DNA of 64,000 bases, taken from the NCBI GenBank assembly GCA_963805625.1, contig CAWDVE010000010.1:160001-224000 (forward strand), given 5' to 3'. This DNA is from an uncultured Candidatus Rokubacteria bacterium (GTDB lineage Bacteria; Methylomirabilota; Methylomirabilia; Rokubacteriales; DASRDR01). Shown in pieces: positions 1 through 64,000 of this stretch. Each line of letters opens with the position of its first letter. Within the stretch, counting starts at the first letter, position 1. The position numbers and the translations under genes were made by a program. The notes beneath the pieces were generated by a model. The model was not told where the DNA came from, searched no databases, and saw only the letters and a list, made by a program, of their open reading frames with translations.

Positions 1-367
1 CGCGGCGGCGGCCGAGATCCTCGTGGGCCTCGTCCCGGGAGTGCGGGTGCTCTGGGCTCACGCGGGCATGAGCTCGGGGCCGGACGAGGTGAGCCGCCTC
101 GTCGGCGTCTCGGTCGACCTCCTGGTCGAGCTGGCCCTCAGGTCGGACGTGGCCCCGGGCGGGCAGCTCGATCCCGCGTGGCGGGACCTCTTCCTCCGCC
201 ACCCCGACCGCTTCATGGTGGGGACCGACACCTGGGTCTCCTCACGCTGGGCAGGGTACGTCGAGGTCCAGAACGATGCCCGCACCTGGCTCCGCCAGCT
301 CCCGCCCGAGGTGGCGCGCCGGTTGGCGACCGAGAACGCCGAGTCGCTCGCGCGTCGCGGCCCCTGA
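1..367 (+). CDS. Amidohydrolase-family protein, C-terminal part (5' truncated by window)
   Basis: Frame open from the window edge; motifs LWAHAGM and RFMVGTD and terminal ATENA typical of amidohydrolase_2 TIM barrels. Confidence 0.7.
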   Translation, partial: AAAAEILVGLVPGVRVLWAHAGMSSGPDEVSRLVGVSVDLLVELALRSDVAPGGQLDPAWRDLFLRHPDRFMVGTDTWVSSRWAGYVEVQNDARTWLRQLPPEVARRLATENAESLARRGP

Positions 368-429
368 GGCCGGCCGAAGGGCCGCCCGTCAATGACCCAC
401 GATCTGCGTCCGGGGGAGATCAACGACCG

Positions 430-1218
430 ATGACCCGCTACGCCGCGAACCTGACGATGCTGTTCAACGAGGTGCCGTTCCTGGAGCGCTTCGAGCGGGC
501 AGCCGCCGCGGGGTTCCGCGCGGTCGAGTTCCTGTTCATCCACACCGCGGATGCGAGCGCGGTCGAGCGGGAGCTGGAGCGGCACGGCCTCGAGCTGGTC
601 CTCTTCGATCCCGAGGGCGGCGATTTTGCGGCCGGCGACCGCGGGTACCTCTGCGATCCGGCCCGGCGCGACCATCTCTTCACGACGATCCAGGACGCCG
701 TGGCGGTGGCGCGGCGCGTGGGCTGCCGACGACTGAACGTCCTCGCGGGGAACCGCCCCCCGGGCGTCTCCGAGCGCATCCTGCGGCGCACCGCGGTGGA
801 GAACCTGAAGCGAGCGGCCCCGGTGGCCCGCGAGGCAGGCATCACCCTCCTGGTCGAAATGCTCAACGCGTGGGAGAGCCCCCGGTACTTTCTCGACCGG
901 CTGGAGCTCGGGCTGGACATCGTCCGGGAGGTGGGCGAGCCGAACGTCCGCTTCCAGTACGACTGCTACCACATCCAGCGGATGGAGGGTCAGGTCATCG
1001 ACGGCCTGGTCCGGAATCTCGCTTGGATCGGGCACGTCCAGATCGCGGACGTGCCCGGACGGCACGAGCCCGGCACCGGGGAGGTCCACTACGGGAACGT
1101 CTTGGCGGCGCTCGATCGGGCCGGATACGAGGGCTACGTGGGGCTCGAGTACCGGCCCTTGGCCAAGACCGAGGACTCCTTCGCCTGGCTGCCGCGGGAG
1201 GCCCGGGCGCGCCGGTAG
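430..1218 (+). CDS. hyi: Hydroxypyruvate isomerase family protein
   Basis: MTRYAANLTMLFNE start, LLVEMLN, YDCYHIQRMEG, HVQIADVPGRHEPGTGE, GYVGLEY. Confidence 0.9.
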   Translation: MTRYAANLTMLFNEVPFLERFERAAAAGFRAVEFLFIHTADASAVERELERHGLELVLFDPEGGDFAAGDRGYLCDPARRDHLFTTIQDAVAVARRVGCRRLNVLAGNRPPGVSERILRRTAVENLKRAAPVAREAGITLLVEMLNAWESPRYFLDRLELGLDIVREVGEPNVRFQYDCYHIQRMEGQVIDGLVRNLAWIGHVQIADVPGRHEPGTGEVHYGNVLAALDRAGYEGYVGLEYRPLAKTEDSFAWLPREARARR

Positions 1219-2093
1219 CGGCGGCCCCGGCGCTCGGACCCACGGCCGACCACCCCGCGTCGGAGGCGTCGCGGTCCCACCCAGTCGCGACGCCGCTCCG
1301 GAGCGCCTTCCGCTACTTCTACGAGCACGACGGCTTCTTCCTGGCCGCCGGGCTCTCCTTCTACGTCGTGATCTGCATCGTGCCCTTTCTCCTCCTGGTG
1401 ATTGCCGGGAGCGCGTTCCTGATCTCCAACGAGATGGTGCTACGCGAGGTCGTGGAAAGGCTGGGGGCGCTGCTCCCCGTGTACCAGGCCGAGATGGAAG
1501 CCGCCCTCCGGGCGGTGATCGACGCGAGAGGCGTGTCGAGTCTGATCGGTACCCTGATCCTTCTCTTCTTCGCCTCGCAGCTGTTCGCCGCGACGCGCCT
1601 CGTGCTGAACCGGGTGTTCCAGCACAAGGGCCGGGGTCTGATCCACGGGATGCTGTTCGACGTGGGGATGATCCTGCTCCTGACGGTCGTCTTTCTCGCG
1701 AGCATCGCCGTCACCGGGGCGTTCGCGTGGGTGCGGGGGATCGCACTCCTTGCGGGCCGGGCCGCATTCGTGTCGACGGCTTTCTACTGGGCCGGGCTCC
1801 TGCTGGCGCTTCTCCTGGACACCGCGCTCTTCGTGGTGATCTACCGGTTCGTGCCGAACCGGCGCATCCGCTGGTCGAGCGTGCTCGCAGGAGGGCTGGC
1901 GACGGCGGTTCTCTGGGAGAGCGCGAAGCAGGCCTTCCGCTGGTGGATCCAGGGTATCGGGCTCTACAGCGCAGTGTACGGATCGCTGGGAGTTACGGTC
2001 GCCCTCATGATGTGGGTGTACTACTCGGCGACCGTCTTCATCATCGGCGCGGCGCTGATCCGCGGGCTCGAGGAACATCGGAGCCGCGTTTGA
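1185..2093 (+). CDS. YihY/virulence factor BrkB family membrane protein (start uncertain)
   Basis: AAGLSFY, YRFVP, YSAVYGSLG motifs and multiple TM segments; no ATG/GTG/TTG near the domain start, CTG at 1185 follows GAGGA. Confidence 0.8.
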   Translation: MAAAGGPGAPVAAAPALGPTADHPASEASRSHPVATPLRSAFRYFYEHDGFFLAAGLSFYVVICIVPFLLLVIAGSAFLISNEMVLREVVERLGALLPVYQAEMEAALRAVIDARGVSSLIGTLILLFFASQLFAATRLVLNRVFQHKGRGLIHGMLFDVGMILLLTVVFLASIAVTGAFAWVRGIALLAGRAAFVSTAFYWAGLLLALLLDTALFVVIYRFVPNRRIRWSSVLAGGLATAVLWESAKQAFRWWIQGIGLYSAVYGSLGVTVALMMWVYYSATVFIIGAALIRGLEEHRSRV

Positions 2094-2101
2094 CCCCGTG
2101 T

Positions 2102-2130
2102 TTGACCCGTCTCTCGGGTCCGCCTATAAT
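2102..2130 (+). promoter_or_regulatory. sigma70 promoter of selD operon
   Basis: TTGACC-17 bp-TATAAT. Confidence 0.85.
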
Positions 2131-2205
2131 CCGGCATCGTCCCGCCGCCGGCGCCGCATCCCAAGAGCGGCGCGGCCCCGTCTCCGGAGGGGAGGTGATT
2201 CGAGG

Positions 2206-3249
2206 ATGGACACGCCCGTTCGCCTGACGACGCTCTCTCACGGCGCCGGCTGAGCCTGCAAGCTCGGGCCAGAGGATCTGGCCCAGGTGCTGCGGATGCT
2301 GCCGCCGATCACCGACCCCAACGTGCTGGTGGGACCGGAGACCTGCGACGACGCCGCGGTCTATCGACTGACCGACGGGCTCGCGCTCGTGCTGACGGTG
2401 GACTTCTTCACGCCCATCGTAGACGATCCGTACGCCTTCGGGCAGATCGCCGCCGCCAACTCGCTCTCCGACGTCTACGCGATGGGCGGGCGTCCGATCG
2501 CGATGCTGTCGATCGTCGGATTCCCGAGGGACAAGCTCCCCATGACCGTGCTTGGCGAAGCCCTGCGGGGCGGCGCCGAGAAGGCGCGCGAGGCGGGCGT
2601 GAGCGTCGTCGGAGGCCACTCCATCGACGACGCGGAACCCAAGCTCGGCTACGCCGTCGTGGGGCTGGTCCATCCCGGGCGCATCTGGCGGAACGTCGGC
2701 GCCCGACCGGGCGACGCGCTCGTCCTCACGAAGCCGCTCGGCACCGGCATCATCTCGACCGCGATCAAACAGGCGCAGGCGCCGGAGCGGGCGGTGACGG
2801 CGGCCATCCGGACGATGGCTACCTTGAATCGGTCGGCGGCCGAGGCTGCCGCCACGGTGCCGGTCCACGCGGTGACGGACGTCACGGGGTTCGGGCTCCT
2901 CGGCCACCTCCGGGAGATGACCCAGGGCTCGAAGGTGCATGCCCGGCTCCATGCGGGGCGGATCCCGCTCCTCCCGGACGTCGTGGCGCTCGCCGAGGCG
3001 GGCTTGATCCCGGGCGGGACCAGGCGGAACCTCCATGCGGTGGTGACGACGGTGGAGTGGGATCCGAGCCTCCCCGAGTCACTCCGTTTCGTGATCGGGG
3101 ACGCGCAGACATCGGGCGGGCTGCTCGTCGCGACACCCGATGGCGCGGCGCTCCTCCGAGCGCTGGACGCGGCGGGCGTGGAGGGGGCCGCTCAGATCGG
3201 CGAGGTCGTCGGCGAGGATCCGGCGGGGACAATCCAGGTGATGCCGTGA
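2206..3249 (+). CDS. selD: Selenide, water dikinase (selenophosphate synthetase), selenocysteine-containing
   Basis: MDTPVRLTTLSHGAG-U(TGA 2251-2253)-ACKLGP in frame with DDAAVY, DFFTPIVDDP, SDVYAMGG, TDVTGFGL, DAQTSGGLL; SD GGAGG upstream. Confidence 0.95.
2266..2284 (+). promoter_or_regulatory. Bacterial SECIS hairpin
   Basis: GGGCCAGA-GGA-TCTGGCCC perfect stem starting 12 nt after the in-frame UGA, G-led apical loop. Confidence 0.8.
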
Positions 3250-4166
3250 GCGCGCGCATCCTGGAGGGCCGGATTGCCGTGATCACGGGCGGCGGCCGGG
3301 GAATCGGGCGGGAGATCGCCCTCCTGATGGCCGCGTCGGGTGCCCGCGTCGTCGTGAACGATCTTGGCGGCGCCGCGGACGGCAGCGGCGGAGCCGCGTC
3401 TCCCGCCGAGGACGTCGTGCGCGAGATCCAGGCCACGGGCGGGCAGGCCGTGGCGAGCTCCGAGTCCGTGACCACGATGGCGGGCGGGGCGCGGATCGTC
3501 GAGACCGCGGTCGACCATTTCGGGCGGGTCGACATCGTGGTGAACAATGCCGGGATCGTCCGCGACCGGATGATCTTCAACATGACCGAGGAGGAGTGGG
3601 ACGCGGTCATCGCCGTCCACCTCAAGGGTAGCTTCGCCCTGACCCGGGCGGCCGCTCCGCGCTTTCGCGAGCAGCGATGGGGGCGATTCATCAACATGAC
3701 GTCGACCTCGGGTCTCGTCGGCAACGTGGGTCAGGCGAACTACGCCGCGGCGAAGCTCGGGATCGTGGGGCTCACTCGCGTGACCGCCCTCGACATGGCG
3801 CGGTACAACGTGACGGCGAACTGCATCTCGCCGTTCGCCTGGACGCGGCTCATCGGCACGATTCCGACCGACACGCCCGAGCAGAAGGCTCGGGTCGCCA
3901 AGCTCGAGAAGATGTCGCCCCGCGACGTCGCGCCGATGGCCGTCTATCTCGCCTCGGACGACGCGGGTGAGGTGAGCGGGCAGATCTTCGGCGTGCGCGG
4001 CAAGGAGATCTTCCTGTTCTCCCAGCCGCGCCCGGTGCGCGCGATCCACCGGCACGACGGCTGGACGCCCGAGCGTCTGGCCGAGACCTTCCGAGGCACC
4101 CTCGGGCACCACCTGGTGCCGCTCGAGAGCTCGGCCCAGTACTTCAGCTACGACCCCCTCGTCTGA
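3246..4166 (+). CDS. SDR family NAD(P)-dependent oxidoreductase
   Basis: TGGGRGIG, NNAG, YAAAK; GTGA overlap with selD stop. Confidence 0.9.
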   Translation: MSARILEGRIAVITGGGRGIGREIALLMAASGARVVVNDLGGAADGSGGAASPAEDVVREIQATGGQAVASSESVTTMAGGARIVETAVDHFGRVDIVVNNAGIVRDRMIFNMTEEEWDAVIAVHLKGSFALTRAAAPRFREQRWGRFINMTSTSGLVGNVGQANYAAAKLGIVGLTRVTALDMARYNVTANCISPFAWTRLIGTIPTDTPEQKARVAKLEKMSPRDVAPMAVYLASDDAGEVSGQIFGVRGKEIFLFSQPRPVRAIHRHDGWTPERLAETFRGTLGHHLVPLESSAQYFSYDPLV

Positions 4167-6129
4167 TGCGGGGGGCGGGCGCCGGCGCCCGTCCGCGCAC
4201 GACCCACGCGAGCCAGACGCCCGCCCCGATGATGAAGAGCGTCAAGGCGCTCCACTCGAGCCAGCCCTCGGAGTAGACGAGCTCCGCCTCGAAGAGGTCG
4301 ACCGGGACGCGGAACTCGAGTAGGCCCCAGTTGTCCACCCGGGTCTCGAGGCGACCCGCGGCGCTCTTGACCCGCCAGAGCGGGTAGGCCGCGATGCCGG
4401 TGGGGATCCATACGCCGCCCGTCGGGGAGACGAGGACACGGTAGCGCCGCGAGGTGATCCGCTCGACGCGCGGCCAGGGGCGGTCTCGCCGCTCGAAGAG
4501 GGTGAAACCCGCCGCATCGCCGGCTGGCGCGTATTCGGGGCCAAGAAAGCGAGCCCGGGCCGCGTCGCCCGCCCGGACGACGACGGTGCCGATGCGGAGC
4601 CTCCGGGCGAACCGGTCGAAGCTCGCCGCGGAGAGACGGTCCCACGGCTCGCCGAGGAGGCGCTGGCCGTCGAGGCGCTCGGCGAGGGTCAGAAGCCGTG
4701 CGGGCGGCACCGCCTGGCCGGTGTAGAAGCGCGCGGCCATGGGCGAAGGATGGGTGAACGTCCCGTTCACTATCTCGCGGCCGGCCCGGAGGGGCACGAG
4801 GCTGGTGACGTGGCTGTGGGAGGCGTACCACGCCGGACTGTTGTCGAGCTTGAGCGAAGACGTGAGGAAGAGGACGCGGTCCGTCCCGCCGCGGAGCGCG
4901 CTCCAGAGTCGGTCGAGGTGATGGCGGCGCGTCACCTCTTCCAGCGTGGGCCACTCGTCCGCCGCGGGCCAGACGGCAAGCGTGGGCGGTTGCGCCCCGC
5001 GGTCAGGGAGAAGCGCCGCCAACGCGATCACCAGCAGCACGACGAGGGGTCGGCTCCGAGGGTCCGCCCGAGCAGGGACGAGCCGGTCGACGACGACGCC
5101 GGCGCCGAGCCCGCCTGCCCAGACCGAGGCCTGTACAATCCCGTCGAGGAGGCGCTGAGGCTCGACCGCGAGCCAGCCTCGCGGGAAGAGCCAGACGTCG
5201 CCGAGGAAGAGCGCCGCGAGCGCGAGCGGCAGCCCCGCGAGCAGCGCGTCGAAGGGTCGCCGCCGGATCCCGACCGCGATCCAGGCCGTCAGCGCCGTCA
5301 TGCCGAGGGCCAGGAGCACCGGTCGCCCCGGAAGGTCACCGGGGAGCCCGAGAGAGAGGTCGCCCCAGGCCAGCGGCACCACCCAGGCGTGCCGAACGGC
5401 GAACGGCAGGCTCCAGAAAGCCGTCAGAGCGAGGGTGAAGCCCACCGTCGAGCCAGCCTGCCAGATGGTCCGTCGCTCGGGCCGGGCCAGAAACGACAGG
5501 GCCGTCGCGAGACCGAAGAGGGCCAGCACGGACGGGAGCGTGGAAGGGTGGGACAGGATCGCCAGGGCGGCGAGGGGTGGCGCCCAGCGCGGAAGGCGGC
5601 CACCCTCGACCCAGGGACGCAGCGCGAGGGCGAGGAGAGGCAGCCAGGCCAGACCGAGACGGGTCGTGAGAGTTCCCCATCGAAGCCCGGCCTCCACGCC
5701 TCCCCGGAGGTCCGCGGAGAGCGTGAGCGCGAGGAACGCCCCGGGCAGGGCCAGCCACCGGTCACCCAGCACGCGCGCGAGGAGCGCGTAGGTCGTGACT
5801 CCCGGGGCGAGGAAGACGACCGCGCACAGGAGGCGGTACACCGTCTCGACCGACGGTCGCCAGATTAACACCGCCCGGATAGCGGCCCCCACGAGCGCGA
5901 TTCCGGGGGGATAGAACTGGAGTTCCGGATACCCGCCCCACCAGTCGGGATTCCAGTCGGCGGTCCAGGTGGCCGAGGGCAGGGAGCGATCGAGCGCGTG
6001 CCAGAGCCGGAAGAGTTGTCCCGGATGGTCGTCGAACACCGGGACGCCCCGCCCGAGGGCGACGTAGGCGAACGCGCCGCCATATAGGAGGAGCAGGAGT
6101 AGCGGCGCCTCGCGCCGCAGGGCCCTCAT
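4144..6129 (-). CDS. Polytopic membrane protein, PTPS-related / GT-C glycosyltransferase-like
   Basis: 661 aa; DDHPG after first TM, WNPDWWGGYPELQFYPP motif, many TM helices. Confidence 0.65.
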   Translation of the reverse strand: MRALRREAPLLLLLLYGGAFAYVALGRGVPVFDDHPGQLFRLWHALDRSLPSATWTADWNPDWWGGYPELQFYPPGIALVGAAIRAVLIWRPSVETVYRLLCAVVFLAPGVTTYALLARVLGDRWLALPGAFLALTLSADLRGGVEAGLRWGTLTTRLGLAWLPLLALALRPWVEGGRLPRWAPPLAALAILSHPSTLPSVLALFGLATALSFLARPERRTIWQAGSTVGFTLALTAFWSLPFAVRHAWVVPLAWGDLSLGLPGDLPGRPVLLALGMTALTAWIAVGIRRRPFDALLAGLPLALAALFLGDVWLFPRGWLAVEPQRLLDGIVQASVWAGGLGAGVVVDRLVPARADPRSRPLVVLLVIALAALLPDRGAQPPTLAVWPAADEWPTLEEVTRRHHLDRLWSALRGGTDRVLFLTSSLKLDNSPAWYASHSHVTSLVPLRAGREIVNGTFTHPSPMAARFYTGQAVPPARLLTLAERLDGQRLLGEPWDRLSAASFDRFARRLRIGTVVVRAGDAARARFLGPEYAPAGDAAGFTLFERRDRPWPRVERITSRRYRVLVSPTGGVWIPTGIAAYPLWRVKSAAGRLETRVDNWGLLEFRVPVDLFEAELVYSEGWLEWSALTLFIIGAGVWLAWVVRGRAPAPAPRIRRGGRS

Positions 6130-6318
6130 GGGGGCATCGTACTATCGAGCCGCACACGGACGGTCGGGTCTCGGCGCGTCCGGGCGGAGTGGTCGAACAG
6201 CCCTTCCTTGGTGTGAGCAGTTCGTTGACGCCTCCGGGGGGGCATGGTAAATGTCTCTGGTCCGCGTCGGGACCCGATCTCGTTGAGTGGGGCTCAAATC
6301 CCCCGGAGGACCCGGCTC

Positions 6319-7566
6319 ATGACTCATGTCCGAGGGCTCGTCTGCCGCGAGTGTGGCCGCGGTGTTGCGCAGAGCCCGGTCCACGTCTGCGAGTACTGCT
6401 TCGGCCCCCTCGAGGTCGACTACGACTATCCGGCGATCCGCGCGATCCTGACACGCGACCGCATCGCGGCGGGCCCCTCGAGCATCTGGCGCTACCGCGA
6501 TCTCCTGCCGCTCGACGGCGAGCCCCTGGTCGGTCGCCACGTGGGCATGACGCCGCTGGTGCGCGCGCGGAACCTCGGGGACGCATGGGGACTCCGGGAG
6601 CTCTACCTCAAGAACGACGCGGTCTGCCACCCCACCTGGTCCTTTAAGGATCGCGTGGTCTCCGTGGCCGTGAACAAGGCCAGGGAACTCGGCCTCGGCC
6701 CGGTCGCGTGCGCCTCGACGGGGAACCTCGCCAACTCGGTCGCGGCCCACGCCGCCGAGGCGGGCCTACCCGCCTTCGTGTTCATCCCGGTCGGGCTCGA
6801 GGCCGGCAAGGTTCTCGGGACGCTCGTCTACGGACCGGTCGTGTTCGCCGTGGAAGGCACCTACGATGACGTCAACCGCCTGTGCTCGGAGCTCGCCGAT
6901 CGCCATCCCTGGGCCTTCGTCAACGTGAACCTCCGACCCTACTACGCCGAGGGATCCAAGACGGTGGGCTACGAGATCGCCGAGCAGCTGGGCTGGCGCG
7001 CGCCCGCTCACGTGGTCGTTCCGTGCGCCGGCGGCGCCCTCCTGACCAAGATCCGGAAGGCCTTCGCCGAGCTCGCGGACCTCGGTCTCACGGACGGGGG
7101 ACTGCCGCGGATGCACGCGGCGCAGCCGGCCGGCTGCGGGCCCATCGTGACGATGATCCGCGAGGGCGCCGACGTTCTCGTGCCGGTGCGCCCGCGGACG
7201 GTGGCCAAGTCGCTTGCCATCGGGAATCCCGCCGACGGCTACTACGCCGCCCAGGCCGTCCGGGAGTCCGGTGGCTGGGCGGCGCACGCGACGGACGATG
7301 AGATCGTCGAGGCCATGGAGCTTCTGGCCCGGTCCGAGGGGATCTTCGCCGAGACGGCCGGGGGCGTGACCCTGGCCGCCACACGGAAGCTCGTGGCCGA
7401 AGGTTGCATCGGGCGCGACGAGCCGATCGTCGTCTGCATCACGGGAAGTGGTCTGAAGACCGTCGAAGCCCTGGAGCACCGGCTGGCCGAGCCGATGCAC
7501 GTCGCCGCGAGCCTCTCTGCCGTCGAGGCCGTGCTGCCGGAGCTCCAGGCGATCACCGCACGCTAG
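6319..7566 (+). CDS. thrC: Threonine synthase-like PLP enzyme
   Basis: N-terminal CxxC..CxxC, PTWSFKDR (PLP lysine), CASTGNLA, EGSKT, ITGSGLK; SD GGAGG. Confidence 0.85.
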   Translation: MTHVRGLVCRECGRGVAQSPVHVCEYCFGPLEVDYDYPAIRAILTRDRIAAGPSSIWRYRDLLPLDGEPLVGRHVGMTPLVRARNLGDAWGLRELYLKNDAVCHPTWSFKDRVVSVAVNKARELGLGPVACASTGNLANSVAAHAAEAGLPAFVFIPVGLEAGKVLGTLVYGPVVFAVEGTYDDVNRLCSELADRHPWAFVNVNLRPYYAEGSKTVGYEIAEQLGWRAPAHVVVPCAGGALLTKIRKAFAELADLGLTDGGLPRMHAAQPAGCGPIVTMIREGADVLVPVRPRTVAKSLAIGNPADGYYAAQAVRESGGWAAHATDDEIVEAMELLARSEGIFAETAGGVTLAATRKLVAEGCIGRDEPIVVCITGSGLKTVEALEHRLAEPMHVAASLSAVEAVLPELQAITAR

Positions 7567-7578
7567 GAGGATCCGAGA

Positions 7579-7857
7579 ATGTCAGTGCTCGTCCGCATTC
7601 CCACGCCGCTCCGCCGGCACACCGGCGGGACGGGAGAGGTTTACGCCAAGGGCAAGGACGTCGGGGAGCTGGTTGACGACCTCGAGCGGCAGTTCCCCGG
7701 ACTCCGCGACCGCCTCTGCGACGAGACGGGCGATTTCCGGAAGTTCATCAACATCTATGTCAACCAGGAGGACGTTCGCTTCCTCCAGGGACGGGAGAGC
7801 CTGGTCAAGGACGGCGACGAGGTCTCCATCGTCCCCGCGATCGCCGGAGGCTGGTAG
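7579..7857 (+). CDS. MoaD/ThiS/CysO-like ubiquitin-fold sulfur carrier
   Basis: VRIPTPLR, INIYVN.EDVR, ends VPAIAGGW. Confidence 0.9.
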   Translation: MSVLVRIPTPLRRHTGGTGEVYAKGKDVGELVDDLERQFPGLRDRLCDETGDFRKFINIYVNQEDVRFLQGRESLVKDGDEVSIVPAIAGGW

Positions 7858-7885
7858 CCGTTCCGGTCGGAGGGGCCAGCCGGCC

Positions 7886-8671
7886 GTGAGCATTCGCTTC
7901 CAGTTCTCCGAGGCCGAGCTCCGTCGCTACAGCCGGCAGATGATCCTGCCGGAGGTGGGCGGAGCGGGGCAGGCGCGTCTCCGGCAGGCGCGCGTGGTCG
8001 TGGTGGGCGCCGGAGGACTGGGCTCGCCGGCGGCGCTCTACCTGGCGGCGGCGGGCGTTGGCACGCTCGGGCTGATCGACTCCGACCGCGTCGACCTGTC
8101 CAACCTCCAGCGTCAGATCCTTCACGGCACCAAGGCCCTCGACCTGCCCAAGGTGACGTCCGCGCAGGGGCGGCTGGAAGAGCTAAACCCGGACGTACGC
8201 GTGGTGCCCCACGCGCTTCGCCTCGACCGGGACAACGCTCCGGGCGTCCTCGGGCAATACGACGTCGTGGTTGAGGGTTCCGACAACCTCGAGACCAAGC
8301 TTGTCGTCAACGACGCGTGCGTCGCGCTCGGTCGGCCGCTGGTCGTGGCGGGCATCCTCCGCTGGGACGGACAACTCCTGGTCGTGCGCCCGGGTTCGAG
8401 CGCCTGCTACCGCTGCGTCTACCGGCGGGAGGCGCCGGAGGGGACCGTGCCGAGCTGCGAGGCGGCCGGCATCGTGGGGCCGGTGGCAGGTGTTGTGGGG
8501 AGCCTCCAGGCCGTCGAGGCTCTGAAGCTCTGCCTCGGTCTCGACAGCGCGGCGACCGGGCGTCTCCTGCTGTACGATGGCGCGGTGGCGGAGGTTCGCG
8601 CTATCACGGTGCGGCCGGATCCCACATGCCCGGCCTGCGGTACCTTGCGTTCGAAGGAGCGAGCACACTGA
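7886..8671 (+). CDS. moeB: MoeB/ThiF family adenylyltransferase
   Basis: RYSRQ, GAGGLG, DRVDLSNLQRQ, CYRC and CPAC zinc site. Confidence 0.9.
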   Translation: MSIRFQFSEAELRRYSRQMILPEVGGAGQARLRQARVVVVGAGGLGSPAALYLAAAGVGTLGLIDSDRVDLSNLQRQILHGTKALDLPKVTSAQGRLEELNPDVRVVPHALRLDRDNAPGVLGQYDVVVEGSDNLETKLVVNDACVALGRPLVVAGILRWDGQLLVVRPGSSACYRCVYRREAPEGTVPSCEAAGIVGPVAGVVGSLQAVEALKLCLGLDSAATGRLLLYDGAVAEVRAITVRPDPTCPACGTLRSKERAH

Positions 8672-9840
8672 TGATCTCCAAGCGCGTCCAGGGCTTCACC
8701 GAGTCCGTGATTCGCGAGATGACCCGGGTCAGTGCCCAGTACGGCGGGGTCAACCTCGCCCAGGGCTTCCCGAACTTCCCGCCGCCCCGGGTGCTGGTCG
8801 AGGCGGCGCACCGGGCGCTCGACGGGGACTTCCACCAGTACGCGATCACCTGGGGCGCACGGAACCTCCGCGAGGCGATCGCGGCGAAGTTCGAGCGCTT
8901 CTACGGCCCTCGCGTCGACCCGGAGCGACAGGTGACCGTGTGCTGCGGCTCGACGGAGGCGATGCTGTCGACGCTCCTCGCCGTCCTCGACCCCGGCGAC
9001 GAGATCGTCATCTTCGAGCCGTTCTACGAGAATTACGGGCCGGGCGCGATCATCTCCGGCGCGAAGCCCGTCTTCGTGCCGCTCGAGCCGCCCGATTTCT
9101 CCTTCGACCCCGATCGCCTGGCGCGCGCCTTCACGCCGCGGACGCGGGCGATCGTGTTCAACAGCCCGAACAATCCGACGGGCAAGGTGTTCTCGCTCCG
9201 CGAGCTCGAGATCATCGCCGAGCTGTGCCAGCGGCACGACGTGCTCGCGATCACCGACGAGATCTACGAGCACATGGTCTACGACGGCCTCCGACACATC
9301 CCCATCGCCACGCTCCCGGGAATGGCGGATCGCACGGTCACGATCTCGGGGATCTCCAAGTCCTACTCGGTCACGGGCTGGCGGATCGGCTACACGATCA
9401 GCTCGCCGGAGCTCGCGGTCGGCATCCGCCGGGCCCACGACTTCGTCACGGTGGGGGCGCCCGCACCGCTGCAGGAGGCGGCGGTGACTGCCCTCAACCT
9501 CCCGATGGCGTACTACGACACCCTCCGCGATGCTTACCAGGCGCGCCGGGACTTGCTCCGGGGTCTTCTGGACAAGGCCGGGTTCAAGACCTTTGAACCG
9601 CGTGGCGCGTACTATATCCTCACCGAGTGCGATCACTTCCTCGAGCGCTACGGCCTGCCCGACGACACGGCGTTCGCCATGTACCTCATCAAGGAGGTGG
9701 GTGTGGCGACGGTGCCGGGATCGTCCTTCTACGCGCACCCGGAGCTCGGGCGCACGAAGATCCGCTTCTGCTTCCCGAAGACGGACGACGTGCTCCTCGA
9801 CGCGGGCCAGCGCCTTCAGCGCCTTCCGGCCGGCAGGTAG
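8671..9840 (+). CDS. Class I/II PLP-dependent aminotransferase
   Basis: NLAQGFP, NSPNNPTG, DEIY, SKSYSVTGWRIG; TGATG coupling to moeB. Confidence 0.9.
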   Translation: MISKRVQGFTESVIREMTRVSAQYGGVNLAQGFPNFPPPRVLVEAAHRALDGDFHQYAITWGARNLREAIAAKFERFYGPRVDPERQVTVCCGSTEAMLSTLLAVLDPGDEIVIFEPFYENYGPGAIISGAKPVFVPLEPPDFSFDPDRLARAFTPRTRAIVFNSPNNPTGKVFSLRELEIIAELCQRHDVLAITDEIYEHMVYDGLRHIPIATLPGMADRTVTISGISKSYSVTGWRIGYTISSPELAVGIRRAHDFVTVGAPAPLQEAAVTALNLPMAYYDTLRDAYQARRDLLRGLLDKAGFKTFEPRGAYYILTECDHFLERYGLPDDTAFAMYLIKEVGVATVPGSSFYAHPELGRTKIRFCFPKTDDVLLDAGQRLQRLPAGR

Positions 9841-9891
9841 TCCGCTTCTTGACCCATCCGCCGCGCGGCCGGTGCCCTCACGGTTCCGGAC

Positions 9892-11223
9892 GTGGCTGAT
9901 CTCGCAGAACTCCGGCGCGCGGCGCGACGGATCTTCGACGCGGCGATCACCGCGGGGGATGCGAACCGCCTGACGCGGCAGGCGCTCTCCCGCGAGGGTT
10001 CGCGCCTCCGCATCGGGGACCGCGTTCTCGACCTCGCCCGCGTCCGCCGGGTCGTCGTCGTCGGTGCCGGCAAGGCCTCGGGGATGATGGCCGAGGCGGC
10101 GGAGGCGGTGCTTGACGGCGTCCTCGTCGAGGGGTTGGTCGCAGTGAAGAACAGTCTTGAGCCAAGCCCGCGGCGAGTCCGTGTTGTCGAAGCGTGGCAT
10201 CCCATCCCCGATGAGCGGGGCAGAGCCGCGGGAGAAGAGATCCTGCACCTCGCCAGCGACGCCGGACCTGACGACCTGGTCCTCTGCCTGATGTCGGGGG
10301 GCGGATCGGCACTCACGCCCGCGCCGGTCCTCGGAGTAAGCCTTGCCGAGAAGCAGGCCGTGACGCGTCTCCTCCTCGAGGCGGGGGCTACGATCAACGA
10401 GCTGAACGCGGTCCGAAAACACCTCTCGCGCCTCAAGGGAGGCCAGCTGGCGCGAGCGGCGCACCCGGCCCCGGTCGTCGCCCTCTTGCTGTCCGACGTG
10501 ATCGGCGACCCGCTGGACGTGATCGCCTCCGGGCCGACCGCGCCCGATCCGACCACCTACGACGACGCCCTGGCGGTGCTGGACCGCTTTGGGCTCCGCG
10601 TCCGGGTGCCGGTGGCGGTGCGGGCCCATCTCGAGGCCGGCGCGCGCGGCGAGGTGGCGGAGACGCCGAAGCCGGGCGACCCGGCGCTGGCCGGCGTCAC
10701 GAACGTGGTGATCGGGAACAACGGGCTCGTCGTCAACGCGGCGGTTGAGGAGGCGCGACGGCTCGGGTTCACGCCCTGCCTCTTGACTCGGTGCCTCCAG
10801 GGCGAGGCGCGTGAGGTGGCCGGCGTGTTCGCGGCCGTCCTCGACGAGATCGCGCGGAGCGGCTCGCCGGTTGGGCGGCCGGCCTGCCTGATCGCCGGAG
10901 GCGAGACCACCGTGACTGTCCGGGGACGTGGCACCGGAGGGCGGTGCCAGGAGTTCGCGCTGGCCCTCGTGCCCGGGCTGGCGGCCATGCGCGATGTCGT
11001 CGTCCTCGCAGCCGGGACGGACGGAAGCGACGGGCCGACGGACGCCGCCGGTGCCATTGTGGATCCCGTCACGCTCGAGCGGTCACGCGGGCAGGGACTC
11101 GACGTCCGACGAGCCCTGGCCGAGAACGACTCCCATACCATCTTCGCCGCGCTCGGAGACCTGGTGGTGACTGGGCCGACGGGGTCGAACCTGATGGACG
11201 TGTATCTCGGTGTCGTCGGCTAG
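9892..11223 (+). CDS. Glycerate 2-kinase (MOFRL/TtuD type)
   Basis: GAGKAS, SGGGSAL, RKHLSRLKGG, GGETTV, GTDGSDG, TGPTGSNLMD. Confidence 0.9.
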   Translation: MADLAELRRAARRIFDAAITAGDANRLTRQALSREGSRLRIGDRVLDLARVRRVVVVGAGKASGMMAEAAEAVLDGVLVEGLVAVKNSLEPSPRRVRVVEAWHPIPDERGRAAGEEILHLASDAGPDDLVLCLMSGGGSALTPAPVLGVSLAEKQAVTRLLLEAGATINELNAVRKHLSRLKGGQLARAAHPAPVVALLLSDVIGDPLDVIASGPTAPDPTTYDDALAVLDRFGLRVRVPVAVRAHLEAGARGEVAETPKPGDPALAGVTNVVIGNNGLVVNAAVEEARRLGFTPCLLTRCLQGEAREVAGVFAAVLDEIARSGSPVGRPACLIAGGETTVTVRGRGTGGRCQEFALALVPGLAAMRDVVVLAAGTDGSDGPTDAAGAIVDPVTLERSRGQGLDVRRALAENDSHTIFAALGDLVVTGPTGSNLMDVYLGVVG

Positions 11224-11371
11224 GCGCTGTTCGCCTCGGCCCCGACGCCCTACCGACCGCGAGCGCAATGCTGACGAATTGAGCGAAGCGGTGTGGGACC
11301 CTTGTACGGCGTGAACTTGCGCGGGTTGCCCACGTGTTATCCACCGCCACCGCACGGAAACGGTGGATGGT

Positions 11372-11400
11372 TTGACCTCCTTGCACCCTTTCGGTATCTT
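11372..11400 (+). promoter_or_regulatory. sigma70 promoter of rlmN operon
   Basis: TTGACC-17 bp-TATCTT, 9 nt before ATG. Confidence 0.65.
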
Positions 11401-11409
11401 GAGGGCGCC

Positions 11410-12432
11410 ATGTCCGCGACGAACCTGCTCGAATTGACTCCCGATGAGATCGTGACGCTCGTCGAGGGTCTCGGGCAGCCGGCGTACCGTGGGCGCCAGC
11501 TCGCCACCTGGGTCTACATGAAGGGTGTAGCCGACTTCGGCGCGATGAGCGACCTCCCGCGCGAGCTGCGCGACCAACTGTCCGCCCTGGCCGTCGTCTC
11601 GCCGCCTGACATCAGTGAGCGCCACGTCTCCCGAGACGGGAGCATCAAGCTCGGGCTCCGGCTCGGCGACGACCGGATGATCCAGTCGGTGGTGATGCCT
11701 GACGGCGACCGCCTGACGCTCTGCGTCTCGACCCAGGTCGGCTGCGGGTTCGGGTGCGCGTTCTGCCTCACCGGGACGATGGGACTCGTGCGGAACCTCA
11801 CCGCCGGCGAGATCGTCGGGCAGGTGTGGGCAGCGCGGGCCACTCTCGAGCCGGAGGCCCGGCTCACCCACGTCGTCTTCATGGGGATGGGCGAGCCTCT
11901 CGCCAACTATGCGGCGACGGTGAAGGCGCTGCGGATCCTCCTCGCGCCCCGCGGGTTCGGCTTCTCGCCGCGCCGCATTACCGTGTCCACGGTCGGCTTG
12001 GTGCAGGGCCTGGAACGCTTGGCCAAGGAGAACCTCCGTGTGAACCTGGCCATCTCGCTCCACGCCGCGACCGACGAGGTGCGGAGCGGTCTCATGCCCA
12101 TCAACCGCGGCTGGGGTCTCGACGATCTCCTGGCGGCATGCCGGCGGTTCCCCCTGCCGGTCCGCCAAAGGATGACGTTCGAGTATACGCTGCTGGACAA
12201 GGTCAACGACTCCGCGGAGGACGCCCAGCGGCTCGTGCGCCGGCTCCGCGGCCTGCGGGCCAAGGTCAACCTGATTCCGTTCAACGAGTGGCCCGGCGCC
12301 CGCTTCCGGCGGCCGCCGCCCGAGCGCATCCTGGCGTTTCAACGGGCGCTCCTCGACGCCGGCCTCACCGCCACGATCCGCTGGTCCAAGGGCGAGGACG
12401 TCGGCGCCGCGTGTGGCCAGCTCGCCTCCTAG
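11410..12432 (+). CDS. rlmN: 23S rRNA/tRNA adenine C2-methyltransferase, radical SAM
   Basis: CVSTQVGCGFGCAFC, MGMGEP, SLHA, AACGQL. Confidence 0.93.
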   Translation: MSATNLLELTPDEIVTLVEGLGQPAYRGRQLATWVYMKGVADFGAMSDLPRELRDQLSALAVVSPPDISERHVSRDGSIKLGLRLGDDRMIQSVVMPDGDRLTLCVSTQVGCGFGCAFCLTGTMGLVRNLTAGEIVGQVWAARATLEPEARLTHVVFMGMGEPLANYAATVKALRILLAPRGFGFSPRRITVSTVGLVQGLERLAKENLRVNLAISLHAATDEVRSGLMPINRGWGLDDLLAACRRFPLPVRQRMTFEYTLLDKVNDSAEDAQRLVRRLRGLRAKVNLIPFNEWPGARFRRPPPERILAFQRALLDAGLTATIRWSKGEDVGAACGQLAS

Positions 12433-12442
12433 CGGCGACGCC

Positions 12443-13822
12443 GTGACGTCCACGCCGGTCGCGGAGACACCGCCCCGGGGGAGCCAGCGTCGGGGCCTGG
12501 CTCCGGTGACCGTCGCGTTCGCGACGCTCGGGTGCAAACTGAACCAGTACGACACGTCGGAGGTCCAGGCGCTGCTGGAGGCCGGGGGATTCCGGACGGT
12601 ACCGTTCGAGACCCCGGCGCAGGTCTACGTCATCAACACCTGCACCGTAACGGCCCGGGCCGACTACTCCGATCGCCAGGCCATCCGCCGCGCCGTCGCG
12701 CGAAATCCCGAGGCGGTGGTCGTCGTCACCGGATGCTACGCCCAGACCAACCCGGGCGCGGTGGCGGCGATCCCCGGGGTGGATATGGTCCTCGGCACCC
12801 AGGATCGTCACGCCCTGCCGGCCCTCCTCGACCAGGTCCGGAAGCGCGCGCGCCCGCTCGTCCAGGTGAGCGACGTGTTCCTGGAGCGGGCGCTCCCGGT
12901 CATCCCGGTCCGACGATTCACGCCGGGCTACACGCGGGCCTTCGTGAAGGTCCAGGATGGCTGCCAGCACCGCTGTAGCTTCTGCATCGTGCCGTTCGCC
13001 CGGGGCGGGAGCCGGAGCCAGGCCGTCGAGGCCGTCGTCGAGCAGATCGAGGGGCTCGTGGGCGCCGGCTACGCGGAGGTCGTTCTCACCGGCGTGGACC
13101 TCGGCCACTACGGCTGGGACCTCAGCCCCCGGACGACGCTGGCGGCCCTGGTGCGGCGGCTCCTCGACGTCCGCGGGCTCACCCGGCTTCGCCTGTCATC
13201 CGTGCTGCCCGCCTACTTCACCGACGAGCTGGTCGAGCTGATCGCCGGCGAGCGCCGGGTCTGTCGCCACCTCCACGTGCCGCTCCAGTCCGGGTCCGAC
13301 CGGGTGCTCCGGGCGATGCGGCGACCGTACAACACCCGGATGTACCGCGCGCTGATCGAGCGTCTTGCGGGGGCGATCCCCGATCTCGGACTCGGGGCCG
13401 ACGTCATCACGGGGTTCCCCGGGGAGACGGATGCCGACTTCGACGCGACCGAGGCGCTCGTCGAGGCCCTGCCGTTCACCTATCTCCACGTCTTCTCGTA
13501 CTCGGACCGCCGGGGAACCGAGGCGGCCCGCGGACGGGCGCCCCGCGTGGCGCCCGAGACGATCCGGCAGCGTACGGCCCATCTCCGACGCCTCGGTGCT
13601 GCCAAGCAGCTCGGGTTCCGCCGGGCCCAGATCGGCCGCGAGCTTCCCCTGCTCGTCCTCGAGCACCGCGAGCGAGAGACGCGGCAGCTCGTCGGTCTCA
13701 CCGACAACTACCTGGAGCTTGTCTTCCACGGGCCCGACGCGCTCATGCGCGCGTTCGCGCGAGTCCGGGTGACCGGCCAGGACGGGGCGAGACTGGAAGG
13801 AACGCTCGTCAGCGATGGGTGA
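12443..13822 (+). CDS. mtaB: tRNA t6A37 methylthiotransferase
   Basis: TLGCKLNQY, NTCTVT, TGCYAQ, QDGCQHRCSFC, C-terminal TRAM-like domain; start approximate. Confidence 0.88.
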   Translation: MTSTPVAETPPRGSQRRGLAPVTVAFATLGCKLNQYDTSEVQALLEAGGFRTVPFETPAQVYVINTCTVTARADYSDRQAIRRAVARNPEAVVVVTGCYAQTNPGAVAAIPGVDMVLGTQDRHALPALLDQVRKRARPLVQVSDVFLERALPVIPVRRFTPGYTRAFVKVQDGCQHRCSFCIVPFARGGSRSQAVEAVVEQIEGLVGAGYAEVVLTGVDLGHYGWDLSPRTTLAALVRRLLDVRGLTRLRLSSVLPAYFTDELVELIAGERRVCRHLHVPLQSGSDRVLRAMRRPYNTRMYRALIERLAGAIPDLGLGADVITGFPGETDADFDATEALVEALPFTYLHVFSYSDRRGTEAARGRAPRVAPETIRQRTAHLRRLGAAKQLGFRRAQIGRELPLLVLEHRERETRQLVGLTDNYLELVFHGPDALMRAFARVRVTGQDGARLEGTLVSDG

Positions 13823-14783
13823 GCCGCGAGTCGGCATCATCGGGGGCAGTGGGCTCTACGAGCTGGAGGGCCTGACCGACGTCCGCTGGCACCGGGTGCG
13901 GACGCCCTTCGGCGATCCGTCAGATGCCTACTGCATCGGCCGCCTCGGCGACCGCGAGATCGTGTTCCTCCCGCGCCACGGGCGCGGTCACCGGCTGATC
14001 CCCTCGGAGCTGCCCTTCCGCGCGAATCTCTACGGGATGAAGGCGCTCGGCGTGGAGTGGGTCATTTCCGTGAGCGCGGTCGGCAGCATGCGCGAGCAGA
14101 TCGCGCCCCTCGACCTCGTCATTCCTGACCAGTTCTACGACCACACGAAGCGGCGCATCCCCTCGTTCTTCGAGGAGGGGATCGTGGCACACGTCTCGAT
14201 GGCGGAGCCGGTGTGCCCCGATCTTGCGGGTGCGCTGCAGGCGGCCTCTGCCGAGACCGGGGCGACCGTCCACCAGGGCGGCACGTATCTCTGCATCGAG
14301 GGCCCGCAGTTCTCGACGAAGGCGGAGTCCCGGATCTACCGGGACTGGGGCGTCGACGTCATCGGGATGACGAACGTCCCCGAGGTCAAGCTGGCGCGCG
14401 AGGCGGAGCTCTGCTACGCGACGCTCGCGCTCGTCACGGACTACGACGTCTGGCACGAGACCGAGGCCGAGGTGACGGTCGAGGCGGTCGTGGCGAACCT
14501 CATGAAGAATGTCGCCACTGCCAAGAACGTGCTGAGGCGCGTCATCCCGCGGCTCCATGGGCCTCGGACCTGCGCCTGTCCGGGGCTTCTCCGGAGCGCC
14601 GTGATCACGTCTCCGGCGGCGTTCCCCCCATTGGCCCGGCGGCGGCTGGACCTCCTGATCGGGAAGTACTTCCCGCCGACCCCGCCGGCGCCGACCGCGC
14701 GGCCGCGCCGCCCGGCGGCGCCACTCCGCACCCCTCGGCGCGGAGCCAAGAGTCCGAAGGACAGCGGAGCGCGCCGTGGCTGA
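13815..14783 (+). CDS. mtnP: S-methyl-5'-thioadenosine phosphorylase
   Basis: GIIGGSG, PRHGRGH, EGPQFSTKAES, GMT, TDYDVW. Confidence 0.92.
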   Translation: MGEPRVGIIGGSGLYELEGLTDVRWHRVRTPFGDPSDAYCIGRLGDREIVFLPRHGRGHRLIPSELPFRANLYGMKALGVEWVISVSAVGSMREQIAPLDLVIPDQFYDHTKRRIPSFFEEGIVAHVSMAEPVCPDLAGALQAASAETGATVHQGGTYLCIEGPQFSTKAESRIYRDWGVDVIGMTNVPEVKLAREAELCYATLALVTDYDVWHETEAEVTVEAVVANLMKNVATAKNVLRRVIPRLHGPRTCACPGLLRSAVITSPAAFPPLARRRLDLLIGKYFPPTPPAPTARPRRPAAPLRTPRRGAKSPKDSGARRG

Positions 14784-15684
14784 CCTCCTGGTCACGGGCA
14801 CGCTGGCCCTCGACGACGTCCGCACGCCCTTCGGCGAGGTCGCCGACGCGCTCGGCGGATCGGGCACGTTCTTCGCCTATGCCGCTTCCTTCTTCACGGA
14901 CGTCAAGCTCGTCGCCGTGGTGGGCCACGACTTTCCCAAGGAGCATCTGGAGCTCCTGGCCGGCCGCGGCGTGGACCTCACCGGCGTGCAGGTCACGGAC
15001 GGGGCGACCTTCCGCTGGACGGGGGAGTACGGCTACGATCTGAACGAGGCGAAGACGCTCGACACGCGCCTGGGGGTGCTCGCCGACTTCAAGCCCGAGC
15101 TGCCCGGGCACTTCCGCCGTTGCCCGTTCGTCTTCCTGGCCAACCTCGACCCGGTGATCCAGCTGGACGTGCTCCGGAGCATGGAGCGTCCGCGGTTGGC
15201 GGCGCTCGACACGATGAACTTCTGGATCAAAGGGAAGCCCGAGGCCCTCCGGGTGGTTCTGCGCGAAGTCGACGCGCTCCTGGTCAATGACACCGAGGCC
15301 CGGATGCTGGCGGGGGAGCCCAACCTGGTCAAGGCGGCGCGCGTGATTCTCGAATGGGGCCCCCGCGTCGTCGTGGTCAAGCGGGGCGAGTACGGCGCGC
15401 TCATGGTGACGCCGGAGCGCTTCTTTTTCGTCCCGGCGTATCCGCTCGAATCCGTGTTCGATCCCACCGGGGCAGGGGACACGTTTGCCGGCGGGTTCAT
15501 GGGCGTGCTAGCGGGCGGGGGGGCGACGGACGAGGCGGCGCTCCGGCGCGCCATCGTGTACGGCAGCGTGATCGCCTCGTTCACCGTCGAGGACTTCTCG
15601 CTGAACCGCCTCAAGCGCCTGACGCGGGCCGAGATCGAGGCGCGCTATCGCGCCTTCCGGGAGATGATGCAGGTTGAGCCCTGA
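14776..15684 (+). CDS. PfkB family sugar/nucleoside kinase
   Basis: LGGSG, DPTGAGDTFAGG. Confidence 0.9.
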   Translation: MADLLVTGTLALDDVRTPFGEVADALGGSGTFFAYAASFFTDVKLVAVVGHDFPKEHLELLAGRGVDLTGVQVTDGATFRWTGEYGYDLNEAKTLDTRLGVLADFKPELPGHFRRCPFVFLANLDPVIQLDVLRSMERPRLAALDTMNFWIKGKPEALRVVLREVDALLVNDTEARMLAGEPNLVKAARVILEWGPRVVVVKRGEYGALMVTPERFFFVPAYPLESVFDPTGAGDTFAGGFMGVLAGGGATDEAALRRAIVYGSVIASFTVEDFSLNRLKRLTRAEIEARYRAFREMMQVEP

Positions 15685-16558
15685 GGCTCCGAACGCCGAC
15701 CGCGCCCTGGCCGGGGTCGCCCCGGAGACCCGGGTCAAGTACGCCCGGTTGCTCGGCGGGCTGCGTGAGCTCGAGAGCCTCGCCGTCGCCTTCTCGGGCG
15801 GCGTGGATTCCACGCTCCTCGGATGGGCGGCGCGAGAGGCTCTGGGGCAGCGGGCCGTCCTGGTGACCGCCGACTCGGAGAGCTATGCCGAGGGCGAGCT
15901 CGAGGAAGCCCGTCAGCTCGCCGCTCGGATCGGTCTCCGTCACGTCGTCATCGAGACGCGGGAGCTCGACAATCCGGAGTACGCCGCCAACCCTCCAAAC
16001 CGGTGCTTCTTCTGCAAGGAGGAGCTCTTCTCGCGCCTCGAGCCGCTCGCCCGGGCTGAGGGCCTGCGCCACCTCGTCTACGGCGCGACCGTGGACGATC
16101 TCGGCGATCACCGCCCCGGGATGGTCGCGGCCCGCCAGCGCGGCGTCCGCGCGCCGCTGATCGACGCCGGGCTCGGGAAGGCTGAGATCCGGGATCTTTC
16201 CCGCGCGTTCGAGCTCCCGACCTGGGACAAGCCGGCGATGGCGTGCCTGTCCTCGCGCTTTCCTTACGGCACGCCGATCACCGCCGAGAAGCTCCGCCAG
16301 GTCGACCGCGCCGAGGCGGCCGTCCGGGCGCTCGGGTTCCGGAACTTCCGTGTGCGGCACCATGGAGAGATCGCCCGGCTTGAGATCGCGCGCGAGGAGA
16401 TGGGGCGCCTCTGGGAGGACGGGCGGGCCGATGCCCTGGCCGAGCGGCTCGGGGAGCTGGGATTCGTACACGTGACGCTCGACCTCCGGGGCTTCCGGTC
16501 GGGCAGCCTCAACGAGGCTCTCCTCAGGCTCCGCGCGCGCCGGGCGGGCGGGGGCTGA
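15674..16558 (+). CDS. larE: ATP-dependent sulfur transferase for nickel-pincer cofactor
   Basis: PP-loop SGGVDS, RCFFCK, DHRPG, ACLSSRFPYG, GFRSGSLN. Confidence 0.92.
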   Translation: MSPEAPNADRALAGVAPETRVKYARLLGGLRELESLAVAFSGGVDSTLLGWAAREALGQRAVLVTADSESYAEGELEEARQLAARIGLRHVVIETRELDNPEYAANPPNRCFFCKEELFSRLEPLARAEGLRHLVYGATVDDLGDHRPGMVAARQRGVRAPLIDAGLGKAEIRDLSRAFELPTWDKPAMACLSSRFPYGTPITAEKLRQVDRAEAAVRALGFRNFRVRHHGEIARLEIAREEMGRLWEDGRADALAERLGELGFVHVTLDLRGFRSGSLNEALLRLRARRAGGG

Positions 16559-16604
16559 CCCCGGTGCCCGTGACGTCCAGTTCGACCGTGGGTGCCACCG
16601 CCTG

Positions 16605-17363
16605 ATGGACCCGAACCGGCTGCGGGAGCTCCTGCTGGCAGTCCAGCAGGGAGGTGTCTCGCCGGACGAGGCGCTCGCCCGACTGCGGCGGCTCCCCTTC
16701 GAGGACCTGGGTTACGCACGTCTCGACACGCACCGGGCCCTCCGTGCGGGCGCGCCGGAGACCGTGTACTGCCCCGGCAAGTCGGCGGACCAGGTCGTCG
16801 CGATCCTCGCCCGGCTCGCCGAGTCCCACGCGAACGTCCTCGCCACCCGGGCCACGCCGGAGGTGCAGGCCCTCGCGGCCCAGGCCGGGCTCCGCATTGC
16901 CTGGCACCCCACCGCCCGCATCCTGGTCGCGAATCCCGAGGCATCCGAGGGTGTGGGGCTCATCGTCGTGGTCTCGGCGGGGACCTCCGATCTCGCCATC
17001 GCCGAGGAGGCGGCCGTGACCGCCGAGGTGCGCGGCAACCGGGTCGAGCGGGTCTACGACGCCGGCGTCGCCGGCCTCCACCGTCTTCTCGCCCAGCATC
17101 CGCTTCTCCTCGAGGCTAACGCCATCGTGGTCGTCGCGGGGATGGAAGGCGCGCTCGCGAGCGTCGTCGGCGGGCTGGTCGACCGGCCCGTGATCGCGGT
17201 GCCGACCAGTGTCGGCTACGGCGTCTCGGAGGGTGGCTTCGCCGCGCTCCTCACGATGCTGGCGACGTGCGTGCCCGGCATCGGGGTGGTGAATATCGAC
17301 AACGGCTTCGGAGCCGCCTGCCTCGCCGATCGGATCAACAAGCTCGCCGCCAAGATCCGGTAG
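16605..17363 (+). CDS. larB: Nickel-pincer cofactor biosynthesis carboxylase/hydrolase
   Basis: AGTSD, AGMEGALASVVGG, PTSVGYG, VVNIDNGFGAA. Confidence 0.93.
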   Translation: MDPNRLRELLLAVQQGGVSPDEALARLRRLPFEDLGYARLDTHRALRAGAPETVYCPGKSADQVVAILARLAESHANVLATRATPEVQALAAQAGLRIAWHPTARILVANPEASEGVGLIVVVSAGTSDLAIAEEAAVTAEVRGNRVERVYDAGVAGLHRLLAQHPLLLEANAIVVVAGMEGALASVVGGLVDRPVIAVPTSVGYGVSEGGFAALLTMLATCVPGIGVVNIDNGFGAACLADRINKLAAKIR

Positions 17364-17583
17364 GGGCCGCGTGCTCCCTTCCGGCGACTCGACGCCGTTC
17401 CGACCCCGTTTCCTGATCGGGGTCGTGCTCGTCTGGAGCCGGGAGGGTGCGGGCAGGGCGTCTGGCCACGGCGGGAATCCCCGCGCGGCTCCCGTGGCTC
17501 CTCGGGGCTCTCGTGGCGGTGTGGCTCCCCAGGGCCACGATCTCGCGGTTCCCCGCCCGGGCGCGGCTCCCGCCGACGGTTCC

Positions 17584-17592
17584 TGATACACT
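17584..17592 (+). promoter_or_regulatory. Extended -10 promoter upstream of ThDP enzyme-larC
   Basis: TGaTACACT about 70 nt before ATG. Confidence 0.5.
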
Positions 17593-17661
17593 ACCCGCGC
17601 GCCGCGAGGGCGGCGCCATAGGCCCCATAGTTCATTGTTGGCCCCGATTCGGAGGATCTCC

Positions 17662-19338
17662 ATGCCGCTCACGTCGGGCAAGCGCGCCTTCCTGGACGTT
17701 CTCAAGCAGGAGGGCGTCGAGTATCTGTTCGGGAACCCGGGGACGACCGAGCTCCCGCTCATGGACGGTCTCGTCGATGAGCCCGCGCTCACGTACGTGC
17801 TGGCCCTCCAGGAGGCGGCGGTCGTGGCGATGGCCGACGGGTACGCCCAGGCCTCGGGCAAGCTCGGAGTCATCAGCGTCCACGTGGCCCCCGGGCTCGG
17901 GAACGCACTCGGGATGCTCTACGACGCCCAGAAGGCGGGAGCGCCCCTGCTGGTGACCGCGGGCCAGCACGATCAGAGCTTCAACGTCACCGAGCCCATC
18001 CTCTGGGCCGACCTCCCTCCGATCGCGCGCCCCTTCGTGAAGTGGTCGGCGGAAGTGCGCCGCCTCGAGGACCTGCCGCGTCTCGTCCACCGCGCGGCGA
18101 AGACCGCGCTGGCTCCCCCGACCGGCCCGGTCTTCCTGTCGCTGCCGGCGGACGTCCTCCAGGCCGAGGGCGTTGTCGAGCTGGGGGCGCCCACGCGCGT
18201 CGCGCCTCGGATCCGCGGTGACCGCGCGGCGGTGGAGGCGGCCGCCGAGACCCTGGCGCGGGCGGAGCGTCCCTTGATCCTGGCGGGGGATGCCGTCGCA
18301 TACAGTGACGCCCACGCGGAGCTCGTGGCCGTGGCGGAAGCGCTCGGCGCGCCGGTCTACGCCGAGGGCGTGGCGAACACGGCGTCGTTCCCGTCGTCGC
18401 ATCCGCTGTTCCGGGGCCCGTTCCTTCGGGTGGCGCCTGCGGTGCGTCAGGTGCTGTCGGAGGCCGACGTGCTGTTCTCGGTCGGCGGCGACCTTCTGAC
18501 GCTCTCGCTCCCGTCCGACATCGACCCCATGCCGCCCGGACTCGAGGTGATCCACCTCGACACCGATCCCTGGGAGCTCGGGAAGAACTACCCCACGGGT
18601 GTGGCGATTCTCGGCGATCCGAAGGCGACGCTCCCCGATCTCCTTGCGGCGCTCGAGGCACGGATGACCCCCGCCCGGCGCCGGCAGGCACGCGAGCGAT
18701 TGGGGGCCACCCGCGTGGCCAAGACGCGCCACATGGAGGAGCTCCGAGCCCGGGCCCGGGCCGAGGCGCAGCGGATGCCGATGACGTCACTCGCCGCGAT
18801 CAGCGCGGTCGCCGACGCGCTCCCGCCCGACGCGGTCGTGGTGGATGAGTCGATCTCCTCGAGCGGAGGTCTTCGGACGCTCGTCCGGAGCGACGATCCG
18901 CGAAGCTTCTTCGGGCTCCGGGGCGGCGGGATCGGTTGGGGCTTGCCCGCCGCGCTCGGGGTGAAGCTCGCGCTCCCCGACCGGCCGGTCGTGGCCCTGA
19001 TCGGCGATGGGAGCGCCATGTACACCTGCCAGGCGCTCTGGACCGCGGCGCGCTATCGCCTCGGCGTCACGTTCGTGATCCTGAACAACGCCTCCTACCG
19101 CATCCTCAAGCAGCGGATCCATGCGATGAAGGGCTTCGCGGCCCAGGCCGACCAGTACATCGCCATGGATCTCGAGGACCCGCGCGTCGACTTCGTGCGC
19201 CTGGCCGAGTCACTCGGCGTGCGGGCCGAGCGAATCGAGAAGCCGCCCGACGTGGGACCGGCGCTCGGCCGGGCCCTTGCTACCTCCGGTCCAACGCTCC
19301 TCGAGGTGCAGCTCGACCGGAGCTTCAAGCCCGCGTGA
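17662..19338 (+). CDS. Thiamine diphosphate enzyme, benzoylformate decarboxylase-like
   Basis: FGNPGTTELP, LQE, GDGS..NN ThDP motif; SD GGAGG. Confidence 0.88.
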   Translation: MPLTSGKRAFLDVLKQEGVEYLFGNPGTTELPLMDGLVDEPALTYVLALQEAAVVAMADGYAQASGKLGVISVHVAPGLGNALGMLYDAQKAGAPLLVTAGQHDQSFNVTEPILWADLPPIARPFVKWSAEVRRLEDLPRLVHRAAKTALAPPTGPVFLSLPADVLQAEGVVELGAPTRVAPRIRGDRAAVEAAAETLARAERPLILAGDAVAYSDAHAELVAVAEALGAPVYAEGVANTASFPSSHPLFRGPFLRVAPAVRQVLSEADVLFSVGGDLLTLSLPSDIDPMPPGLEVIHLDTDPWELGKNYPTGVAILGDPKATLPDLLAALEARMTPARRRQARERLGATRVAKTRHMEELRARARAEAQRMPMTSLAAISAVADALPPDAVVVDESISSSGGLRTLVRSDDPRSFFGLRGGGIGWGLPAALGVKLALPDRPVVALIGDGSAMYTCQALWTAARYRLGVTFVILNNASYRILKQRIHAMKGFAAQADQYIAMDLEDPRVDFVRLAESLGVRAERIEKPPDVGPALGRALATSGPTLLEVQLDRSFKPA

Positions 19339-19360
19339 GAGGGCGCGGCCGGCTCGGCAC

Positions 19361-20572
19361 ATGAAGATCGCGTACTTTGACTGTCCGTCGGGCGCCAGCG
19401 GAGACATGGTCCTCGGCGCCCTCGTCGATGCCGGGTGCGAGCTCGGCATGCTCGAGGCCGCGCTGGCGAGCCTCGGGGTCGAGGGCTGGCGCCTCGAGGC
19501 GCGGGCGGTCGAGCGCGGGGGACTCCGCGGTACCCACCTCGTGGTGCGCACGGATCCGGCTCGCCGCTTCGACACCCTCGACGAGATGCTACGACCCATC
19601 GCGCGCTCGACCCTGCCGGACGCCGTCAAGACGCGCGCGAGGGCCGTGCTCCAGCGGCTGGCCGAGGCCGAGGCGCGCGTGCACCAGGTCCCGGTCGACG
19701 CCGTGCACTTCCACGAGGTGGGCGATCTCGATACCCTCGTCGACGTGGTGGGGTCGGTGGCTGGCCTCCATGCCCTCGGGGTGGATCGGGTGCACGTCTC
19801 GCCGCTGCCGATCGGTGGCGGCACCGTGCCGACGGCGCACGGGCGACTTCCGGTCCCCGCGCCGGCGACGGTCGAGCTGCTCCGCGGGTTCCCGGTATAC
19901 GACAACGGGGTCGCCGCGGAGCTGGTCACGCCGACGGGGGCGGCCATCCTCACGACGCTCGGGACGCCTGGCCGCCTGCCAGCCATGACCCTCGAGCGGA
20001 TCGGCTGGGGGGCGGGAACACGGGAGTTGCCGGTGCCGAACCTCCTGCGTGTCCTCGTGGGACAGACGGCGCCCGTGGAGTCGGAACCCGGCGAGGTAGA
20101 GACGCTGGTGAGCGTCGAGACGACCATCGACGACATGTCGCCCCAGCTCTACGAGCCGCTCGTCGACCGGCTTCTGGCGGCCGGCGCGCTCGACGTGTAC
20201 CTCACCCCCGTGGTCATGAAGCGGAGCCGCCCTGGGACCGTGCTGACGGCGCTGGCCCCCCCGGAACTCGCGGATCGGCTCGCGGACGTGCTGTTCCGTG
20301 AGACGACGACGATCGGGGTCCGCTGGAGCGAGGTCCGGCGTCGCCGGCTCCCGCGGGAGCTGGTGCGCCTCCCCACGACGTTCGGGCCGGTGACCTTCAA
20401 GCTCTCGACGCTTGGCGGTCGCGTCGTGACGGTCACGCCCGAGTTCGAGGAGGTGCGCCGGATCGCCGACGCCGAGGGACGGCCGGTCCGCGAGGTGCTG
20501 GAGACTGTGCGGTTGGAGGGGCTCCGGGCGATCGAGGCGGACGCGGCCGCTCGAGGGGCGCGAGGGGACTGA
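19361..20572 (+). CDS. larC: Nickel insertase for nickel-pincer cofactor (single fused ORF)
   Basis: YFDCPSGASGDM, VHFHEVG, ELVTPTGAA, ETTIDD, MKRSRPG, ETTTIG, PEFEE. Confidence 0.92.
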   Translation: MKIAYFDCPSGASGDMVLGALVDAGCELGMLEAALASLGVEGWRLEARAVERGGLRGTHLVVRTDPARRFDTLDEMLRPIARSTLPDAVKTRARAVLQRLAEAEARVHQVPVDAVHFHEVGDLDTLVDVVGSVAGLHALGVDRVHVSPLPIGGGTVPTAHGRLPVPAPATVELLRGFPVYDNGVAAELVTPTGAAILTTLGTPGRLPAMTLERIGWGAGTRELPVPNLLRVLVGQTAPVESEPGEVETLVSVETTIDDMSPQLYEPLVDRLLAAGALDVYLTPVVMKRSRPGTVLTALAPPELADRLADVLFRETTTIGVRWSEVRRRRLPRELVRLPTTFGPVTFKLSTLGGRVVTVTPEFEEVRRIADAEGRPVREVLETVRLEGLRAIEADAAARGARGD

Positions 20573-20593
20573 ACCTGGCCCGCCTCCGGGCGG

Positions 20594-20872
20594 GTGAACG
20601 GGAGGGAGCGACGGATGACGGGAATCCCTGGCATGGCGGTGCCGGTCTTCACGCTGGTGAACGCGGGGCTCGCGATGACGTTCCTGGGAGCGGGCCTCCT
20701 TCTGCTGATCGCCCTCTGGTGGACACAGGCCGGGGACGGGATCGAGATCCCTCGCCAGCGCTGGCCCGCGGCGGCGCGCTTCGGCGCGCTGGCCGGGTGG
20801 CTCCTCTGGGTCGGGGGCTTCGCGGTCCAGCTTCTCGGCCACTTCGCGATGGTCGGCGTCGCGCGGTGGTGA
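20594..20872 (+). CDS. Small two-TM hypothetical protein
   Basis: Two hydrophobic segments; fills gap in operon; start uncertain. Confidence 0.55.
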   Translation: MNGRERRMTGIPGMAVPVFTLVNAGLAMTFLGAGLLLLIALWWTQAGDGIEIPRQRWPAAARFGALAGWLLWVGGFAVQLLGHFAMVGVARW

Positions 20873-20877
20873 GCACC

Positions 20878-20907
20878 TTGACAGTCTCGCGCGGGCGGCG
20901 GTAGGGT
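20878..20907 (+). promoter_or_regulatory. sigma70 promoter of cox-like operon
   Basis: TTGACA-18 bp-TAGGGT. Confidence 0.65.
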
Positions 20908-20934
20908 ACCTCTGCCTCGTGGCCGGCGGACCCA

Positions 20935-21384
20935 ATGACCCTCGACGGTAGCCATCATTTCAAGGCCCCGCGTCATCGCGTGTGGGCATTGTTCAACGAT
21001 CCCGGTGTGCTCGCGCGCGCCACGCCCGGGTGCGAGCGGCTTGAGCCCGTCGGGCCGGACGAGTTCGAGGCGACCCTGTCCGTCGGGGTGGCGGCCGTGA
21101 AGGGGACGTACCAGGGTCGGCTCGCCATCACCGACAAGCGGGAGCCCGACGGGTACACGCTCCGCGTCGAGGGCACCGGCCGCCCGGGCTTCGTCAAGGG
21201 GGAGGGGCGGCTGACCCTCGAAGAGCAGGACGGCGGGACCCTGGCGACGATCAAGGCCGAGGCCCAGGTCGGCGGACTCATCGCGGCCGTCGGCCAGCGC
21301 CTGGTTGGCGCCGCCGGTCGCATGCTCATGTCGCAGTTCTTCTCGGCGCTGGAGGCGGAGCTCAACAAGTCCGCCACCGCGTGA
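20935..21384 (+). CDS. coxG: CoxG family (SRPBCC) protein
   Basis: [24 protein letters not shown]. Confidence 0.88.
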
Positions 21385-21421
21385 GGCGCTCCACGCTCGC
21401 AACCCAATGGGGGGTCCAGCG

Positions 21422-21883
<462 letters not shown>

Positions 21884-21900
21884 GGACGGGGGAAACGGCC

Positions 21901-24252
21901 ATGGCACAGGCGAAGCTCTTCGGCTCGAGCATCAAGCGGCGCGAGGACCCCCGGATGATCACCGGGCGGGGCCTCTATACCGACGACGTCAAGCTGCCGG
22001 GCCAGACGTACGCCGCCTTCGTGCGGAGCCCTCACGCTCACGCCCGGATACGGCGGGTGGACCTCTCGCGGGCCAAGGGCATGCCCGGGGTCGTGGCGGC
22101 ATATACCGGCAAGGACATGGCGCAGGCTGGCGTGGGTCCGCTGCCGTGCGGGTGGCTCCTCCCCGACATCAAGATCCCCGAGTTCCGCGGGGTCGCCACG
22201 GACAAGGTCAACTTCGTGGGCCACGCGGTCGCGGTCGTGATCGGGGAGACGCCGTACGCGGCCCGGGACGGCGCGGACCAGGTCGTGGTCGACTACGATG
22301 TCCTCCCCGCGGTGACGGACGGCGAGAAGGCCGTGCAGGCGGGGGCGCCCCAGATCCACGACAACGCGCCCGGCAACGTCAGCTTCCGCTGGTCGATCGG
22401 CGACAAGGACAAGACGGCCGCCGCGATCAAGGGCGCCGTCCGCGTCGTCAAGCAGCGCCTGATCAACCACCGCCTCATCCCCAATGCCATCGAGCCGCGG
22501 GCGTCGATGGCCTCGTACAACTCGGCGACGGGCGAGCTCACCCTCTGGGTCACCTCCCAGAACCCCCACGTGCACCGGCTGCTCATGGCGGCGTTCGTCC
22601 TCGGCATGCCGGAGCACAAGGTCCGCGTCATCGCGCCGGACGTCGGAGGTGGCTTCGGCTCCAAGATCTTCCTCTACCCGGAGGAGGTCACCGTCTCCTG
22701 GGCGTCGAAGCAGCTCGGCCGCCCGGTCAAGTGGACCGCGGAGCGCCGCGAGTCGTTCCTCACGGATGCTCACGGCCGGGACCACATCACCGAAGCGGAG
22801 ATGGCGGTCGACCGGGACGGCAAGATCGTCGCCCTCCGGGTCCACACCAACGCGAACCTGGGGGCCTACCTCTCGACCTTCGCACCGCTCATTCCGACCT
22901 TCCTGTACGGCCCGCTCCTCTCGGGGCCGTACAAGATTCCGAACATCTACTGCGAGGTGGTCGGCTCCCTCACGAACACGACGCCAGTCGACGCGCTCCG
23001 AGGCGCGGGGCGGCCCGAAGCGACGTACCTCCTCGAGCGGATGTGCGACCTGACGGCGAAGGCTGTCGGCATGGACGTCGCGGAGTTCCGCCGGCGGAAT
23101 TTCGTGCCGGCCACCGAGTTTCCGTATCAGACGCCGGTGGCGTTCCAGTACGACAGCGGTAACTACGAGCCGGCGCTCGACCGGGCGCTCCAGATGATCG
23201 ACTACCGGAAGTTCCGGGCTGACCAGGAGGCTGCGCGGAAGAAGGGGCGGCACCTGGGGATCGGCTTCTCGACTTACATCGAGGCCTGCGGGCCGGCGCC
23301 CTCGGCCGTGGCGGGCGCTCTCGGCGCCCAGGCGGGCCTCTGGGAGAGCGCGCAGGTGCGCGTCACCCCCACCGGGAAGATCACGGTCTTTACTGGCTCC
23401 CACAGTCACGGCCAGGGGCACGAGACCACCTTTGCCCAGCTGGCCGCCGACGAGCTCCAGGTGCCCTTCGAGGACGTCGAGATCGTCCACGGCGACACGG
23501 GGCAGATCCCGTTCGGCATGGGCACCTACGGCAGCCGCTCGGCCGCCGTGGGCGGCTCGGCGATCTACAGCGCGGTCGAGAAGATCAAGGACAAGGGCAA
23601 GAAGATCGCCGCGCACCTTCTGGAGGCGAACGAGGCCGACATCGAGTACCACGAGGGCAAGTTCGGGGTGCGGGGCTCGCCCGGCCGCGTCAAGACGTTC
23701 GGCGAGGTCGCCCTGATGGCGTACCTGGCGCACAACCTGCCGAAGGGCCTCGAGCCGGGCCTCGAGGCGACGTCCTTCTGGGACCCGAGCAACTTCGTGT
23801 TCCCCTTCGGGACCCACATCGCCATCGTCGAGGTGAGCGCCAAGACCGGCAAGGTGAAGCTCCTGCGCTACGTGGCAGTGGATGACGTCGGACGCGTCAT
23901 CAACCCCATGATCGTGGACGGCATGGTCCACGGTGGGATTGCCCACGGGGTCGCCCAGGCGCTGTACGAGTACGCGGCCTACGACTCGAACGGTCAGCTC
24001 CAGAGCGGGAGCATGATGGACTACGCGCTGCCCAAGGCGGACGATCTCGTCTCCTACGAGACGGACCGGACAGTGACGCCGTCGCCTGTGAACCCCATGG
24101 GCATCAAGGGCGCGGGGGAGACCGGCACCATCGCCTCGACGGCGGCGGTGGCCAACGCGGTCATGGACGCCCTGGCGCCGCTCGGGATCAGCCACCTCGA
24201 CATGCCACTCACGCCGGCCCGGATCTGGGCGGCCATCCAGGCGAAGCACTAG
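21901..24252 (+). CDS. coxL: Molybdenum hydroxylase large subunit (xanthine dehydrogenase family, form II CoxL-like)
   Basis: [40 protein letters not shown]. Confidence 0.9.
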
Positions 24253-24273
24253 CCCCAGAGGGCGGAGGACGCC

Positions 24274-25146
24274 ATGTATCCTGCGAGCTTCGAGTACCAC
24301 CGGGCCGCGACCGTCGAGGAGGCGGTTGGCCTCCTGACCCGCTACAAGGACGACGCCAAGCTCCTGGCCGGCGGGCACAGCTTGATTCCGATGATGAAGC
24401 TCCGCCTCGCCCAGCCCAAGCACCTCGTCGACATCGGACGCGTCAGCGGCCTGTCCGGAGTCCGAGAGGAAGGTGGCCACTTCGTGATCGGAGCACTGGC
24501 CACCCACTTCGCGGTCGAGTCGAGCACCGCGGTCCGGCAGAAGTGCCCCATGCTCTCCGAGGCAGCCGCGCTGATCGGGGATCCCCAGGTTCGCAACTAC
24601 GGCACCGTCGGCGGCAGCGTGGCCCACTCGGATCCGGCGGCGGACTGGCCGGCCGTCATGCTGGCGCTCGGCGCCGAGATCAAGGCGGTCGGGCCCAAGG
24701 GTGCGCGGACGATCAAGGTCGACGACTTCTTCAAGGACCTCTTCACCACCGCGCTCGGATCGGACGAGGTGCTGACGGAGATCCGGATCCCGACCGGGGG
24801 ACACGGCGGCGCCGCGTACATGAAGCACCCGCACCCGGCGTCCCGCTTCGCGGTGGCGGGGGTCGCGGCCGCCGTCACGCTCGACGCGGCGGGCAAGTGC
24901 ACGGCGGCCCGCGTGGGCATCACGGGCGTGGGCTCCCACGCCACCCGGGCCAAGGAAGTCGAGGCGGCGCTTGTTGGCAAGACCCTCGACGCGGCGACGA
25001 TCGCCGCGGCCTCCCAGAAGGCGGCCGAGGGCATCGACATCAACGCCGACCTCCAGGGTTCGGTCGAGTACAAGGCGCACCTCACGCGCGTGTACACGCG
25101 GCGGGCGCTCGAGCGCGCCGTCGAGCGAGCCAAGGGCGCGAAGTAG
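24274..25146 (+). CDS. coxM: Molybdenum hydroxylase FAD-binding medium subunit
   Basis: AGGHSLIPMMKLR, QVRNYGTVGGS, DPAAD. Confidence 0.92.
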   Translation: MYPASFEYHRAATVEEAVGLLTRYKDDAKLLAGGHSLIPMMKLRLAQPKHLVDIGRVSGLSGVREEGGHFVIGALATHFAVESSTAVRQKCPMLSEAAALIGDPQVRNYGTVGGSVAHSDPAADWPAVMLALGAEIKAVGPKGARTIKVDDFFKDLFTTALGSDEVLTEIRIPTGGHGGAAYMKHPHPASRFAVAGVAAAVTLDAAGKCTAARVGITGVGSHATRAKEVEAALVGKTLDAATIAAASQKAAEGIDINADLQGSVEYKAHLTRVYTRRALERAVERAKGAK

Positions 25147-25231
25147 GCCGCGACGCGCAGGACGCTGAAGGCCCGGGCGCGTCCCTCCACGGGAAGCGTC
25201 CCGGGCCTTCGTGCTCCCGGGCGGGTCCGCA

Positions 25232-25828
25232 GTGATCGCGGCGATCGTCCTCGCGGCCGGGGCGTCGACACGGATGGGGCGGCAGAAGCTCACACTTCCG
25301 ATGGCCGACGGGCGGCCTCTCGTCCGGGTCGCGGTCGAGCAGGTGCTCGCGGCAGGGGTCGACGACACGGTCGTCGTTCTGGGCGGAGACGCCGAGGCGG
25401 TTGCCCTCGCCTTGGCCCCGCTACCCGTGCGGACCGTGGTGAATCCCCGCTACGCCGAGGGGCAGTCCACGTCCCTCCGGGCGGGCCTCGATGCGCTGCG
25501 GTCCGGGACGGACGCCGCCGTCGTGGCCCTCGGGGACCAGCCCCTGCCGGATCCGGACGTGATCCATCGTTTGGTCATGGCGTTCCGGACGTCGGGCCGC
25601 CCGATCGCCGTGCCCGTCTACCGGGACGGTCGGGGCAACCCGATCCTCTTCGCGGCCGCGCTCTTCGGTGAGCTTCGGGCCGTGACGGGCGACCGGGGTG
25701 GGCGCGAGGTGATCACCCGCGACCCCGCGCGGGTGGCCGAGGTGCCCGTCGACACCTTGATGCCGGTCGACATCGACACGCCCGAGGACTACGACGCGGC
25801 GCGCCGGGCGAAGGCGCGAGGGGAGTAG
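25232..25828 (+). CDS. mocA: Molybdenum cofactor cytidylyltransferase-like nucleotidyltransferase
   Basis: LAAGASTRMG..K, GQSTS, GDQP, GNP, DIDTPEDY; alternative GTG at 25211. Confidence 0.85.
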   Translation: MIAAIVLAAGASTRMGRQKLTLPMADGRPLVRVAVEQVLAAGVDDTVVVLGGDAEAVALALAPLPVRTVVNPRYAEGQSTSLRAGLDALRSGTDAAVVALGDQPLPDPDVIHRLVMAFRTSGRPIAVPVYRDGRGNPILFAAALFGELRAVTGDRGGREVITRDPARVAEVPVDTLMPVDIDTPEDYDAARRAKARGE

Positions 25829-25910
25829 CCCCGCGGCGCCCGCTGATACAATGTCTGGCTGGGGGTGGCCGGGGCGGCCCTCCACATACCACGTCGACCG
25901 AGGAGCCCGC

Positions 25911-26795
25911 ATGCGCGAGGAGATCCGACAGATCCAGGCCCTGATGGAAGGGGCCGCCTACATCACCGACCCGGCGATCTCGACGGCCGTGCACTTGGCG
26001 ACCACGCTCCGGAAGCCCCTTCTGGTCGAGGGCCACGCGGGCGTCGGCAAGACGGAGATCGCCAAGGTCCTCGCGCGGGTCCGCGCTACGAACCTGATCC
26101 GGCTCCAGTGCTACGAGGGCCTCGATGCCTCGACGGCGCTCTACGAGTGGAACTACCCGAAGCAGATCCTCCGGATCCGGCTCGAGGAGCGGGACGAGCG
26201 GTCGGTGTCGGAGAAGGAGGCGGACATCTTCTCGGAGGCCTTTCTCCTGAAGCGCCCGCTGCTCCAGGCCATCACGCAGACGGACCGGGCGCCCGTCCTC
26301 CTCATCGACGAGATCGACCGGGCCGACATCGAGTTCGAGAGCTTCCTCCTCGAGGTGCTGTCCGACTTCCAGGTGACGGTGCCGGAGATCGGGACGATCA
26401 CGGCCGCGCACCGTCCCGACGTCGTGCTGACGTCGAACCGCTCGCGCGACCTCTCCGACGCCCTCCGCCGGCGGTGCCTGTATCTCTGGATCGACTACCC
26501 CTCCTTCGAGAAGGAGGTGCGCATCCTCCGGACGAAGGTGCCCGGGCTCAACGAGCGGCTGGCCGGGCAGATCGCGCGGGTCATGCAGAACCTCAGGCGC
26601 CGGCAGCTCCAGAAGGTTCCCGGGGTGGCCGAGAGCCTCGACTGGGGAGCGGCCCTCGTCGCCCTCCACGCGGACCACCTCGACGCCGAGCTCGTGCGGG
26701 AGACGCTCGGGTGCGTGCTGAAGGAGGTCGACGACGTCAAGCGCATCGAGGCCGATCTCGCCGCGGGGCGGCTCTCCGAGCTGCTCGAGGGCTGA
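25911..26795 (+). CDS. coxD: MoxR family AAA+ ATPase (CoxD-like)
   Basis: GHAGVGKT, RLQCYEGLD, LIDEIDR, ALRRRC; extended -10 TGaTACAAT at 25844-25852. Confidence 0.9.
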   Translation: MREEIRQIQALMEGAAYITDPAISTAVHLATTLRKPLLVEGHAGVGKTEIAKVLARVRATNLIRLQCYEGLDASTALYEWNYPKQILRIRLEERDERSVSEKEADIFSEAFLLKRPLLQAITQTDRAPVLLIDEIDRADIEFESFLLEVLSDFQVTVPEIGTITAAHRPDVVLTSNRSRDLSDALRRRCLYLWIDYPSFEKEVRILRTKVPGLNERLAGQIARVMQNLRRRQLQKVPGVAESLDWGAALVALHADHLDAELVRETLGCVLKEVDDVKRIEADLAAGRLSELLEG

Positions 26796-26861
26796 GCCGG
26801 GTTCCGGCGTGACGACCCTGGCGCGCCGACCAACGTCGCCGGGACCGGTTCCCGGACGGCG

Positions 26862-28007
26862 ATGACGGTCACGGCGGCGCCGCGTCCGCGCGACCTCCTG
26901 ACCGGCACGGTCCGCTTCTGCCGTCTCCTGCGAGCCCGCGGGCTCGCGATCACGCCGTCCGAGAGCCACGACGCGGTCCGGGCGCTCGAGGTGGTCGACC
27001 TCGGCGACCGCGCCGAGGTCCACCGGGCGCTCCGGACGGTGCTCGCCACCCGCCCCGAGGAGTTCCCGGTCTTCGACGCGACCTTCGACGCGTTCTGGGG
27101 CGGGCTGGCCACCGCTGCCGCGCCGCCCGGAGAGATGGCGGCCCCGGACGCGCCCCAGGTCAACGCCCACTTCCCGAAGGCCAAGGACGCCGCGCTCGAC
27201 TTCTCGGGCTGGACCGACGTGGGCGAGGGGGAGGGCGAGCCCGTCGGGCTTCCTGGCGTCTCGGACCTCGACTCGACCATGGGCAAGGACTTCTCGAGCT
27301 TCGGGGCGGCCGACCTGACGGAGGTCGAGCGCCTGGCCGCCCAGATCGCCCGCCGCCTGGCGACCCGGCGGAGCCGGCGGCTCAAGCCCTCGCGCCGGCG
27401 CGGCCGGGTGGACCTCCGGCGGACGGTCCGGCTGTCCCTGACGCGCGGGGAGCTGATCGACCTCGCTCGGCGCGAGCGGAAGATCCAGAAGACGAAGCTC
27501 GTCATCTTCTGCGACGTCTCCGGATCGATGGACCTCTACAGCCGGCTGCTCCTCCAGTTCCTGTACGCGATGCAGAACAACCTCGGGCGGATGGAGACGT
27601 TCGTGTTCTCGACGCGGCTCCACCGGATCACCGAGGACCTCCGCCACGCGTCGTACCGGGGCGCGCTCGCGAGACTGGGCGACGTCCGGGACTGGTCGGG
27701 TGGGACGAAGATCGGCGAGAGCCTCCGCGCCTTCAACGCGGAATGGCCCAAGCTCCTCGACCGCGACACCGTCGTGATCGTGCTCTCCGACGGCTGGGAC
27801 ACGGGCGAGCCCGTGATTCTGGCCGAGGCACTCCGGACGATGCGCCGGCGCGCCGGGAAGCTGATCTGGCTGAACCCTCTTCTCGGGAGCCCGGACTACC
27901 AGCCGCTCACGCAGGGGATGCAGGCCGCGTTGCCGGAGATCGACGCTTTCCTGCCGGCCCACAACCTCGAGTCGTTCCGGGCGCTGGCGCGGCATCTGAA
28001 GCCCTGA
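26862..28007 (+). CDS. coxE: VWA domain CoxE-like protein
   Basis: MIDAS DVSGSM, WSGGTKIG, SDGWD, WLNPL. Confidence 0.9.
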   Translation: MTVTAAPRPRDLLTGTVRFCRLLRARGLAITPSESHDAVRALEVVDLGDRAEVHRALRTVLATRPEEFPVFDATFDAFWGGLATAAAPPGEMAAPDAPQVNAHFPKAKDAALDFSGWTDVGEGEGEPVGLPGVSDLDSTMGKDFSSFGAADLTEVERLAAQIARRLATRRSRRLKPSRRRGRVDLRRTVRLSLTRGELIDLARRERKIQKTKLVIFCDVSGSMDLYSRLLLQFLYAMQNNLGRMETFVFSTRLHRITEDLRHASYRGALARLGDVRDWSGGTKIGESLRAFNAEWPKLLDRDTVVIVLSDGWDTGEPVILAEALRTMRRRAGKLIWLNPLLGSPDYQPLTQGMQAALPEIDAFLPAHNLESFRALARHLKP

Positions 28008-28036
28008 ACGGACGGGCGGATCGAAGGCGGCCCGCG

Positions 28037-28850
28037 ATGGCACGCCCTGTCCTGGATGACGAATTGCCTGTGAATCTAAGCTCGAACCCGACCTTCTAGA
28101 CGGTCCTCGCGGCCCGGCTCTCCCGTCGTGGATTCCTTGGCGGCATCGCCGCCGGTCTGGCCACGCTCGCGGCGACGGAGGCCGGCGCGCGCGGCGCGGC
28201 GGAGGCGCAGGCGACTCTCCCGTTCACCCCGGTGACGGCATCCGGCGAGACCGTGACCAAGACGCGCGAGATGTGCGACGTCGAAGTGGCCGCCCACGGC
28301 TTCACGGTAGTCGAGATCGTGCGGGGCGACCGTGGCGAGTGGAGGGTCGTCAAGGATTCGCCGCTCAACCGACGGATCATGGGTGCCACGCCCATGGCGC
28401 TCCGGGGACCGGCGGCGGGACACCCGCTCCTGAGCCCGGCCCCCGGACCGGGAAGGTCTACTGCGTGATGACGAGCAACGACGCCCGCAGGCCCGAGCAG
28501 GTGGACAGAGCCAACCCGCGCACTGACGTGGCCACACCTGACAACCCGCCTTCGACGACCAGGGGCGGCTTTGGGTTGCCACCGACGGGATGGGCAACAC
28601 GCTGAGTGCCAACGACGCCGTCTTCATGGTCGAGACCGAGGGGCCGCTCCGTGGGCGCACGCCGGCCGACCGGATGCGAGGTCTGTGGGCCGGCCTTCAG
28701 ACCCTATAATCGGACCTTCTTCGTGTCGATCCAGCATCCGGATCTCGTCGCAATCTATCGTGAGGACGGAGGCAAGGTCGGTCAGTAGAGTCGACGTCCA
28801 ACAGCCGAGGTCGCCGTCAGGCGCCAGCCGGACGGACGGTGGGAACCGAT
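28037..28850 (+). pseudogene. phoX: Degraded PhoX (DUF839) alkaline phosphatase
   Basis: Tat motif SRRGFL after premature TAG (28097-28099); fragments SPLNRRI.GATPMALRGPAAGHPLL, GKVYCVMTSN, ANPR, PDN, GCEVCGP, TFFVSIQHP in different frames; far shorter than intact PhoX; right end approximate. Confidence 0.8.
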
Positions 28851-29146
28851 GGAGAGCGTGGTGGCGCCGCCTGCGCCCCCCGGGACGGCCGGCTTCTGGT
28901 GCTGGAAGCACAGCGCCACTATGACCAGTCGCTGACCCTGGGGGGCGGGGGCGGCGGCGGCGGCTCGGATTGGTCTCGCCAGCCTCGCGCTCGAGAGCGG
29001 CGATACCGGGGAGGCTGCCCGGCATCTCGCCGCGACCCGGGCGCTCGATCCGTCCTTACCGGCGTTATTGCTGAGCGATCTCGCGACTCGCATCGCGCGG
29101 CCGTAGCGCGCCCCCCGTCCGCCGGGCCGCTGCTACAATAGGCGGC

Positions 29147-30307
29147 ATGAGTGAGCTCTTCGATCAGATCGACTCCCTCCGTCGAGTCGAGGGCAAGGCG
29201 GCCCTGGCCACCCTCGTGAGCACCCACGGCACTACGCCCCGAAAGGAAGGGGCGAAGATGTGGGTGGGAGAGGATGGTCGCATCCTCGGGTCGGTCACGA
29301 TCGGCGGCTGTGTGGACGCCGAGGTGATGGCGGAGGCCGAGGACGTTCTCTTGGGGGCGCGGCCGAAGCTCCTCTCGCTCGACCTCGGGGACGAGGACGC
29401 CTGGGAGATCGGGCTCACGTGCGGGGGCACGATCGAGGTTTTCCTCGAGCCGGTCGCGCTCGGCGCGGGGCCGGCGCCGGACGGTGCACTCGCGCTCTAC
29501 GAGACGCTCCGGGGGCACGTCGCGGCCGGCGGCTCGGGGGCGATCCTCACGCGGATGGACCCGCCCGACGCTGGCGCCAAGCTCCTGCTCCTCGACGACG
29601 GGCGCCGAGTCGGATCGCTGGGCGATCAGGCGCTCGACGCGGCCGCTCCTGTGGCGGCTCGCGGGCCCCTGGTGACGGGCATCTCGCGGACCGTGGGGCT
29701 CGGCCCGGGCGAGGCGCTGCGGGTGTTCGTCGAAGTGCACCTGCCGCCGCCGACCCTGCTCGTCGTGGGTGGGAGTCACGTCGCGATGCCGCTCGTGACC
29801 CTGGCGCGATCCCTCGGGTACCGCACGGTGGTCGTGGATGGCCGTCCGCGGCTTGCGACCCGTGAGCGGTTCCCCGACGTGGACGAGCTCCTGGTCGGGA
29901 TTCCCTCGGAGCTCGTGCGGCGGATTCCATTGCACCCGACGACCGCGCTCGTGCTCGTGGCGCACGATTACAAGTACGACCTGCCCGTGCTTCGCCACGC
30001 GCTCGCCGGCGAGGTGGGCTACATCGGGATGCTCGGGAGCCGCCGCCGGGGGGACGCAATCCTCCGCATGCTTCGCGAGGAGGGAGTGTCCGAGGAATCC
30101 CTCGCGCGGATCCGGGTGCCGATCGGCCTCGATCTTGGCGCCAAGACGGCGCCCGAGATCGCGCTGGCGATCCTGGCCGAGATCGTCGCGTCCCGCTATG
30201 GTGGCACGGGCCGACCGCTCGCGCTGGCCAAGCCGGCCCGGCCGGTCTCGGTCGACGCCGATGCACCGCCGACCGGACTCGCGGTGACGCCGGATTCCCG
30301 CGCGTGA
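29147..30307 (+). CDS. xdhC: XdhC/CoxF Moco chaperone
   Basis: GTTPRKEGAKM, GGCVD, GLTCGG, YIGMLGSRRR, PIGLDLGAKTAPEIA. Confidence 0.92.
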   Translation: MSELFDQIDSLRRVEGKAALATLVSTHGTTPRKEGAKMWVGEDGRILGSVTIGGCVDAEVMAEAEDVLLGARPKLLSLDLGDEDAWEIGLTCGGTIEVFLEPVALGAGPAPDGALALYETLRGHVAAGGSGAILTRMDPPDAGAKLLLLDDGRRVGSLGDQALDAAAPVAARGPLVTGISRTVGLGPGEALRVFVEVHLPPPTLLVVGGSHVAMPLVTLARSLGYRTVVVDGRPRLATRERFPDVDELLVGIPSELVRRIPLHPTTALVLVAHDYKYDLPVLRHALAGEVGYIGMLGSRRRGDAILRMLREEGVSEESLARIRVPIGLDLGAKTAPEIALAILAEIVASRYGGTGRPLALAKPARPVSVDADAPPTGLAVTPDSRA

Positions 30308-31347
30308 AGGCGCACGCCCTCGTTCCGTCCGATGCGAGCGCGGAGCGTCTCGTCGGCTGGGTGCTGGCCCACGACGTCCGCGACGCGGCGGGCGCATTGC
30401 TGGGACGCAAGGGGGATCGCCTCGACCCGGCCGGCGCCGCACGGCTCGTCGCCGGTTCCCATGGGGAGGTTCACCTCCTCGAGATGGAATCCGGCGACCT
30501 CCACGAGGATCCGGCCGGCGAGCGCGTGGCGCGCGCCGTCGCGGGCGCAGGTGTCTCGGTCCGGGACTCGACGAGCGGCCAGTGGGCGATCGTCGCGGGG
30601 CAGCGGGGGATCCTGCGGGTGGCGACCGCTTCCCTCGCTGCCGTGAACGGTCTCGAGGGGGTGTCGGTCTACACGCTCTTCGACGGCCAGGTGGTCGACG
30701 CCGGCGAGGTGGTCGCGCGCGCGAAGGTCACGCCCCTGGTTGTCGCCGAGAGCGTGGTCCGCGAGGTCGAGGAGCGCAGCCGGCAGAGCGGCGGATGCGT
30801 GGAGGTGGATCCCTTCCACGGACAGCCCGTGGGTGCAGTCGCGCCGGCCAGCCTCTCACCCCGGGCCCGCGCGCGGTTCGAGGCCGTCCTTCGCGAGAAG
30901 CTCGACTGGTTCGGGGCGCCGCTGGCGAGTCTCGCCTATCCGGAGGCCGAGACCGCAGCGCTGCGTCAGGCTGTCCAGGAGTCGATCGCTGCCGGGGCAC
31001 GCATCATCGTCGTCGCCGGAGCCAACGCGCTCGATCCGCTCGATCCCGTTTTCACGGCGCTCGAGGGGATCGGCGGCCGGCTCGTCCGGAAAGGCGTGCC
31101 GGCGCACCCGGGGAGTCTCCTGTGGGTCGCGCGCGTGGGCTCGATCCCGGTGCTCGGCATGCCGGGGTGCGGCATGTTCTCTCAGGCGACCCTCTTCGAC
31201 TTGCTGCTCCCGCGCCTCCTGGCGGGGGAGACCGTCGGAGCGGAGGAACTCGCGGCGTACGGTCATGGGGGTCTCCTCGGGCGCGAAATGGCCTTCCGGT
31301 TCCCGCCCTACCGTGCCGGGCGTGATCGCGGCACGCTGCCGGAGTAG
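30304..31347 (+). CDS. Molybdopterin-binding (MoeA-like) protein
   Basis: GDLHED, DPLD, GVPAHPGS, GMPGC, GHGGLL; GTGA coupling to xdhC. Confidence 0.75.
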   Translation: MKAHALVPSDASAERLVGWVLAHDVRDAAGALLGRKGDRLDPAGAARLVAGSHGEVHLLEMESGDLHEDPAGERVARAVAGAGVSVRDSTSGQWAIVAGQRGILRVATASLAAVNGLEGVSVYTLFDGQVVDAGEVVARAKVTPLVVAESVVREVEERSRQSGGCVEVDPFHGQPVGAVAPASLSPRARARFEAVLREKLDWFGAPLASLAYPEAETAALRQAVQESIAAGARIIVVAGANALDPLDPVFTALEGIGGRLVRKGVPAHPGSLLWVARVGSIPVLGMPGCGMFSQATLFDLLLPRLLAGETVGAEELAAYGHGGLLGREMAFRFPPYRAGRDRGTLPE

Positions 31348-31404
31348 CGGACGCGACTGGGTCATCCAGTTCACGAGAGAGTGATGTCTAAACAACCGTC
31401 GTGG

Positions 31405-31433
31405 TTGATTGATCCTGTTCAGAGTGATAGGGT
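31405..31433 (+). promoter_or_regulatory. sigma70 promoter, likely leaderless sufU transcript
   Basis: TTGATT-17 bp-(TGa)TAGGGT, 6 nt before GTG. Confidence 0.65.
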
Positions 31434-31439
31434 ACGCGC

Positions 31440-31892
31440 GTGACGGCCCCACTTTACGGCGGCGTGGTCCTCGAGCGTTTCCGGCATCCGCGTCACTTCG
31501 GGGAGCTCCCAGGGGCCGATGCGGTCCACGAGGACGTCAACCCTCTCTGTGGCGATCGCCTTCGGGTCGAGCTTCGCTTCGGCGCCGACCGCGAGGTGGA
31601 GACCGTCCGCTTCCAGGGGGACGCCTGCGCGATCGCGACGGCCTCCGCCGATCTCCTGGCCGAGATGGTGGAGGGCCACTCGGTGACCGATGCGCTCCGG
31701 CTCGAGCGGGACGCGCTGCTCGCGGCGCTCGAGGCGCCGATCCGGGCGTCCCGGCTTCCCTGTGTCTCCCTGCCGCTGGCCGTGCTCCGCGGGGCGCTGG
31801 GCGCCGGCGCCGAGCGCATCGCCGCAGCCCGCGGACGTGACGCGGCGCCGGCCGGCCCGGGCACCTCGGGCATCGCGGGAGAGCGACGGTGA
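31440..31892 (+). CDS. sufU: SufU/IscU-type scaffold or sulfur acceptor
   Basis: NPLCGD, ACAI..ASA, RLPC. Confidence 0.85.
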   Translation: MTAPLYGGVVLERFRHPRHFGELPGADAVHEDVNPLCGDRLRVELRFGADREVETVRFQGDACAIATASADLLAEMVEGHSVTDALRLERDALLAALEAPIRASRLPCVSLPLAVLRGALGAGAERIAAARGRDAAPAGPGTSGIAGERR

Positions 31893-33139
31893 GCCTCGCC
31901 GACCGGGTCCGTCCGGACTTTCCGATCCTCTCCCGCACCATCGAGGGACGCCGGCTCGTCTACCTCGACTCGGCGGCGACGGCCCAGAAGCCGCGTCCGG
32001 TCCTCGACGCGGTGCGGCTCTTCTACGAGCGGTCGAACGCCAACGTCCACCGCTCGATCCACACACTGGGGGAGGAGGCGACGGAGCTCTACGAGGGAGC
32101 CCGGGATCGGGTGCGGGCGTTTCTCGGGGCACGGCAGCGAGAGGAGATCGTCTTCACGAGGGGGACGACGGAGGCGATCAACATCGTCGTCCACACCTGG
32201 GCGCGGCGGGCGCTCGTCGAGGGGGACGAGATCCTCCTGTCCGAGATGGAGCACCATTCGAACCTGGTGCCCTGGATCCTCCTCGCCCGCGAGCGGAAGC
32301 TCCGTCTCCGGCACGTGCCCGTGACCGAGGAGGGGATCCTCGACCTCCCGGCGTTCGAGCGTCTCCTCACGCGGCGGACGCGGCTCGTGGCGCTCGCCCA
32401 CGTCTCGAACGTGCTCGGCACGATCAATCCGGTCGCGGACATCGTCGAGCGCGCGCAGGCGGCGGGGGCCCGGGTGCTCCTCGACGGCGCCCAGGCGGCA
32501 CCGCATCTCCCGGTCGACGTGGCGGCGCTCGGCGCCGATTTCTACGCGTTCTCGGGACACAAGTTGGGGGCCCCCACCGGCATCGGCGTGCTCTACGGTC
32601 GGCGCGAGGTGCTGGAGCCGCTGGAGCCGTTCTTCGGAGGAAGCGAGATCATTCGCGAGGTCTGGCTCGACCGCGCGACCTGGAACGATCTCCCGTGGCG
32701 GTTCGAGCCGGGCACGCCTCCCATCGCCGGCGCGATCGGCCTGGGTGCGGCCATCGACTACATGGAGGGCCTGGGCCGCGAGGCGGTCCGCCGGCACGAC
32801 ACGGAGCTCGTCGGGGAGGCGCTCGCCCGCCTCGGCGAGGTCGAGGACCTCGAGATCTACGGCCCCCGCGATCCGGAGATCCGCGCGGGTGTCCTGTCCT
32901 TCAACTTCCCGGGCGTCCATCCGCACGACCTGTCCGCCGCGCTCGACGCCGAGGGTGTGGCCGTGCGGGCGGGCCACCATTGCGCCCAGCCGCTCATGCG
33001 GCGGCTCGGGGTGGTGGGGACTGCCCGCGCGAGCTTCTTCGTCCACACGGGAGCCGATGACATCGCCGCCCTCGCTGCCGCGCTTCACCGGGCGCGGGAG
33101 CTCCTGGGCGCCGGCCGGCTCCGTCCGTCGACGCACTGA
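31889..33139 (+). CDS. sufS: SufS-type (class II) cysteine desulfurase
   Basis: YLDSAATAQKP, EHHSN, SGHK, RAGHHCAQP. Confidence 0.93.
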   Translation: MSLADRVRPDFPILSRTIEGRRLVYLDSAATAQKPRPVLDAVRLFYERSNANVHRSIHTLGEEATELYEGARDRVRAFLGARQREEIVFTRGTTEAINIVVHTWARRALVEGDEILLSEMEHHSNLVPWILLARERKLRLRHVPVTEEGILDLPAFERLLTRRTRLVALAHVSNVLGTINPVADIVERAQAAGARVLLDGAQAAPHLPVDVAALGADFYAFSGHKLGAPTGIGVLYGRREVLEPLEPFFGGSEIIREVWLDRATWNDLPWRFEPGTPPIAGAIGLGAAIDYMEGLGREAVRRHDTELVGEALARLGEVEDLEIYGPRDPEIRAGVLSFNFPGVHPHDLSAALDAEGVAVRAGHHCAQPLMRRLGVVGTARASFFVHTGADDIAALAAALHRARELLGAGRLRPSTH

Positions 33140-33177
33140 CCGGCCGGGAATCGGACTCGGGCCGGCGAGGCCGGCAG

Positions 33178-34164
33178 ATGCAGTCATCGCCCGTGGGCCG
33201 GCTCTCGTGGGTGTCCATCGGTGTCCTGCTCTTCTCGCTGTCAGTGACCTGCGCTGCGGCCGCCGAGCCGCTCAGGATCCGGTACGCGGTCTGGGTCGGC
33301 TACGGGCCGCTCTTTCTCGCTCAGCAGAAGGGTTACTTCGCGGCGGAGAACGTCGAGGTCCAGCTCATCAGGATGGAGGATCCGAAAGAGAGCTTTTTGG
33401 CGATGGGCGCGGGCCGGCTCGACGGAATCGTGTCGACGATCGACACCATGATCCCCCATCTCAAGACCGGCAAGGAGTTCCAGTACGTCCTGGCGCTCGA
33501 TGATTCTGCGGGCAGCGACGGCATCGTCGCGCGCAAGGAGATCAAGTCCGTCCGGGACCTCAAGGGCAGGAGGGTGGCCGTCCAAGAAGGCTCGGTCTCA
33601 CAGTTCTTCCTGAACGTGCTCCTCCGTGACGCAGGCCTGTTCGAGAAGGACGTCCAGGTCGTCAACATGAAGCCCGGCGACGCGGGCGCGGCGTTCGTGG
33701 CAGGAAGGGTCGACGCGGCCGTGACCTGGGAGCCGTGGCTGTCGAATGGCAAGACTGCGCCGCACGGGCACATGCTCGTCGACTCCTCCCAGACGCCCGG
33801 GTTGATCACCGACATGCTCGTCTTCCGGCGGGACGTCATCGAGAGACGGCCGAGGGAGATCCAGAGCGTGGTGGATGCCTGGAACAAGGCCGTGGCCTAC
33901 TGGGAGAGGAATCCGGCCGAGTCGAACGAGATCATGGCCAGGGCGGTGGGAGACTGGCTCAAGGACCCCAAGCTCTTCGCCGACGTGCTGACGGGCGTGA
34001 GGTTCTACAATCGCCCGGAAAACGTGAAGTTCTTCGGTACCCCGCGGAAGCCCGGCCCTCTCTACAGGGTGGTCCAGAACGCGCTCGACATCACGGGTGG
34101 GTTCGGGAACCTTCAGCTGAAGGTCGCGCCCAAGGATCTCGTCAACCATTCCTTCGTGAAGTAG
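33178..34164 (+). CDS. ABC substrate-binding protein (NMT1/SsuA/TauA type), paralog 1
   Basis: Signal peptide, WVGYGP, DDSAGSDG, VDAAVTWEPW. Confidence 0.88.
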   Translation: MQSSPVGRLSWVSIGVLLFSLSVTCAAAAEPLRIRYAVWVGYGPLFLAQQKGYFAAENVEVQLIRMEDPKESFLAMGAGRLDGIVSTIDTMIPHLKTGKEFQYVLALDDSAGSDGIVARKEIKSVRDLKGRRVAVQEGSVSQFFLNVLLRDAGLFEKDVQVVNMKPGDAGAAFVAGRVDAAVTWEPWLSNGKTAPHGHMLVDSSQTPGLITDMLVFRRDVIERRPREIQSVVDAWNKAVAYWERNPAESNEIMARAVGDWLKDPKLFADVLTGVRFYNRPENVKFFGTPRKPGPLYRVVQNALDITGGFGNLQLKVAPKDLVNHSFVK

Positions 34165-34274
34165 CCTCGGTTCCTGATGCCGGGCAGTTCCTCACCGGGA
34201 GGCGTGTGCTCGTGCTCGAACAGTGCGACGACAGCAGCGCCCGCACGCCCCGGCTCATAAGTGACTGCGCCGCA

Positions 34275-34303
34275 TTGACAGCCTCGAGGAAGTCTCGTAA
34301 CGT
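34275..34303 (+). promoter_or_regulatory. sigma70 promoter of ABC-ureohydrolase operon
   Basis: TTGACA-17 bp-TAACGT. Confidence 0.75.
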
Positions 34304-34381
34304 CGGCCTCGGCCGGGAGGCGGAGCGAAGGTCGCCGACCCGTGGACGCGCGATGAACGGGCTGGGGCGGAGGAGGTTGCC

Positions 34382-35359
34382 ATGAAGCGGTTGTGGGTGA
34401 TTGCCGGGTTGGTGCTGGGGCTCGTGGTAGCGGCTGCCGTCGGGGCGTCGGCGGAGCCGATCCGGATCGGGTACCCGATCTGGGTAGGGTTCGGTCCAAT
34501 CTATCTGGCGCACAACAAGGGGTTCTTCAAGGCGCAGGGCGTCGACGTCGACCTCCAGGTGATCGACGACACCAAGGTCGGCATGGCGGCCCTTGCGGCC
34601 AAGCGCATCGAGGCCTACGGCGCCACGCCGAACACCGTCCTGCTCTACGCCAAGGCCGACAACCCGTTCGTCATGGTCATGACGGTCGACGACTCCAAGG
34701 GTGGCGACGGCGTGGTCGCCAAGAAGTCGATCAATTCGATCGCCGAGCTCAAGGGGAAGCGCGTGGCGTTCCTGGAGGGCTCGATCGCCCAGTTCTACCT
34801 GAGCTACCTCCTGAAGCGCGAGGGCCTCTCGGAGAAGGACATCACGGCGGTCAACATGGGCTCGACGGGTGACGCCGGCGCCGCCTTCGTGGCCGGCCGC
34901 GTCGACGCCGCCGTCGTGTGGGAGCCGTGGCTCAGCAAGGGGAAGAGCGCCCCCGACAGCCACATCCTGATCGACTCGAGCAAGACCCCGGGGCTCATCA
35001 TCGACACGCTCGCGTTTCGCCAGGACGTGGTGAAGAGCCGCCCCGACGACGTGCGGAAGGTCGTGCGCGCGGTCGGGCAGGCGGTGGACTACTGGAGGCA
35101 GAACCCGAAGGACGCGACCGAGATCATGACGAAGGGGCTCGGCGGCTGGCTGAAGGAGCCCAAGGACTTCGAGGAGGCGCTGTCGGGCGCGACGCTCTAC
35201 GGCCTCGCGGAGAACCGGCCGTTCATGGGGACGAAGGCCAAGCCGGGCCCGATGTACCAGACCGTCCAGGGCGCGATCGATTTCTGGCGGCAGACCGGCA
35301 AGCTCGTCTGGCCCGAGGTCAAGGCCGCGGACGTCATCGACCCGTCGTTCCTGGAATAG
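34382..35359 (+). CDS. ABC substrate-binding protein (NMT1/SsuA/TauA type), paralog 2
   Basis: Signal peptide, WVGFGP, DDSKGGDG, VDAAVVWEPW; SD GGAGGAGG. Confidence 0.9.
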   Translation: MKRLWVIAGLVLGLVVAAAVGASAEPIRIGYPIWVGFGPIYLAHNKGFFKAQGVDVDLQVIDDTKVGMAALAAKRIEAYGATPNTVLLYAKADNPFVMVMTVDDSKGGDGVVAKKSINSIAELKGKRVAFLEGSIAQFYLSYLLKREGLSEKDITAVNMGSTGDAGAAFVAGRVDAAVVWEPWLSKGKSAPDSHILIDSSKTPGLIIDTLAFRQDVVKSRPDDVRKVVRAVGQAVDYWRQNPKDATEIMTKGLGGWLKEPKDFEEALSGATLYGLAENRPFMGTKAKPGPMYQTVQGAIDFWRQTGKLVWPEVKAADVIDPSFLE

Positions 35360-35439
35360 GGGAGTCGTGACCGCGGACCGGGAACGGTGCCGGGCAGCTC
35401 CCCGGCGCCGCTCCCGGCGGACCGCGGAGTAGCACGTTC

Positions 35440-36231
35440 GTGGCTGGCTGGTTCTCGCCGAAGGATCCGATCCCGCGCCCCGTCTACCTGACCGCCAGCG
35501 CCCTCACCGTCGGCGCCCTCTTCGGCGGGTGGGTGCTGCTCGCGCGTAGCGGTTACGTCCGCACCGAGTTCCTGCCGACGCCGAACCAGGTGGCGCTGGC
35601 CGCCGTCGACCTGGCCAAGGACGGCTCCCTCTGGACCCACATCGCCGCCTCGTGCTTCGTGGTCTTCGTGGGCTTCGCGCTCGCCTCGGTCCTGGCGGTT
35701 CCGCTCGGCATCCTGATGGGGACGTTCCAGCTGGTCGAGGCGGTGATCGAGCCCGTCACCAATTTCGTCCGCTACCTGCCGGTGAGCGCGATGGTTCCCC
35801 TCCTGATCCTGTGGGTCGGGATCGACTACGAGACCCGCGTGGCCGTCATCTTCATCGGCACGTTCTTCCAGCAGCTCGTGATGATTGCCGACATCGCCCA
35901 CCACGTCCCGCGCGATCTGCTCGACGTCTCGTACACGCTCGGGGCCGGACGGCGGCAGGTGGTCTCGCGGGTGCTCGTGCCGGGCACCCTGCCGGGGATC
36001 ATGGACACGCTTCGCATCACGCTCGGCTGGGCCTGGACCTACCTGGTGCTCGCCGAGTTGGTCGCCGCCAACAGGGGTCTCGGGTACATGATCCTGACGT
36101 CGATGCGCGGCCTGTTCACCGACCGTATCTTCGTGGGGATCCTCGTGATCGGGCTGCTGGGTCTGATCTCCGACCAGATCTTCAAGTACCTCCACCGCTG
36201 GCTCTTGCCCTGGTCGCCCAAGGCTGGCTGA
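35440..36231 (+). CDS. ABC permease (TauC/SsuC type)
   Basis: FLPTP, RYLPVSA, EAA-loop equivalent DVSYTLGA, LVLAELV. Confidence 0.9.
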   Translation: MAGWFSPKDPIPRPVYLTASALTVGALFGGWVLLARSGYVRTEFLPTPNQVALAAVDLAKDGSLWTHIAASCFVVFVGFALASVLAVPLGILMGTFQLVEAVIEPVTNFVRYLPVSAMVPLLILWVGIDYETRVAVIFIGTFFQQLVMIADIAHHVPRDLLDVSYTLGAGRRQVVSRVLVPGTLPGIMDTLRITLGWAWTYLVLAELVAANRGLGYMILTSMRGLFTDRIFVGILVIGLLGLISDQIFKYLHRWLLPWSPKAG

Positions 36232-36247
36232 CGGATCGCCGAGTCGC

Positions 36248-37048
<801 letters not shown>

Positions 37049-37069
37049 GCGAGACCGAGGAGGGCCATC

Positions 37070-38083
37070 GTGGGGACGCATCCGATCCATCCGGGATACG
37101 CGGGAATCCCGACCTTCTTCCAGGCGCCGTACGGCGAGCTGGACACCGTGCGCGAGGGGATGACAGTCGTGGCCGGGGTGCCCATCGACCAGGGCATCAT
37201 CACCGCCAAGCCCGGCACGCGATACGGCCCCCGGGCCATTCGCGAGGCGTCGCAAATGCCACGCGGGGTGCTGGCAGCGAACGTAGAGCACACCTGGGTC
37301 GACGTCGACACCGGCGTCGCCCTGCGTCTGAAAGACCGTCTGGATCTCGTGGACGTCGGGGACTTCGACATCGACCCGACCGACATCATGAAGACGACGT
37401 GGTCGGTAGTGGCCGGCGTGGAAGGAATCGTGAAGCGCGGTGGGTTGCCGGTCGTCCTCGGCGGTGACCACTACATCGCGTATCCGTGTTTCGAGGGCTT
37501 CGTCCGTGGGATGAGCGAGCGAAAGGAGAACCTCCGCGTCGGCTATCTGCACGTCGACACACACTCGGACTTCCGCTTCGAGTACGGGCCCCTCGGCCGC
37601 TACAATCACGCGACCTCGGCCCGACGGGTCAGCGAGAACCGCGCCGCGTCGTACCGGAACATGGCCTGGCTGGGCCTGAATGGCAGCGTGCTGGACGCCG
37701 AGATGTATCGGACGTTCAAGCGCGAGCGCCTCAAGATGGTGACCGCCAAGATGATCCGGGAACAGGGCCCGGCGGCGGCAGTGCGCCAGGTGATGGAGAC
37801 GGTGGCGAGCGGCGTCGACGCCGTCTACGTCACCGTCGACATCGACGTCGTCAACGGGAGCGAAGCGCGCGGCACGGGCGCCCCTGTCTTCGCCGGCATC
37901 GAGGCGCGGACGTTCCTCGAGATGATGGAGGTGCTCAGCACGTATGACATCATCCGATCGATCGACCTGTGCGAGGTCGCTCCCGGACTCGACCCGGCTG
38001 GAACGACGGCGGACCTGGCCGTCGCCGGGCTCCTCACGTTGCTCGAGCGCCGGCTCTTCGATCGGGTCGATCCGGGCGTCTGA
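37070..38083 (+). CDS. Arginase/agmatinase-family ureohydrolase
   Basis: GTRYGP, GGDH, DTHSD, DID, CEVAP. Confidence 0.88.
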   Translation: MGTHPIHPGYAGIPTFFQAPYGELDTVREGMTVVAGVPIDQGIITAKPGTRYGPRAIREASQMPRGVLAANVEHTWVDVDTGVALRLKDRLDLVDVGDFDIDPTDIMKTTWSVVAGVEGIVKRGGLPVVLGGDHYIAYPCFEGFVRGMSERKENLRVGYLHVDTHSDFRFEYGPLGRYNHATSARRVSENRAASYRNMAWLGLNGSVLDAEMYRTFKRERLKMVTAKMIREQGPAAAVRQVMETVASGVDAVYVTVDIDVVNGSEARGTGAPVFAGIEARTFLEMMEVLSTYDIIRSIDLCEVAPGLDPAGTTADLAVAGLLTLLERRLFDRVDPGV

Positions 38084-38158
38084 CGCCATGCGTTGCGTCG
38101 ACGGCGAGCGCGAACCCGGGCTCTAAAGCGCGAGCCGGGCGACAACGGAGGCCCAGGC

Positions 38159-38560
38159 GTGCCGCGCTACGCGTTCTGCTGCCGCTCGTGCGGGCTCGAG
38201 TTCGAGGTGTCCCGCGCCATGAGCGACGCGGGTCGGGACGCTACGTGCCCGGTTGACGGCGGAGGGGCCGATCGCCTCTTCACGGCGCCGATGACGTCGA
38301 TCCGCCAGGGCGACGGCGCGGCGGTTCCCCCTGGCGGGAATGCCAATCGCAGCTGGTCGTCCCCGTTCTTTCCGAAAGCCGTTCCGGGCGGGAATGCTCC
38401 CCGGCCGACGGCGCCGCCCCGGCGCGTCCTGCCGGCGGGGTCGTCGAAGCCGACCCGGTTTCGGCACTTCGGCCACTGGCACCCGGCAGGCACCCCGCCT
38501 CACGAGCACGCGGCTCGGCGGCCTCCGCCGGAGAAGCAGGTGCCGCCGTCCGGGGTCTGA
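38159..38560 (+). CDS. FmdB-type zinc-ribbon protein with His-rich tail
   Basis: MPRYAFCCRSCG..FEV..CPVD; SD GGAGG. Confidence 0.75.
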   Translation: MPRYAFCCRSCGLEFEVSRAMSDAGRDATCPVDGGGADRLFTAPMTSIRQGDGAAVPPGGNANRSWSSPFFPKAVPGGNAPRPTAPPRRVLPAGSSKPTRFRHFGHWHPAGTPPHEHAARRPPPEKQVPPSGV

Positions 38561-38576
38561 TCGCCTGGCGAAGGCC

Positions 38577-39398
38577 TCAGTGGCGCGTGGCCACGCCCAG
38601 CTCCCGTGTGAACCGCGGCCACACGTCGGGGTCGTGACCCGGGATCAGCCGGAAGCGGCGCTCGGCCGCGACAGCCTTCAGACGGCGGAGTGCCGGGAGC
38701 GTGGTCTTCGGATGTCCCCCGTACGCGGCGGAGACGGGCTCTTCCCGGTCCAGGTTCTCCTGGAGATCCGCGGCGTCGAATGCGAACACGTATCCGCCGT
38801 CGCCCGCTCCCGAGTCCACCTCGACCATGAAGCTCTGATGGCCTGGCGTGTGGCCCGCGGTGAGGAGCGCCGTCACCCCCGGCACGATCTCGACGTCGCC
38901 GTCGGCGAGCCGCCAGTCGATCAGCGGATCGTCGAAGTCGATGCGAAAGATCGCATTGCGCTCGGCGGCGGCCGGGTCGGCCTGGGCCGCCTCGAGCTCC
39001 TTCCGCTGGACGTGGACGGGCACGCGCCCTGCGAAGTGGCGAAGGCCGCCGACGTGGTCGTTGTGAAGATGGCTCAGGGCCACGGCCACCACGTCGCGCG
39101 GATCCACCCCCACCAGCGCGAACGCGTCCTCCAGCGGATCCCCGGGCCCGGATAGCTCGAGCTTGGTCGGCCGACGGCCCCAGAACCGGTGGTAGAAGGG
39201 GCGATCGCGCACGAGCGCGCCATTGAAGCCGGTGTCGATCAGCACGAAGCCGTCGGGGACCTCGAGGAGGAGGCCGGGGACGGGCTCGCGCAGGAAGACA
39301 CGGCCCTCGGCTTCGGGAACCAGGGGCATGGAGGTCCGCCGCGGAAGGTGCTCCCAGCCGAACGTCAGAGGGAGCACGCGCCGGACGCCGCCCTTCAC
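38577..39398 (-). CDS. N-acyl homoserine lactonase-family metallo-beta-lactamase fold hydrolase
   Basis: LIDTG, SHLHNDH, GHTPGH, IPGHD; start preceded by TTGACC-18-CATACT. Confidence 0.85.
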   Translation of the reverse strand: MKGGVRRVLPLTFGWEHLPRRTSMPLVPEAEGRVFLREPVPGLLLEVPDGFVLIDTGFNGALVRDRPFYHRFWGRRPTKLELSGPGDPLEDAFALVGVDPRDVVAVALSHLHNDHVGGLRHFAGRVPVHVQRKELEAAQADPAAAERNAIFRIDFDDPLIDWRLADGDVEIVPGVTALLTAGHTPGHQSFMVEVDSGAGDGGYVFAFDAADLQENLDREEPVSAAYGGHPKTTLPALRRLKAVAAERRFRLIPGHDPDVWPRFTRELGVATRH

Positions 39399-39554
39399 GC
39401 GGCCAGTATGGGCGAGCGGCTCCGCGAGGGTCAAGGCGGGGGACCGCTCGGCAGTGGATCGGGGGGGCTCGATGTCACCCGTCTGCCGGCGCCGCCTCGC
39501 GCGCGATCTCGCGGCTTGACGGCTCACGACGCCGCCCCGTACGGTAGGCCGTCC

Positions 39555-40964
39555 ATGGGCCTCTCTGACCGCCTCGTCGCCGCCACGCGGGATGCGTGGA
39601 GCGGTGTCCGATCCGAGATCGAGGCGCACATCCGGCGCCTGTGGGACGAGCCCGAGCTCCCGCTCATGGAGGTCCGGGCGGCCGACGCGCTCGCGGAGTG
39701 GCTTCGCAGCCACGGCTTCGAGGTGGAGCGCGGCGTGTGCGGCATCCCGACCGCCTTTGCGGCGCGTTTCGGTCGAGGGACGGGTCCGGCGGTCGCGCTC
39801 CTGGCCGAGTACGACGCGTTGCCGGGCCAGGGGAACCTCGCCGTGCCGTACCGTGCGCCCGCCGGCCAGTCGGCCGGGCACGCGTGTGGGCACAACCAGC
39901 TCGGTCCGGCGCAGGTGGGCGCGGCCGTCGCCGTGCGCGCCGTGATGGAGAGCCACGGCTTGGCGGGCAGGCTCGTGCTCCTCGGCTGTCCGGCCGAGGA
40001 GCTGCTCTGGGGAAAGCTGGCGCTCCTCGAGCGTGGCGCCTTCGCGGGCCTGGACGCGCTGCTCACCTCTCACGCGGACTACCAGAACGGCGCCCTCTCG
40101 CGCCCGTGTCTCGCGTGTGTCTCGAGCGAGTTCGTATTCACGGGCGTTGCGAGCCACGGCGGGGCCGTCCGGCGCCACAACGCGCTCGAGGCGCTGGAGC
40201 TGGCGATGCAAGCGATCGACCGCCTGCGGGGCTCGCGCTTCCACGGCTTCGTCATCGGCCATGTGGTACGGATCGGCGGCCTCATGCCGAGCATCACCCC
40301 CGAGGAAGCCCGGGTGTGGCTCACGGTGCGGCACGGATCCTTCGAGGCAGCCTGGGACGCCTACCAGGAGATCATCGCCATCGCCCGGGACGCCGCGCAG
40401 ATGGCCGGGGTCAGTGTCGGCGAGCAGCTCGTCGCAGCGAGCCGCGGCTACCTCCCGAACGACGTCCTGGCGCGGGCGCTCGACGCGAATCTGAGGGTCG
40501 TCGGTCCACCGGCGTGGAGTGTCGACGATCTCGCGTGGATGGAGGCGCTCTCCCGCGCGTGCGATCCGGCGGCGTCCTTCGAGCTTCACCGGGAGCTGGC
40601 GCTTCACACGGACGGCTGCGACCCCTACGGGCAGGACGACGGCGAGGCGAGCTGGCGCATCCCGCTCGGTCGCGTGAACTGGGCGATCCCCCGGGCGGTG
40701 CCGCTTCACCACTGGGGCACGACCGCTCTCAGCGGACACCCAGCCGGGCTGGCCGGACCTCTCATGGCCTCGGAGGCCCTGGCGCTCACGGCCGTCGAGC
40801 TGTTCGTGGATCCCGCTCTCGTCGCCGAGGCGGGCCGCGAGCTGACCTGGCGCGTCGGCTCGCGCCCGCTGTCGCCGCCTCGCTGCGGTGACTTCGCCGT
40901 CATGACGCGAGCCCCGGGGGAGTTCTGGAGCGCGACGTGGCGCGGCAGCTCGGCGCCCGCCTGA
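39555..40964 (+). CDS. M20 amidohydrolase (AbgB-like)
   Basis: PELPLME, EYDALPG, GHACGHN, PAEE. Confidence 0.85.
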   Translation: MGLSDRLVAATRDAWSGVRSEIEAHIRRLWDEPELPLMEVRAADALAEWLRSHGFEVERGVCGIPTAFAARFGRGTGPAVALLAEYDALPGQGNLAVPYRAPAGQSAGHACGHNQLGPAQVGAAVAVRAVMESHGLAGRLVLLGCPAEELLWGKLALLERGAFAGLDALLTSHADYQNGALSRPCLACVSSEFVFTGVASHGGAVRRHNALEALELAMQAIDRLRGSRFHGFVIGHVVRIGGLMPSITPEEARVWLTVRHGSFEAAWDAYQEIIAIARDAAQMAGVSVGEQLVAASRGYLPNDVLARALDANLRVVGPPAWSVDDLAWMEALSRACDPAASFELHRELALHTDGCDPYGQDDGEASWRIPLGRVNWAIPRAVPLHHWGTTALSGHPAGLAGPLMASEALALTAVELFVDPALVAEAGRELTWRVGSRPLSPPRCGDFAVMTRAPGEFWSATWRGSSAPA

Positions 40965-41025
40965 TCGCGTCCGACGCGCGGGGCGCCGCCGAGGCGACCG
41001 CGGGGGCTGTGATAGGCTCTCTCAC

Positions 41026-42516
41026 ATGGTCGACATGGAGACCCTCGTCAGCCTGTGCAAGCGCCGTGGTTTCATCTTCCAGTCGAGCGAGATCTACGGC
41101 GGCCTCGGCTCGGCGTGGGACTACGGTCCGCTCGGGGTGGAGCTCAAGCGCAACGTCCGGAACCTGTGGTGGCGCGACACGGTCCACCTCCGCCGCGACG
41201 TGCTGGGGCTCGAGGCCGCGGTGCTCATGCATCCCCGGGTGTGGGAAGCGAGCGGCCACCTCGAGCGGTTCTCCGACCCGATGGTGGACTGCCGCGAGTG
41301 CAAGCGGCGGTTTCGCGCCGACCACGTGGACACGCAGCCGTGGCTCCACTACTGCCCGGCCAAGAAGGAAAACAAGTTCGAGATCCCCGCCGGCGAGGCG
41401 TGCAAGCACTGCGGGGGGCGCCGCACGCTGTGTCCGGTGTGCGGCAAGGGGGAGCTGACCGACCCCCGCCAGTTCAACATGATGCTGAAAACGTTCCTCG
41501 GGCCCGTCGAGGAGGACGCGGCGGTGACGTACCTCCGCCCGGAGACCGCCCAGGGCATGTTCGTCAACTTCGAGAACGTGCTCCAGGCGATGCGGAGGAA
41601 GCTGCCCTTCGGCATCGCCCAGATCGGCCGGAGCTTCCGGAACGAGATCACGCCGGGAAACTTCATCTTCCGGACGCGCGAGTTCGAGCAGATGGAGCTC
41701 GAGTTCTTCGTCAACCCGCTGGACGCGGTGGGCGGCCAGCCGGCCGACGAGTACTGGCACGAGCACTGGATCGACGCGCGGATGGCATGGTACCAGCGGT
41801 ACGGAATCCGCGCCGAGAACCTGCGCCTCCGGGAGCACGCCAAGGACGAGCTGGCGCACTACGCGAAGCGGACGGTGGACATCGAGTACCGCTTTGCCAT
41901 CGGATGGAGCGAGCTCGAGGGCATCGCGAATCGCACCGACTTCGATCTCAAGCGCCACGCCGAAGTGAGCGGCCGGACCCTGAGCTACTTCGACGACGAG
42001 AGGAAGCAGCACGTGGTCCCGTACGTGATCGAGCCCGCGGCGGGCGTCGATCGTACCGTTCTGGCGATCCTCACCGACGCCTATCACGTCGAGGACGTTC
42101 GCGGGGAGAAGCGGATCGTGCTGCGGTTTCACCCCGAGGTGGCGCCCGTGAAGATCGCGGTCCTGCCCCTCCTGAAGAAGCGAGAGGAGATCGTGGCGCG
42201 GTGCTGGGAGCTCCGCGACCGGCTGGCGGGACGGGGCTGGGTGACGGTCTACGATGACACGGCGGCGATCGGACGGCTGTACCGGCGCCAGGACGAGGTG
42301 GGGACGCCGTACTGCGTGACGGTGGACGTGCAGACGATCGGCGACTCCGACAAGGGCGAGGCCGGCGACGGCCGCGTCACGATCCGGGACCGGGACTCGA
42401 TGGGTCAGATCCGGGTCCCGATCGCGGGGCTCGAGACGGCCTTCGTCGATCTCATTGGCGGGACGCCGTGGGCCGCCGTGGCCGCGCGGTATCCCGCCCA
42501 GTCCGGTCCTGCCTAG
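41026..42516 (+). CDS. glyQS: Glycine--tRNA ligase, alpha2 type
   Basis: SSEIYGG, DYGPLG, LRPETAQG, FRNEITP, REFEQME, IEPAAG, IGRLYRRQDEVGTP. Confidence 0.95.
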   Translation: MVDMETLVSLCKRRGFIFQSSEIYGGLGSAWDYGPLGVELKRNVRNLWWRDTVHLRRDVLGLEAAVLMHPRVWEASGHLERFSDPMVDCRECKRRFRADHVDTQPWLHYCPAKKENKFEIPAGEACKHCGGRRTLCPVCGKGELTDPRQFNMMLKTFLGPVEEDAAVTYLRPETAQGMFVNFENVLQAMRRKLPFGIAQIGRSFRNEITPGNFIFRTREFEQMELEFFVNPLDAVGGQPADEYWHEHWIDARMAWYQRYGIRAENLRLREHAKDELAHYAKRTVDIEYRFAIGWSELEGIANRTDFDLKRHAEVSGRTLSYFDDERKQHVVPYVIEPAAGVDRTVLAILTDAYHVEDVRGEKRIVLRFHPEVAPVKIAVLPLLKKREEIVARCWELRDRLAGRGWVTVYDDTAAIGRLYRRQDEVGTPYCVTVDVQTIGDSDKGEAGDGRVTIRDRDSMGQIRVPIAGLETAFVDLIGGTPWAAVAARYPAQSGPA

Positions 42517-42584
42517 GCTGGACCAGCCGCAGGGCATCGCGCCTTCTGAGATGCCATTCTGAGAGAGAGCGCAGAGCGTAAGAC

Positions 42585-43526
42585 GTGAGCCATCCCTTCA
42601 GGCCGATCGACGGTTTCAAGTCGCCGCGCTTCTCGCAGATCGCGACCTTCATGCGGCTGCCGCACCATCGGGCGGCCGCCGATCTCGACGTGGCGCTCCT
42701 CGGCATCCCCTACGACGGCGGGACGTCGTACCGCGCCGGCGCGCGGTTCGGGCCGCGCGAGATCCGGAGCCAGTCGGCGATGATCCGCCCCTGGAACCCG
42801 GTCCTGAAGGTCTCGCCCTTCGAGGCGCTCAAGATCGCGGACTACGGCGACATCGACATCTCGCCGGTGTCGATCGAGCGCACGAACGAGATCGTCGAGC
42901 AGGAGATCGGCGGGATCCTCGCCGCCGGCTGCATTCCGGTGTCGGTCGGGGGGGACCATTCGATCGCGCTGCCGATCCTCCGCGCGCTCGCCCGCCGGCA
43001 CGGACCGGTGGCGCTGGTCCACTTCGACTCCCATCCCGACACCTGGGACCAGTACTTCGGCTCGCGATACTTCCACGGGACGATGTTCCGCCGGGCGGTG
43101 GAGGAGGGGCTCATCGACTCCCGCCGCACGTTTCAGATCGCGATCCGGGGGCCGCTCTACGGCGCCGACGACTTCGACTTCCAGGCCGAGCACGGGATGA
43201 CCGTGGTCCGCGTCGAGGCGATCAAGGCCCGGGGGGTCGACTGGGTCGTCGAGCAGTATGCGAAGCTCCGCGGGGCGAAGGTGTACGTGTCCTTCGACAT
43301 CGACGCGGTCGATCCGGCGTTCGCCCCCGGCACCGGAACGCCGGAGGTGGGGGGACTGACCTCGTACGAAGCGCTCGCGCTGGTCCGGGGGCTCCGCGGC
43401 CTCGACTTCGTGGGGTTCGACCTCGTCGAGGTGGCGCCCCAGTACGATGGCCCCGGCCAGATCACCGCCCTCCTCGCGGCGAACCTCCTCTTCGAGTTCA
43501 TCTCGCTCGTCGCGCTCAGCCGGTGA
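42585..43526 (+). CDS. speB: Agmatinase / guanidino-hydrolase
   Basis: GARFGP, GGDHS, DSHPD, HGT, SFDIDAVDP, PGTGTP. Confidence 0.88.
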   Translation: MSHPFRPIDGFKSPRFSQIATFMRLPHHRAAADLDVALLGIPYDGGTSYRAGARFGPREIRSQSAMIRPWNPVLKVSPFEALKIADYGDIDISPVSIERTNEIVEQEIGGILAAGCIPVSVGGDHSIALPILRALARRHGPVALVHFDSHPDTWDQYFGSRYFHGTMFRRAVEEGLIDSRRTFQIAIRGPLYGADDFDFQAEHGMTVVRVEAIKARGVDWVVEQYAKLRGAKVYVSFDIDAVDPAFAPGTGTPEVGGLTSYEALALVRGLRGLDFVGFDLVEVAPQYDGPGQITALLAANLLFEFISLVALSR

Positions 43527-43630
43527 GCCAAAGGCCGCCACAGGCCGAAGGCCGTCCCAAGAACGCCGTCCCATGAAGGCTGTCCGATCGACGCCGCCCG
43601 TAAGGTAACCGGGCGAGCGAGGAGAGACCC

Positions 43631-44050
43631 ATGCGAATCGACACCGGCAGCGAGTTCGGCGCCCGGGCCTCCCGCCGCCTGAAGGACGAGCTGATCTACT
43701 GGCTCGTGACGGTCGCGCCCGACGCCACGCCCCAGCCGAGCCCCGTCTGGGCACTCTGGGATGGCGAGACGTTCCTGATCTACAGCCGGCCGGACACGCC
43801 GAAGCTCCGCAACATCGCCAGCCGGCCCCGGGTCGCGCTCCATCTCGACGGCGACGGCCGAGGCGGCGACATCGTGAGCGTCACCGGGGATGCCCGCATC
43901 GCCCCCGACGCGCCGCCCGCCGACCGGGTTCCAGAGTACATCGCCAAGTACCGCGAGGGCCTGCGGCGGATCGGCATGACCGCGGAATCGTTCGCCCGCG
44001 CCTACTCCGTCGCCGTCCGGGTCACTCCGAGGAGCCTCCGAGGCCACTGA
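43631..44050 (+). CDS. PPOX-class (F420/FMN) split-barrel oxidoreductase
   Basis: WLVTV..D.TPQPSPVW, KLRNI..RPRV, YIAKY. Confidence 0.8.
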   Translation: MRIDTGSEFGARASRRLKDELIYWLVTVAPDATPQPSPVWALWDGETFLIYSRPDTPKLRNIASRPRVALHLDGDGRGGDIVSVTGDARIAPDAPPADRVPEYIAKYREGLRRIGMTAESFARAYSVAVRVTPRSLRGH

Positions 44051-44107
44051 GGCGAGAGCGGAGGCGGCCGCCCGGGCGGCCGATTGCCCTTCGCGCGCGG
44101 CGTGACT

Positions 44108-44136
44108 TTGACAATCCCCGTCGCGGCCGGTAGCCT
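44108..44136 (+). promoter_or_regulatory. sigma70 promoter at left edge of metal cluster
   Basis: TTGACA-17 bp-TAGCCT, 7 nt before ATG 44144. Confidence 0.8.
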
Positions 44137-44143
44137 CAGGGGC

Positions 44144-44497
44144 ATGGCGCCGTCGTCACCGGGCCACCAGTTGATGAGCCGGTTGGTCGTGCTGTTTGCC
44201 ATTGGGACGCTGCTCGGGCACGTGTGCGCGCCGGAGCCGGGTCATCATCACCTGGCCGACGCTTCGCCATTCATCGGCTCCACCGGCCCCGATTCCGGCG
44301 GACCCGTGGCGATCGCCGAGGCCTCTTGTGAGAGCCTGAAGTCGGCGTCCGCCTGGCCCGTCATGCGGGCCATCGACAGTCGGCCGCTCCCCGTCCCTGG
44401 CCTTGACGTACGTGGTTCGGCGAGGGCAGGCCGGGACGCGGATGTTCGGGTACCACGTCTCCCGCTCTTCGTGCTGCACGCCGCGCTTCTGATTTAG
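44144..44497 (+). CDS. Putative leader ORF A (hydrophobic N-terminus, His/Cys, hydrophobic C-terminus)
   Basis: GHVC..GHHH after hydrophobic segment; ends PRLPLFVLHAALLI. Confidence 0.6.
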   Translation: MAPSSPGHQLMSRLVVLFAIGTLLGHVCAPEPGHHHLADASPFIGSTGPDSGGPVAIAEASCESLKSASAWPVMRAIDSRPLPVPGLDVRGSARAGRDADVRVPRLPLFVLHAALLI

Positions 44498-44594
44498 CCT
44501 GGCCGTTCGCTCGCCTCTCCACGGTCACGGGGTCCGGACGCCCGTCCAGAGCCGGGTTCGTCACCGTCACGACCCACTAGAGTGAGCATGGTCA

Positions 44595-45101
44595 ATGTCC
44601 AGGAACGGCATGGTTGCGGGGGCTGTCGTCATCGTCCTCCTGGTGGCCTGGTTCGTCCGGTTCGGCGGGGCCCAGGTCCCGGGCCGGGACACAGGCCAAG
44701 GCGATCACCGGACACCAGCGGGCTGGCGTTTCACCTGGCCCGCGGGGGATCCGGTACGGGGACGGGGCGTCTTCGCGAAGTATGAGTGCTTCAGCTGCCA
44801 CGAGGTCCGTGGGGAGCCGTTTGCGGTCCCCCAGGACGCCGGGAATATCGGACCGGAGCTGGCGGCGATGGGACCCGCGCACGAGGCGGAGTACTTCGTC
44901 GAGGCGATCATCAATCCGAATGCCGTGGTCGAGCCGGGAAAGGGCTACGAGGCGGCGGACGGCTCCTCGAAGATGCCGTCGTTCAACGATACGCTGACCG
45001 TCCAGGAGTTGCTCGATCTGGTCGCGTATCTCAAGGTGCTGCGGCCCCCGCCTGCGCCACCCGGGGCGGCCGGTGGGCAGGGCGGCCATGCGACCCATTG
45101 A
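44595..45101 (+). CDS. Membrane-anchored monoheme cytochrome c
   Basis: CFSCH, GPEL, KMP axial Met. Confidence 0.88.
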   Translation: MSRNGMVAGAVVIVLLVAWFVRFGGAQVPGRDTGQGDHRTPAGWRFTWPAGDPVRGRGVFAKYECFSCHEVRGEPFAVPQDAGNIGPELAAMGPAHEAEYFVEAIINPNAVVEPGKGYEAADGSSKMPSFNDTLTVQELLDLVAYLKVLRPPPAPPGAAGGQGGHATH

Positions 45102-45316
45102 GCACCTGCCGCGGGGCTGCCACCCTGGATCGACCGATGGCGCCGCGACCTGGGGCATCGCTGCCTCAGTTGGTGAGCGCGTGACGCAACGGCCGAAGGC
45201 CCTGCCAGCTCCTCACGATGCTGGCCGCCATCCTTGGTGTCGTGTTCTCGCGGACTTGCGCCGAGGTCAGGGAGTTGGCGCGGGAGTTGCCCGCCTGTTA
45301 ATCGTGAGGGGCTGTG

Positions 45317-45562
45317 ATGCCTAGGGGTATGCTCGGCCGAGTCCTGGTGCTGGTCGCCGTGGCGTTGTTCGCGGGAGCTAGTCTCTGCGTCCTGGACGCC
45401 GACGACGGGACCGGGCTGGACCTCTGTGGCGTGGCGCTGCTGCCGGTCGCTGTCATCGTCCTCGGAGCGCCGCAGCCGCTCGTCGGTCGGCTGGTGCCGG
45501 TCCAGATCCCGATTCGTCTCGCCGTTCCCCTGGAGCGCCCCGTCCCTCCTCCCCGAGCCTAG
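45317..45562 (+). CDS. Putative leader ORF B (C-x12-C, C-terminal PPPR)
   Basis: 81 aa; homologous to ORF at 48227. Confidence 0.7.
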   Translation: MPRGMLGRVLVLVAVALFAGASLCVLDADDGTGLDLCGVALLPVAVIVLGAPQPLVGRLVPVQIPIRLAVPLERPVPPPRA

Positions 45563-45646
45563 CTCGTCCCAAACGCCCTGGTGTGGACCCCCGCCCCGAT
45601 ATGGGCGGGGGGGCCCTGAAACTCGAGCAGAGAGGGGAGTCTCTCC

Positions 45647-46042
45647 ATGCGTGCATGGCTTTGTGTCGGGCTGCTGGTCGCCGCCCTCGGCAGTGCCCGC
45701 GGCGTGAGCGCCCAGGACGCGCTGACCCGACGGGACGGGCAGGGCGCGGTGACGGTTGCCGTCACGCTCGCCGGGCCGCCGGAGGTCGGCGTGCCGATCC
45801 GCGTCACGATCGTCCTCGATACCCATACCGTGTCGCTGGATGACGTCGTGTTCGAACGCGCGGTGGCCCTTCGGATGCCCGAGGGCGCCGAGGTCGTGCC
45901 CACCAAGGTGGAGGGGTCGAGGGGCAGCGGCCACCACCGCGAAGCGGTCGTCGTGTTTCCCCCGGTCACCCAGCGAGGGCCGGTGCGCGTTGTCGTGAGG
46001 AACGTCGGTGGCATCGGCGAGCGCGTCTTCGTGTGGGAGTAG
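45647..46042 (+). CDS. Exported hypothetical protein with DTH and GHHR motifs
   Basis: Signal peptide, SD; His motifs suggest metal binding. Confidence 0.75.
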   Translation: MRAWLCVGLLVAALGSARGVSAQDALTRRDGQGAVTVAVTLAGPPEVGVPIRVTIVLDTHTVSLDDVVFERAVALRMPEGAEVVPTKVEGSRGSGHHREAVVVFPPVTQRGPVRVVVRNVGGIGERVFVWE

Positions 46043-46081
46043 CCGGCAGTGCAGTGAACTCCGACAGGAGAGAGGTCCGAG

Positions 46082-46234
46082 ATGGCCAAGGATCCCGTGT
46101 GTGGGATGACCGTGGACGAGAAGAAGGCGGCGGCGAAGGCGAGCTACCAGGGCCAGACGTACTACTTCTGCTCGGCCGGATGCAAGGTGACCTTCGAGAA
46201 GGCGCCAGCGCAGTACGCGACCGGCCAACGATAA
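46082..46234 (+). CDS. YHS domain protein (50 aa, absent from ORF track)
   Basis: MAKDPVCGMTV..YQGQTYYFCSAGCK..F; SD-like GAGG upstream. Confidence 0.92.
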   Translation: MAKDPVCGMTVDEKKAAAKASYQGQTYYFCSAGCKVTFEKAPAQYATGQR

Positions 46235-46302
46235 GTCACGCCTGTGCTCAGACGCGTCGCGCGCTCGTCACACTCTTCACCCTAGCCCGCGAGAGGTGAA
46301 CC

Positions 46303-46683
46303 ATGAAGACGATTCTGACGATTCTCCTGACCGTTGCGCTCGGAACATTCGCGATCGTGCATGCGCAGCAGGCGCCATCGCCCGGGGCGGGCCCAATGGG
46401 ACCCGGCATGATGGCCGGCATGCACCAGCAGATGATGGGCCTGATGCAGCAGATGGGCGGGATGATGCAGCAAATGGGCGAGATGATGGCCAGTGGTCAG
46501 ATGTCGCCCGAGCGGATGAAGCAGATGGGGGACGCGATGAAGCAGATGGGCAGTCTGATGGGCGGCATGGGCGCGCGGGGCGGGTCGATGGGCCCGATGG
46601 CCATGCCCGAGATGTCGAGGATGATGGAGCACATGGCCGAGATGCAGAAGCGCATGTCGGACATGATGGGCGCGCCGAAGTGA
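46303..46683 (+). CDS. Exported methionine-rich protein
   Basis: Signal peptide then MxxM/MM helical repeats; SD GAGGTG. Confidence 0.85.
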   Translation: MKTILTILLTVALGTFAIVHAQQAPSPGAGPMGPGMMAGMHQQMMGLMQQMGGMMQQMGEMMASGQMSPERMKQMGDAMKQMGSLMGGMGARGGSMGPMAMPEMSRMMEHMAEMQKRMSDMMGAPK

Positions 46684-46708
46684 CGCCCAGTCGTAGAGGA
46701 GGAAGACG

Positions 46709-46969
46709 ATGCACCCGCTCAGCTTGAAAGTCATGACGTGGTCGTGGGGGCTCTTCGGGGCGGTGACCTTCGTGGCGTGCGTGGGGTACGGCCTGGTGGT
46801 CCCACGCGCCTTCCACGCGGGCCAGCTCCTCGAGCAGATCCTCCCGGGTTTTCGATGGCTGACCCCGGGGAGCGTCCTGCTCGGAGTCGGGGAGACCTTT
46901 ATGTATGGGGCCTACGCGGGGTTCGTGTTCACCCTGATCCACAACACCGTGCTCCGCCGGAGCCAATGA
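46709..46969 (+). CDS. DUF5676-like small membrane protein, copy 1
   Basis: LPGFRWLT..GS.LLG..ETF.YG motif; SD GAGGAGG. Confidence 0.75.
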   Translation: MHPLSLKVMTWSWGLFGAVTFVACVGYGLVVPRAFHAGQLLEQILPGFRWLTPGSVLLGVGETFMYGAYAGFVFTLIHNTVLRRSQ

Positions 46970-47236
46970 CAGGTCGATGGTGAGGTTCTTGTCGCCACCG
47001 GGCTCGGAAGGCTGCTGGCGGGCATGATCGGCGCCTGGGCCAAGGTGGTCCTCGGCACGGACTCGGCGGCGCTGGACAGCGGGGCAGTCGAGCAAGCGGT
47101 CGCCATCCAGATGAGAGCCGAGGTATTGTGGATCGCGGTCGAGCAAGCTCGCGACACTGGCCATCATCACGAGGCTGTGCTGGTCTTCTCGTCCTCGCCG
47201 CAGTCGTGCAGCGTGCCAGAGCCACGCGAGCGGTGA
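46966..47236 (+). pseudogene. Chimeric relic: cytochrome c 5' end plus paralog fragment of 45647 ORF
   Basis: ATGACAGGTCGATGG-TGA matches the start of the 55402 gene; KVVLGTD..GHHHEAVLVF matches TIVLDTH..GHHREAVVVF. Confidence 0.65.
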
Positions 47237-47298
47237 CCCGCGCCATGCATGGGGCCGCGGCGATCCAGGATGATCATGGTGTCCTGGTCAGGGCTGTG

Positions 47299-48084
47299 AT
47301 GCTTGCGTGCCTGCTTGTGACCGGCTCCGTCATGGCACAGTCGGCCGCGCCGGTGCCGCACATCCCCGGCATGGCCATGCCCGCGGCCGAGCCAACGCCG
47401 CCACCCTTTTATCGTGAATGGACGTTTCACGTCCTCATCGGCCTCATCGCCGCGACGGCGGGGGTCCTCGCCCACCGCGCCTGGTCGCGACGGCGTTGGC
47501 GGCGTGCGCCGGCGGGCGTGGTGCAGGAGGCTGTACTCGTGGTGGACCTCGTGGCGTCGACGCAGCTCGCGACCCATCACGGCGGCAGCCTGGCGATGCG
47601 CGCCCGCAATGCGCTGGAGGAGCGCACTGTTCTGGCAGCGAGGCGGCAGGGAGTCGCCTTCGTCGAGAACACGGGGGACGGGTGCATGATGACATTCCCC
47701 TCGGTGGCTGCGGCCGTGCAAGCCGCCGTGGTGCTCCTGCGGGACCTACGAGACCGTCCGCCCGACCTGGCGCCCGGCCCCCCCCTCGACGTCCGCGTCG
47801 GCGTGGCCTACGGGGAGATCCTCCTCGACTCGCGCGGGGGGCGCCACGGCGCCGCGATCAACAAAGCCTTCCGGCTGATGGGCGTGCCGAGCGACACCTT
47901 CGTGACCGTCGAGGGGGAGGAGCGCCTTAAGGAGATCCCCGACCGGAATCGGATATTTTTGGACGAGGAAGCGGCCACCGAGTCGGCGTCGGGAAACGTC
48001 GCGCTCCGTCAGGTTGGCATCTGTCGACTCAAGGGATTCACCGGTTTCCACCGGGTGTACGAGATGCCCTGGAACGGGACATGA
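47299..48084 (+). CDS. Membrane-anchored class III nucleotide cyclase
   Basis: VVDLVAST, ENTGDG, RVGVAYGE, INKAFRL, LKGF; start may be 47245. Confidence 0.85.
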   Translation: MLACLLVTGSVMAQSAAPVPHIPGMAMPAAEPTPPPFYREWTFHVLIGLIAATAGVLAHRAWSRRRWRRAPAGVVQEAVLVVDLVASTQLATHHGGSLAMRARNALEERTVLAARRQGVAFVENTGDGCMMTFPSVAAAVQAAVVLLRDLRDRPPDLAPGPPLDVRVGVAYGEILLDSRGGRHGAAINKAFRLMGVPSDTFVTVEGEERLKEIPDRNRIFLDEEAATESASGNVALRQVGICRLKGFTGFHRVYEMPWNGT

Positions 48085-48226
48085 GGAGGCTGCGTGGACC
48101 ATCGGGCTGGGGCGAACGTGGGACACCTGGGTTGGACGCGTCCCGGATCGCGGAGCCGGTGTTCACGGACGCCTGGGGAAATGCGGTGTTACTGATGGCA
48201 GGGGGGTTGCAAGAATAGAGGATGCC

Positions 48227-48490
48227 ATGAGACACGTGGCGGACGGCGCGACCCTTGTGAAGACCGTGGCGTTCGTCGTGCTCGTGCTCGGGCTCCTGTG
48301 CCTCGTCCACGGGGTCGACCACGACGAGTTCGGCGGTAGTTTTTGCGCGGGGACGGTCCTGCTCTCCCTCGTCGTGGCGCTGGACGCGGACCCGCGGCTC
48401 AGTCGCCGCTTCCGGCCTGCGCCGGCATTCGCCCTGTACACCACCCTCCTAGAGCTTCCCGATCTCCCTCCCAGGATTCGTCCAGCCTAG
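48227..48490 (+). CDS. Putative leader ORF C (C-x14-C, C-terminal PPR)
   Basis: 87 aa; SD GAGGA; homologous to ORF B. Confidence 0.7.
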   Translation: MRHVADGATLVKTVAFVVLVLGLLCLVHGVDHDEFGGSFCAGTVLLSLVVALDADPRLSRRFRPAPAFALYTTLLELPDLPPRIRPA

Positions 48491-48616
48491 TTCCTCGCGG
48501 TAGCGGCTTCGAGACACGCGGCTGGCCGGAGGGCGGTTGGCCGCAGAGCGGCGAGGGTTGGGTACTCGGTCCCGAGGAGTGATGCGCTGCCCCGGGCCCG
48601 ATGCCGGAGGGCGTGG

Positions 48617-51600
48617 GTGAACCAGACCGAGCGGACACCGGCCGAGGGGCCATCCCCCTCGGGGCGCGGCAACATCAGCCGCTGGTCGATCGAGCACCCG
48701 TACGTCGTCATTGCCTTCTACCTGGGCGTGGCGCTGCTCGCCGTCCTCGTCATCTTCTTCCAGATGCCGCGACGCATGATGCCCTACGTCGAGAGCCCCC
48801 TCGTGGGTGTCGTCTCGATGATGCCCGGGCTGTCCGCGGAGGAGATGGAGCTCTACTTCTCGAAGCCGATCGAGGAGCGGATGGTGGACCTGAAGAACGT
48901 CCACTTCGTCCGGTCAACCTCGCAGGAGGGCTTCTCGATCGTGACGGTGGAGTTCTGGTACGGCACCGACATGAAGAAGGCGCTGTTCGACATCCAGGCG
49001 CTGATGAACGTCGTGCAGGCGGACCTGCCCATGACCGGGGCGAACCTCAAGCCGTCTTGGGTGCTGGCGATCGACCCCCTGAACATTCCAGTCTTGACGC
49101 TCGCGGTGACCGCCGAACGGTACGATCCCGTCCAGCTCCGGACGCTCGTCGAGAACGAGGTGGTCAATCGGCTGAAGGTGGTCAAGGACGTTTACTCGGT
49201 GGTGACGTTCGGGGGACAGAAGCTTCAGATGCAAGTGGTGGTCGACCGGGAGCGCCTAGCCGCGTACAAAATGAGCCTCCTCGACCTGAAGAGCATGCTG
49301 GACATGCAGAACGTCTCCAAGCCAGCGGGGACGCTGACCTACCGGGACCGCGAGATCCTCGTGCGGAGCGACTTCCGGGCCCGGACTCCGGAGGAGGTGG
49401 CCGCCTACCCCATCGCCAGCATGGAGGGCCGTACCGTCTACCTCCGGGACGTGGCCGACGTGATCCGGACGCCACGGGAACAGCGGAGCCTCTATCGCTT
49501 CAACGGCCAGGAGGCGATCGAGGTCTCGGTCATCCAGCAGCCGGAGGCGAGCTCGGTGCGAGTGATCGAGGGGGTCAAGGCCAAGCTGAAGGAGATCGAG
49601 GAGGATTTCCCGGGGCTCCGGTTCGAGATCGCCTACGACAACTCGACGTTCGTCGGCTCCCTCATGACCAACATGGGCGAGGAGCTCGTGATCGCGGTCC
49701 TGCTCACCGGGCTGGTCGTGCTCTTCTTCCTCGGGAGCATCCGAGGCACCCTCATCTCGCTCATCACGATCCCGGTTTCGCTCGGGATGGCGCTCCTCGC
49801 CATGTCGCCCTTCGGGATGACGCTGAACAGCTCCACGCTGATCGGTCTGCTGCTTTCGATCGGCCGGCTGGTCGACGATTCCATCATCGACATCCACTCG
49901 ATCGAGCGTCATCTGCGGATGGGCAAGTCGCCGAAGCAGGCCGCGATCGACGGGATCACGGAGGTGCGCCTCGCCGTGCTCGCGATCACGTTCATGCTCT
50001 GCGTGGCGCTCGTCCCCCTGGCATTCGCGGGGGGGATCGTCCAGTTCATGTTCGAGGGGATCGTGTGGGCAATCATCCTCGCGCTGCTCGCGTCCGCGCT
50101 AGTCTCCTTCACGCTCACGGCGTTGCTGGCCGCGCACCTCTTCACGCCTCACACCACCGAGGCCGGCGCACGTCAGGGCCGGTTCCAGCGGTGGCTCCTG
50201 GACCCCTCGCAACGATTCCTCGAGCGGCTGGAAGCTCACTACCGCAACAGCCTGGTCTGGTCCATCCGGAATCGATTCGTGGTCCTGAGCGGAGCGATCT
50301 CGGTGATCCTGGTTGGCGTCGCCCTGTACCCGGGGATCGGCAGCGAGATGATGCCGCTCGCCGACGTGTCACAGGCCTTCGTCCAGCTCGAGGCGACGCC
50401 GGGCACCTCCTTCGCCCGCACGGCCGAGATCGCCGCCGAGGTGGAGCGGATCCTCCAGCGCCAGCCGGAAGTCACGAAGATCTCCTCGGAGGTCGGGTTC
50501 GAGCCGGGGGGGACGTACTTCACCGGCTACAGCATGGGCTCGGTGAACTCGGTCTTCATGATGCTCACGCTCGTGGACTCCTCGAAGCGGACGCGGGACA
50601 TCTGGCAGGTCATGGACGGAGTCCGCGATGAGGCCATGCGAACAATCCCTGGGATCCGACGGCTCACCGTCAAGGAAATGGGAGCGGACGTGATGGCCTC
50701 AAGCGCCGCCCCTGTCCAGGTGATCTTCTTCGGCCCGGATCTCGAGAAGCTTCACGAGATCGGAGAGCAGGCGCGGCAGCTCGCCGCGGAGATTCCGGGG
50801 TTCTCTCAGGTTGCGACGTCCTGGGCCCAGACCCTCCCCCAGCTCCACGTGATCGTGGATCGGGTTCGCGCGCAGGAGCTCGGGCTCACGGTCGCCGACA
50901 TCACCGACCAGGCCTACTACGCGCTCAGGGGGGGCCTCGCGAACGAGTTCTACCGATTGGACAACCAGCGGCAGTTCACGATTCTCCTTCGCTACCGCGG
51001 GGAGCAGCGGCGCGACCGGACCGATCTCGAGCAGGTCAAGATCGTCGGCAAGCGGGGCGAGGTCGTGCCACTCGCGTCAGTGGCCCGGATCGAGGAGCGA
51101 GAAGGTCCGACGCTGATCGAGCGCGACAACTTCCGCCGGGTCATCTCCGTGCTCGGCTTCTACCGGAAGGGGGGGCCGCCGAGCATGGAGCTCGCGATGG
51201 ACCTCCTGATGGCCGCGCACCAGAAGATCAGCTTCCCCCCGGGCTACGGGGTGGAGTTACGGGGCGACATGACACAGATGGAGGAGTCGTTCCAGCGGCT
51301 CCTCCGGGGCCTCTACCTGGCGGTCATCTTCATGGTCCTGCTCCTGGTGGCACAGTTCCGGAGTCTGATCGAGCCGTTCAACATGATCGTATCGCTCTCC
51401 CTGATGCTCACCGGGATCCTGGGCGGGCTGCTCCTGGCCCGGCAGACGTTCTCGACCGTTTCGATCCTGGCCGTCGTGATCCTGACGGGGATGATGATGA
51501 CCGTCGCCGTGTTGATGATCGACCTGGTGCTGCGGCTGCGCGGGGACGGGATGGCGCGGGACGAAGCCATCCTGACGGCCGCACCCATCCGCCTGCGACC

Positions 51601-51838
51601 GATCCTTATGACGTCCCTCATCAGCATCGTCGTGCTGATCCCGGTGGCCTTCTTCCCGCGGACCGGCATCGACGCGTACGCGCCACTGGCCACCGTCACG
51701 ATCGGCGGGCTGTCGATAGGCACGGTACTGGCTCTCTTCGTGGTGCCGGTCCTGCACACGTACGCCGATGACCTCGCGTCCGCGATGCGTCGTGTTCTGG
51801 GGCAGCGACGTGGCCGACGGGAGGTCTCGCACCGATGA
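48617..51838 (+). CDS. RND efflux permease
   Basis: 1073 aa, GRLVDDSII, RLRPILMTS, PLATVTIGGL. Confidence 0.93.
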   Translation: MNQTERTPAEGPSPSGRGNISRWSIEHPYVVIAFYLGVALLAVLVIFFQMPRRMMPYVESPLVGVVSMMPGLSAEEMELYFSKPIEERMVDLKNVHFVRSTSQEGFSIVTVEFWYGTDMKKALFDIQALMNVVQADLPMTGANLKPSWVLAIDPLNIPVLTLAVTAERYDPVQLRTLVENEVVNRLKVVKDVYSVVTFGGQKLQMQVVVDRERLAAYKMSLLDLKSMLDMQNVSKPAGTLTYRDREILVRSDFRARTPEEVAAYPIASMEGRTVYLRDVADVIRTPREQRSLYRFNGQEAIEVSVIQQPEASSVRVIEGVKAKLKEIEEDFPGLRFEIAYDNSTFVGSLMTNMGEELVIAVLLTGLVVLFFLGSIRGTLISLITIPVSLGMALLAMSPFGMTLNSSTLIGLLLSIGRLVDDSIIDIHSIERHLRMGKSPKQAAIDGITEVRLAVLAITFMLCVALVPLAFAGGIVQFMFEGIVWAIILALLASALVSFTLTALLAAHLFTPHTTEAGARQGRFQRWLLDPSQRFLERLEAHYRNSLVWSIRNRFVVLSGAISVILVGVALYPGIGSEMMPLADVSQAFVQLEATPGTSFARTAEIAAEVERILQRQPEVTKISSEVGFEPGGTYFTGYSMGSVNSVFMMLTLVDSSKRTRDIWQVMDGVRDEAMRTIPGIRRLTVKEMGADVMASSAAPVQVIFFGPDLEKLHEIGEQARQLAAEIPGFSQVATSWAQTLPQLHVIVDRVRAQELGLTVADITDQAYYALRGGLANEFYRLDNQRQFTILLRYRGEQRRDRTDLEQVKIVGKRGEVVPLASVARIEEREGPTLIERDNFRRVISVLGFYRKGGPPSMELAMDLLMAAHQKISFPPGYGVELRGDMTQMEESFQRLLRGLYLAVIFMVLLLVAQFRSLIEPFNMIVSLSLMLTGILGGLLLARQTFSTVSILAVVILTGMMMTVAVLMIDLVLRLRGDGMARDEAILTAAPIRLRPILMTSLISIVVLIPVAFFPRTGIDAYAPLATVTIGGLSIGTVLALFVVPVLHTYADDLASAMRRVLGQRRGRREVSHR

Positions 51839-52101
51839 CGCCCCGGAGTCGCTACCTGATCCCGGCAGACGCGGTGATCCACGCCGAGCCGGCCGGTGTC
51901 GCTCAGTTCATGAGGCGGACGCCAGCGAGGTCGGGCCCGAGCCTCGAGGAGCTCGATTGGCTCTCGGCAACGCTGCGGGAGTTGAGCACCACATTGAGGG
52001 AGCCCCGCCGCCGTCACGACGAGGCCGCCTGGGGGAATCTCACGGCGGGGCAGCGACAAACAGAGACCCCTGGGGAGAAACGCGATGGAGGGTGCTCATG
52101 A
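51835..52101 (+). CDS. Hypothetical 88-aa protein
   Basis: ATGA overlaps with both neighbours. Confidence 0.55.
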   Translation: MTPRSRYLIPADAVIHAEPAGVAQFMRRTPARSGPSLEELDWLSATLRELSTTLREPRRRHDEAAWGNLTAGQRQTETPGEKRDGGCS

Positions 52102-53741
52102 CTATCAACGGCAGTGAACAAGCACCGATCGCGCCCGCGCGCCCGCCTGAGCCCGCCGATGACCGAGCGGTGCGCCGGGAGGGCGCGCGGGCGCGGACGT
52201 GGGGACTCCGTATGGGGGCACTCGTGGCGGTAGGGGCTGCGGCCGGATGGGCGTACTACGCGAATGTCGTGGCCGGTCGGCCGACGATGGACATGACGAT
52301 GCGGGTGAGTGCGGGGGGTGCGGCATTTCCCGTTACGCTCGCGCGCGTCGAGCGGCGCCGGATGACCGGAACCGTGATCTACACCGGTAGCGTGGTGCCG
52401 TTCGCCGAGGAGGACATCTACCCGCGGGTGACCGGACGGATCGTCGAGATGCCGGTCTACCCAGGAGACGCCGTGCGGCCGGGCCAGGTCGTGGCGCGGC
52501 TCGACGACGCGGAGCTCAGCTCTCGGGTCCGCGAGGCAACCGCCGCCACGACGGCCGCGGAGGCCAACGTCGCACAGATGGAGGCCGACGTCGTCGCGGC
52601 GAGCCACGGCGTGACGCAGATGGAGCGCGAGGTGGCCATGACGGTCGCCGACGTGGCCGCGGCCCGCGAAGGCGTGGTTCAGATGGAGCGGGAGCTCGCC
52701 ATGGTAGAGGCGGAGGCCAGCTACCAGGAGCCGTTGCTCGCGCGGGAGGAGCAGCTATTCCGGGTCGGCGCCGTCTCGCGGCAGGACGTCGAGAACGCCC
52801 GTGCGATGGCCGCCGCGACGCAGGCGAAGGGGCAGGCCGCCCGCGCCAAGGTGAACCAGGCCCGGGCCATGGTTCTCTCGGCCCAGGCGAAGGCCGAGGC
52901 CGCTCGGGCGCGACTCGAGCAGGCAGGCGCGATGGAGGCCAGCGCTCGCCGGAAGCGCGATGCGATGGCCGCGATGGCAGGGCAGAGCCAGGCCCAGCTC
53001 GGGACCGCGCAGGTGGTCAGGGACTACGTCAACATCCTGGCGCCCAGCGCTGGCTACGTCGTGAAGCGACTAGTCGCGCCGGGAGTCCTGGTGCAGCCCG
53101 GCATGGCGATCCTCAAGATCGCGCAGATCGACCGGATCCGACTCCAGGCGAACGTCGGCGAGAAGGATCTGCCGTCGATCCGGGTGGGATCACCGGTCAC
53201 CGTGACCACGACGGGTCCCGAGCCGGTGCCGATCACCGCTTCGGTGACCTCGGTCTTCCCCTTTGTCGACCAGGGTCCGCGGACCGCCGTCGTGGAAGCG
53301 ATCGTCGAGAACCCGGGGCGGCGGCTCCTGCCCGGGCAGTACGTGACGATGCAGTTCGTGACCGGCGAGCGAGTCGACGCGCTCACCGTCCCCCGGACGG
53401 CCGTGGCGCGTATGGGCGGGAAGACTCGCGTGTGGGCGATCGAGGGCGACCAGGCGCAGCCGCGCGAGGTAACGACGGGGCTCGAGAACCCCGATCTCGT
53501 GGAGGTGGTGAGGGGCCTCGTCGGAACCGACCGGGTGGTCGCGCGAGGCCACGAGGGGCTCTATGCCGGTGCGCGGGTGACCGACGTGTCGGGCGTCAAG
53601 AAGACAGTGCCTACGGCGCCGGCCGCACCGGGCGGCATGCCGGGCATGAGCGAGTCGGCCGCGCCCAAGCCCAGTGGTGGCGCGCCGGCGAAACCCGAGG
53701 AGCCCGCCAAGGGCGAGGGAGGCGCGCATGGCACCCACTGA
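52098..53741 (+). CDS. RND periplasmic adaptor (MFP) with long helical hairpin
   Basis: PRVTGRI..V.PGD.V, ILAPSAGYV, LLPGQYV, TGLE. Confidence 0.9.
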   Translation: MTINGSEQAPIAPARPPEPADDRAVRREGARARTWGLRMGALVAVGAAAGWAYYANVVAGRPTMDMTMRVSAGGAAFPVTLARVERRRMTGTVIYTGSVVPFAEEDIYPRVTGRIVEMPVYPGDAVRPGQVVARLDDAELSSRVREATAATTAAEANVAQMEADVVAASHGVTQMEREVAMTVADVAAAREGVVQMERELAMVEAEASYQEPLLAREEQLFRVGAVSRQDVENARAMAAATQAKGQAARAKVNQARAMVLSAQAKAEAARARLEQAGAMEASARRKRDAMAAMAGQSQAQLGTAQVVRDYVNILAPSAGYVVKRLVAPGVLVQPGMAILKIAQIDRIRLQANVGEKDLPSIRVGSPVTVTTTGPEPVPITASVTSVFPFVDQGPRTAVVEAIVENPGRRLLPGQYVTMQFVTGERVDALTVPRTAVARMGGKTRVWAIEGDQAQPREVTTGLENPDLVEVVRGLVGTDRVVARGHEGLYAGARVTDVSGVKKTVPTAPAAPGGMPGMSESAAPKPSGGAPAKPEEPAKGEGGAHGTH

Positions 53742-55095
53742 GACGGAACGGGTCCGACGATCGGTGTGGGTGGGGGTCCTGGTCGGAGGCGGCTTCCTGC
53801 TGGCGGCGGGGAATGTCATGGCCCAGCCGCCGCCGCTCCCGCGTGTCGAGGGGCCGTTGACCATGGAGCAGGCGGTGAACCTAGCGCTCCAGCAGAACCT
53901 TCGGGTGAAGGCGGCGGATGCCGACGCTCGGACGATGGATTCGATGCAGCGGGAGGCCCTGGCGCCGTTCTGGCCTCTGCTGTCGATCAATGGCTATCTG
54001 AGCGACCAGAACCTGGGACCGAACGTCTACACGTCCGCCGGCACCACGATGGCCCGGAACTTCCAGGTGTTCAGCGCCGACCAGAGCCGCGACGCCAACG
54101 TGACGGCGATGTACGCCCTCTTCTCGGGCGGGCGGGACTACTATGGCTACAAGGCGGCCGCGGCACGGGTGGATGCGGGTCGCCAGATGCTCCAAGGCAC
54201 CCGAGTGGACGCCGCCATGCAGGTACGGCTGGACTACATCGCGACCCTGCGGGAGACGGAGAATACCCGAGTCACCGGAGAGTTGCGGCGGGACGTGGAG
54301 GAGCGGCTCCGGCTCAGTCGGGAGCTCTTCGACGCGGGGCGGATCCCACGCTACTACGTGTTGCGCGATGAGGCCGAGCTCGCCAATGTCGCACAGATGG
54401 ACGCGATGGCGCGAAGCCGTGCCGAGGCCGCGCTCGTGGCGCTCAAGACCACTCTCGGGGTGGACCTCGCGTCCTCGATCACGCTCGCGGACCGGCTCGA
54501 GTACACGCCGGCCACCGTCTCGGTCGAGGACGGGATCCGCCAGGCCAGCGAGATCCACCCCGAGCTGAAGGCCGCCGTCAAGCGGCGGGAGGCGACCGAA
54601 GCGGACGTGCGCGCCGCCCACGGGAACTACTTCCCCCAGGTGTCGCTGGTGGCCATGTACGACTGGGCGTGGGCAAAGAACGGCAGCGAGGCGCACACAA
54701 CCGACCAGGGGTACTCCGTCGGCGTCGTGGTGACCCTGCCGGTGTTCGACGGCTTCATGCGCGAGAACGCGCTGAAGACGGCCAAGTCGAAGCTCGACCG
54801 GGCGGTCCAGGCGGAGACCATCGCCCGGCAGCAGATCGAGAAGGACGTCAACCAGGTGGCGCTCATGCTGACGGCCGCCGACAAGAGCGTCGAGGCCAGC
54901 CGGAAGGGGCTCGAGCAGGCGGAGGAGGAGTACCGGATCGTCCGGGAGCGCTTCGCGGCGGGCCGGGGGATCCAGCTGGAGATCCTGGACGCGCAGGTCA
55001 GTTTGACCCGCGCGCGGTTCAATGCGATCTCGGCGCTCGCCGAATACCATACGGCTCTCTCCATGTGGCTCAAGGCGACGGCGCGGATTCGGTGA
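53728..55095 (+). CDS. TolC family outer membrane efflux protein
   Basis: LTMEQAV..AL..N, YFPQVSL, LPVFDG, RFAAG..LEILDAQ. Confidence 0.9.
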   Translation: MAPTETERVRRSVWVGVLVGGGFLLAAGNVMAQPPPLPRVEGPLTMEQAVNLALQQNLRVKAADADARTMDSMQREALAPFWPLLSINGYLSDQNLGPNVYTSAGTTMARNFQVFSADQSRDANVTAMYALFSGGRDYYGYKAAAARVDAGRQMLQGTRVDAAMQVRLDYIATLRETENTRVTGELRRDVEERLRLSRELFDAGRIPRYYVLRDEAELANVAQMDAMARSRAEAALVALKTTLGVDLASSITLADRLEYTPATVSVEDGIRQASEIHPELKAAVKRREATEADVRAAHGNYFPQVSLVAMYDWAWAKNGSEAHTTDQGYSVGVVVTLPVFDGFMRENALKTAKSKLDRAVQAETIARQQIEKDVNQVALMLTAADKSVEASRKGLEQAEEEYRIVRERFAAGRGIQLEILDAQVSLTRARFNAISALAEYHTALSMWLKATARIR

Positions 55096-55147
55096 CCGGG
55101 ACGGCTGACGACCGACGAGGCTCCCCGGAGCTCTTCTCGCGACGCGA

Positions 55148-55405
55148 ATGTCCCCGCTCGGTCTGAAAGGCACGACGTGGTCGTGGGAGTTCTTCGGAAC
55201 GATGACCTTCGTGGCGTGTGTCGTATATTCTGGTGGTCCCGCGGGCTTCCCCCCGAGCCAGCTTCTCGAGCAGATCCTCCCCGGCTTTCGCTGGTTGACT
55301 CCGGGGAGCATCCTGCTCGGCGTCGCGGAGACCTTCGTATATGGGGCCTACGCGGGATTCGTGTTCACGCTGATTCACAACACCGTGCTCCGCCGCAGCC
55401 AATGA
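55148..55405 (+). CDS. DUF5676-like small membrane protein, copy 2 (possibly degenerate)
   Basis: 3' half nearly identical to 46709 copy; short internally frameshifted stretch. Confidence 0.6.
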   Translation: MSPLGLKGTTWSWEFFGTMTFVACVVYSGGPAGFPPSQLLEQILPGFRWLTPGSILLGVAETFVYGAYAGFVFTLIHNTVLRRSQ

Positions 55406-55800
55406 CGGGTCGACGGAAGGTCTTCGTCGCCGCCGGGCTCGGGGCGCTGGTCGCGGGTCTGGGGGTCTGGGCGGCATACCGCGAAGGACCGGCGTCGACG
55501 GTGCGGGTGCCCGAGCTCTCACCCGCCGGCCAGGCAGGACGGGCGGCGTTTCAGCGAAGCTGCGCGTCCTGCCATGGCGACGTGGCCCAAGGCACGACGA
55601 CCGGTCCACCCCTCGTCCACGCGATCTATCGCCCGGGACATCACGCGGACGTGGCCTTCGAGCTGGCCGTGCGCCGAGGGGTGCGGGCGCACCACTGGCT
55701 CTTCGGGGACATGCCGCCACAGCCGACGATCACACCGGACGCGATCCCCATGATCACGCGCTACGTCCGGGAACTCCAACAGGCCAACGGGATCGATTAA
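55402..55800 (+). CDS. Monoheme cytochrome c with His pairs
   Basis: TM anchor, CASCHG, GPPLVH, GHHAD, AHHWLFGDMP. Confidence 0.9.
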   Translation: MTGRRKVFVAAGLGALVAGLGVWAAYREGPASTVRVPELSPAGQAGRAAFQRSCASCHGDVAQGTTTGPPLVHAIYRPGHHADVAFELAVRRGVRAHHWLFGDMPPQPTITPDAIPMITRYVRELQQANGID

Positions 55801-55824
55801 CGCCGATTCGATGAGGTCAGGGCC

Positions 55825-56418
55825 ATGCGATTGACCATCGGGGTGATGGGCTCGAGCGGCGGAGACTTGAGCGAGGCGACCCTCGCCAAGGCGCATCGCC
55901 TGGGGGAGGCGATCGCGGCGCGCGACGCGGTCCTCATCACGGGAGGCTGCCCCGGGCTCCCGTACGAGGCCGTTCGGGGGGCGAAGGCCAGGGGCGGTCT
56001 GGTGGTCGGGATCTCCCCCGGCCTCTCCCTCGACGAGCACCGGCGGAAGTACCACTCGCCGGTCGACGGTTTCGACGTGCTCATCTACACGGGCAGCGGG
56101 CTCATGGGCCCGGAGATCACGAACATCCGCTCGTGCGACATGGTTGTGATCGCGGGGGGCCGGACTGGCACGCTGGGGGAACTCGCGATCGCCTACGACG
56201 AGGGCCGGCTGATCGGCGTGCTGACGGGGACGGGCGGCATCACGGAGCTGGTGGAACCCATCATCAAGGCCAGTGGAAAAGAGACCGGGGCGTGCGTGCT
56301 CTACGACGACGATCCAGAGCGGCTCGTCGATCGGCTGATCCACTACTACCGCACTAAGCACGTCCGGAAGCCCTCGTGCTTCTGCGACGTGCGGCCAGAC
56401 GGGGCGGTGGCACCATGA
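55825..56418 (+). CDS. LOG/SLOG family nucleotide-binding protein
   Basis: [23 protein letters not shown]. Confidence 0.85.
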
Positions 56419-58943
56419 CGGCGATCGGCCATGTCGGGCATGCCCCCTCGGCCACCACGGGGGTGGGCGGTGCCTCTGCCCCTGTCCAGCGCATCGAACT
56501 CCCCGTCGTCGGCCTGACCTGCGCGGCCTGCGTTCAGGCTGTCGAGCACGCGCTCCGGGCGGTGCCGGGCGTCTCCGGTGCGACGGTCAATCTGACCCAA
56601 GGGCGAGCCTTCGTCGAGTACGACCCCGCGCAGACCACCGTGGCCGCCCTGCATGACGCGATCAAGGCGGCGGGCTACCGGTCAGAGACGGCGACGGCCC
56701 GGTTCCGGATCGACGGGATCACCTGCGCCTCCTGCGTCACGAAGATCGAGACCACGCTCCACGAGAGTCCGGGGGTGCTCGCGGCCACCGTGAGCGTGGG
56801 CAGCGAGGAGGCCACGGTCAAGTACGTGCCGAGCGTGACCGACTTGTCCGCCGTCACGGCCGCGGTGGGGTCGGCCGGCTATCGGGTCGTCGAGACTCCG
56901 GCCCCGGCGGCCCCCAGCGCCCTCGATCGGGAGGCGGAGGCCCGGGCGCGCGAGTACCGGACGTTGATGCGCCAGTGGTGGTTCGGCGCGGGCGTCGGCA
57001 CGTTCACCATGATCCTCAGCTACCCGTGGCTCTTCCCGGTCCTCCGCGACTGGTTCCCGCGGGAGAGCCATCAGCTCTGGTACATGTGGGCGCTGATGGG
57101 GGCCGCCTCCCTGGCGGTCATCCTCGTCAGTGGCCGCCACTTCTTCACCGGAGCCTGGCAGGCGCTCCGGCACCGGTCGGCGAACATGCACACGCTGATC
57201 GCTCTGGGGACGGGGGTGGCCTGGGTCTACTCGACGATCGCCCTCCTGTTCCCGCAAATCTTCCCGGCCCGCGAGTTCGCCGACGTGTACTACGACGTGA
57301 CCGTCGTGGTGATCGCCCTGGTGGATCTCGGGCTGGCCATGGAGCTCCGCGCGAAAGGCCGCACCTCGGAGGCGATCAAGAAGCTGATCGGGCTCCAGGC
57401 CAAGATCGCGCGCGTCATCCGGGACGGCACGGAGCGGGACCTGCCCGTGGAGGAGGTGCTGGTGGGCGATGTCGTCGTCGTCCGGCCCGGGGAGAAGATC
57501 CCCGTCGACGGCGAGATCGTCGAGGGCGCCTCGGCTGTGGACGAGTCGATGGTCACCGGGGAGTCGATGCCGGTCGAGAAGCGGGCCGGGGACGAGGTCA
57601 TCGGGGGGACCCTCAACAAGACCGGGGCCTTCCGCTTTCGCGCGACCAAGGTGGGCAAGGACACCGCCCTGGCCAGCATCATCCGCCTGGTCCAGGACGC
57701 GCAGGGCTCCAAGGTCCCGATCCAGCGCATCGTGGACGTGGTGTCCGGGTACTTCACGCCGAGCGTCGCGATCCTCGCCATCGTCGGCTTCATGCTCTGG
57801 TACACGTTCGGGCCGGAGCCGCGGCTCGTCTACGCCATGATCGTGGCGGTCACGACCCTGATCATCGCCTGCCCGTGTGCCCTCGGGATGGCGACGCCGA
57901 TGTCGCTGACGACTGGCGTCGGGCTGGGCGCCCTCAACGGGATCCTGATCCGGAGCGGCGATGCGCTCCAGACCGCGCAGGGGATCGGGACCGTCATCCT
58001 GGACAAGACGGGCACCATCACGCACGGGAAGCCCGTTCTCACCGACATCGTGACGGCCGACGGCGTCGACGAGGCCACCCTGTTGCGGCTGGCCGGCGGC
58101 GTCGAGCGATCGTCGGAGCACCCGCTGGCGGCCGCGATCGTGGAGGGCGCCGAGCGACGGGGATTGACCTTGCCCGATCCCACGACCTTTGCGGCGATCC
58201 CCGGTCACGGGATCGAGGCGACGGTGGAGGACCGCGCCCTCCTGCTGGGGAACCTCAAGCTCATGCGTGACCGCGCCATTCCGCTCGACGGCCTCGACGA
58301 GCGCGCCAGCCAGCTCGCCGGCGAGGGGAAGACCGCGATGTACGTGGCGATCGACGGCCGGCTGGCCGGGATCGTCGCGGTGGCCGACACGGTCAAGGAG
58401 GACTCGCGGGCGGCGATCCAGGCGCTCACGGCGATGGGCCTGGAGGTCGTCATGATGACGGGCGACAACGAGCGGACGGGCCAGGCCATCGCCCGTCAGG
58501 TCGGGATCGACCGGGTCCTGGCCGAGGTTCTGCCGCAGGACAAGGCCTTCAACGTCCAAAAGCTCCAGCTCGAGGGGAAGACCGTCGCCATGGTCGGGGA
58601 TGGGATCAACGACGCCCCCGCGCTCGCCCAGGCGCATGTGGGCTTCGCGATCGGGACGGGCACGGACGTGGCCATCGCGGCCTCCGACATCACCCTCATC
58701 AAGGGCAGCCTCCGCGGCGTGGTGACGGCGATCCAGATCAGCCGCGCCACCATGCGGAACGTCTACCAAAACCTCGTCGGGGCGTTCGTCTACAACGTTC
58801 TCGGGCTCCCCGTCGCCTTGGGCCTGCTCTATCCGTTCTTCGGGATCCTGCTCTCGCCACTCCTCGCCGCGCTCGCCATGTCCTTCAGTTCGGTGACCGT
58901 GATCACCAATGCCAACCGGCTCAAGCGTTGGAGCCCGACATGA
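56415..58943 (+). CDS. copA: Cu(I)-translocating P1B-1 ATPase
   Basis: Two HMA domains (TCAAC, TCASC), TGES, CPC, DKTGT, SEHP, GDGIND, YN and MxxSS. Confidence 0.95.
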
Positions 58944-59317
58944 CCTGGGACCGCGTCCTGGTCAACCTGATTGGACTCGGACTGGTCGGTGGGATCGTGT
59001 GGTTCTTCTGGCTGGTCAAGACGAAGGGGGTCCGGGCCGCGACGAGCCACAGCGGCTACCAGGAGCAGATGGTCCTGGTCAAGGGCGGGTACACACCGGA
59101 TCTCATCGTGGTGGAGGCGGGGAAACCCGTCCGGCTCACATTCGTCCGGCAAGAATCGGCCTCGTGCACGGAGATGGTGCTGCTCCCGAGCTTCGGCAAG
59201 TCGGCGCGCCTTCCGGAGGGGGAGCCCGTCCCGGTGGAGTTCCTCCCGAAGGAGCCTGGGGAGCATGAGTTCGCCTGCCAGATGGGCATGATCCGCGGCA
59301 AGGTCCTCGTGGAATAG
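58940..59317 (+). CDS. Membrane-anchored cupredoxin (CupA-like)
   Basis: [18 protein letters not shown]; ATGA coupling to copA. Confidence 0.88.
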
Positions 59318-59327
59318 GAGGGACGAC

Positions 59328-59543
59328 GTGGTCGGCCGCTGGCGGTCCGGCCCAAGGCGAGAGTCCACACTCGAGCTCGGGATCGGAATCGGCGTGTGCG
59401 TGGTGCCGTCGGTCTTTGCCCTGGTTGCCTGGTGGGTCGGATGGCGCGCGGGCATCACGGTGGCTCTGGCCGTCGCGGCGGCGATCGCCCTCGTGTGCTG
59501 GATCCTCTGCCGAGGGGGAAGCGACGGTAGGGACGCAGCCTGA
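59328..59543 (+). CDS. Small two-TM hypothetical protein
   Basis: SD GGAGG, two hydrophobic segments. Confidence 0.55.
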   Translation: MVGRWRSGPRRESTLELGIGIGVCVVPSVFALVAWWVGWRAGITVALAVAAAIALVCWILCRGGSDGRDAA

Positions 59544-59556
59544 GGAGGGTCAGACA

Positions 59557-59859
59557 ATGACGGCGGACGAGATGCGACGCGATCGGTCCTGGCTGTGGTC
59601 CCGCTCCGGGCTGGTGCTCGTGGCATTCCTGCTCATCGCGGGGTTCTTCGTCCTGACCGAGCACACGGCGCACGTCCTCGGGGTGCTGCCCTACCTGCTC
59701 CTCCTGGCCTGTCCGCTGCTGCACCTCTTCCACCGCGGGCACGGCGGAGGGCACGGGAGCCACCGCGGGCCGGGGCCGCACGACGGACACGCGGATCAGG
59801 GCGCGGGTGACGGCGAGAGGGCGGTCAGCCGCTCACCCCGCGACGGAGCAGACCGATGA
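59557..59859 (+). CDS. DUF2933 family membrane protein
   Basis: EHTAH, LLLLACPLLHLFH.GHGGGH. Confidence 0.85.
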   Translation: MTADEMRRDRSWLWSRSGLVLVAFLLIAGFFVLTEHTAHVLGVLPYLLLLACPLLHLFHRGHGGGHGSHRGPGPHDGHADQGAGDGERAVSRSPRDGADR

Positions 59860-60509
59860 CGGGCGCAGGCCCGGCGTATGGGCTCTGGGATCTGGTCATT
59901 CTGAACGTCGTCGTGTTCGTGGCCTTTGCGTTCAGCTTCGCGCGTCCGACCACCGCACGCGACTGGCGGTCATTCGGGGCGTTCACGGCCTTTCTGATCG
60001 CCCTCTTCACGGAGATGTACGGCTTTCCGCTCACGCTCTATCTCCTGTCGGGTTGGCTCCAGCGGCGGTACCCCGGCCTCGACGTCCTCTCTCATGACAC
60101 GGGCCACCTCTGGGAGACGCTGTTCGGCTGGCGGGGTGATCCGCATCTGAACCCACTGCACCTCCTCAGCAACGCGCTAATCGCCGGGGGGTTCATTCTG
60201 CTGGCGGCGGCCTGGCGCGTGCTCTATGCGGCCCAGCGGCGGCATCAGCTGGCGACCACGGGCGCCTACGCCTACCTGCGGCATCCCCAGTACGCGGGGT
60301 TCATCCTCATCATGCTCGGCTTCCTGCTCCAGTGGCCAACCGTCCTGACCCTGGCCATGTTCCCGATCCTCGTGGCGATGTACGTGCGCCTGGCCCATCG
60401 CGAAGAGCGCGAGGCCCGGGCCGAGTTCGGCGAGGCCTACGCGCGCTACGCCGCCACCACGCCGGCGTTCATCCCCCGGCTCCGTCGAGAGACCCCGAGG
60501 CCAGCCTGA
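59856..60509 (+). CDS. Isoprenylcysteine carboxyl methyltransferase/PEMT family membrane protein
   Basis: FTEMYGFPLT, TTGAYAYLRHPQY, REE, PAFIP. Confidence 0.88.
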   Translation: MTGAGPAYGLWDLVILNVVVFVAFAFSFARPTTARDWRSFGAFTAFLIALFTEMYGFPLTLYLLSGWLQRRYPGLDVLSHDTGHLWETLFGWRGDPHLNPLHLLSNALIAGGFILLAAAWRVLYAAQRRHQLATTGAYAYLRHPQYAGFILIMLGFLLQWPTVLTLAMFPILVAMYVRLAHREEREARAEFGEAYARYAATTPAFIPRLRRETPRPA

Positions 60510-60627
60510 CCCCGATCCCTCTGTTCGCGCGGAGGCGGGGGCCAAACGAAGCTGGCCACGATCAGATCGACGGCTCTGATTGGCCTCTACGCGAGCTCGA
60601 GCGACTCCGGATCCGCGATCTTCGTGG

Positions 60628-61422
60628 CTATTGTCCCGCTTGTTGGAGTCCTTCCTTGGCATCCGGATAGTCGGGCCGCAACTGGAGGGCGTGCTGGAAG
60701 CTTTCGCGGGCCCGGGCCCGATCGCCGAGGCGGAGCAAGCTCCACCCCATGCCATTGTAGAGCCCGTACCACTCGCGGTGGACGGCGATGGCGCTGGCGA
60801 ATTCCGCACGCGCTTTTTCGTACTCTCCAAGGTAGAAGAGCGACCAAGCGTAGCGGTTCCGGACTTCCTCCAGGTCTGGCGCGGGATTCCGAAACATGGT
60901 CGCCCGTCCCTCCTGGATCAATTGCTCTAGCCGTGGCCGTGCTTCTCGATACCGCCCCAGCTCGAATAGCGAGAAGGCGGATCCGACCGCCGCGTCTCGG
61001 TAGGTGGGAACGAGGTCCAGTGCCTGCTGGAACGCCTGCAAGGCGATGTGGTATCGGCCTTCGCGATAGCGGGTCCATCCCAGCCCGTCAAACAGGCCCT
61101 CCCATCGGGGCTGCCGGGTGATGACCTGGCGGAAATGCAGCGCGGCTTCCGGATACTTCGCGAGGTAATAGTTGCTCCACGCCAGGTACGTCTCGGCCTC
61201 GTCGAAGGTCGGGAGCAATGTCACCGCGCGTTGGAAGCTTGGACGCGCGCCGGCGTAGTCTCGGGCGTTGTACCGGTGCAATCCTTCATCGAACGCGACT
61301 TGGGCCTGATACTGCTGCTGGAACTGCGCGGATAGAGACGCGCAACCGGCAAGCAGCAGGCCCACCGCGAGGCTGGCGGGCGTGAGCAGACGCCTCCGCC
61401 AGCCTCCGGCTGTCGCCGTCAT
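60628..61422 (-). CDS. TPR-repeat lipoprotein
   Basis: Lipobox LAGC, tandem TPRs with GLGW/GMGW. Confidence 0.85.
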   Translation of the reverse strand: MTATAGGWRRRLLTPASLAVGLLLAGCASLSAQFQQQYQAQVAFDEGLHRYNARDYAGARPSFQRAVTLLPTFDEAETYLAWSNYYLAKYPEAALHFRQVITRQPRWEGLFDGLGWTRYREGRYHIALQAFQQALDLVPTYRDAAVGSAFSLFELGRYREARPRLEQLIQEGRATMFRNPAPDLEEVRNRYAWSLFYLGEYEKARAEFASAIAVHREWYGLYNGMGWSLLRLGDRARARESFQHALQLRPDYPDAKEGLQQAGQ

Positions 61423-61439
61423 CTCGTACCGCGTGCCCT

Positions 61440-62543
61440 TCACTGGTGGCTCTCGCGGTCACGGGCGCCGGTGATGTCGTGATCCTCGGCGGCCATTTCG
61501 GTTTGCCGGGCACCGCGCTCTCGCGTTGTGTCCTGCATGCCCGGATTCATGCTCTGACTGTTACCACGCATTCCGGAGGCAGACATTTCCGTTTTCCCCG
61601 TCATCTGGGGGGAGCCCGGTCGTCCCGGAGCCGTCATGTCGCCGCTGGGACCCATGGGGGCCTGGCCTTGTCGTCCCGGAGCCGTCATGTCGCCGCTGGG
61701 ACCCATGGGGGCCTGGCCTTGTCGTCCCGGAGCCGTCATGTCGCCGTTGGGACCCATGGGGGCCTGGCCTTGTCGTCCCGGAGCCGTCATGTCGCCGTTG
61801 GGACCCATGGGGGCCTGGCCTTGTCGTCCCGGAGCCGTCATGTCGCCGTTGGGACCCATGGGGGCCTGGCCTTGTCGTCCCGGAGTTGCCATGTCGCCGC
61901 GGCCCATGTGGCCATGGCCTTGGCCGGCATCGCGCCCCATTGAGGGGCCCTGACCGTTCATGCTCGGGCCCATGCCCGCCCGATCATGATCCTCGGCGCC
62001 CATGCCGAAGCCAGACATACCGCCCGCTGGGCCCATGCCACCGCCGGAGCCGCCGGGGCCACCGCCCGAGCCGCCCATGCCACCACCGCCGCCCATGCCA
62101 CTGCCTGAGCCGCCGGGGCCACCGCCGGAGCCGCCCATGCCACCGCCGGAGCCGCCGGTGCCGCCGCCGGAGCCACCCATGCCACCGCCGGAGCCGCCGG
62201 GGCCACCGCCCGAGCCACCCATGCCACCGCCGGAGCCGCCGGTGCCGCCGCCCGAGCCACCCATGCCACCGCCGGAGCCGCCGGGGCCACCGCCCGAGCC
62301 ACCCATGCCACCGCCTGAGCCGCCGGTGCCGCCGCCCGAGCCACCCATGCCACCGCCGGAGCCGCCGGGGCCACCGCCCGAGCCACCCATGCCACCGCCC
62401 GAGCCACCCATGCCACCGCCGCCCATCCCACCGGCGATAGCGATGCCAACGTCGTAGAGGACAAGCGACACGGGAATCCCGACAAAAACGAAGACCACTA
62501 GGGCGGCCGCGATTTTGCCGAGTGGAGACTTGACTGATTTCAT
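61440..62543 (-). CDS. Membrane-anchored or exported Gly/Met-rich tandem-repeat protein
   Basis: N-terminal hydrophobic segment, GGSGGG[M/P/T] and APGRQGQAPMGP[N/S]GDMT repeats; SD GAGGG. Confidence 0.8.
   Translation of the reverse strand: MKSVKSPLGKIAAALVVFVFVGIPVSLVLYDVGIAIAGGMGGGGMGGSGGGMGGSGGGPGGSGGGMGGSGGGTGGSGGGMGGSGGGPGGSGGGMGGSGGGTGGSGGGMGGSGGGPGGSGGGMGGSGGGTGGSGGGMGGSGGGPGGSGSGMGGGGGMGGSGGGPGGSGGGMGPAGGMSGFGMGAEDHDRAGMGPSMNGQGPSMGRDAGQGHGHMGRGDMATPGRQGQAPMGPNGDMTAPGRQGQAPMGPNGDMTAPGRQGQAPMGPNGDMTAPGRQGQAPMGPSGDMTAPGRQGQAPMGPSGDMTAPGRPGSPQMTGKTEMSASGMRGNSQSMNPGMQDTTRERGARQTEMAAEDHDITGARDRESHQ
61621..61900. repeat. 51-bp tandem repeat, 5 copies plus partial (coding, 17 aa)
   Basis: Units start at 61621, 61672, 61723, 61774, 61825, 61876. 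Confidence 0.95.
62033..62430. repeat. 21-bp imperfect tandem repeat (coding, 7 aa)
   Basis: Recurrent ccaccgccggagccgcc / cccatgccaccgcc units. Confidence 0.9.
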
Positions 62544-62658
62544 CTTGAGTCCCTCATTTCTGGATGTGCGAGGATCATCGAATTGGCGAGCGACGCTTCT
62601 CGGCCAGATGGCACGCTTGCCGGCCGCTCGCATGTTGTCCTCACATATTCGACTTCAA

Positions 62659-62673
62659 GCAATCCGTCTGCCA
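62659..62673 (-). promoter_or_regulatory. sigma-54 promoter (leftward)
   Basis: TGGCAG-ACGGA-TTGC, GG-N10-GC. Confidence 0.8.
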
Positions 62674-62851
62674 CGCGTAGACACAACTGTCTCAGCGGCT
62701 CCGAGTCCTTCTTGGATTGGCGCCCTGGGGCAGATGTTCCCCACGTGTCCCATGCTTGCCTCATGCGCGGCTCGCGCGCGGAGGCTAAGAACCAGGTCAA
62801 CCGCCTCGGCCGCCGAAAGCCGAGCGGCTTCGCGGATCGTCCTGGATTCGC

Positions 62852-63075
62852 GTCGCCAAAGTTGTCGAGTGCCTCGACGAGTTCGTCGGAACCATTCCTG
62901 GTATTTCCCTGACACTCGCGGCATGCTGCCCCGCGCGCGATGCAAGAGCCCGAGACCCGCGAACGGGTGCCTCGATCGGATCGACGCGGGACGTCGCGCC
63001 TCGGCGCGAACGCATCTTCCGTGTTCCCCGATTCGCTCGACAGGTACGTCGAGGCGCCTCGACGATTCCGACGAG
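62852..63075. promoter_or_regulatory. Two tandem pairs of palindromic enhancer-like sites CTCGAC-N6-GTCGAG
   Basis: Sites at 62852-62869, 62873-62890, 63036-63053 (perfect arms), 63058-63075. Confidence 0.65.
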
Positions 63076-63147
63076 CTTCTTGCGGGAGGCTACCCGCGCG
63101 CGTCCGCGGGTGCCAAGAAAACCGCGCAGTTCCACCACCGCGTCCGT

Positions 63148-63162
63148 TGGCACCGCTCGTGC
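63148..63162 (+). promoter_or_regulatory. sigma-54 promoter (rightward)
   Basis: TGGCAC-CGCTC-GTGC, GG-N10-GC. Confidence 0.75.
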
Positions 63163-63212
63163 TCTCTGAGTCAGTCGGTCGACGGAATCGACCAGAGGAG
63201 GAGGACTGAGCC

Positions 63213-63620
63213 ATGAAGCGGTTTCTGAGCATCGCGATCGCAGCAGTCATGTTCGTGTCTCTGGGGGGCGTGGCCTTCGCCTGGATGGGCGGAGGGCCGA
63301 TGGGGGCCGGTCCGATGGGCCGCATGATGGGCGCCGGCCCGATGGGCGGCTACATGATGGGCGGCTGCCCGGGCATGACCGGCGCCGGTGTGACGGCAGG
63401 GTCCATCACCGAGGAGCAGGCGAAGACGCTGGCGCAGACCTACGCCGACACGTACCTCCAGGGCTTCACCGTGGAGAAGGTTCTGCCCTTCACGGGGCGG
63501 CACGGCATGGCGTATTCGGTGGAGCTCAAGGGTCCCAAGGACGAGACGCGGGTGCTTCATGTGAACCCGTTCGGCGGCGTGATGCCGTTTGGCGGGCCCG
63601 GGCGGCGAACCGCCGGGTAG
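63213..63620 (+). CDS. Exported Gly/Met-rich protein with PepSY-like C-terminal domain
   Basis: Signal peptide AFA, GPMG/GxMMG repeats, ITEEQAK..A, LHVNP; SD GAGGAGGAGG. Confidence 0.82.
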   Translation: MKRFLSIAIAAVMFVSLGGVAFAWMGGGPMGAGPMGRMMGAGPMGGYMMGGCPGMTGAGVTAGSITEEQAKTLAQTYADTYLQGFTVEKVLPFTGRHGMAYSVELKGPKDETRVLHVNPFGGVMPFGGPGRRTAG

Positions 63621-63720
63621 CGCGTTCCCTGTCGTGATGGCCGGCCCCCGGAGCGGTCCTCCGGGGGTCGGAGCGGTTCCCGAGGATGCCGGACGTACAA
63701 TCTCGCCAAAGGAGTCCGGC

Positions 63721-64000
63721 ATGACACTGCCACGTCCGGCTCGGTACTTCCTCGCCTCCGTGGTGCTCCTGGCCGCCCTCGTGAGCGTCGTGGCGGTGTC
63801 CGCGGCACGCCGCACGCAGCGGGAGCTCGCGCGCCAGCTCGAGGAGACCGGGCTCGCCCTGGCCAACGCCCTTGAGGCGTCGAGTCAGAACGTGATCCGG
63901 GCCAACGCGCTCATGGAGGAGATGATCAGCCAGCGCCTCCTCGACAACGCCCGCCTCCTGGACCAGCTCCTCCGCTTCCGGCCGCCGGATCCGGACTGGC
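63721..64000 (+). CDS. Probable sensor histidine kinase, N-terminal part (truncated by window)
   Basis: SD AAGGAG, N-terminal TM then helical extracytoplasmic region; kinase identity inferred from sigma-54 context only. Confidence 0.5.
   Translation, partial: MTLPRPARYFLASVVLLAALVSVVAVSAARRTQRELARQLEETGLALANALEASSQNVIRANALMEEMISQRLLDNARLLDQLLRFRPPDPDW

What the first reader, a model, noticed from the sequence alone, without database searches (positions are those of the whole stretch)
45317..48490. Candidate new family of metal-sensing ribosome-arrest leader peptides (ORFs B and C)
Seen: two small diverged paralogs, 45317-45562 and 48227-48490, each first in a metal operon (exported protein/YHS/Met-rich; RND-MFP-TolC..copA). 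Both have a signal-like hydrophobic N-terminus, LC-x12/14-C with an Asp (in C also His)-rich spacer, a second hydrophobic stretch and terminal LE-x-P-x-x-PPR. The second Cys lies exactly 43 residues before the Arg in both (C37-R80; C40-R83) despite low identity, roughly a ribosome-tunnel length. Established: CruR (Bordetella) and CutF (Rhodobacter), DUF2946-type uORFs, use a signal sequence, CxxC and a Pro-rich or RAPP C-terminal stalling motif for copper-dependent control of downstream genes. These ORFs lack both CxxC and RAPP. Inference: a distinct analogous family in which metal binding during export modulates stalling at PPR and switches on efflux genes.
Basis: partly seen in the sequence, partly recalled or inferred. 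Interest (0 to 1): 0.85.

Follow-up and report, generated by a model that had tools for sequence, protein, structure and literature searches.

The report
Two-cysteine polyproline leaders before copper genes
Two small related genes, each behind a conserved sigma-54-type promoter motif at the head of a copper-handling gene cluster, belong to an unannotated family that keeps a fixed 43-residue distance between a cysteine and a proline-run tail, and they likely pause their own ribosome to switch on the genes behind them when copper is sensed outside the cell, as the known sensor CutF does.

Summary
Both ORFs are real, and the stated spacing (C37-R80, C40-R83) is correct. They are homologous members of an unannotated family found in 55 of 251 genomes of this phylum (Methylomirabilota by record titles). 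The second Cys lies 43 residues before the residue after the Pro run in 131 of 146 diverse members (42-44 in 145), while the Cys-Cys gap varies from 9 to 19. New here: a sigma-54 promoter motif precedes 47 of 52 loci, including B and C, and a sigma-54 two-component system sits at the end of the cluster. The penultimate Pro codon is the rare CCT in 34 of 52 loci. No member matches Pfam DUF2946. Verdict: a new, minimal variant of the CutF-type stalling leader. Stalling, copper sensing and the RNA switch are inferred only; my tests for a locus-specific RNA switch were mostly negative. The scan has noted CutF-like polyproline leaders in other genomes before, but none matched this sequence.

The parts
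45276..45290 (+). sigma-54 (-24/-12) promoter motif in front of ORF B; predicted 5' UTR about 15 nt
   Evidence: (strict motif at 4 places in the whole window; 42 of 52 family loci)
45317..45562 (+). ORF B, 81 aa leader: signal-peptide-like residues 1-22, Cys24 (45386), Cys37 (45425), PPP 77-79 (45545-45553), Arg80
45588..45611 (+). predicted 9-bp GC-rich hairpin between B and the next gene, with no U-tract after it
   Evidence: fold; not among terminator-like sites; no consensus structure across loci
45647..46042 (+). exported 131-aa protein of no Pfam family; the commonest first gene behind the leader (24 of 53 loci)
46082..46234 (+). YHS-domain protein
46303..46683 (+). exported Met-rich protein
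   Evidence: sequence; no Pfam hit over cut-off
46709..46969 (+). DUF5676 two-helix membrane protein
48196..48210 (+). sigma-54 promoter motif in front of ORF C; predicted 5' UTR about 5 nt
48227..48490 (+). ORF C, 87 aa leader: hydrophobic N-terminus, Cys25 (48299), Cys40 (48344), PP 81-82 (48467-48472), Arg83
48617..55095 (+). RND permease, membrane-fusion protein and outer-membrane channel behind C
56376..60509 (+). copper-type P1B ATPase, cupredoxin, DUF2933 and ICMT-family methyltransferase further down the same strand
63637..64000 (+). start of a sensor kinase with a Met/His-rich N-terminal region; it runs out of the window and is followed by a response regulator (G000:C10:225467-226825) that is the genome's best match to the family-associated sigma-54 regulator

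Best explanation
B and C are homologous small leader genes that likely act in cis as CutF-type sensors: each is predicted to be exported while it is being made, and would pause its ribosome at the C-terminal proline run when copper binds its two cysteines, which would switch on the copper-handling genes behind it. Shown by sequence: the ORFs, their homology, the fixed 43-residue distance, the sigma-54 promoter motifs, the copper-related neighbours and the codon bias in the Pro run. Inferred steps: (1) the neighbouring sensor kinase and sigma-54 regulator start the transcript; (2) the signal-like N-terminus takes the nascent chain to the Sec translocon; (3) with the Pro run in the peptidyl-transferase centre, the second Cys is at the distance where a chain reaches the translocon and membrane, so both Cys can meet periplasmic Cu(I) or form a disulfide; (4) without copper, folding, pulling and EF-P let the ribosome finish; with copper the pause lasts longer; (5) the paused ribosome covers the C-rich 3' end of the leader, freeing the next ribosome-binding site or hiding a Rho-loading site. 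Step 5 is the least certain.
For: Spacing: 43 in 131 of 146 representatives, 42-44 in 145, while the Cys1-Cys2 gap ranges 9-19; 42-44 in 52 of 52 valid genome loci; the spacer sequence itself is variable (pN/pS about 0.6). CutF: distal Cys73 to Arg117 is 44 and the tail is PPPRL (PMC8456105 passages); stalling there needs the PPP motif and the signal sequence, and a Cys5-Cys45 disulfide is proposed (bioRxiv 10.1101/2025.02.05.636593). Chains meet the translocon about 45 residues from the PTC (PMC7886326 passages). Signal-peptidase-like site: small residue at Cys1-2 in 97% and A/G at Cys1-4 in 85% of 145 members. Promoter motif in 47 of 52 loci vs 1.3% of random windows and 0-3 loci at wrong spacings. 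Neighbours: 19 of 20 long loci share at least one gene type with this window's cluster; multicopper oxidase, cupredoxins, YHS and a heavy-metal-binding ATPase found. Nucleotide-level constraint: CCT-CCC in 23 of 52 loci vs 2.4-4.1% of background PP pairs. Masking the leader's tail lowers the cost of opening the next ribosome-binding site by 2.5 kcal/mol vs 0.2 in 250 control gene pairs. EF-P, Rho and RpoN are present in the genome.
Against: No experiment shows translation, stalling or metal binding. There is no CxxC or CxxxC. C has only PP and lacks the signal-peptidase-like site. No locus-specific pairing between leader tail and next ribosome-binding site: chimeric tails occlude as well as native ones (38 loci, p 0.9), duplex test null (p 0.77), Pro codons pair with the SD in only 2 of 34 folds, replacing CCT-CCC changes nothing (p 0.9), no consensus structure. 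The intergenic gaps (84 and 126 nt) are too long for simple melting by a stalled ribosome. HtrA protease is the first gene in 9 of 53 loci and the RND substrate is unproven. A copper-type two-component system might make a second copper sensor redundant. The profile search favours ungapped matches, and the genomes are related, so the counts overstate independence.
Confidence: 0.6

Rival explanations
1. The leader is a cis-acting stall sensor, but it reads envelope state (disulfide formation or export force), not metal binding. The two Cys form a disulfide whose folding pulls the ribosome free; copper acts only indirectly by disturbing thiols.
For: Only two Cys are near-invariant. HtrA protease is first gene in 9 of 53 loci and a redoxin in 1. 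DsbA-family genes are in the genome. The CutF model itself invokes disulfides.
Against: The HtrA loci checked continue into the same RND module. The Cys-Cys spacer is Asp/His-rich (23% D; His in 91 of 145). No sec, yidC or dsb gene was seen as first downstream gene in the 53 loci.
Confidence: 0.15
2. Same leader, CruR-type logic: the ribosome stalls by default and covers a Rho-loading site; metal relieves the stall and Rho ends the transcript, so metal turns the genes down.
For: The leader's 3' end is C-rich and G-poor (69% C, 12% G in the last 15 nt of the Pro run) with rare CCT codons; rare CCT codons mark the rut site of cruR (PMC9426467). Rho is present. SD-pairing tests were mostly null.
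Against: The downstream genes look like export and detoxification genes, which should rise with metal. C-richness follows largely from Pro codons. There is no RAPP.
Confidence: 0.1
3. The product is a small exported or membrane peptide acting in trans, as a metal-binding chaperone or a feedback modulator of the neighbouring sensor kinase; the Pro tail is structural.
For: It is the first gene of sigma-54 units next to a two-component system. AlphaFold gives two confident helices, residues 3-30 and 36-50 (pLDDT 77, pTM 0.38).
Against: A spacer of fixed length but free sequence, a stop 1-2 codons after the Pro run in 104 of 145 members, the synonymous codon bias, and two or more copies per genome, each heading its own unit, all point to action on its own mRNA.
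Confidence: 0.1
4. The ORFs are untranslated by-products of a conserved promoter or UTR region.
For: pN/pS is only moderately below 1 (about 0.6). No proteomic or Ribo-seq data were available.
Against: Open frames with near-invariant Cys and Pro at 19-54% identity across 132 aligned proteins; 44% of differences at third positions, and stops in all five other frames in 10-30 of 42 loci.
Confidence: 0.02

Closest known systems
CutF of Rhodobacter capsulatus (cutFOG; PMC8456105, bioRxiv 10.1101/2022.11.11.516240 = PMC9973294, bioRxiv 10.1101/2025.02.05.636593)
   Same: Small first gene before copper genes; N-terminal export signal; PPPR one residue before the end (as in B); distal Cys 44 residues before the Arg (43 here); an extra Cys near the mature N-terminus.
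   Different: CutF is 118 aa with CxxxC and four Cys; this family is about 80 aa with two Cys 9-19 apart. No shared Pfam match was found. CutF uses an intergenic stem-loop over the cutO SD; here the hairpin lies upstream of the SD and no conserved switch was found. Sigma-54 promoters are not mentioned in the passages I read.
CruR (Bp2923) of Bordetella pertussis, Pfam DUF2946/PF11162 (PMC9426467; arrest shown in PMC12992588)
   Same: First gene of copper-related operons; conserved spacing between Cys motif and arrest motif; rare CCT Pro codons in the 3' part of the gene.
   Different: CruR has CXXC and RAPP with 45 intervening residues, is 145 aa, is turned off by copper through Rho, and needs no signal peptide. 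This family has neither motif and no PF11162 match.
CorSR-controlled curA cluster of Myxococcus xanthus (PMC3707914)
   Same: Copper cluster with CopA, cupredoxin, cytochrome, its own sensor kinase and sigma-54 response regulator, and several putative sigma-54 promoters.
   Different: No leader peptide appears in the passages read; orthology of the two-component systems was not tested.
Sec/YidC arrest peptides incl. uA_LPPP (PMC10987492)
   Same: Signal sequence plus a C-terminal XPPP motif; uA_LPPP stalls at its Pro run.
   Different: They precede secA, secDF or yidC; no conserved Cys pair appears in the passages read.

Membership tests
Pfam DUF2946 (PF11162, CruR family) | match to the PF11162 model | tested here: not met
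   B and C: no hit at E<=1. Not among the 25 listed of 75 families hit by 132 members at E<=10; the list reaches single-member families, so at most 1 member could match. No match in G000.
Pfam DUF2946 (PF11162, CruR family) | CXXC motif | tested here: not met
   Cys-Cys gap 9-19 in 145 members
Pfam DUF2946 (PF11162, CruR family) | C-terminal RAPP motif | tested here: not met
   tail is D-L-P-x-P-P-P-[K/R]
Pfam DUF2946 (PF11162, CruR family) | Cys-to-arrest-motif spacing conserved within 1-2 residues | tested here: met
   42-44 in 145 of 146; the value differs from CruR's
CutF-like class (filters of Ozturk et al. 2023) | shorter than 150 aa | tested here: met
   81 and 87 aa; filters read
CutF-like class (filters of Ozturk et al. 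2023) | PP within the last 15 residues | tested here: met
   146 of 150 listed representatives have a PP run within the last 20 residues, tails of 1-11 residues
CutF-like class (filters of Ozturk et al. 2023) | SignalP-predicted Sec signal peptide | tested here: inconclusive
   SignalP not available. The family profile fits n-region, h-region and the -3/-1 rule; B fits, C does not.
CutF-like class (filters of Ozturk et al. 2023) | next gene on the same strand within 1000 nt | tested here: met
   84 nt for B, 126 nt for C
CutF-like class (filters of Ozturk et al. 2023) | reached by jackhammer from the CutF seed set (lists B-D) | not testable with these tools
   File S1 is not among the 3 supplements held
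CutF proper | CxxxC copper-binding motif | tested here: not met
CutF proper | copper-dependent, EF-P-sensitive stalling at PPP that controls the next gene in cis | not testable with these tools
   needs toeprinting and reporters; EF-P is encoded
RAPP/RAGP arrest peptides of the Sec/YidC pathways | RAPP-like motif upstream of secA, secDF or yidC | tested here: not met
bacterial lipoprotein | lipobox with G/A/S directly before the Cys (rule recalled) | tested here: not met
   residue before Cys1 is L in 59%, F in 24%, A in 10%

The most novel reading that the evidence does not exclude
This is the minimal form of the export-coupled metal-sensing leader: one cysteine pair and a strict 43-residue ruler to a Pro run are the whole sensor, wired in series behind a sigma-54 copper two-component system, so that each unit of the regulon needs both a transcriptional and a co-translational signal, with the fixed CCT-CCC codons tuning the pause itself rather than pairing with the next gene.
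Probability: 0.3. Interest if true: 0.62.

Novelty: new variant of a known kind. Interest (0 to 1): 0.43.

Why it matters
How a nascent chain converts metal binding outside the membrane into a ribosome pause is still open for CutF and CruR. This family strips the device to two cysteines and a ruler almost equal to CutF's (43 vs 44), with more than 200 diverse natural variants that show which features are fixed (Cys, distance, Pro run, codon choice) and which are free. That makes the disulfide-versus-copper model directly testable on an 80-residue peptide. It extends this kind of control to an uncultured soil phylum and suggests a two-tier design behind sigma-54 promoters. The principle itself is already published, so this is a useful extension, not a new mechanism.

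Tried and rejected
Pro codons as anti-SD for the next gene: suggested by CCTCC in the Pro run, but supported in only 2 of 34 folds; duplex permutation p 0.77; swapping CCT-CCC for CCG-CCG no effect; chimeras equal to native. Only weaker signals remain: native tail codons beat synonymous recodings in 23 of 34 (p 0.005), and the control-gene comparison, which Pro-codon C-richness confounds. RNAalifold found no consensus on 21 loci. Rfam: 0 matches in 43000-50000 at E<=0.5. Sigma-70 scan: 0 sites in 43500-49000. Pfam and NCBIfam scans of 132 members gave only scattered membrane-protein hits. ESM Atlas: unnamed look-alike clusters at 0.92-0.94; DUF6412 (0.87) and a DUF2946-named cluster (0.85) are below the lead threshold. 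C's own profile found no relative in 60 related genomes. Three metatranscriptome runs hold contigs of relatives over B and C, but shares were 0.05-0.08 and contigs cannot show transcription. The AlphaFold model was not searched against fold libraries, being two helices and a tail. Rows dropped before counts: of 55 ORFs, L013 (fragment) and L049 (no PP) were left out; L043 ends without PP and its '44' is an artefact, so 52 loci are valid for spacing and codons. Of 150 representatives 4 have no terminal PP, and the single '45' (P0199) is the same artefact. The pattern classifier put 5 HtrA genes among the exported proteins and 1 under 'other'; I corrected these with the Pfam results. In 'CopA' means any P-type ATPase similar to the window's.
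Full report
Observation. B has Cys24, Cys37 and PPPR ending at Arg80; C has Cys25, Cys40 and PPR ending at Arg83; both distances are 43. Neither has a Pfam or NCBIfam match over a cut-off. A pattern for the architecture picks only these two among 91,071 six-frame ORFs of the genome; the pattern was drawn from the family.

Source and family. Record titles of close relatives name Methylomirabilota/Rokubacteria; one 5.8-kb contig at 85% identity is titled Actinomycetota and may be mis-binned. B has 55 homologs and C has 10. A broader B-only profile (A3, 18 rows) found 236 clusters at 50% identity with E<=0.001 among 1.84 billion representatives, of which 150 were listed. A 132-row profile that includes four C-type rows matched 55 of 251 genomes of the phylum, several with two or three copies. 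B and C are homologs: the B-only profile scores 11 of 11 C-family proteins at 15.7-24.2 bits against a maximum of 10.8 in 3,297 shuffles, and hhalign gives 77.7%, E 1.9e-5. Substitutions favour third positions (44%), pN/pS is about 0.6, and other frames are often closed.

Anatomy (145 members). An Arg-rich n-region and a 11-13 residue hydrophobic core are followed by [AG]-x-[GAS]-[LF]-C-[LV]-[FL]-D. This fits a signal-peptidase I site two residues before Cys1 and does not fit a lipobox (both rules recalled; SignalP was not available). C lacks this site and may stay anchored. An Asp/Gly/His-rich spacer of 9-19 residues leads to D-L-C, then a moderately hydrophobic helix (AlphaFold helix 36-50; too polar for a typical membrane span in most members), a variable stretch, and D-L-P-x-P-P-P-[K/R], with the stop 1-2 codons later in 104 of 145. 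The second Cys is 43 residues before the residue after the Pro run in 131 of 146 representatives and 42-44 in 145. In genome loci it is 43 in 42, 42 in 7 and 44 in 3 of 52 valid loci. The Cys-Cys gap in the same proteins is free, which is an internal control, but the profile made gaps cheaper there and I picked the Cys nearest 43, so some bias remains.

Context. First downstream genes in 53 loci: an exported 135-aa protein of no family 24, HtrA 9, RND permease 5, DUF5676 3, YHS 2, other 10 (corrected as told under Tried and rejected). Four B-profile hits precede the same RND type as C. In 20 longer loci, chosen for contig length, 19 share at least one gene type with this window's cluster; multicopper oxidase, cupredoxins, YHS and a heavy-metal-binding ATPase were found among 59 of 147 predicted neighbours scanned. 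No random-gene control was run for this. The RND itself is not typed as CusA/CzcA.

Aligning upstream regions showed the sigma-54 -24/-12 motif (consensus as quoted in PMC3707914). It is present in 47 of 52 loci, the strict form in 42, against 1.3% and 0.16% of random genome windows, and at wrong spacings in 0-3 loci. In the 64-kb window the strict form occurs four times, two of them before B (45276) and C (48196). RpoN is encoded. Sigma-54 response regulators lie in 5 of the 20 long loci, and the best match in this genome sits just past the window's end, behind a kinase with a Met/His-rich N-terminal region that starts at 63637. So B and C each likely head their own transcript, in a cluster built like the CorSR copper cluster of Myxococcus.

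RNA level. The penultimate Pro codon is CCT in 34 of 52 loci against about 12% in background PP pairs, and the pair CCT-CCC occurs in 23 of 52 against 2.4-4.1%. This points to a constraint on the mRNA or on decoding. Pairing with the next SD is the obvious idea, and most of my tests did not support it. Two weaker results favour some occlusion of the next ribosome-binding site by the leader's tail: masking the tail lowers the opening cost by 2.5 kcal/mol against 0.2 in 250 control pairs (1.5 for B), and native codons occlude more than synonymous ones in 23 of 34. The codon bias stays unexplained; a Rho-loading site or slow decoding are the alternatives.

Mechanism. The best reading is a cis-acting, export-coupled stall sensor. 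When the Pro run is at the peptidyl-transferase centre, Cys2 is 42-43 residues out, close to the roughly 45 residues at which chains meet the translocon (PMC7886326, passages). The Cys pair would then either form a disulfide and help pull the ribosome through, or bind Cu(I) and prolong the pause, turning on export genes. All of this is inferred from CutF.

Comparison. CutF has C69xxHC73 and ends P109EPEGPPPRL118 (PMC8456105, passages and section 28), so Cys73 to Arg117 is 44, and it lacks CxxC and RAPP just as B and C do. Its stalling needs PPP and is opposed by EF-P, and a Cys5-Cys45 disulfide is proposed (bioRxiv 10.1101/2025.02.05.636593; abstract, introduction, passages and discussion read). 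The CutF-like class was defined broadly, with 29 clusters of differing Cys/His sites (bioRxiv 10.1101/2022.11.11.516240; passages, outline and methods section); B and C meet the filters I could test. Conserved spacing was shown for DUF2946 (PMC9426467, passages), and CruR arrest in vitro in PMC12992588 (passages). PMC10987492 (passages) does not contain the words Rokubacteria or Methylomirabilota. Membership in Pfam DUF2946 is not met. Seven literature searches (listings only, except the papers named) showed no paper on this family or on such leaders behind sigma-54 promoters; the library lacks most subscription papers, and File S1 of the mBio paper was not among the three supplements held.

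Earlier notes of this scan. None matched B by sequence or place. A word search gave eight unchecked notes on CutF-like polyproline leaders in other genomes, several proposing Pro codons as anti-SD. That prompted the chimera test, which was null here.

Verdict. A real, conserved, unannotated family; a new minimal variant of the CutF-type leader, with a sigma-54 layer in front. Interest 0.43.

Noticed in passing
window 44144-44497 (+): A second, unrelated leader-like ORF before the cytochrome c gene: signal-like start, two Cys with His between them, and a conserved C-terminal (P)PLFxLHAxLL[IN] end instead of a Pro run. Five related genomes of 60 hold clear homologs; the distal Cys is 55-56 residues from the end (counted by eye), and one precedes a heavy-metal-binding-domain gene (judged from its sequence). 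It may be another fixed-ruler arrest peptide family.
   Followed up: partly
window 45647-46042 (+): Exported 131-aa protein with a conserved G-x-G-H-H-R motif, no Pfam family, look-alike clusters in Rokuibacteriota and Pseudomonadota; a candidate periplasmic metal chaperone.
   Followed up: partly
window 62659-62673 (-) and 61440-62633 (-): A third sigma-54 motif of the cluster precedes a Gly/Met-rich repeat protein and a TPR protein (60628-61443); no leader of this family was found there.
   Followed up: partly
window 63213-63620 (+) and 63637-64000 (+): Met-rich exported protein followed by a sensor kinase with a Met/His-rich N-terminal region and, beyond the window, a response regulator similar to sigma-54 regulators; resembles an accessory-protein plus two-component module.
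   Followed up: partly
window 47128-48084 (+): Membrane-anchored adenylate/guanylate-cyclase-like protein (weak NCBIfam hit) with a short Met/His-containing N-terminal part; similar genes follow family leaders in L051 and L061.
   Followed up: no
window 46709-46969 and 55148-55405 (+): Two similar copies of a DUF5676 two-helix protein in the same cluster; DUF5676 recurs in 8 of 20 family loci.
   Followed up: no
window 48527-48536 and 48604-48613 (+), approximate: A 10-nt stretch containing GGAGG occurs twice between C and the RND gene, once inside a predicted hairpin and once as the RND ribosome-binding site; either could pair with C's Pro codons.
   Followed up: partly
L043 and L049; P0199, P0214: A few family members keep the Cys pair and the length but end in P-A-P-[VI] or similar, without a Pro run; natural variants for testing the stall motif.
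   Followed up: no
L059, L062: Two distant members have a longer Cys-Cys spacer (about 24), lack the sigma-54 motif, show TTGACA upstream, and one precedes an AhpC/TSA redoxin gene.
   Followed up: no
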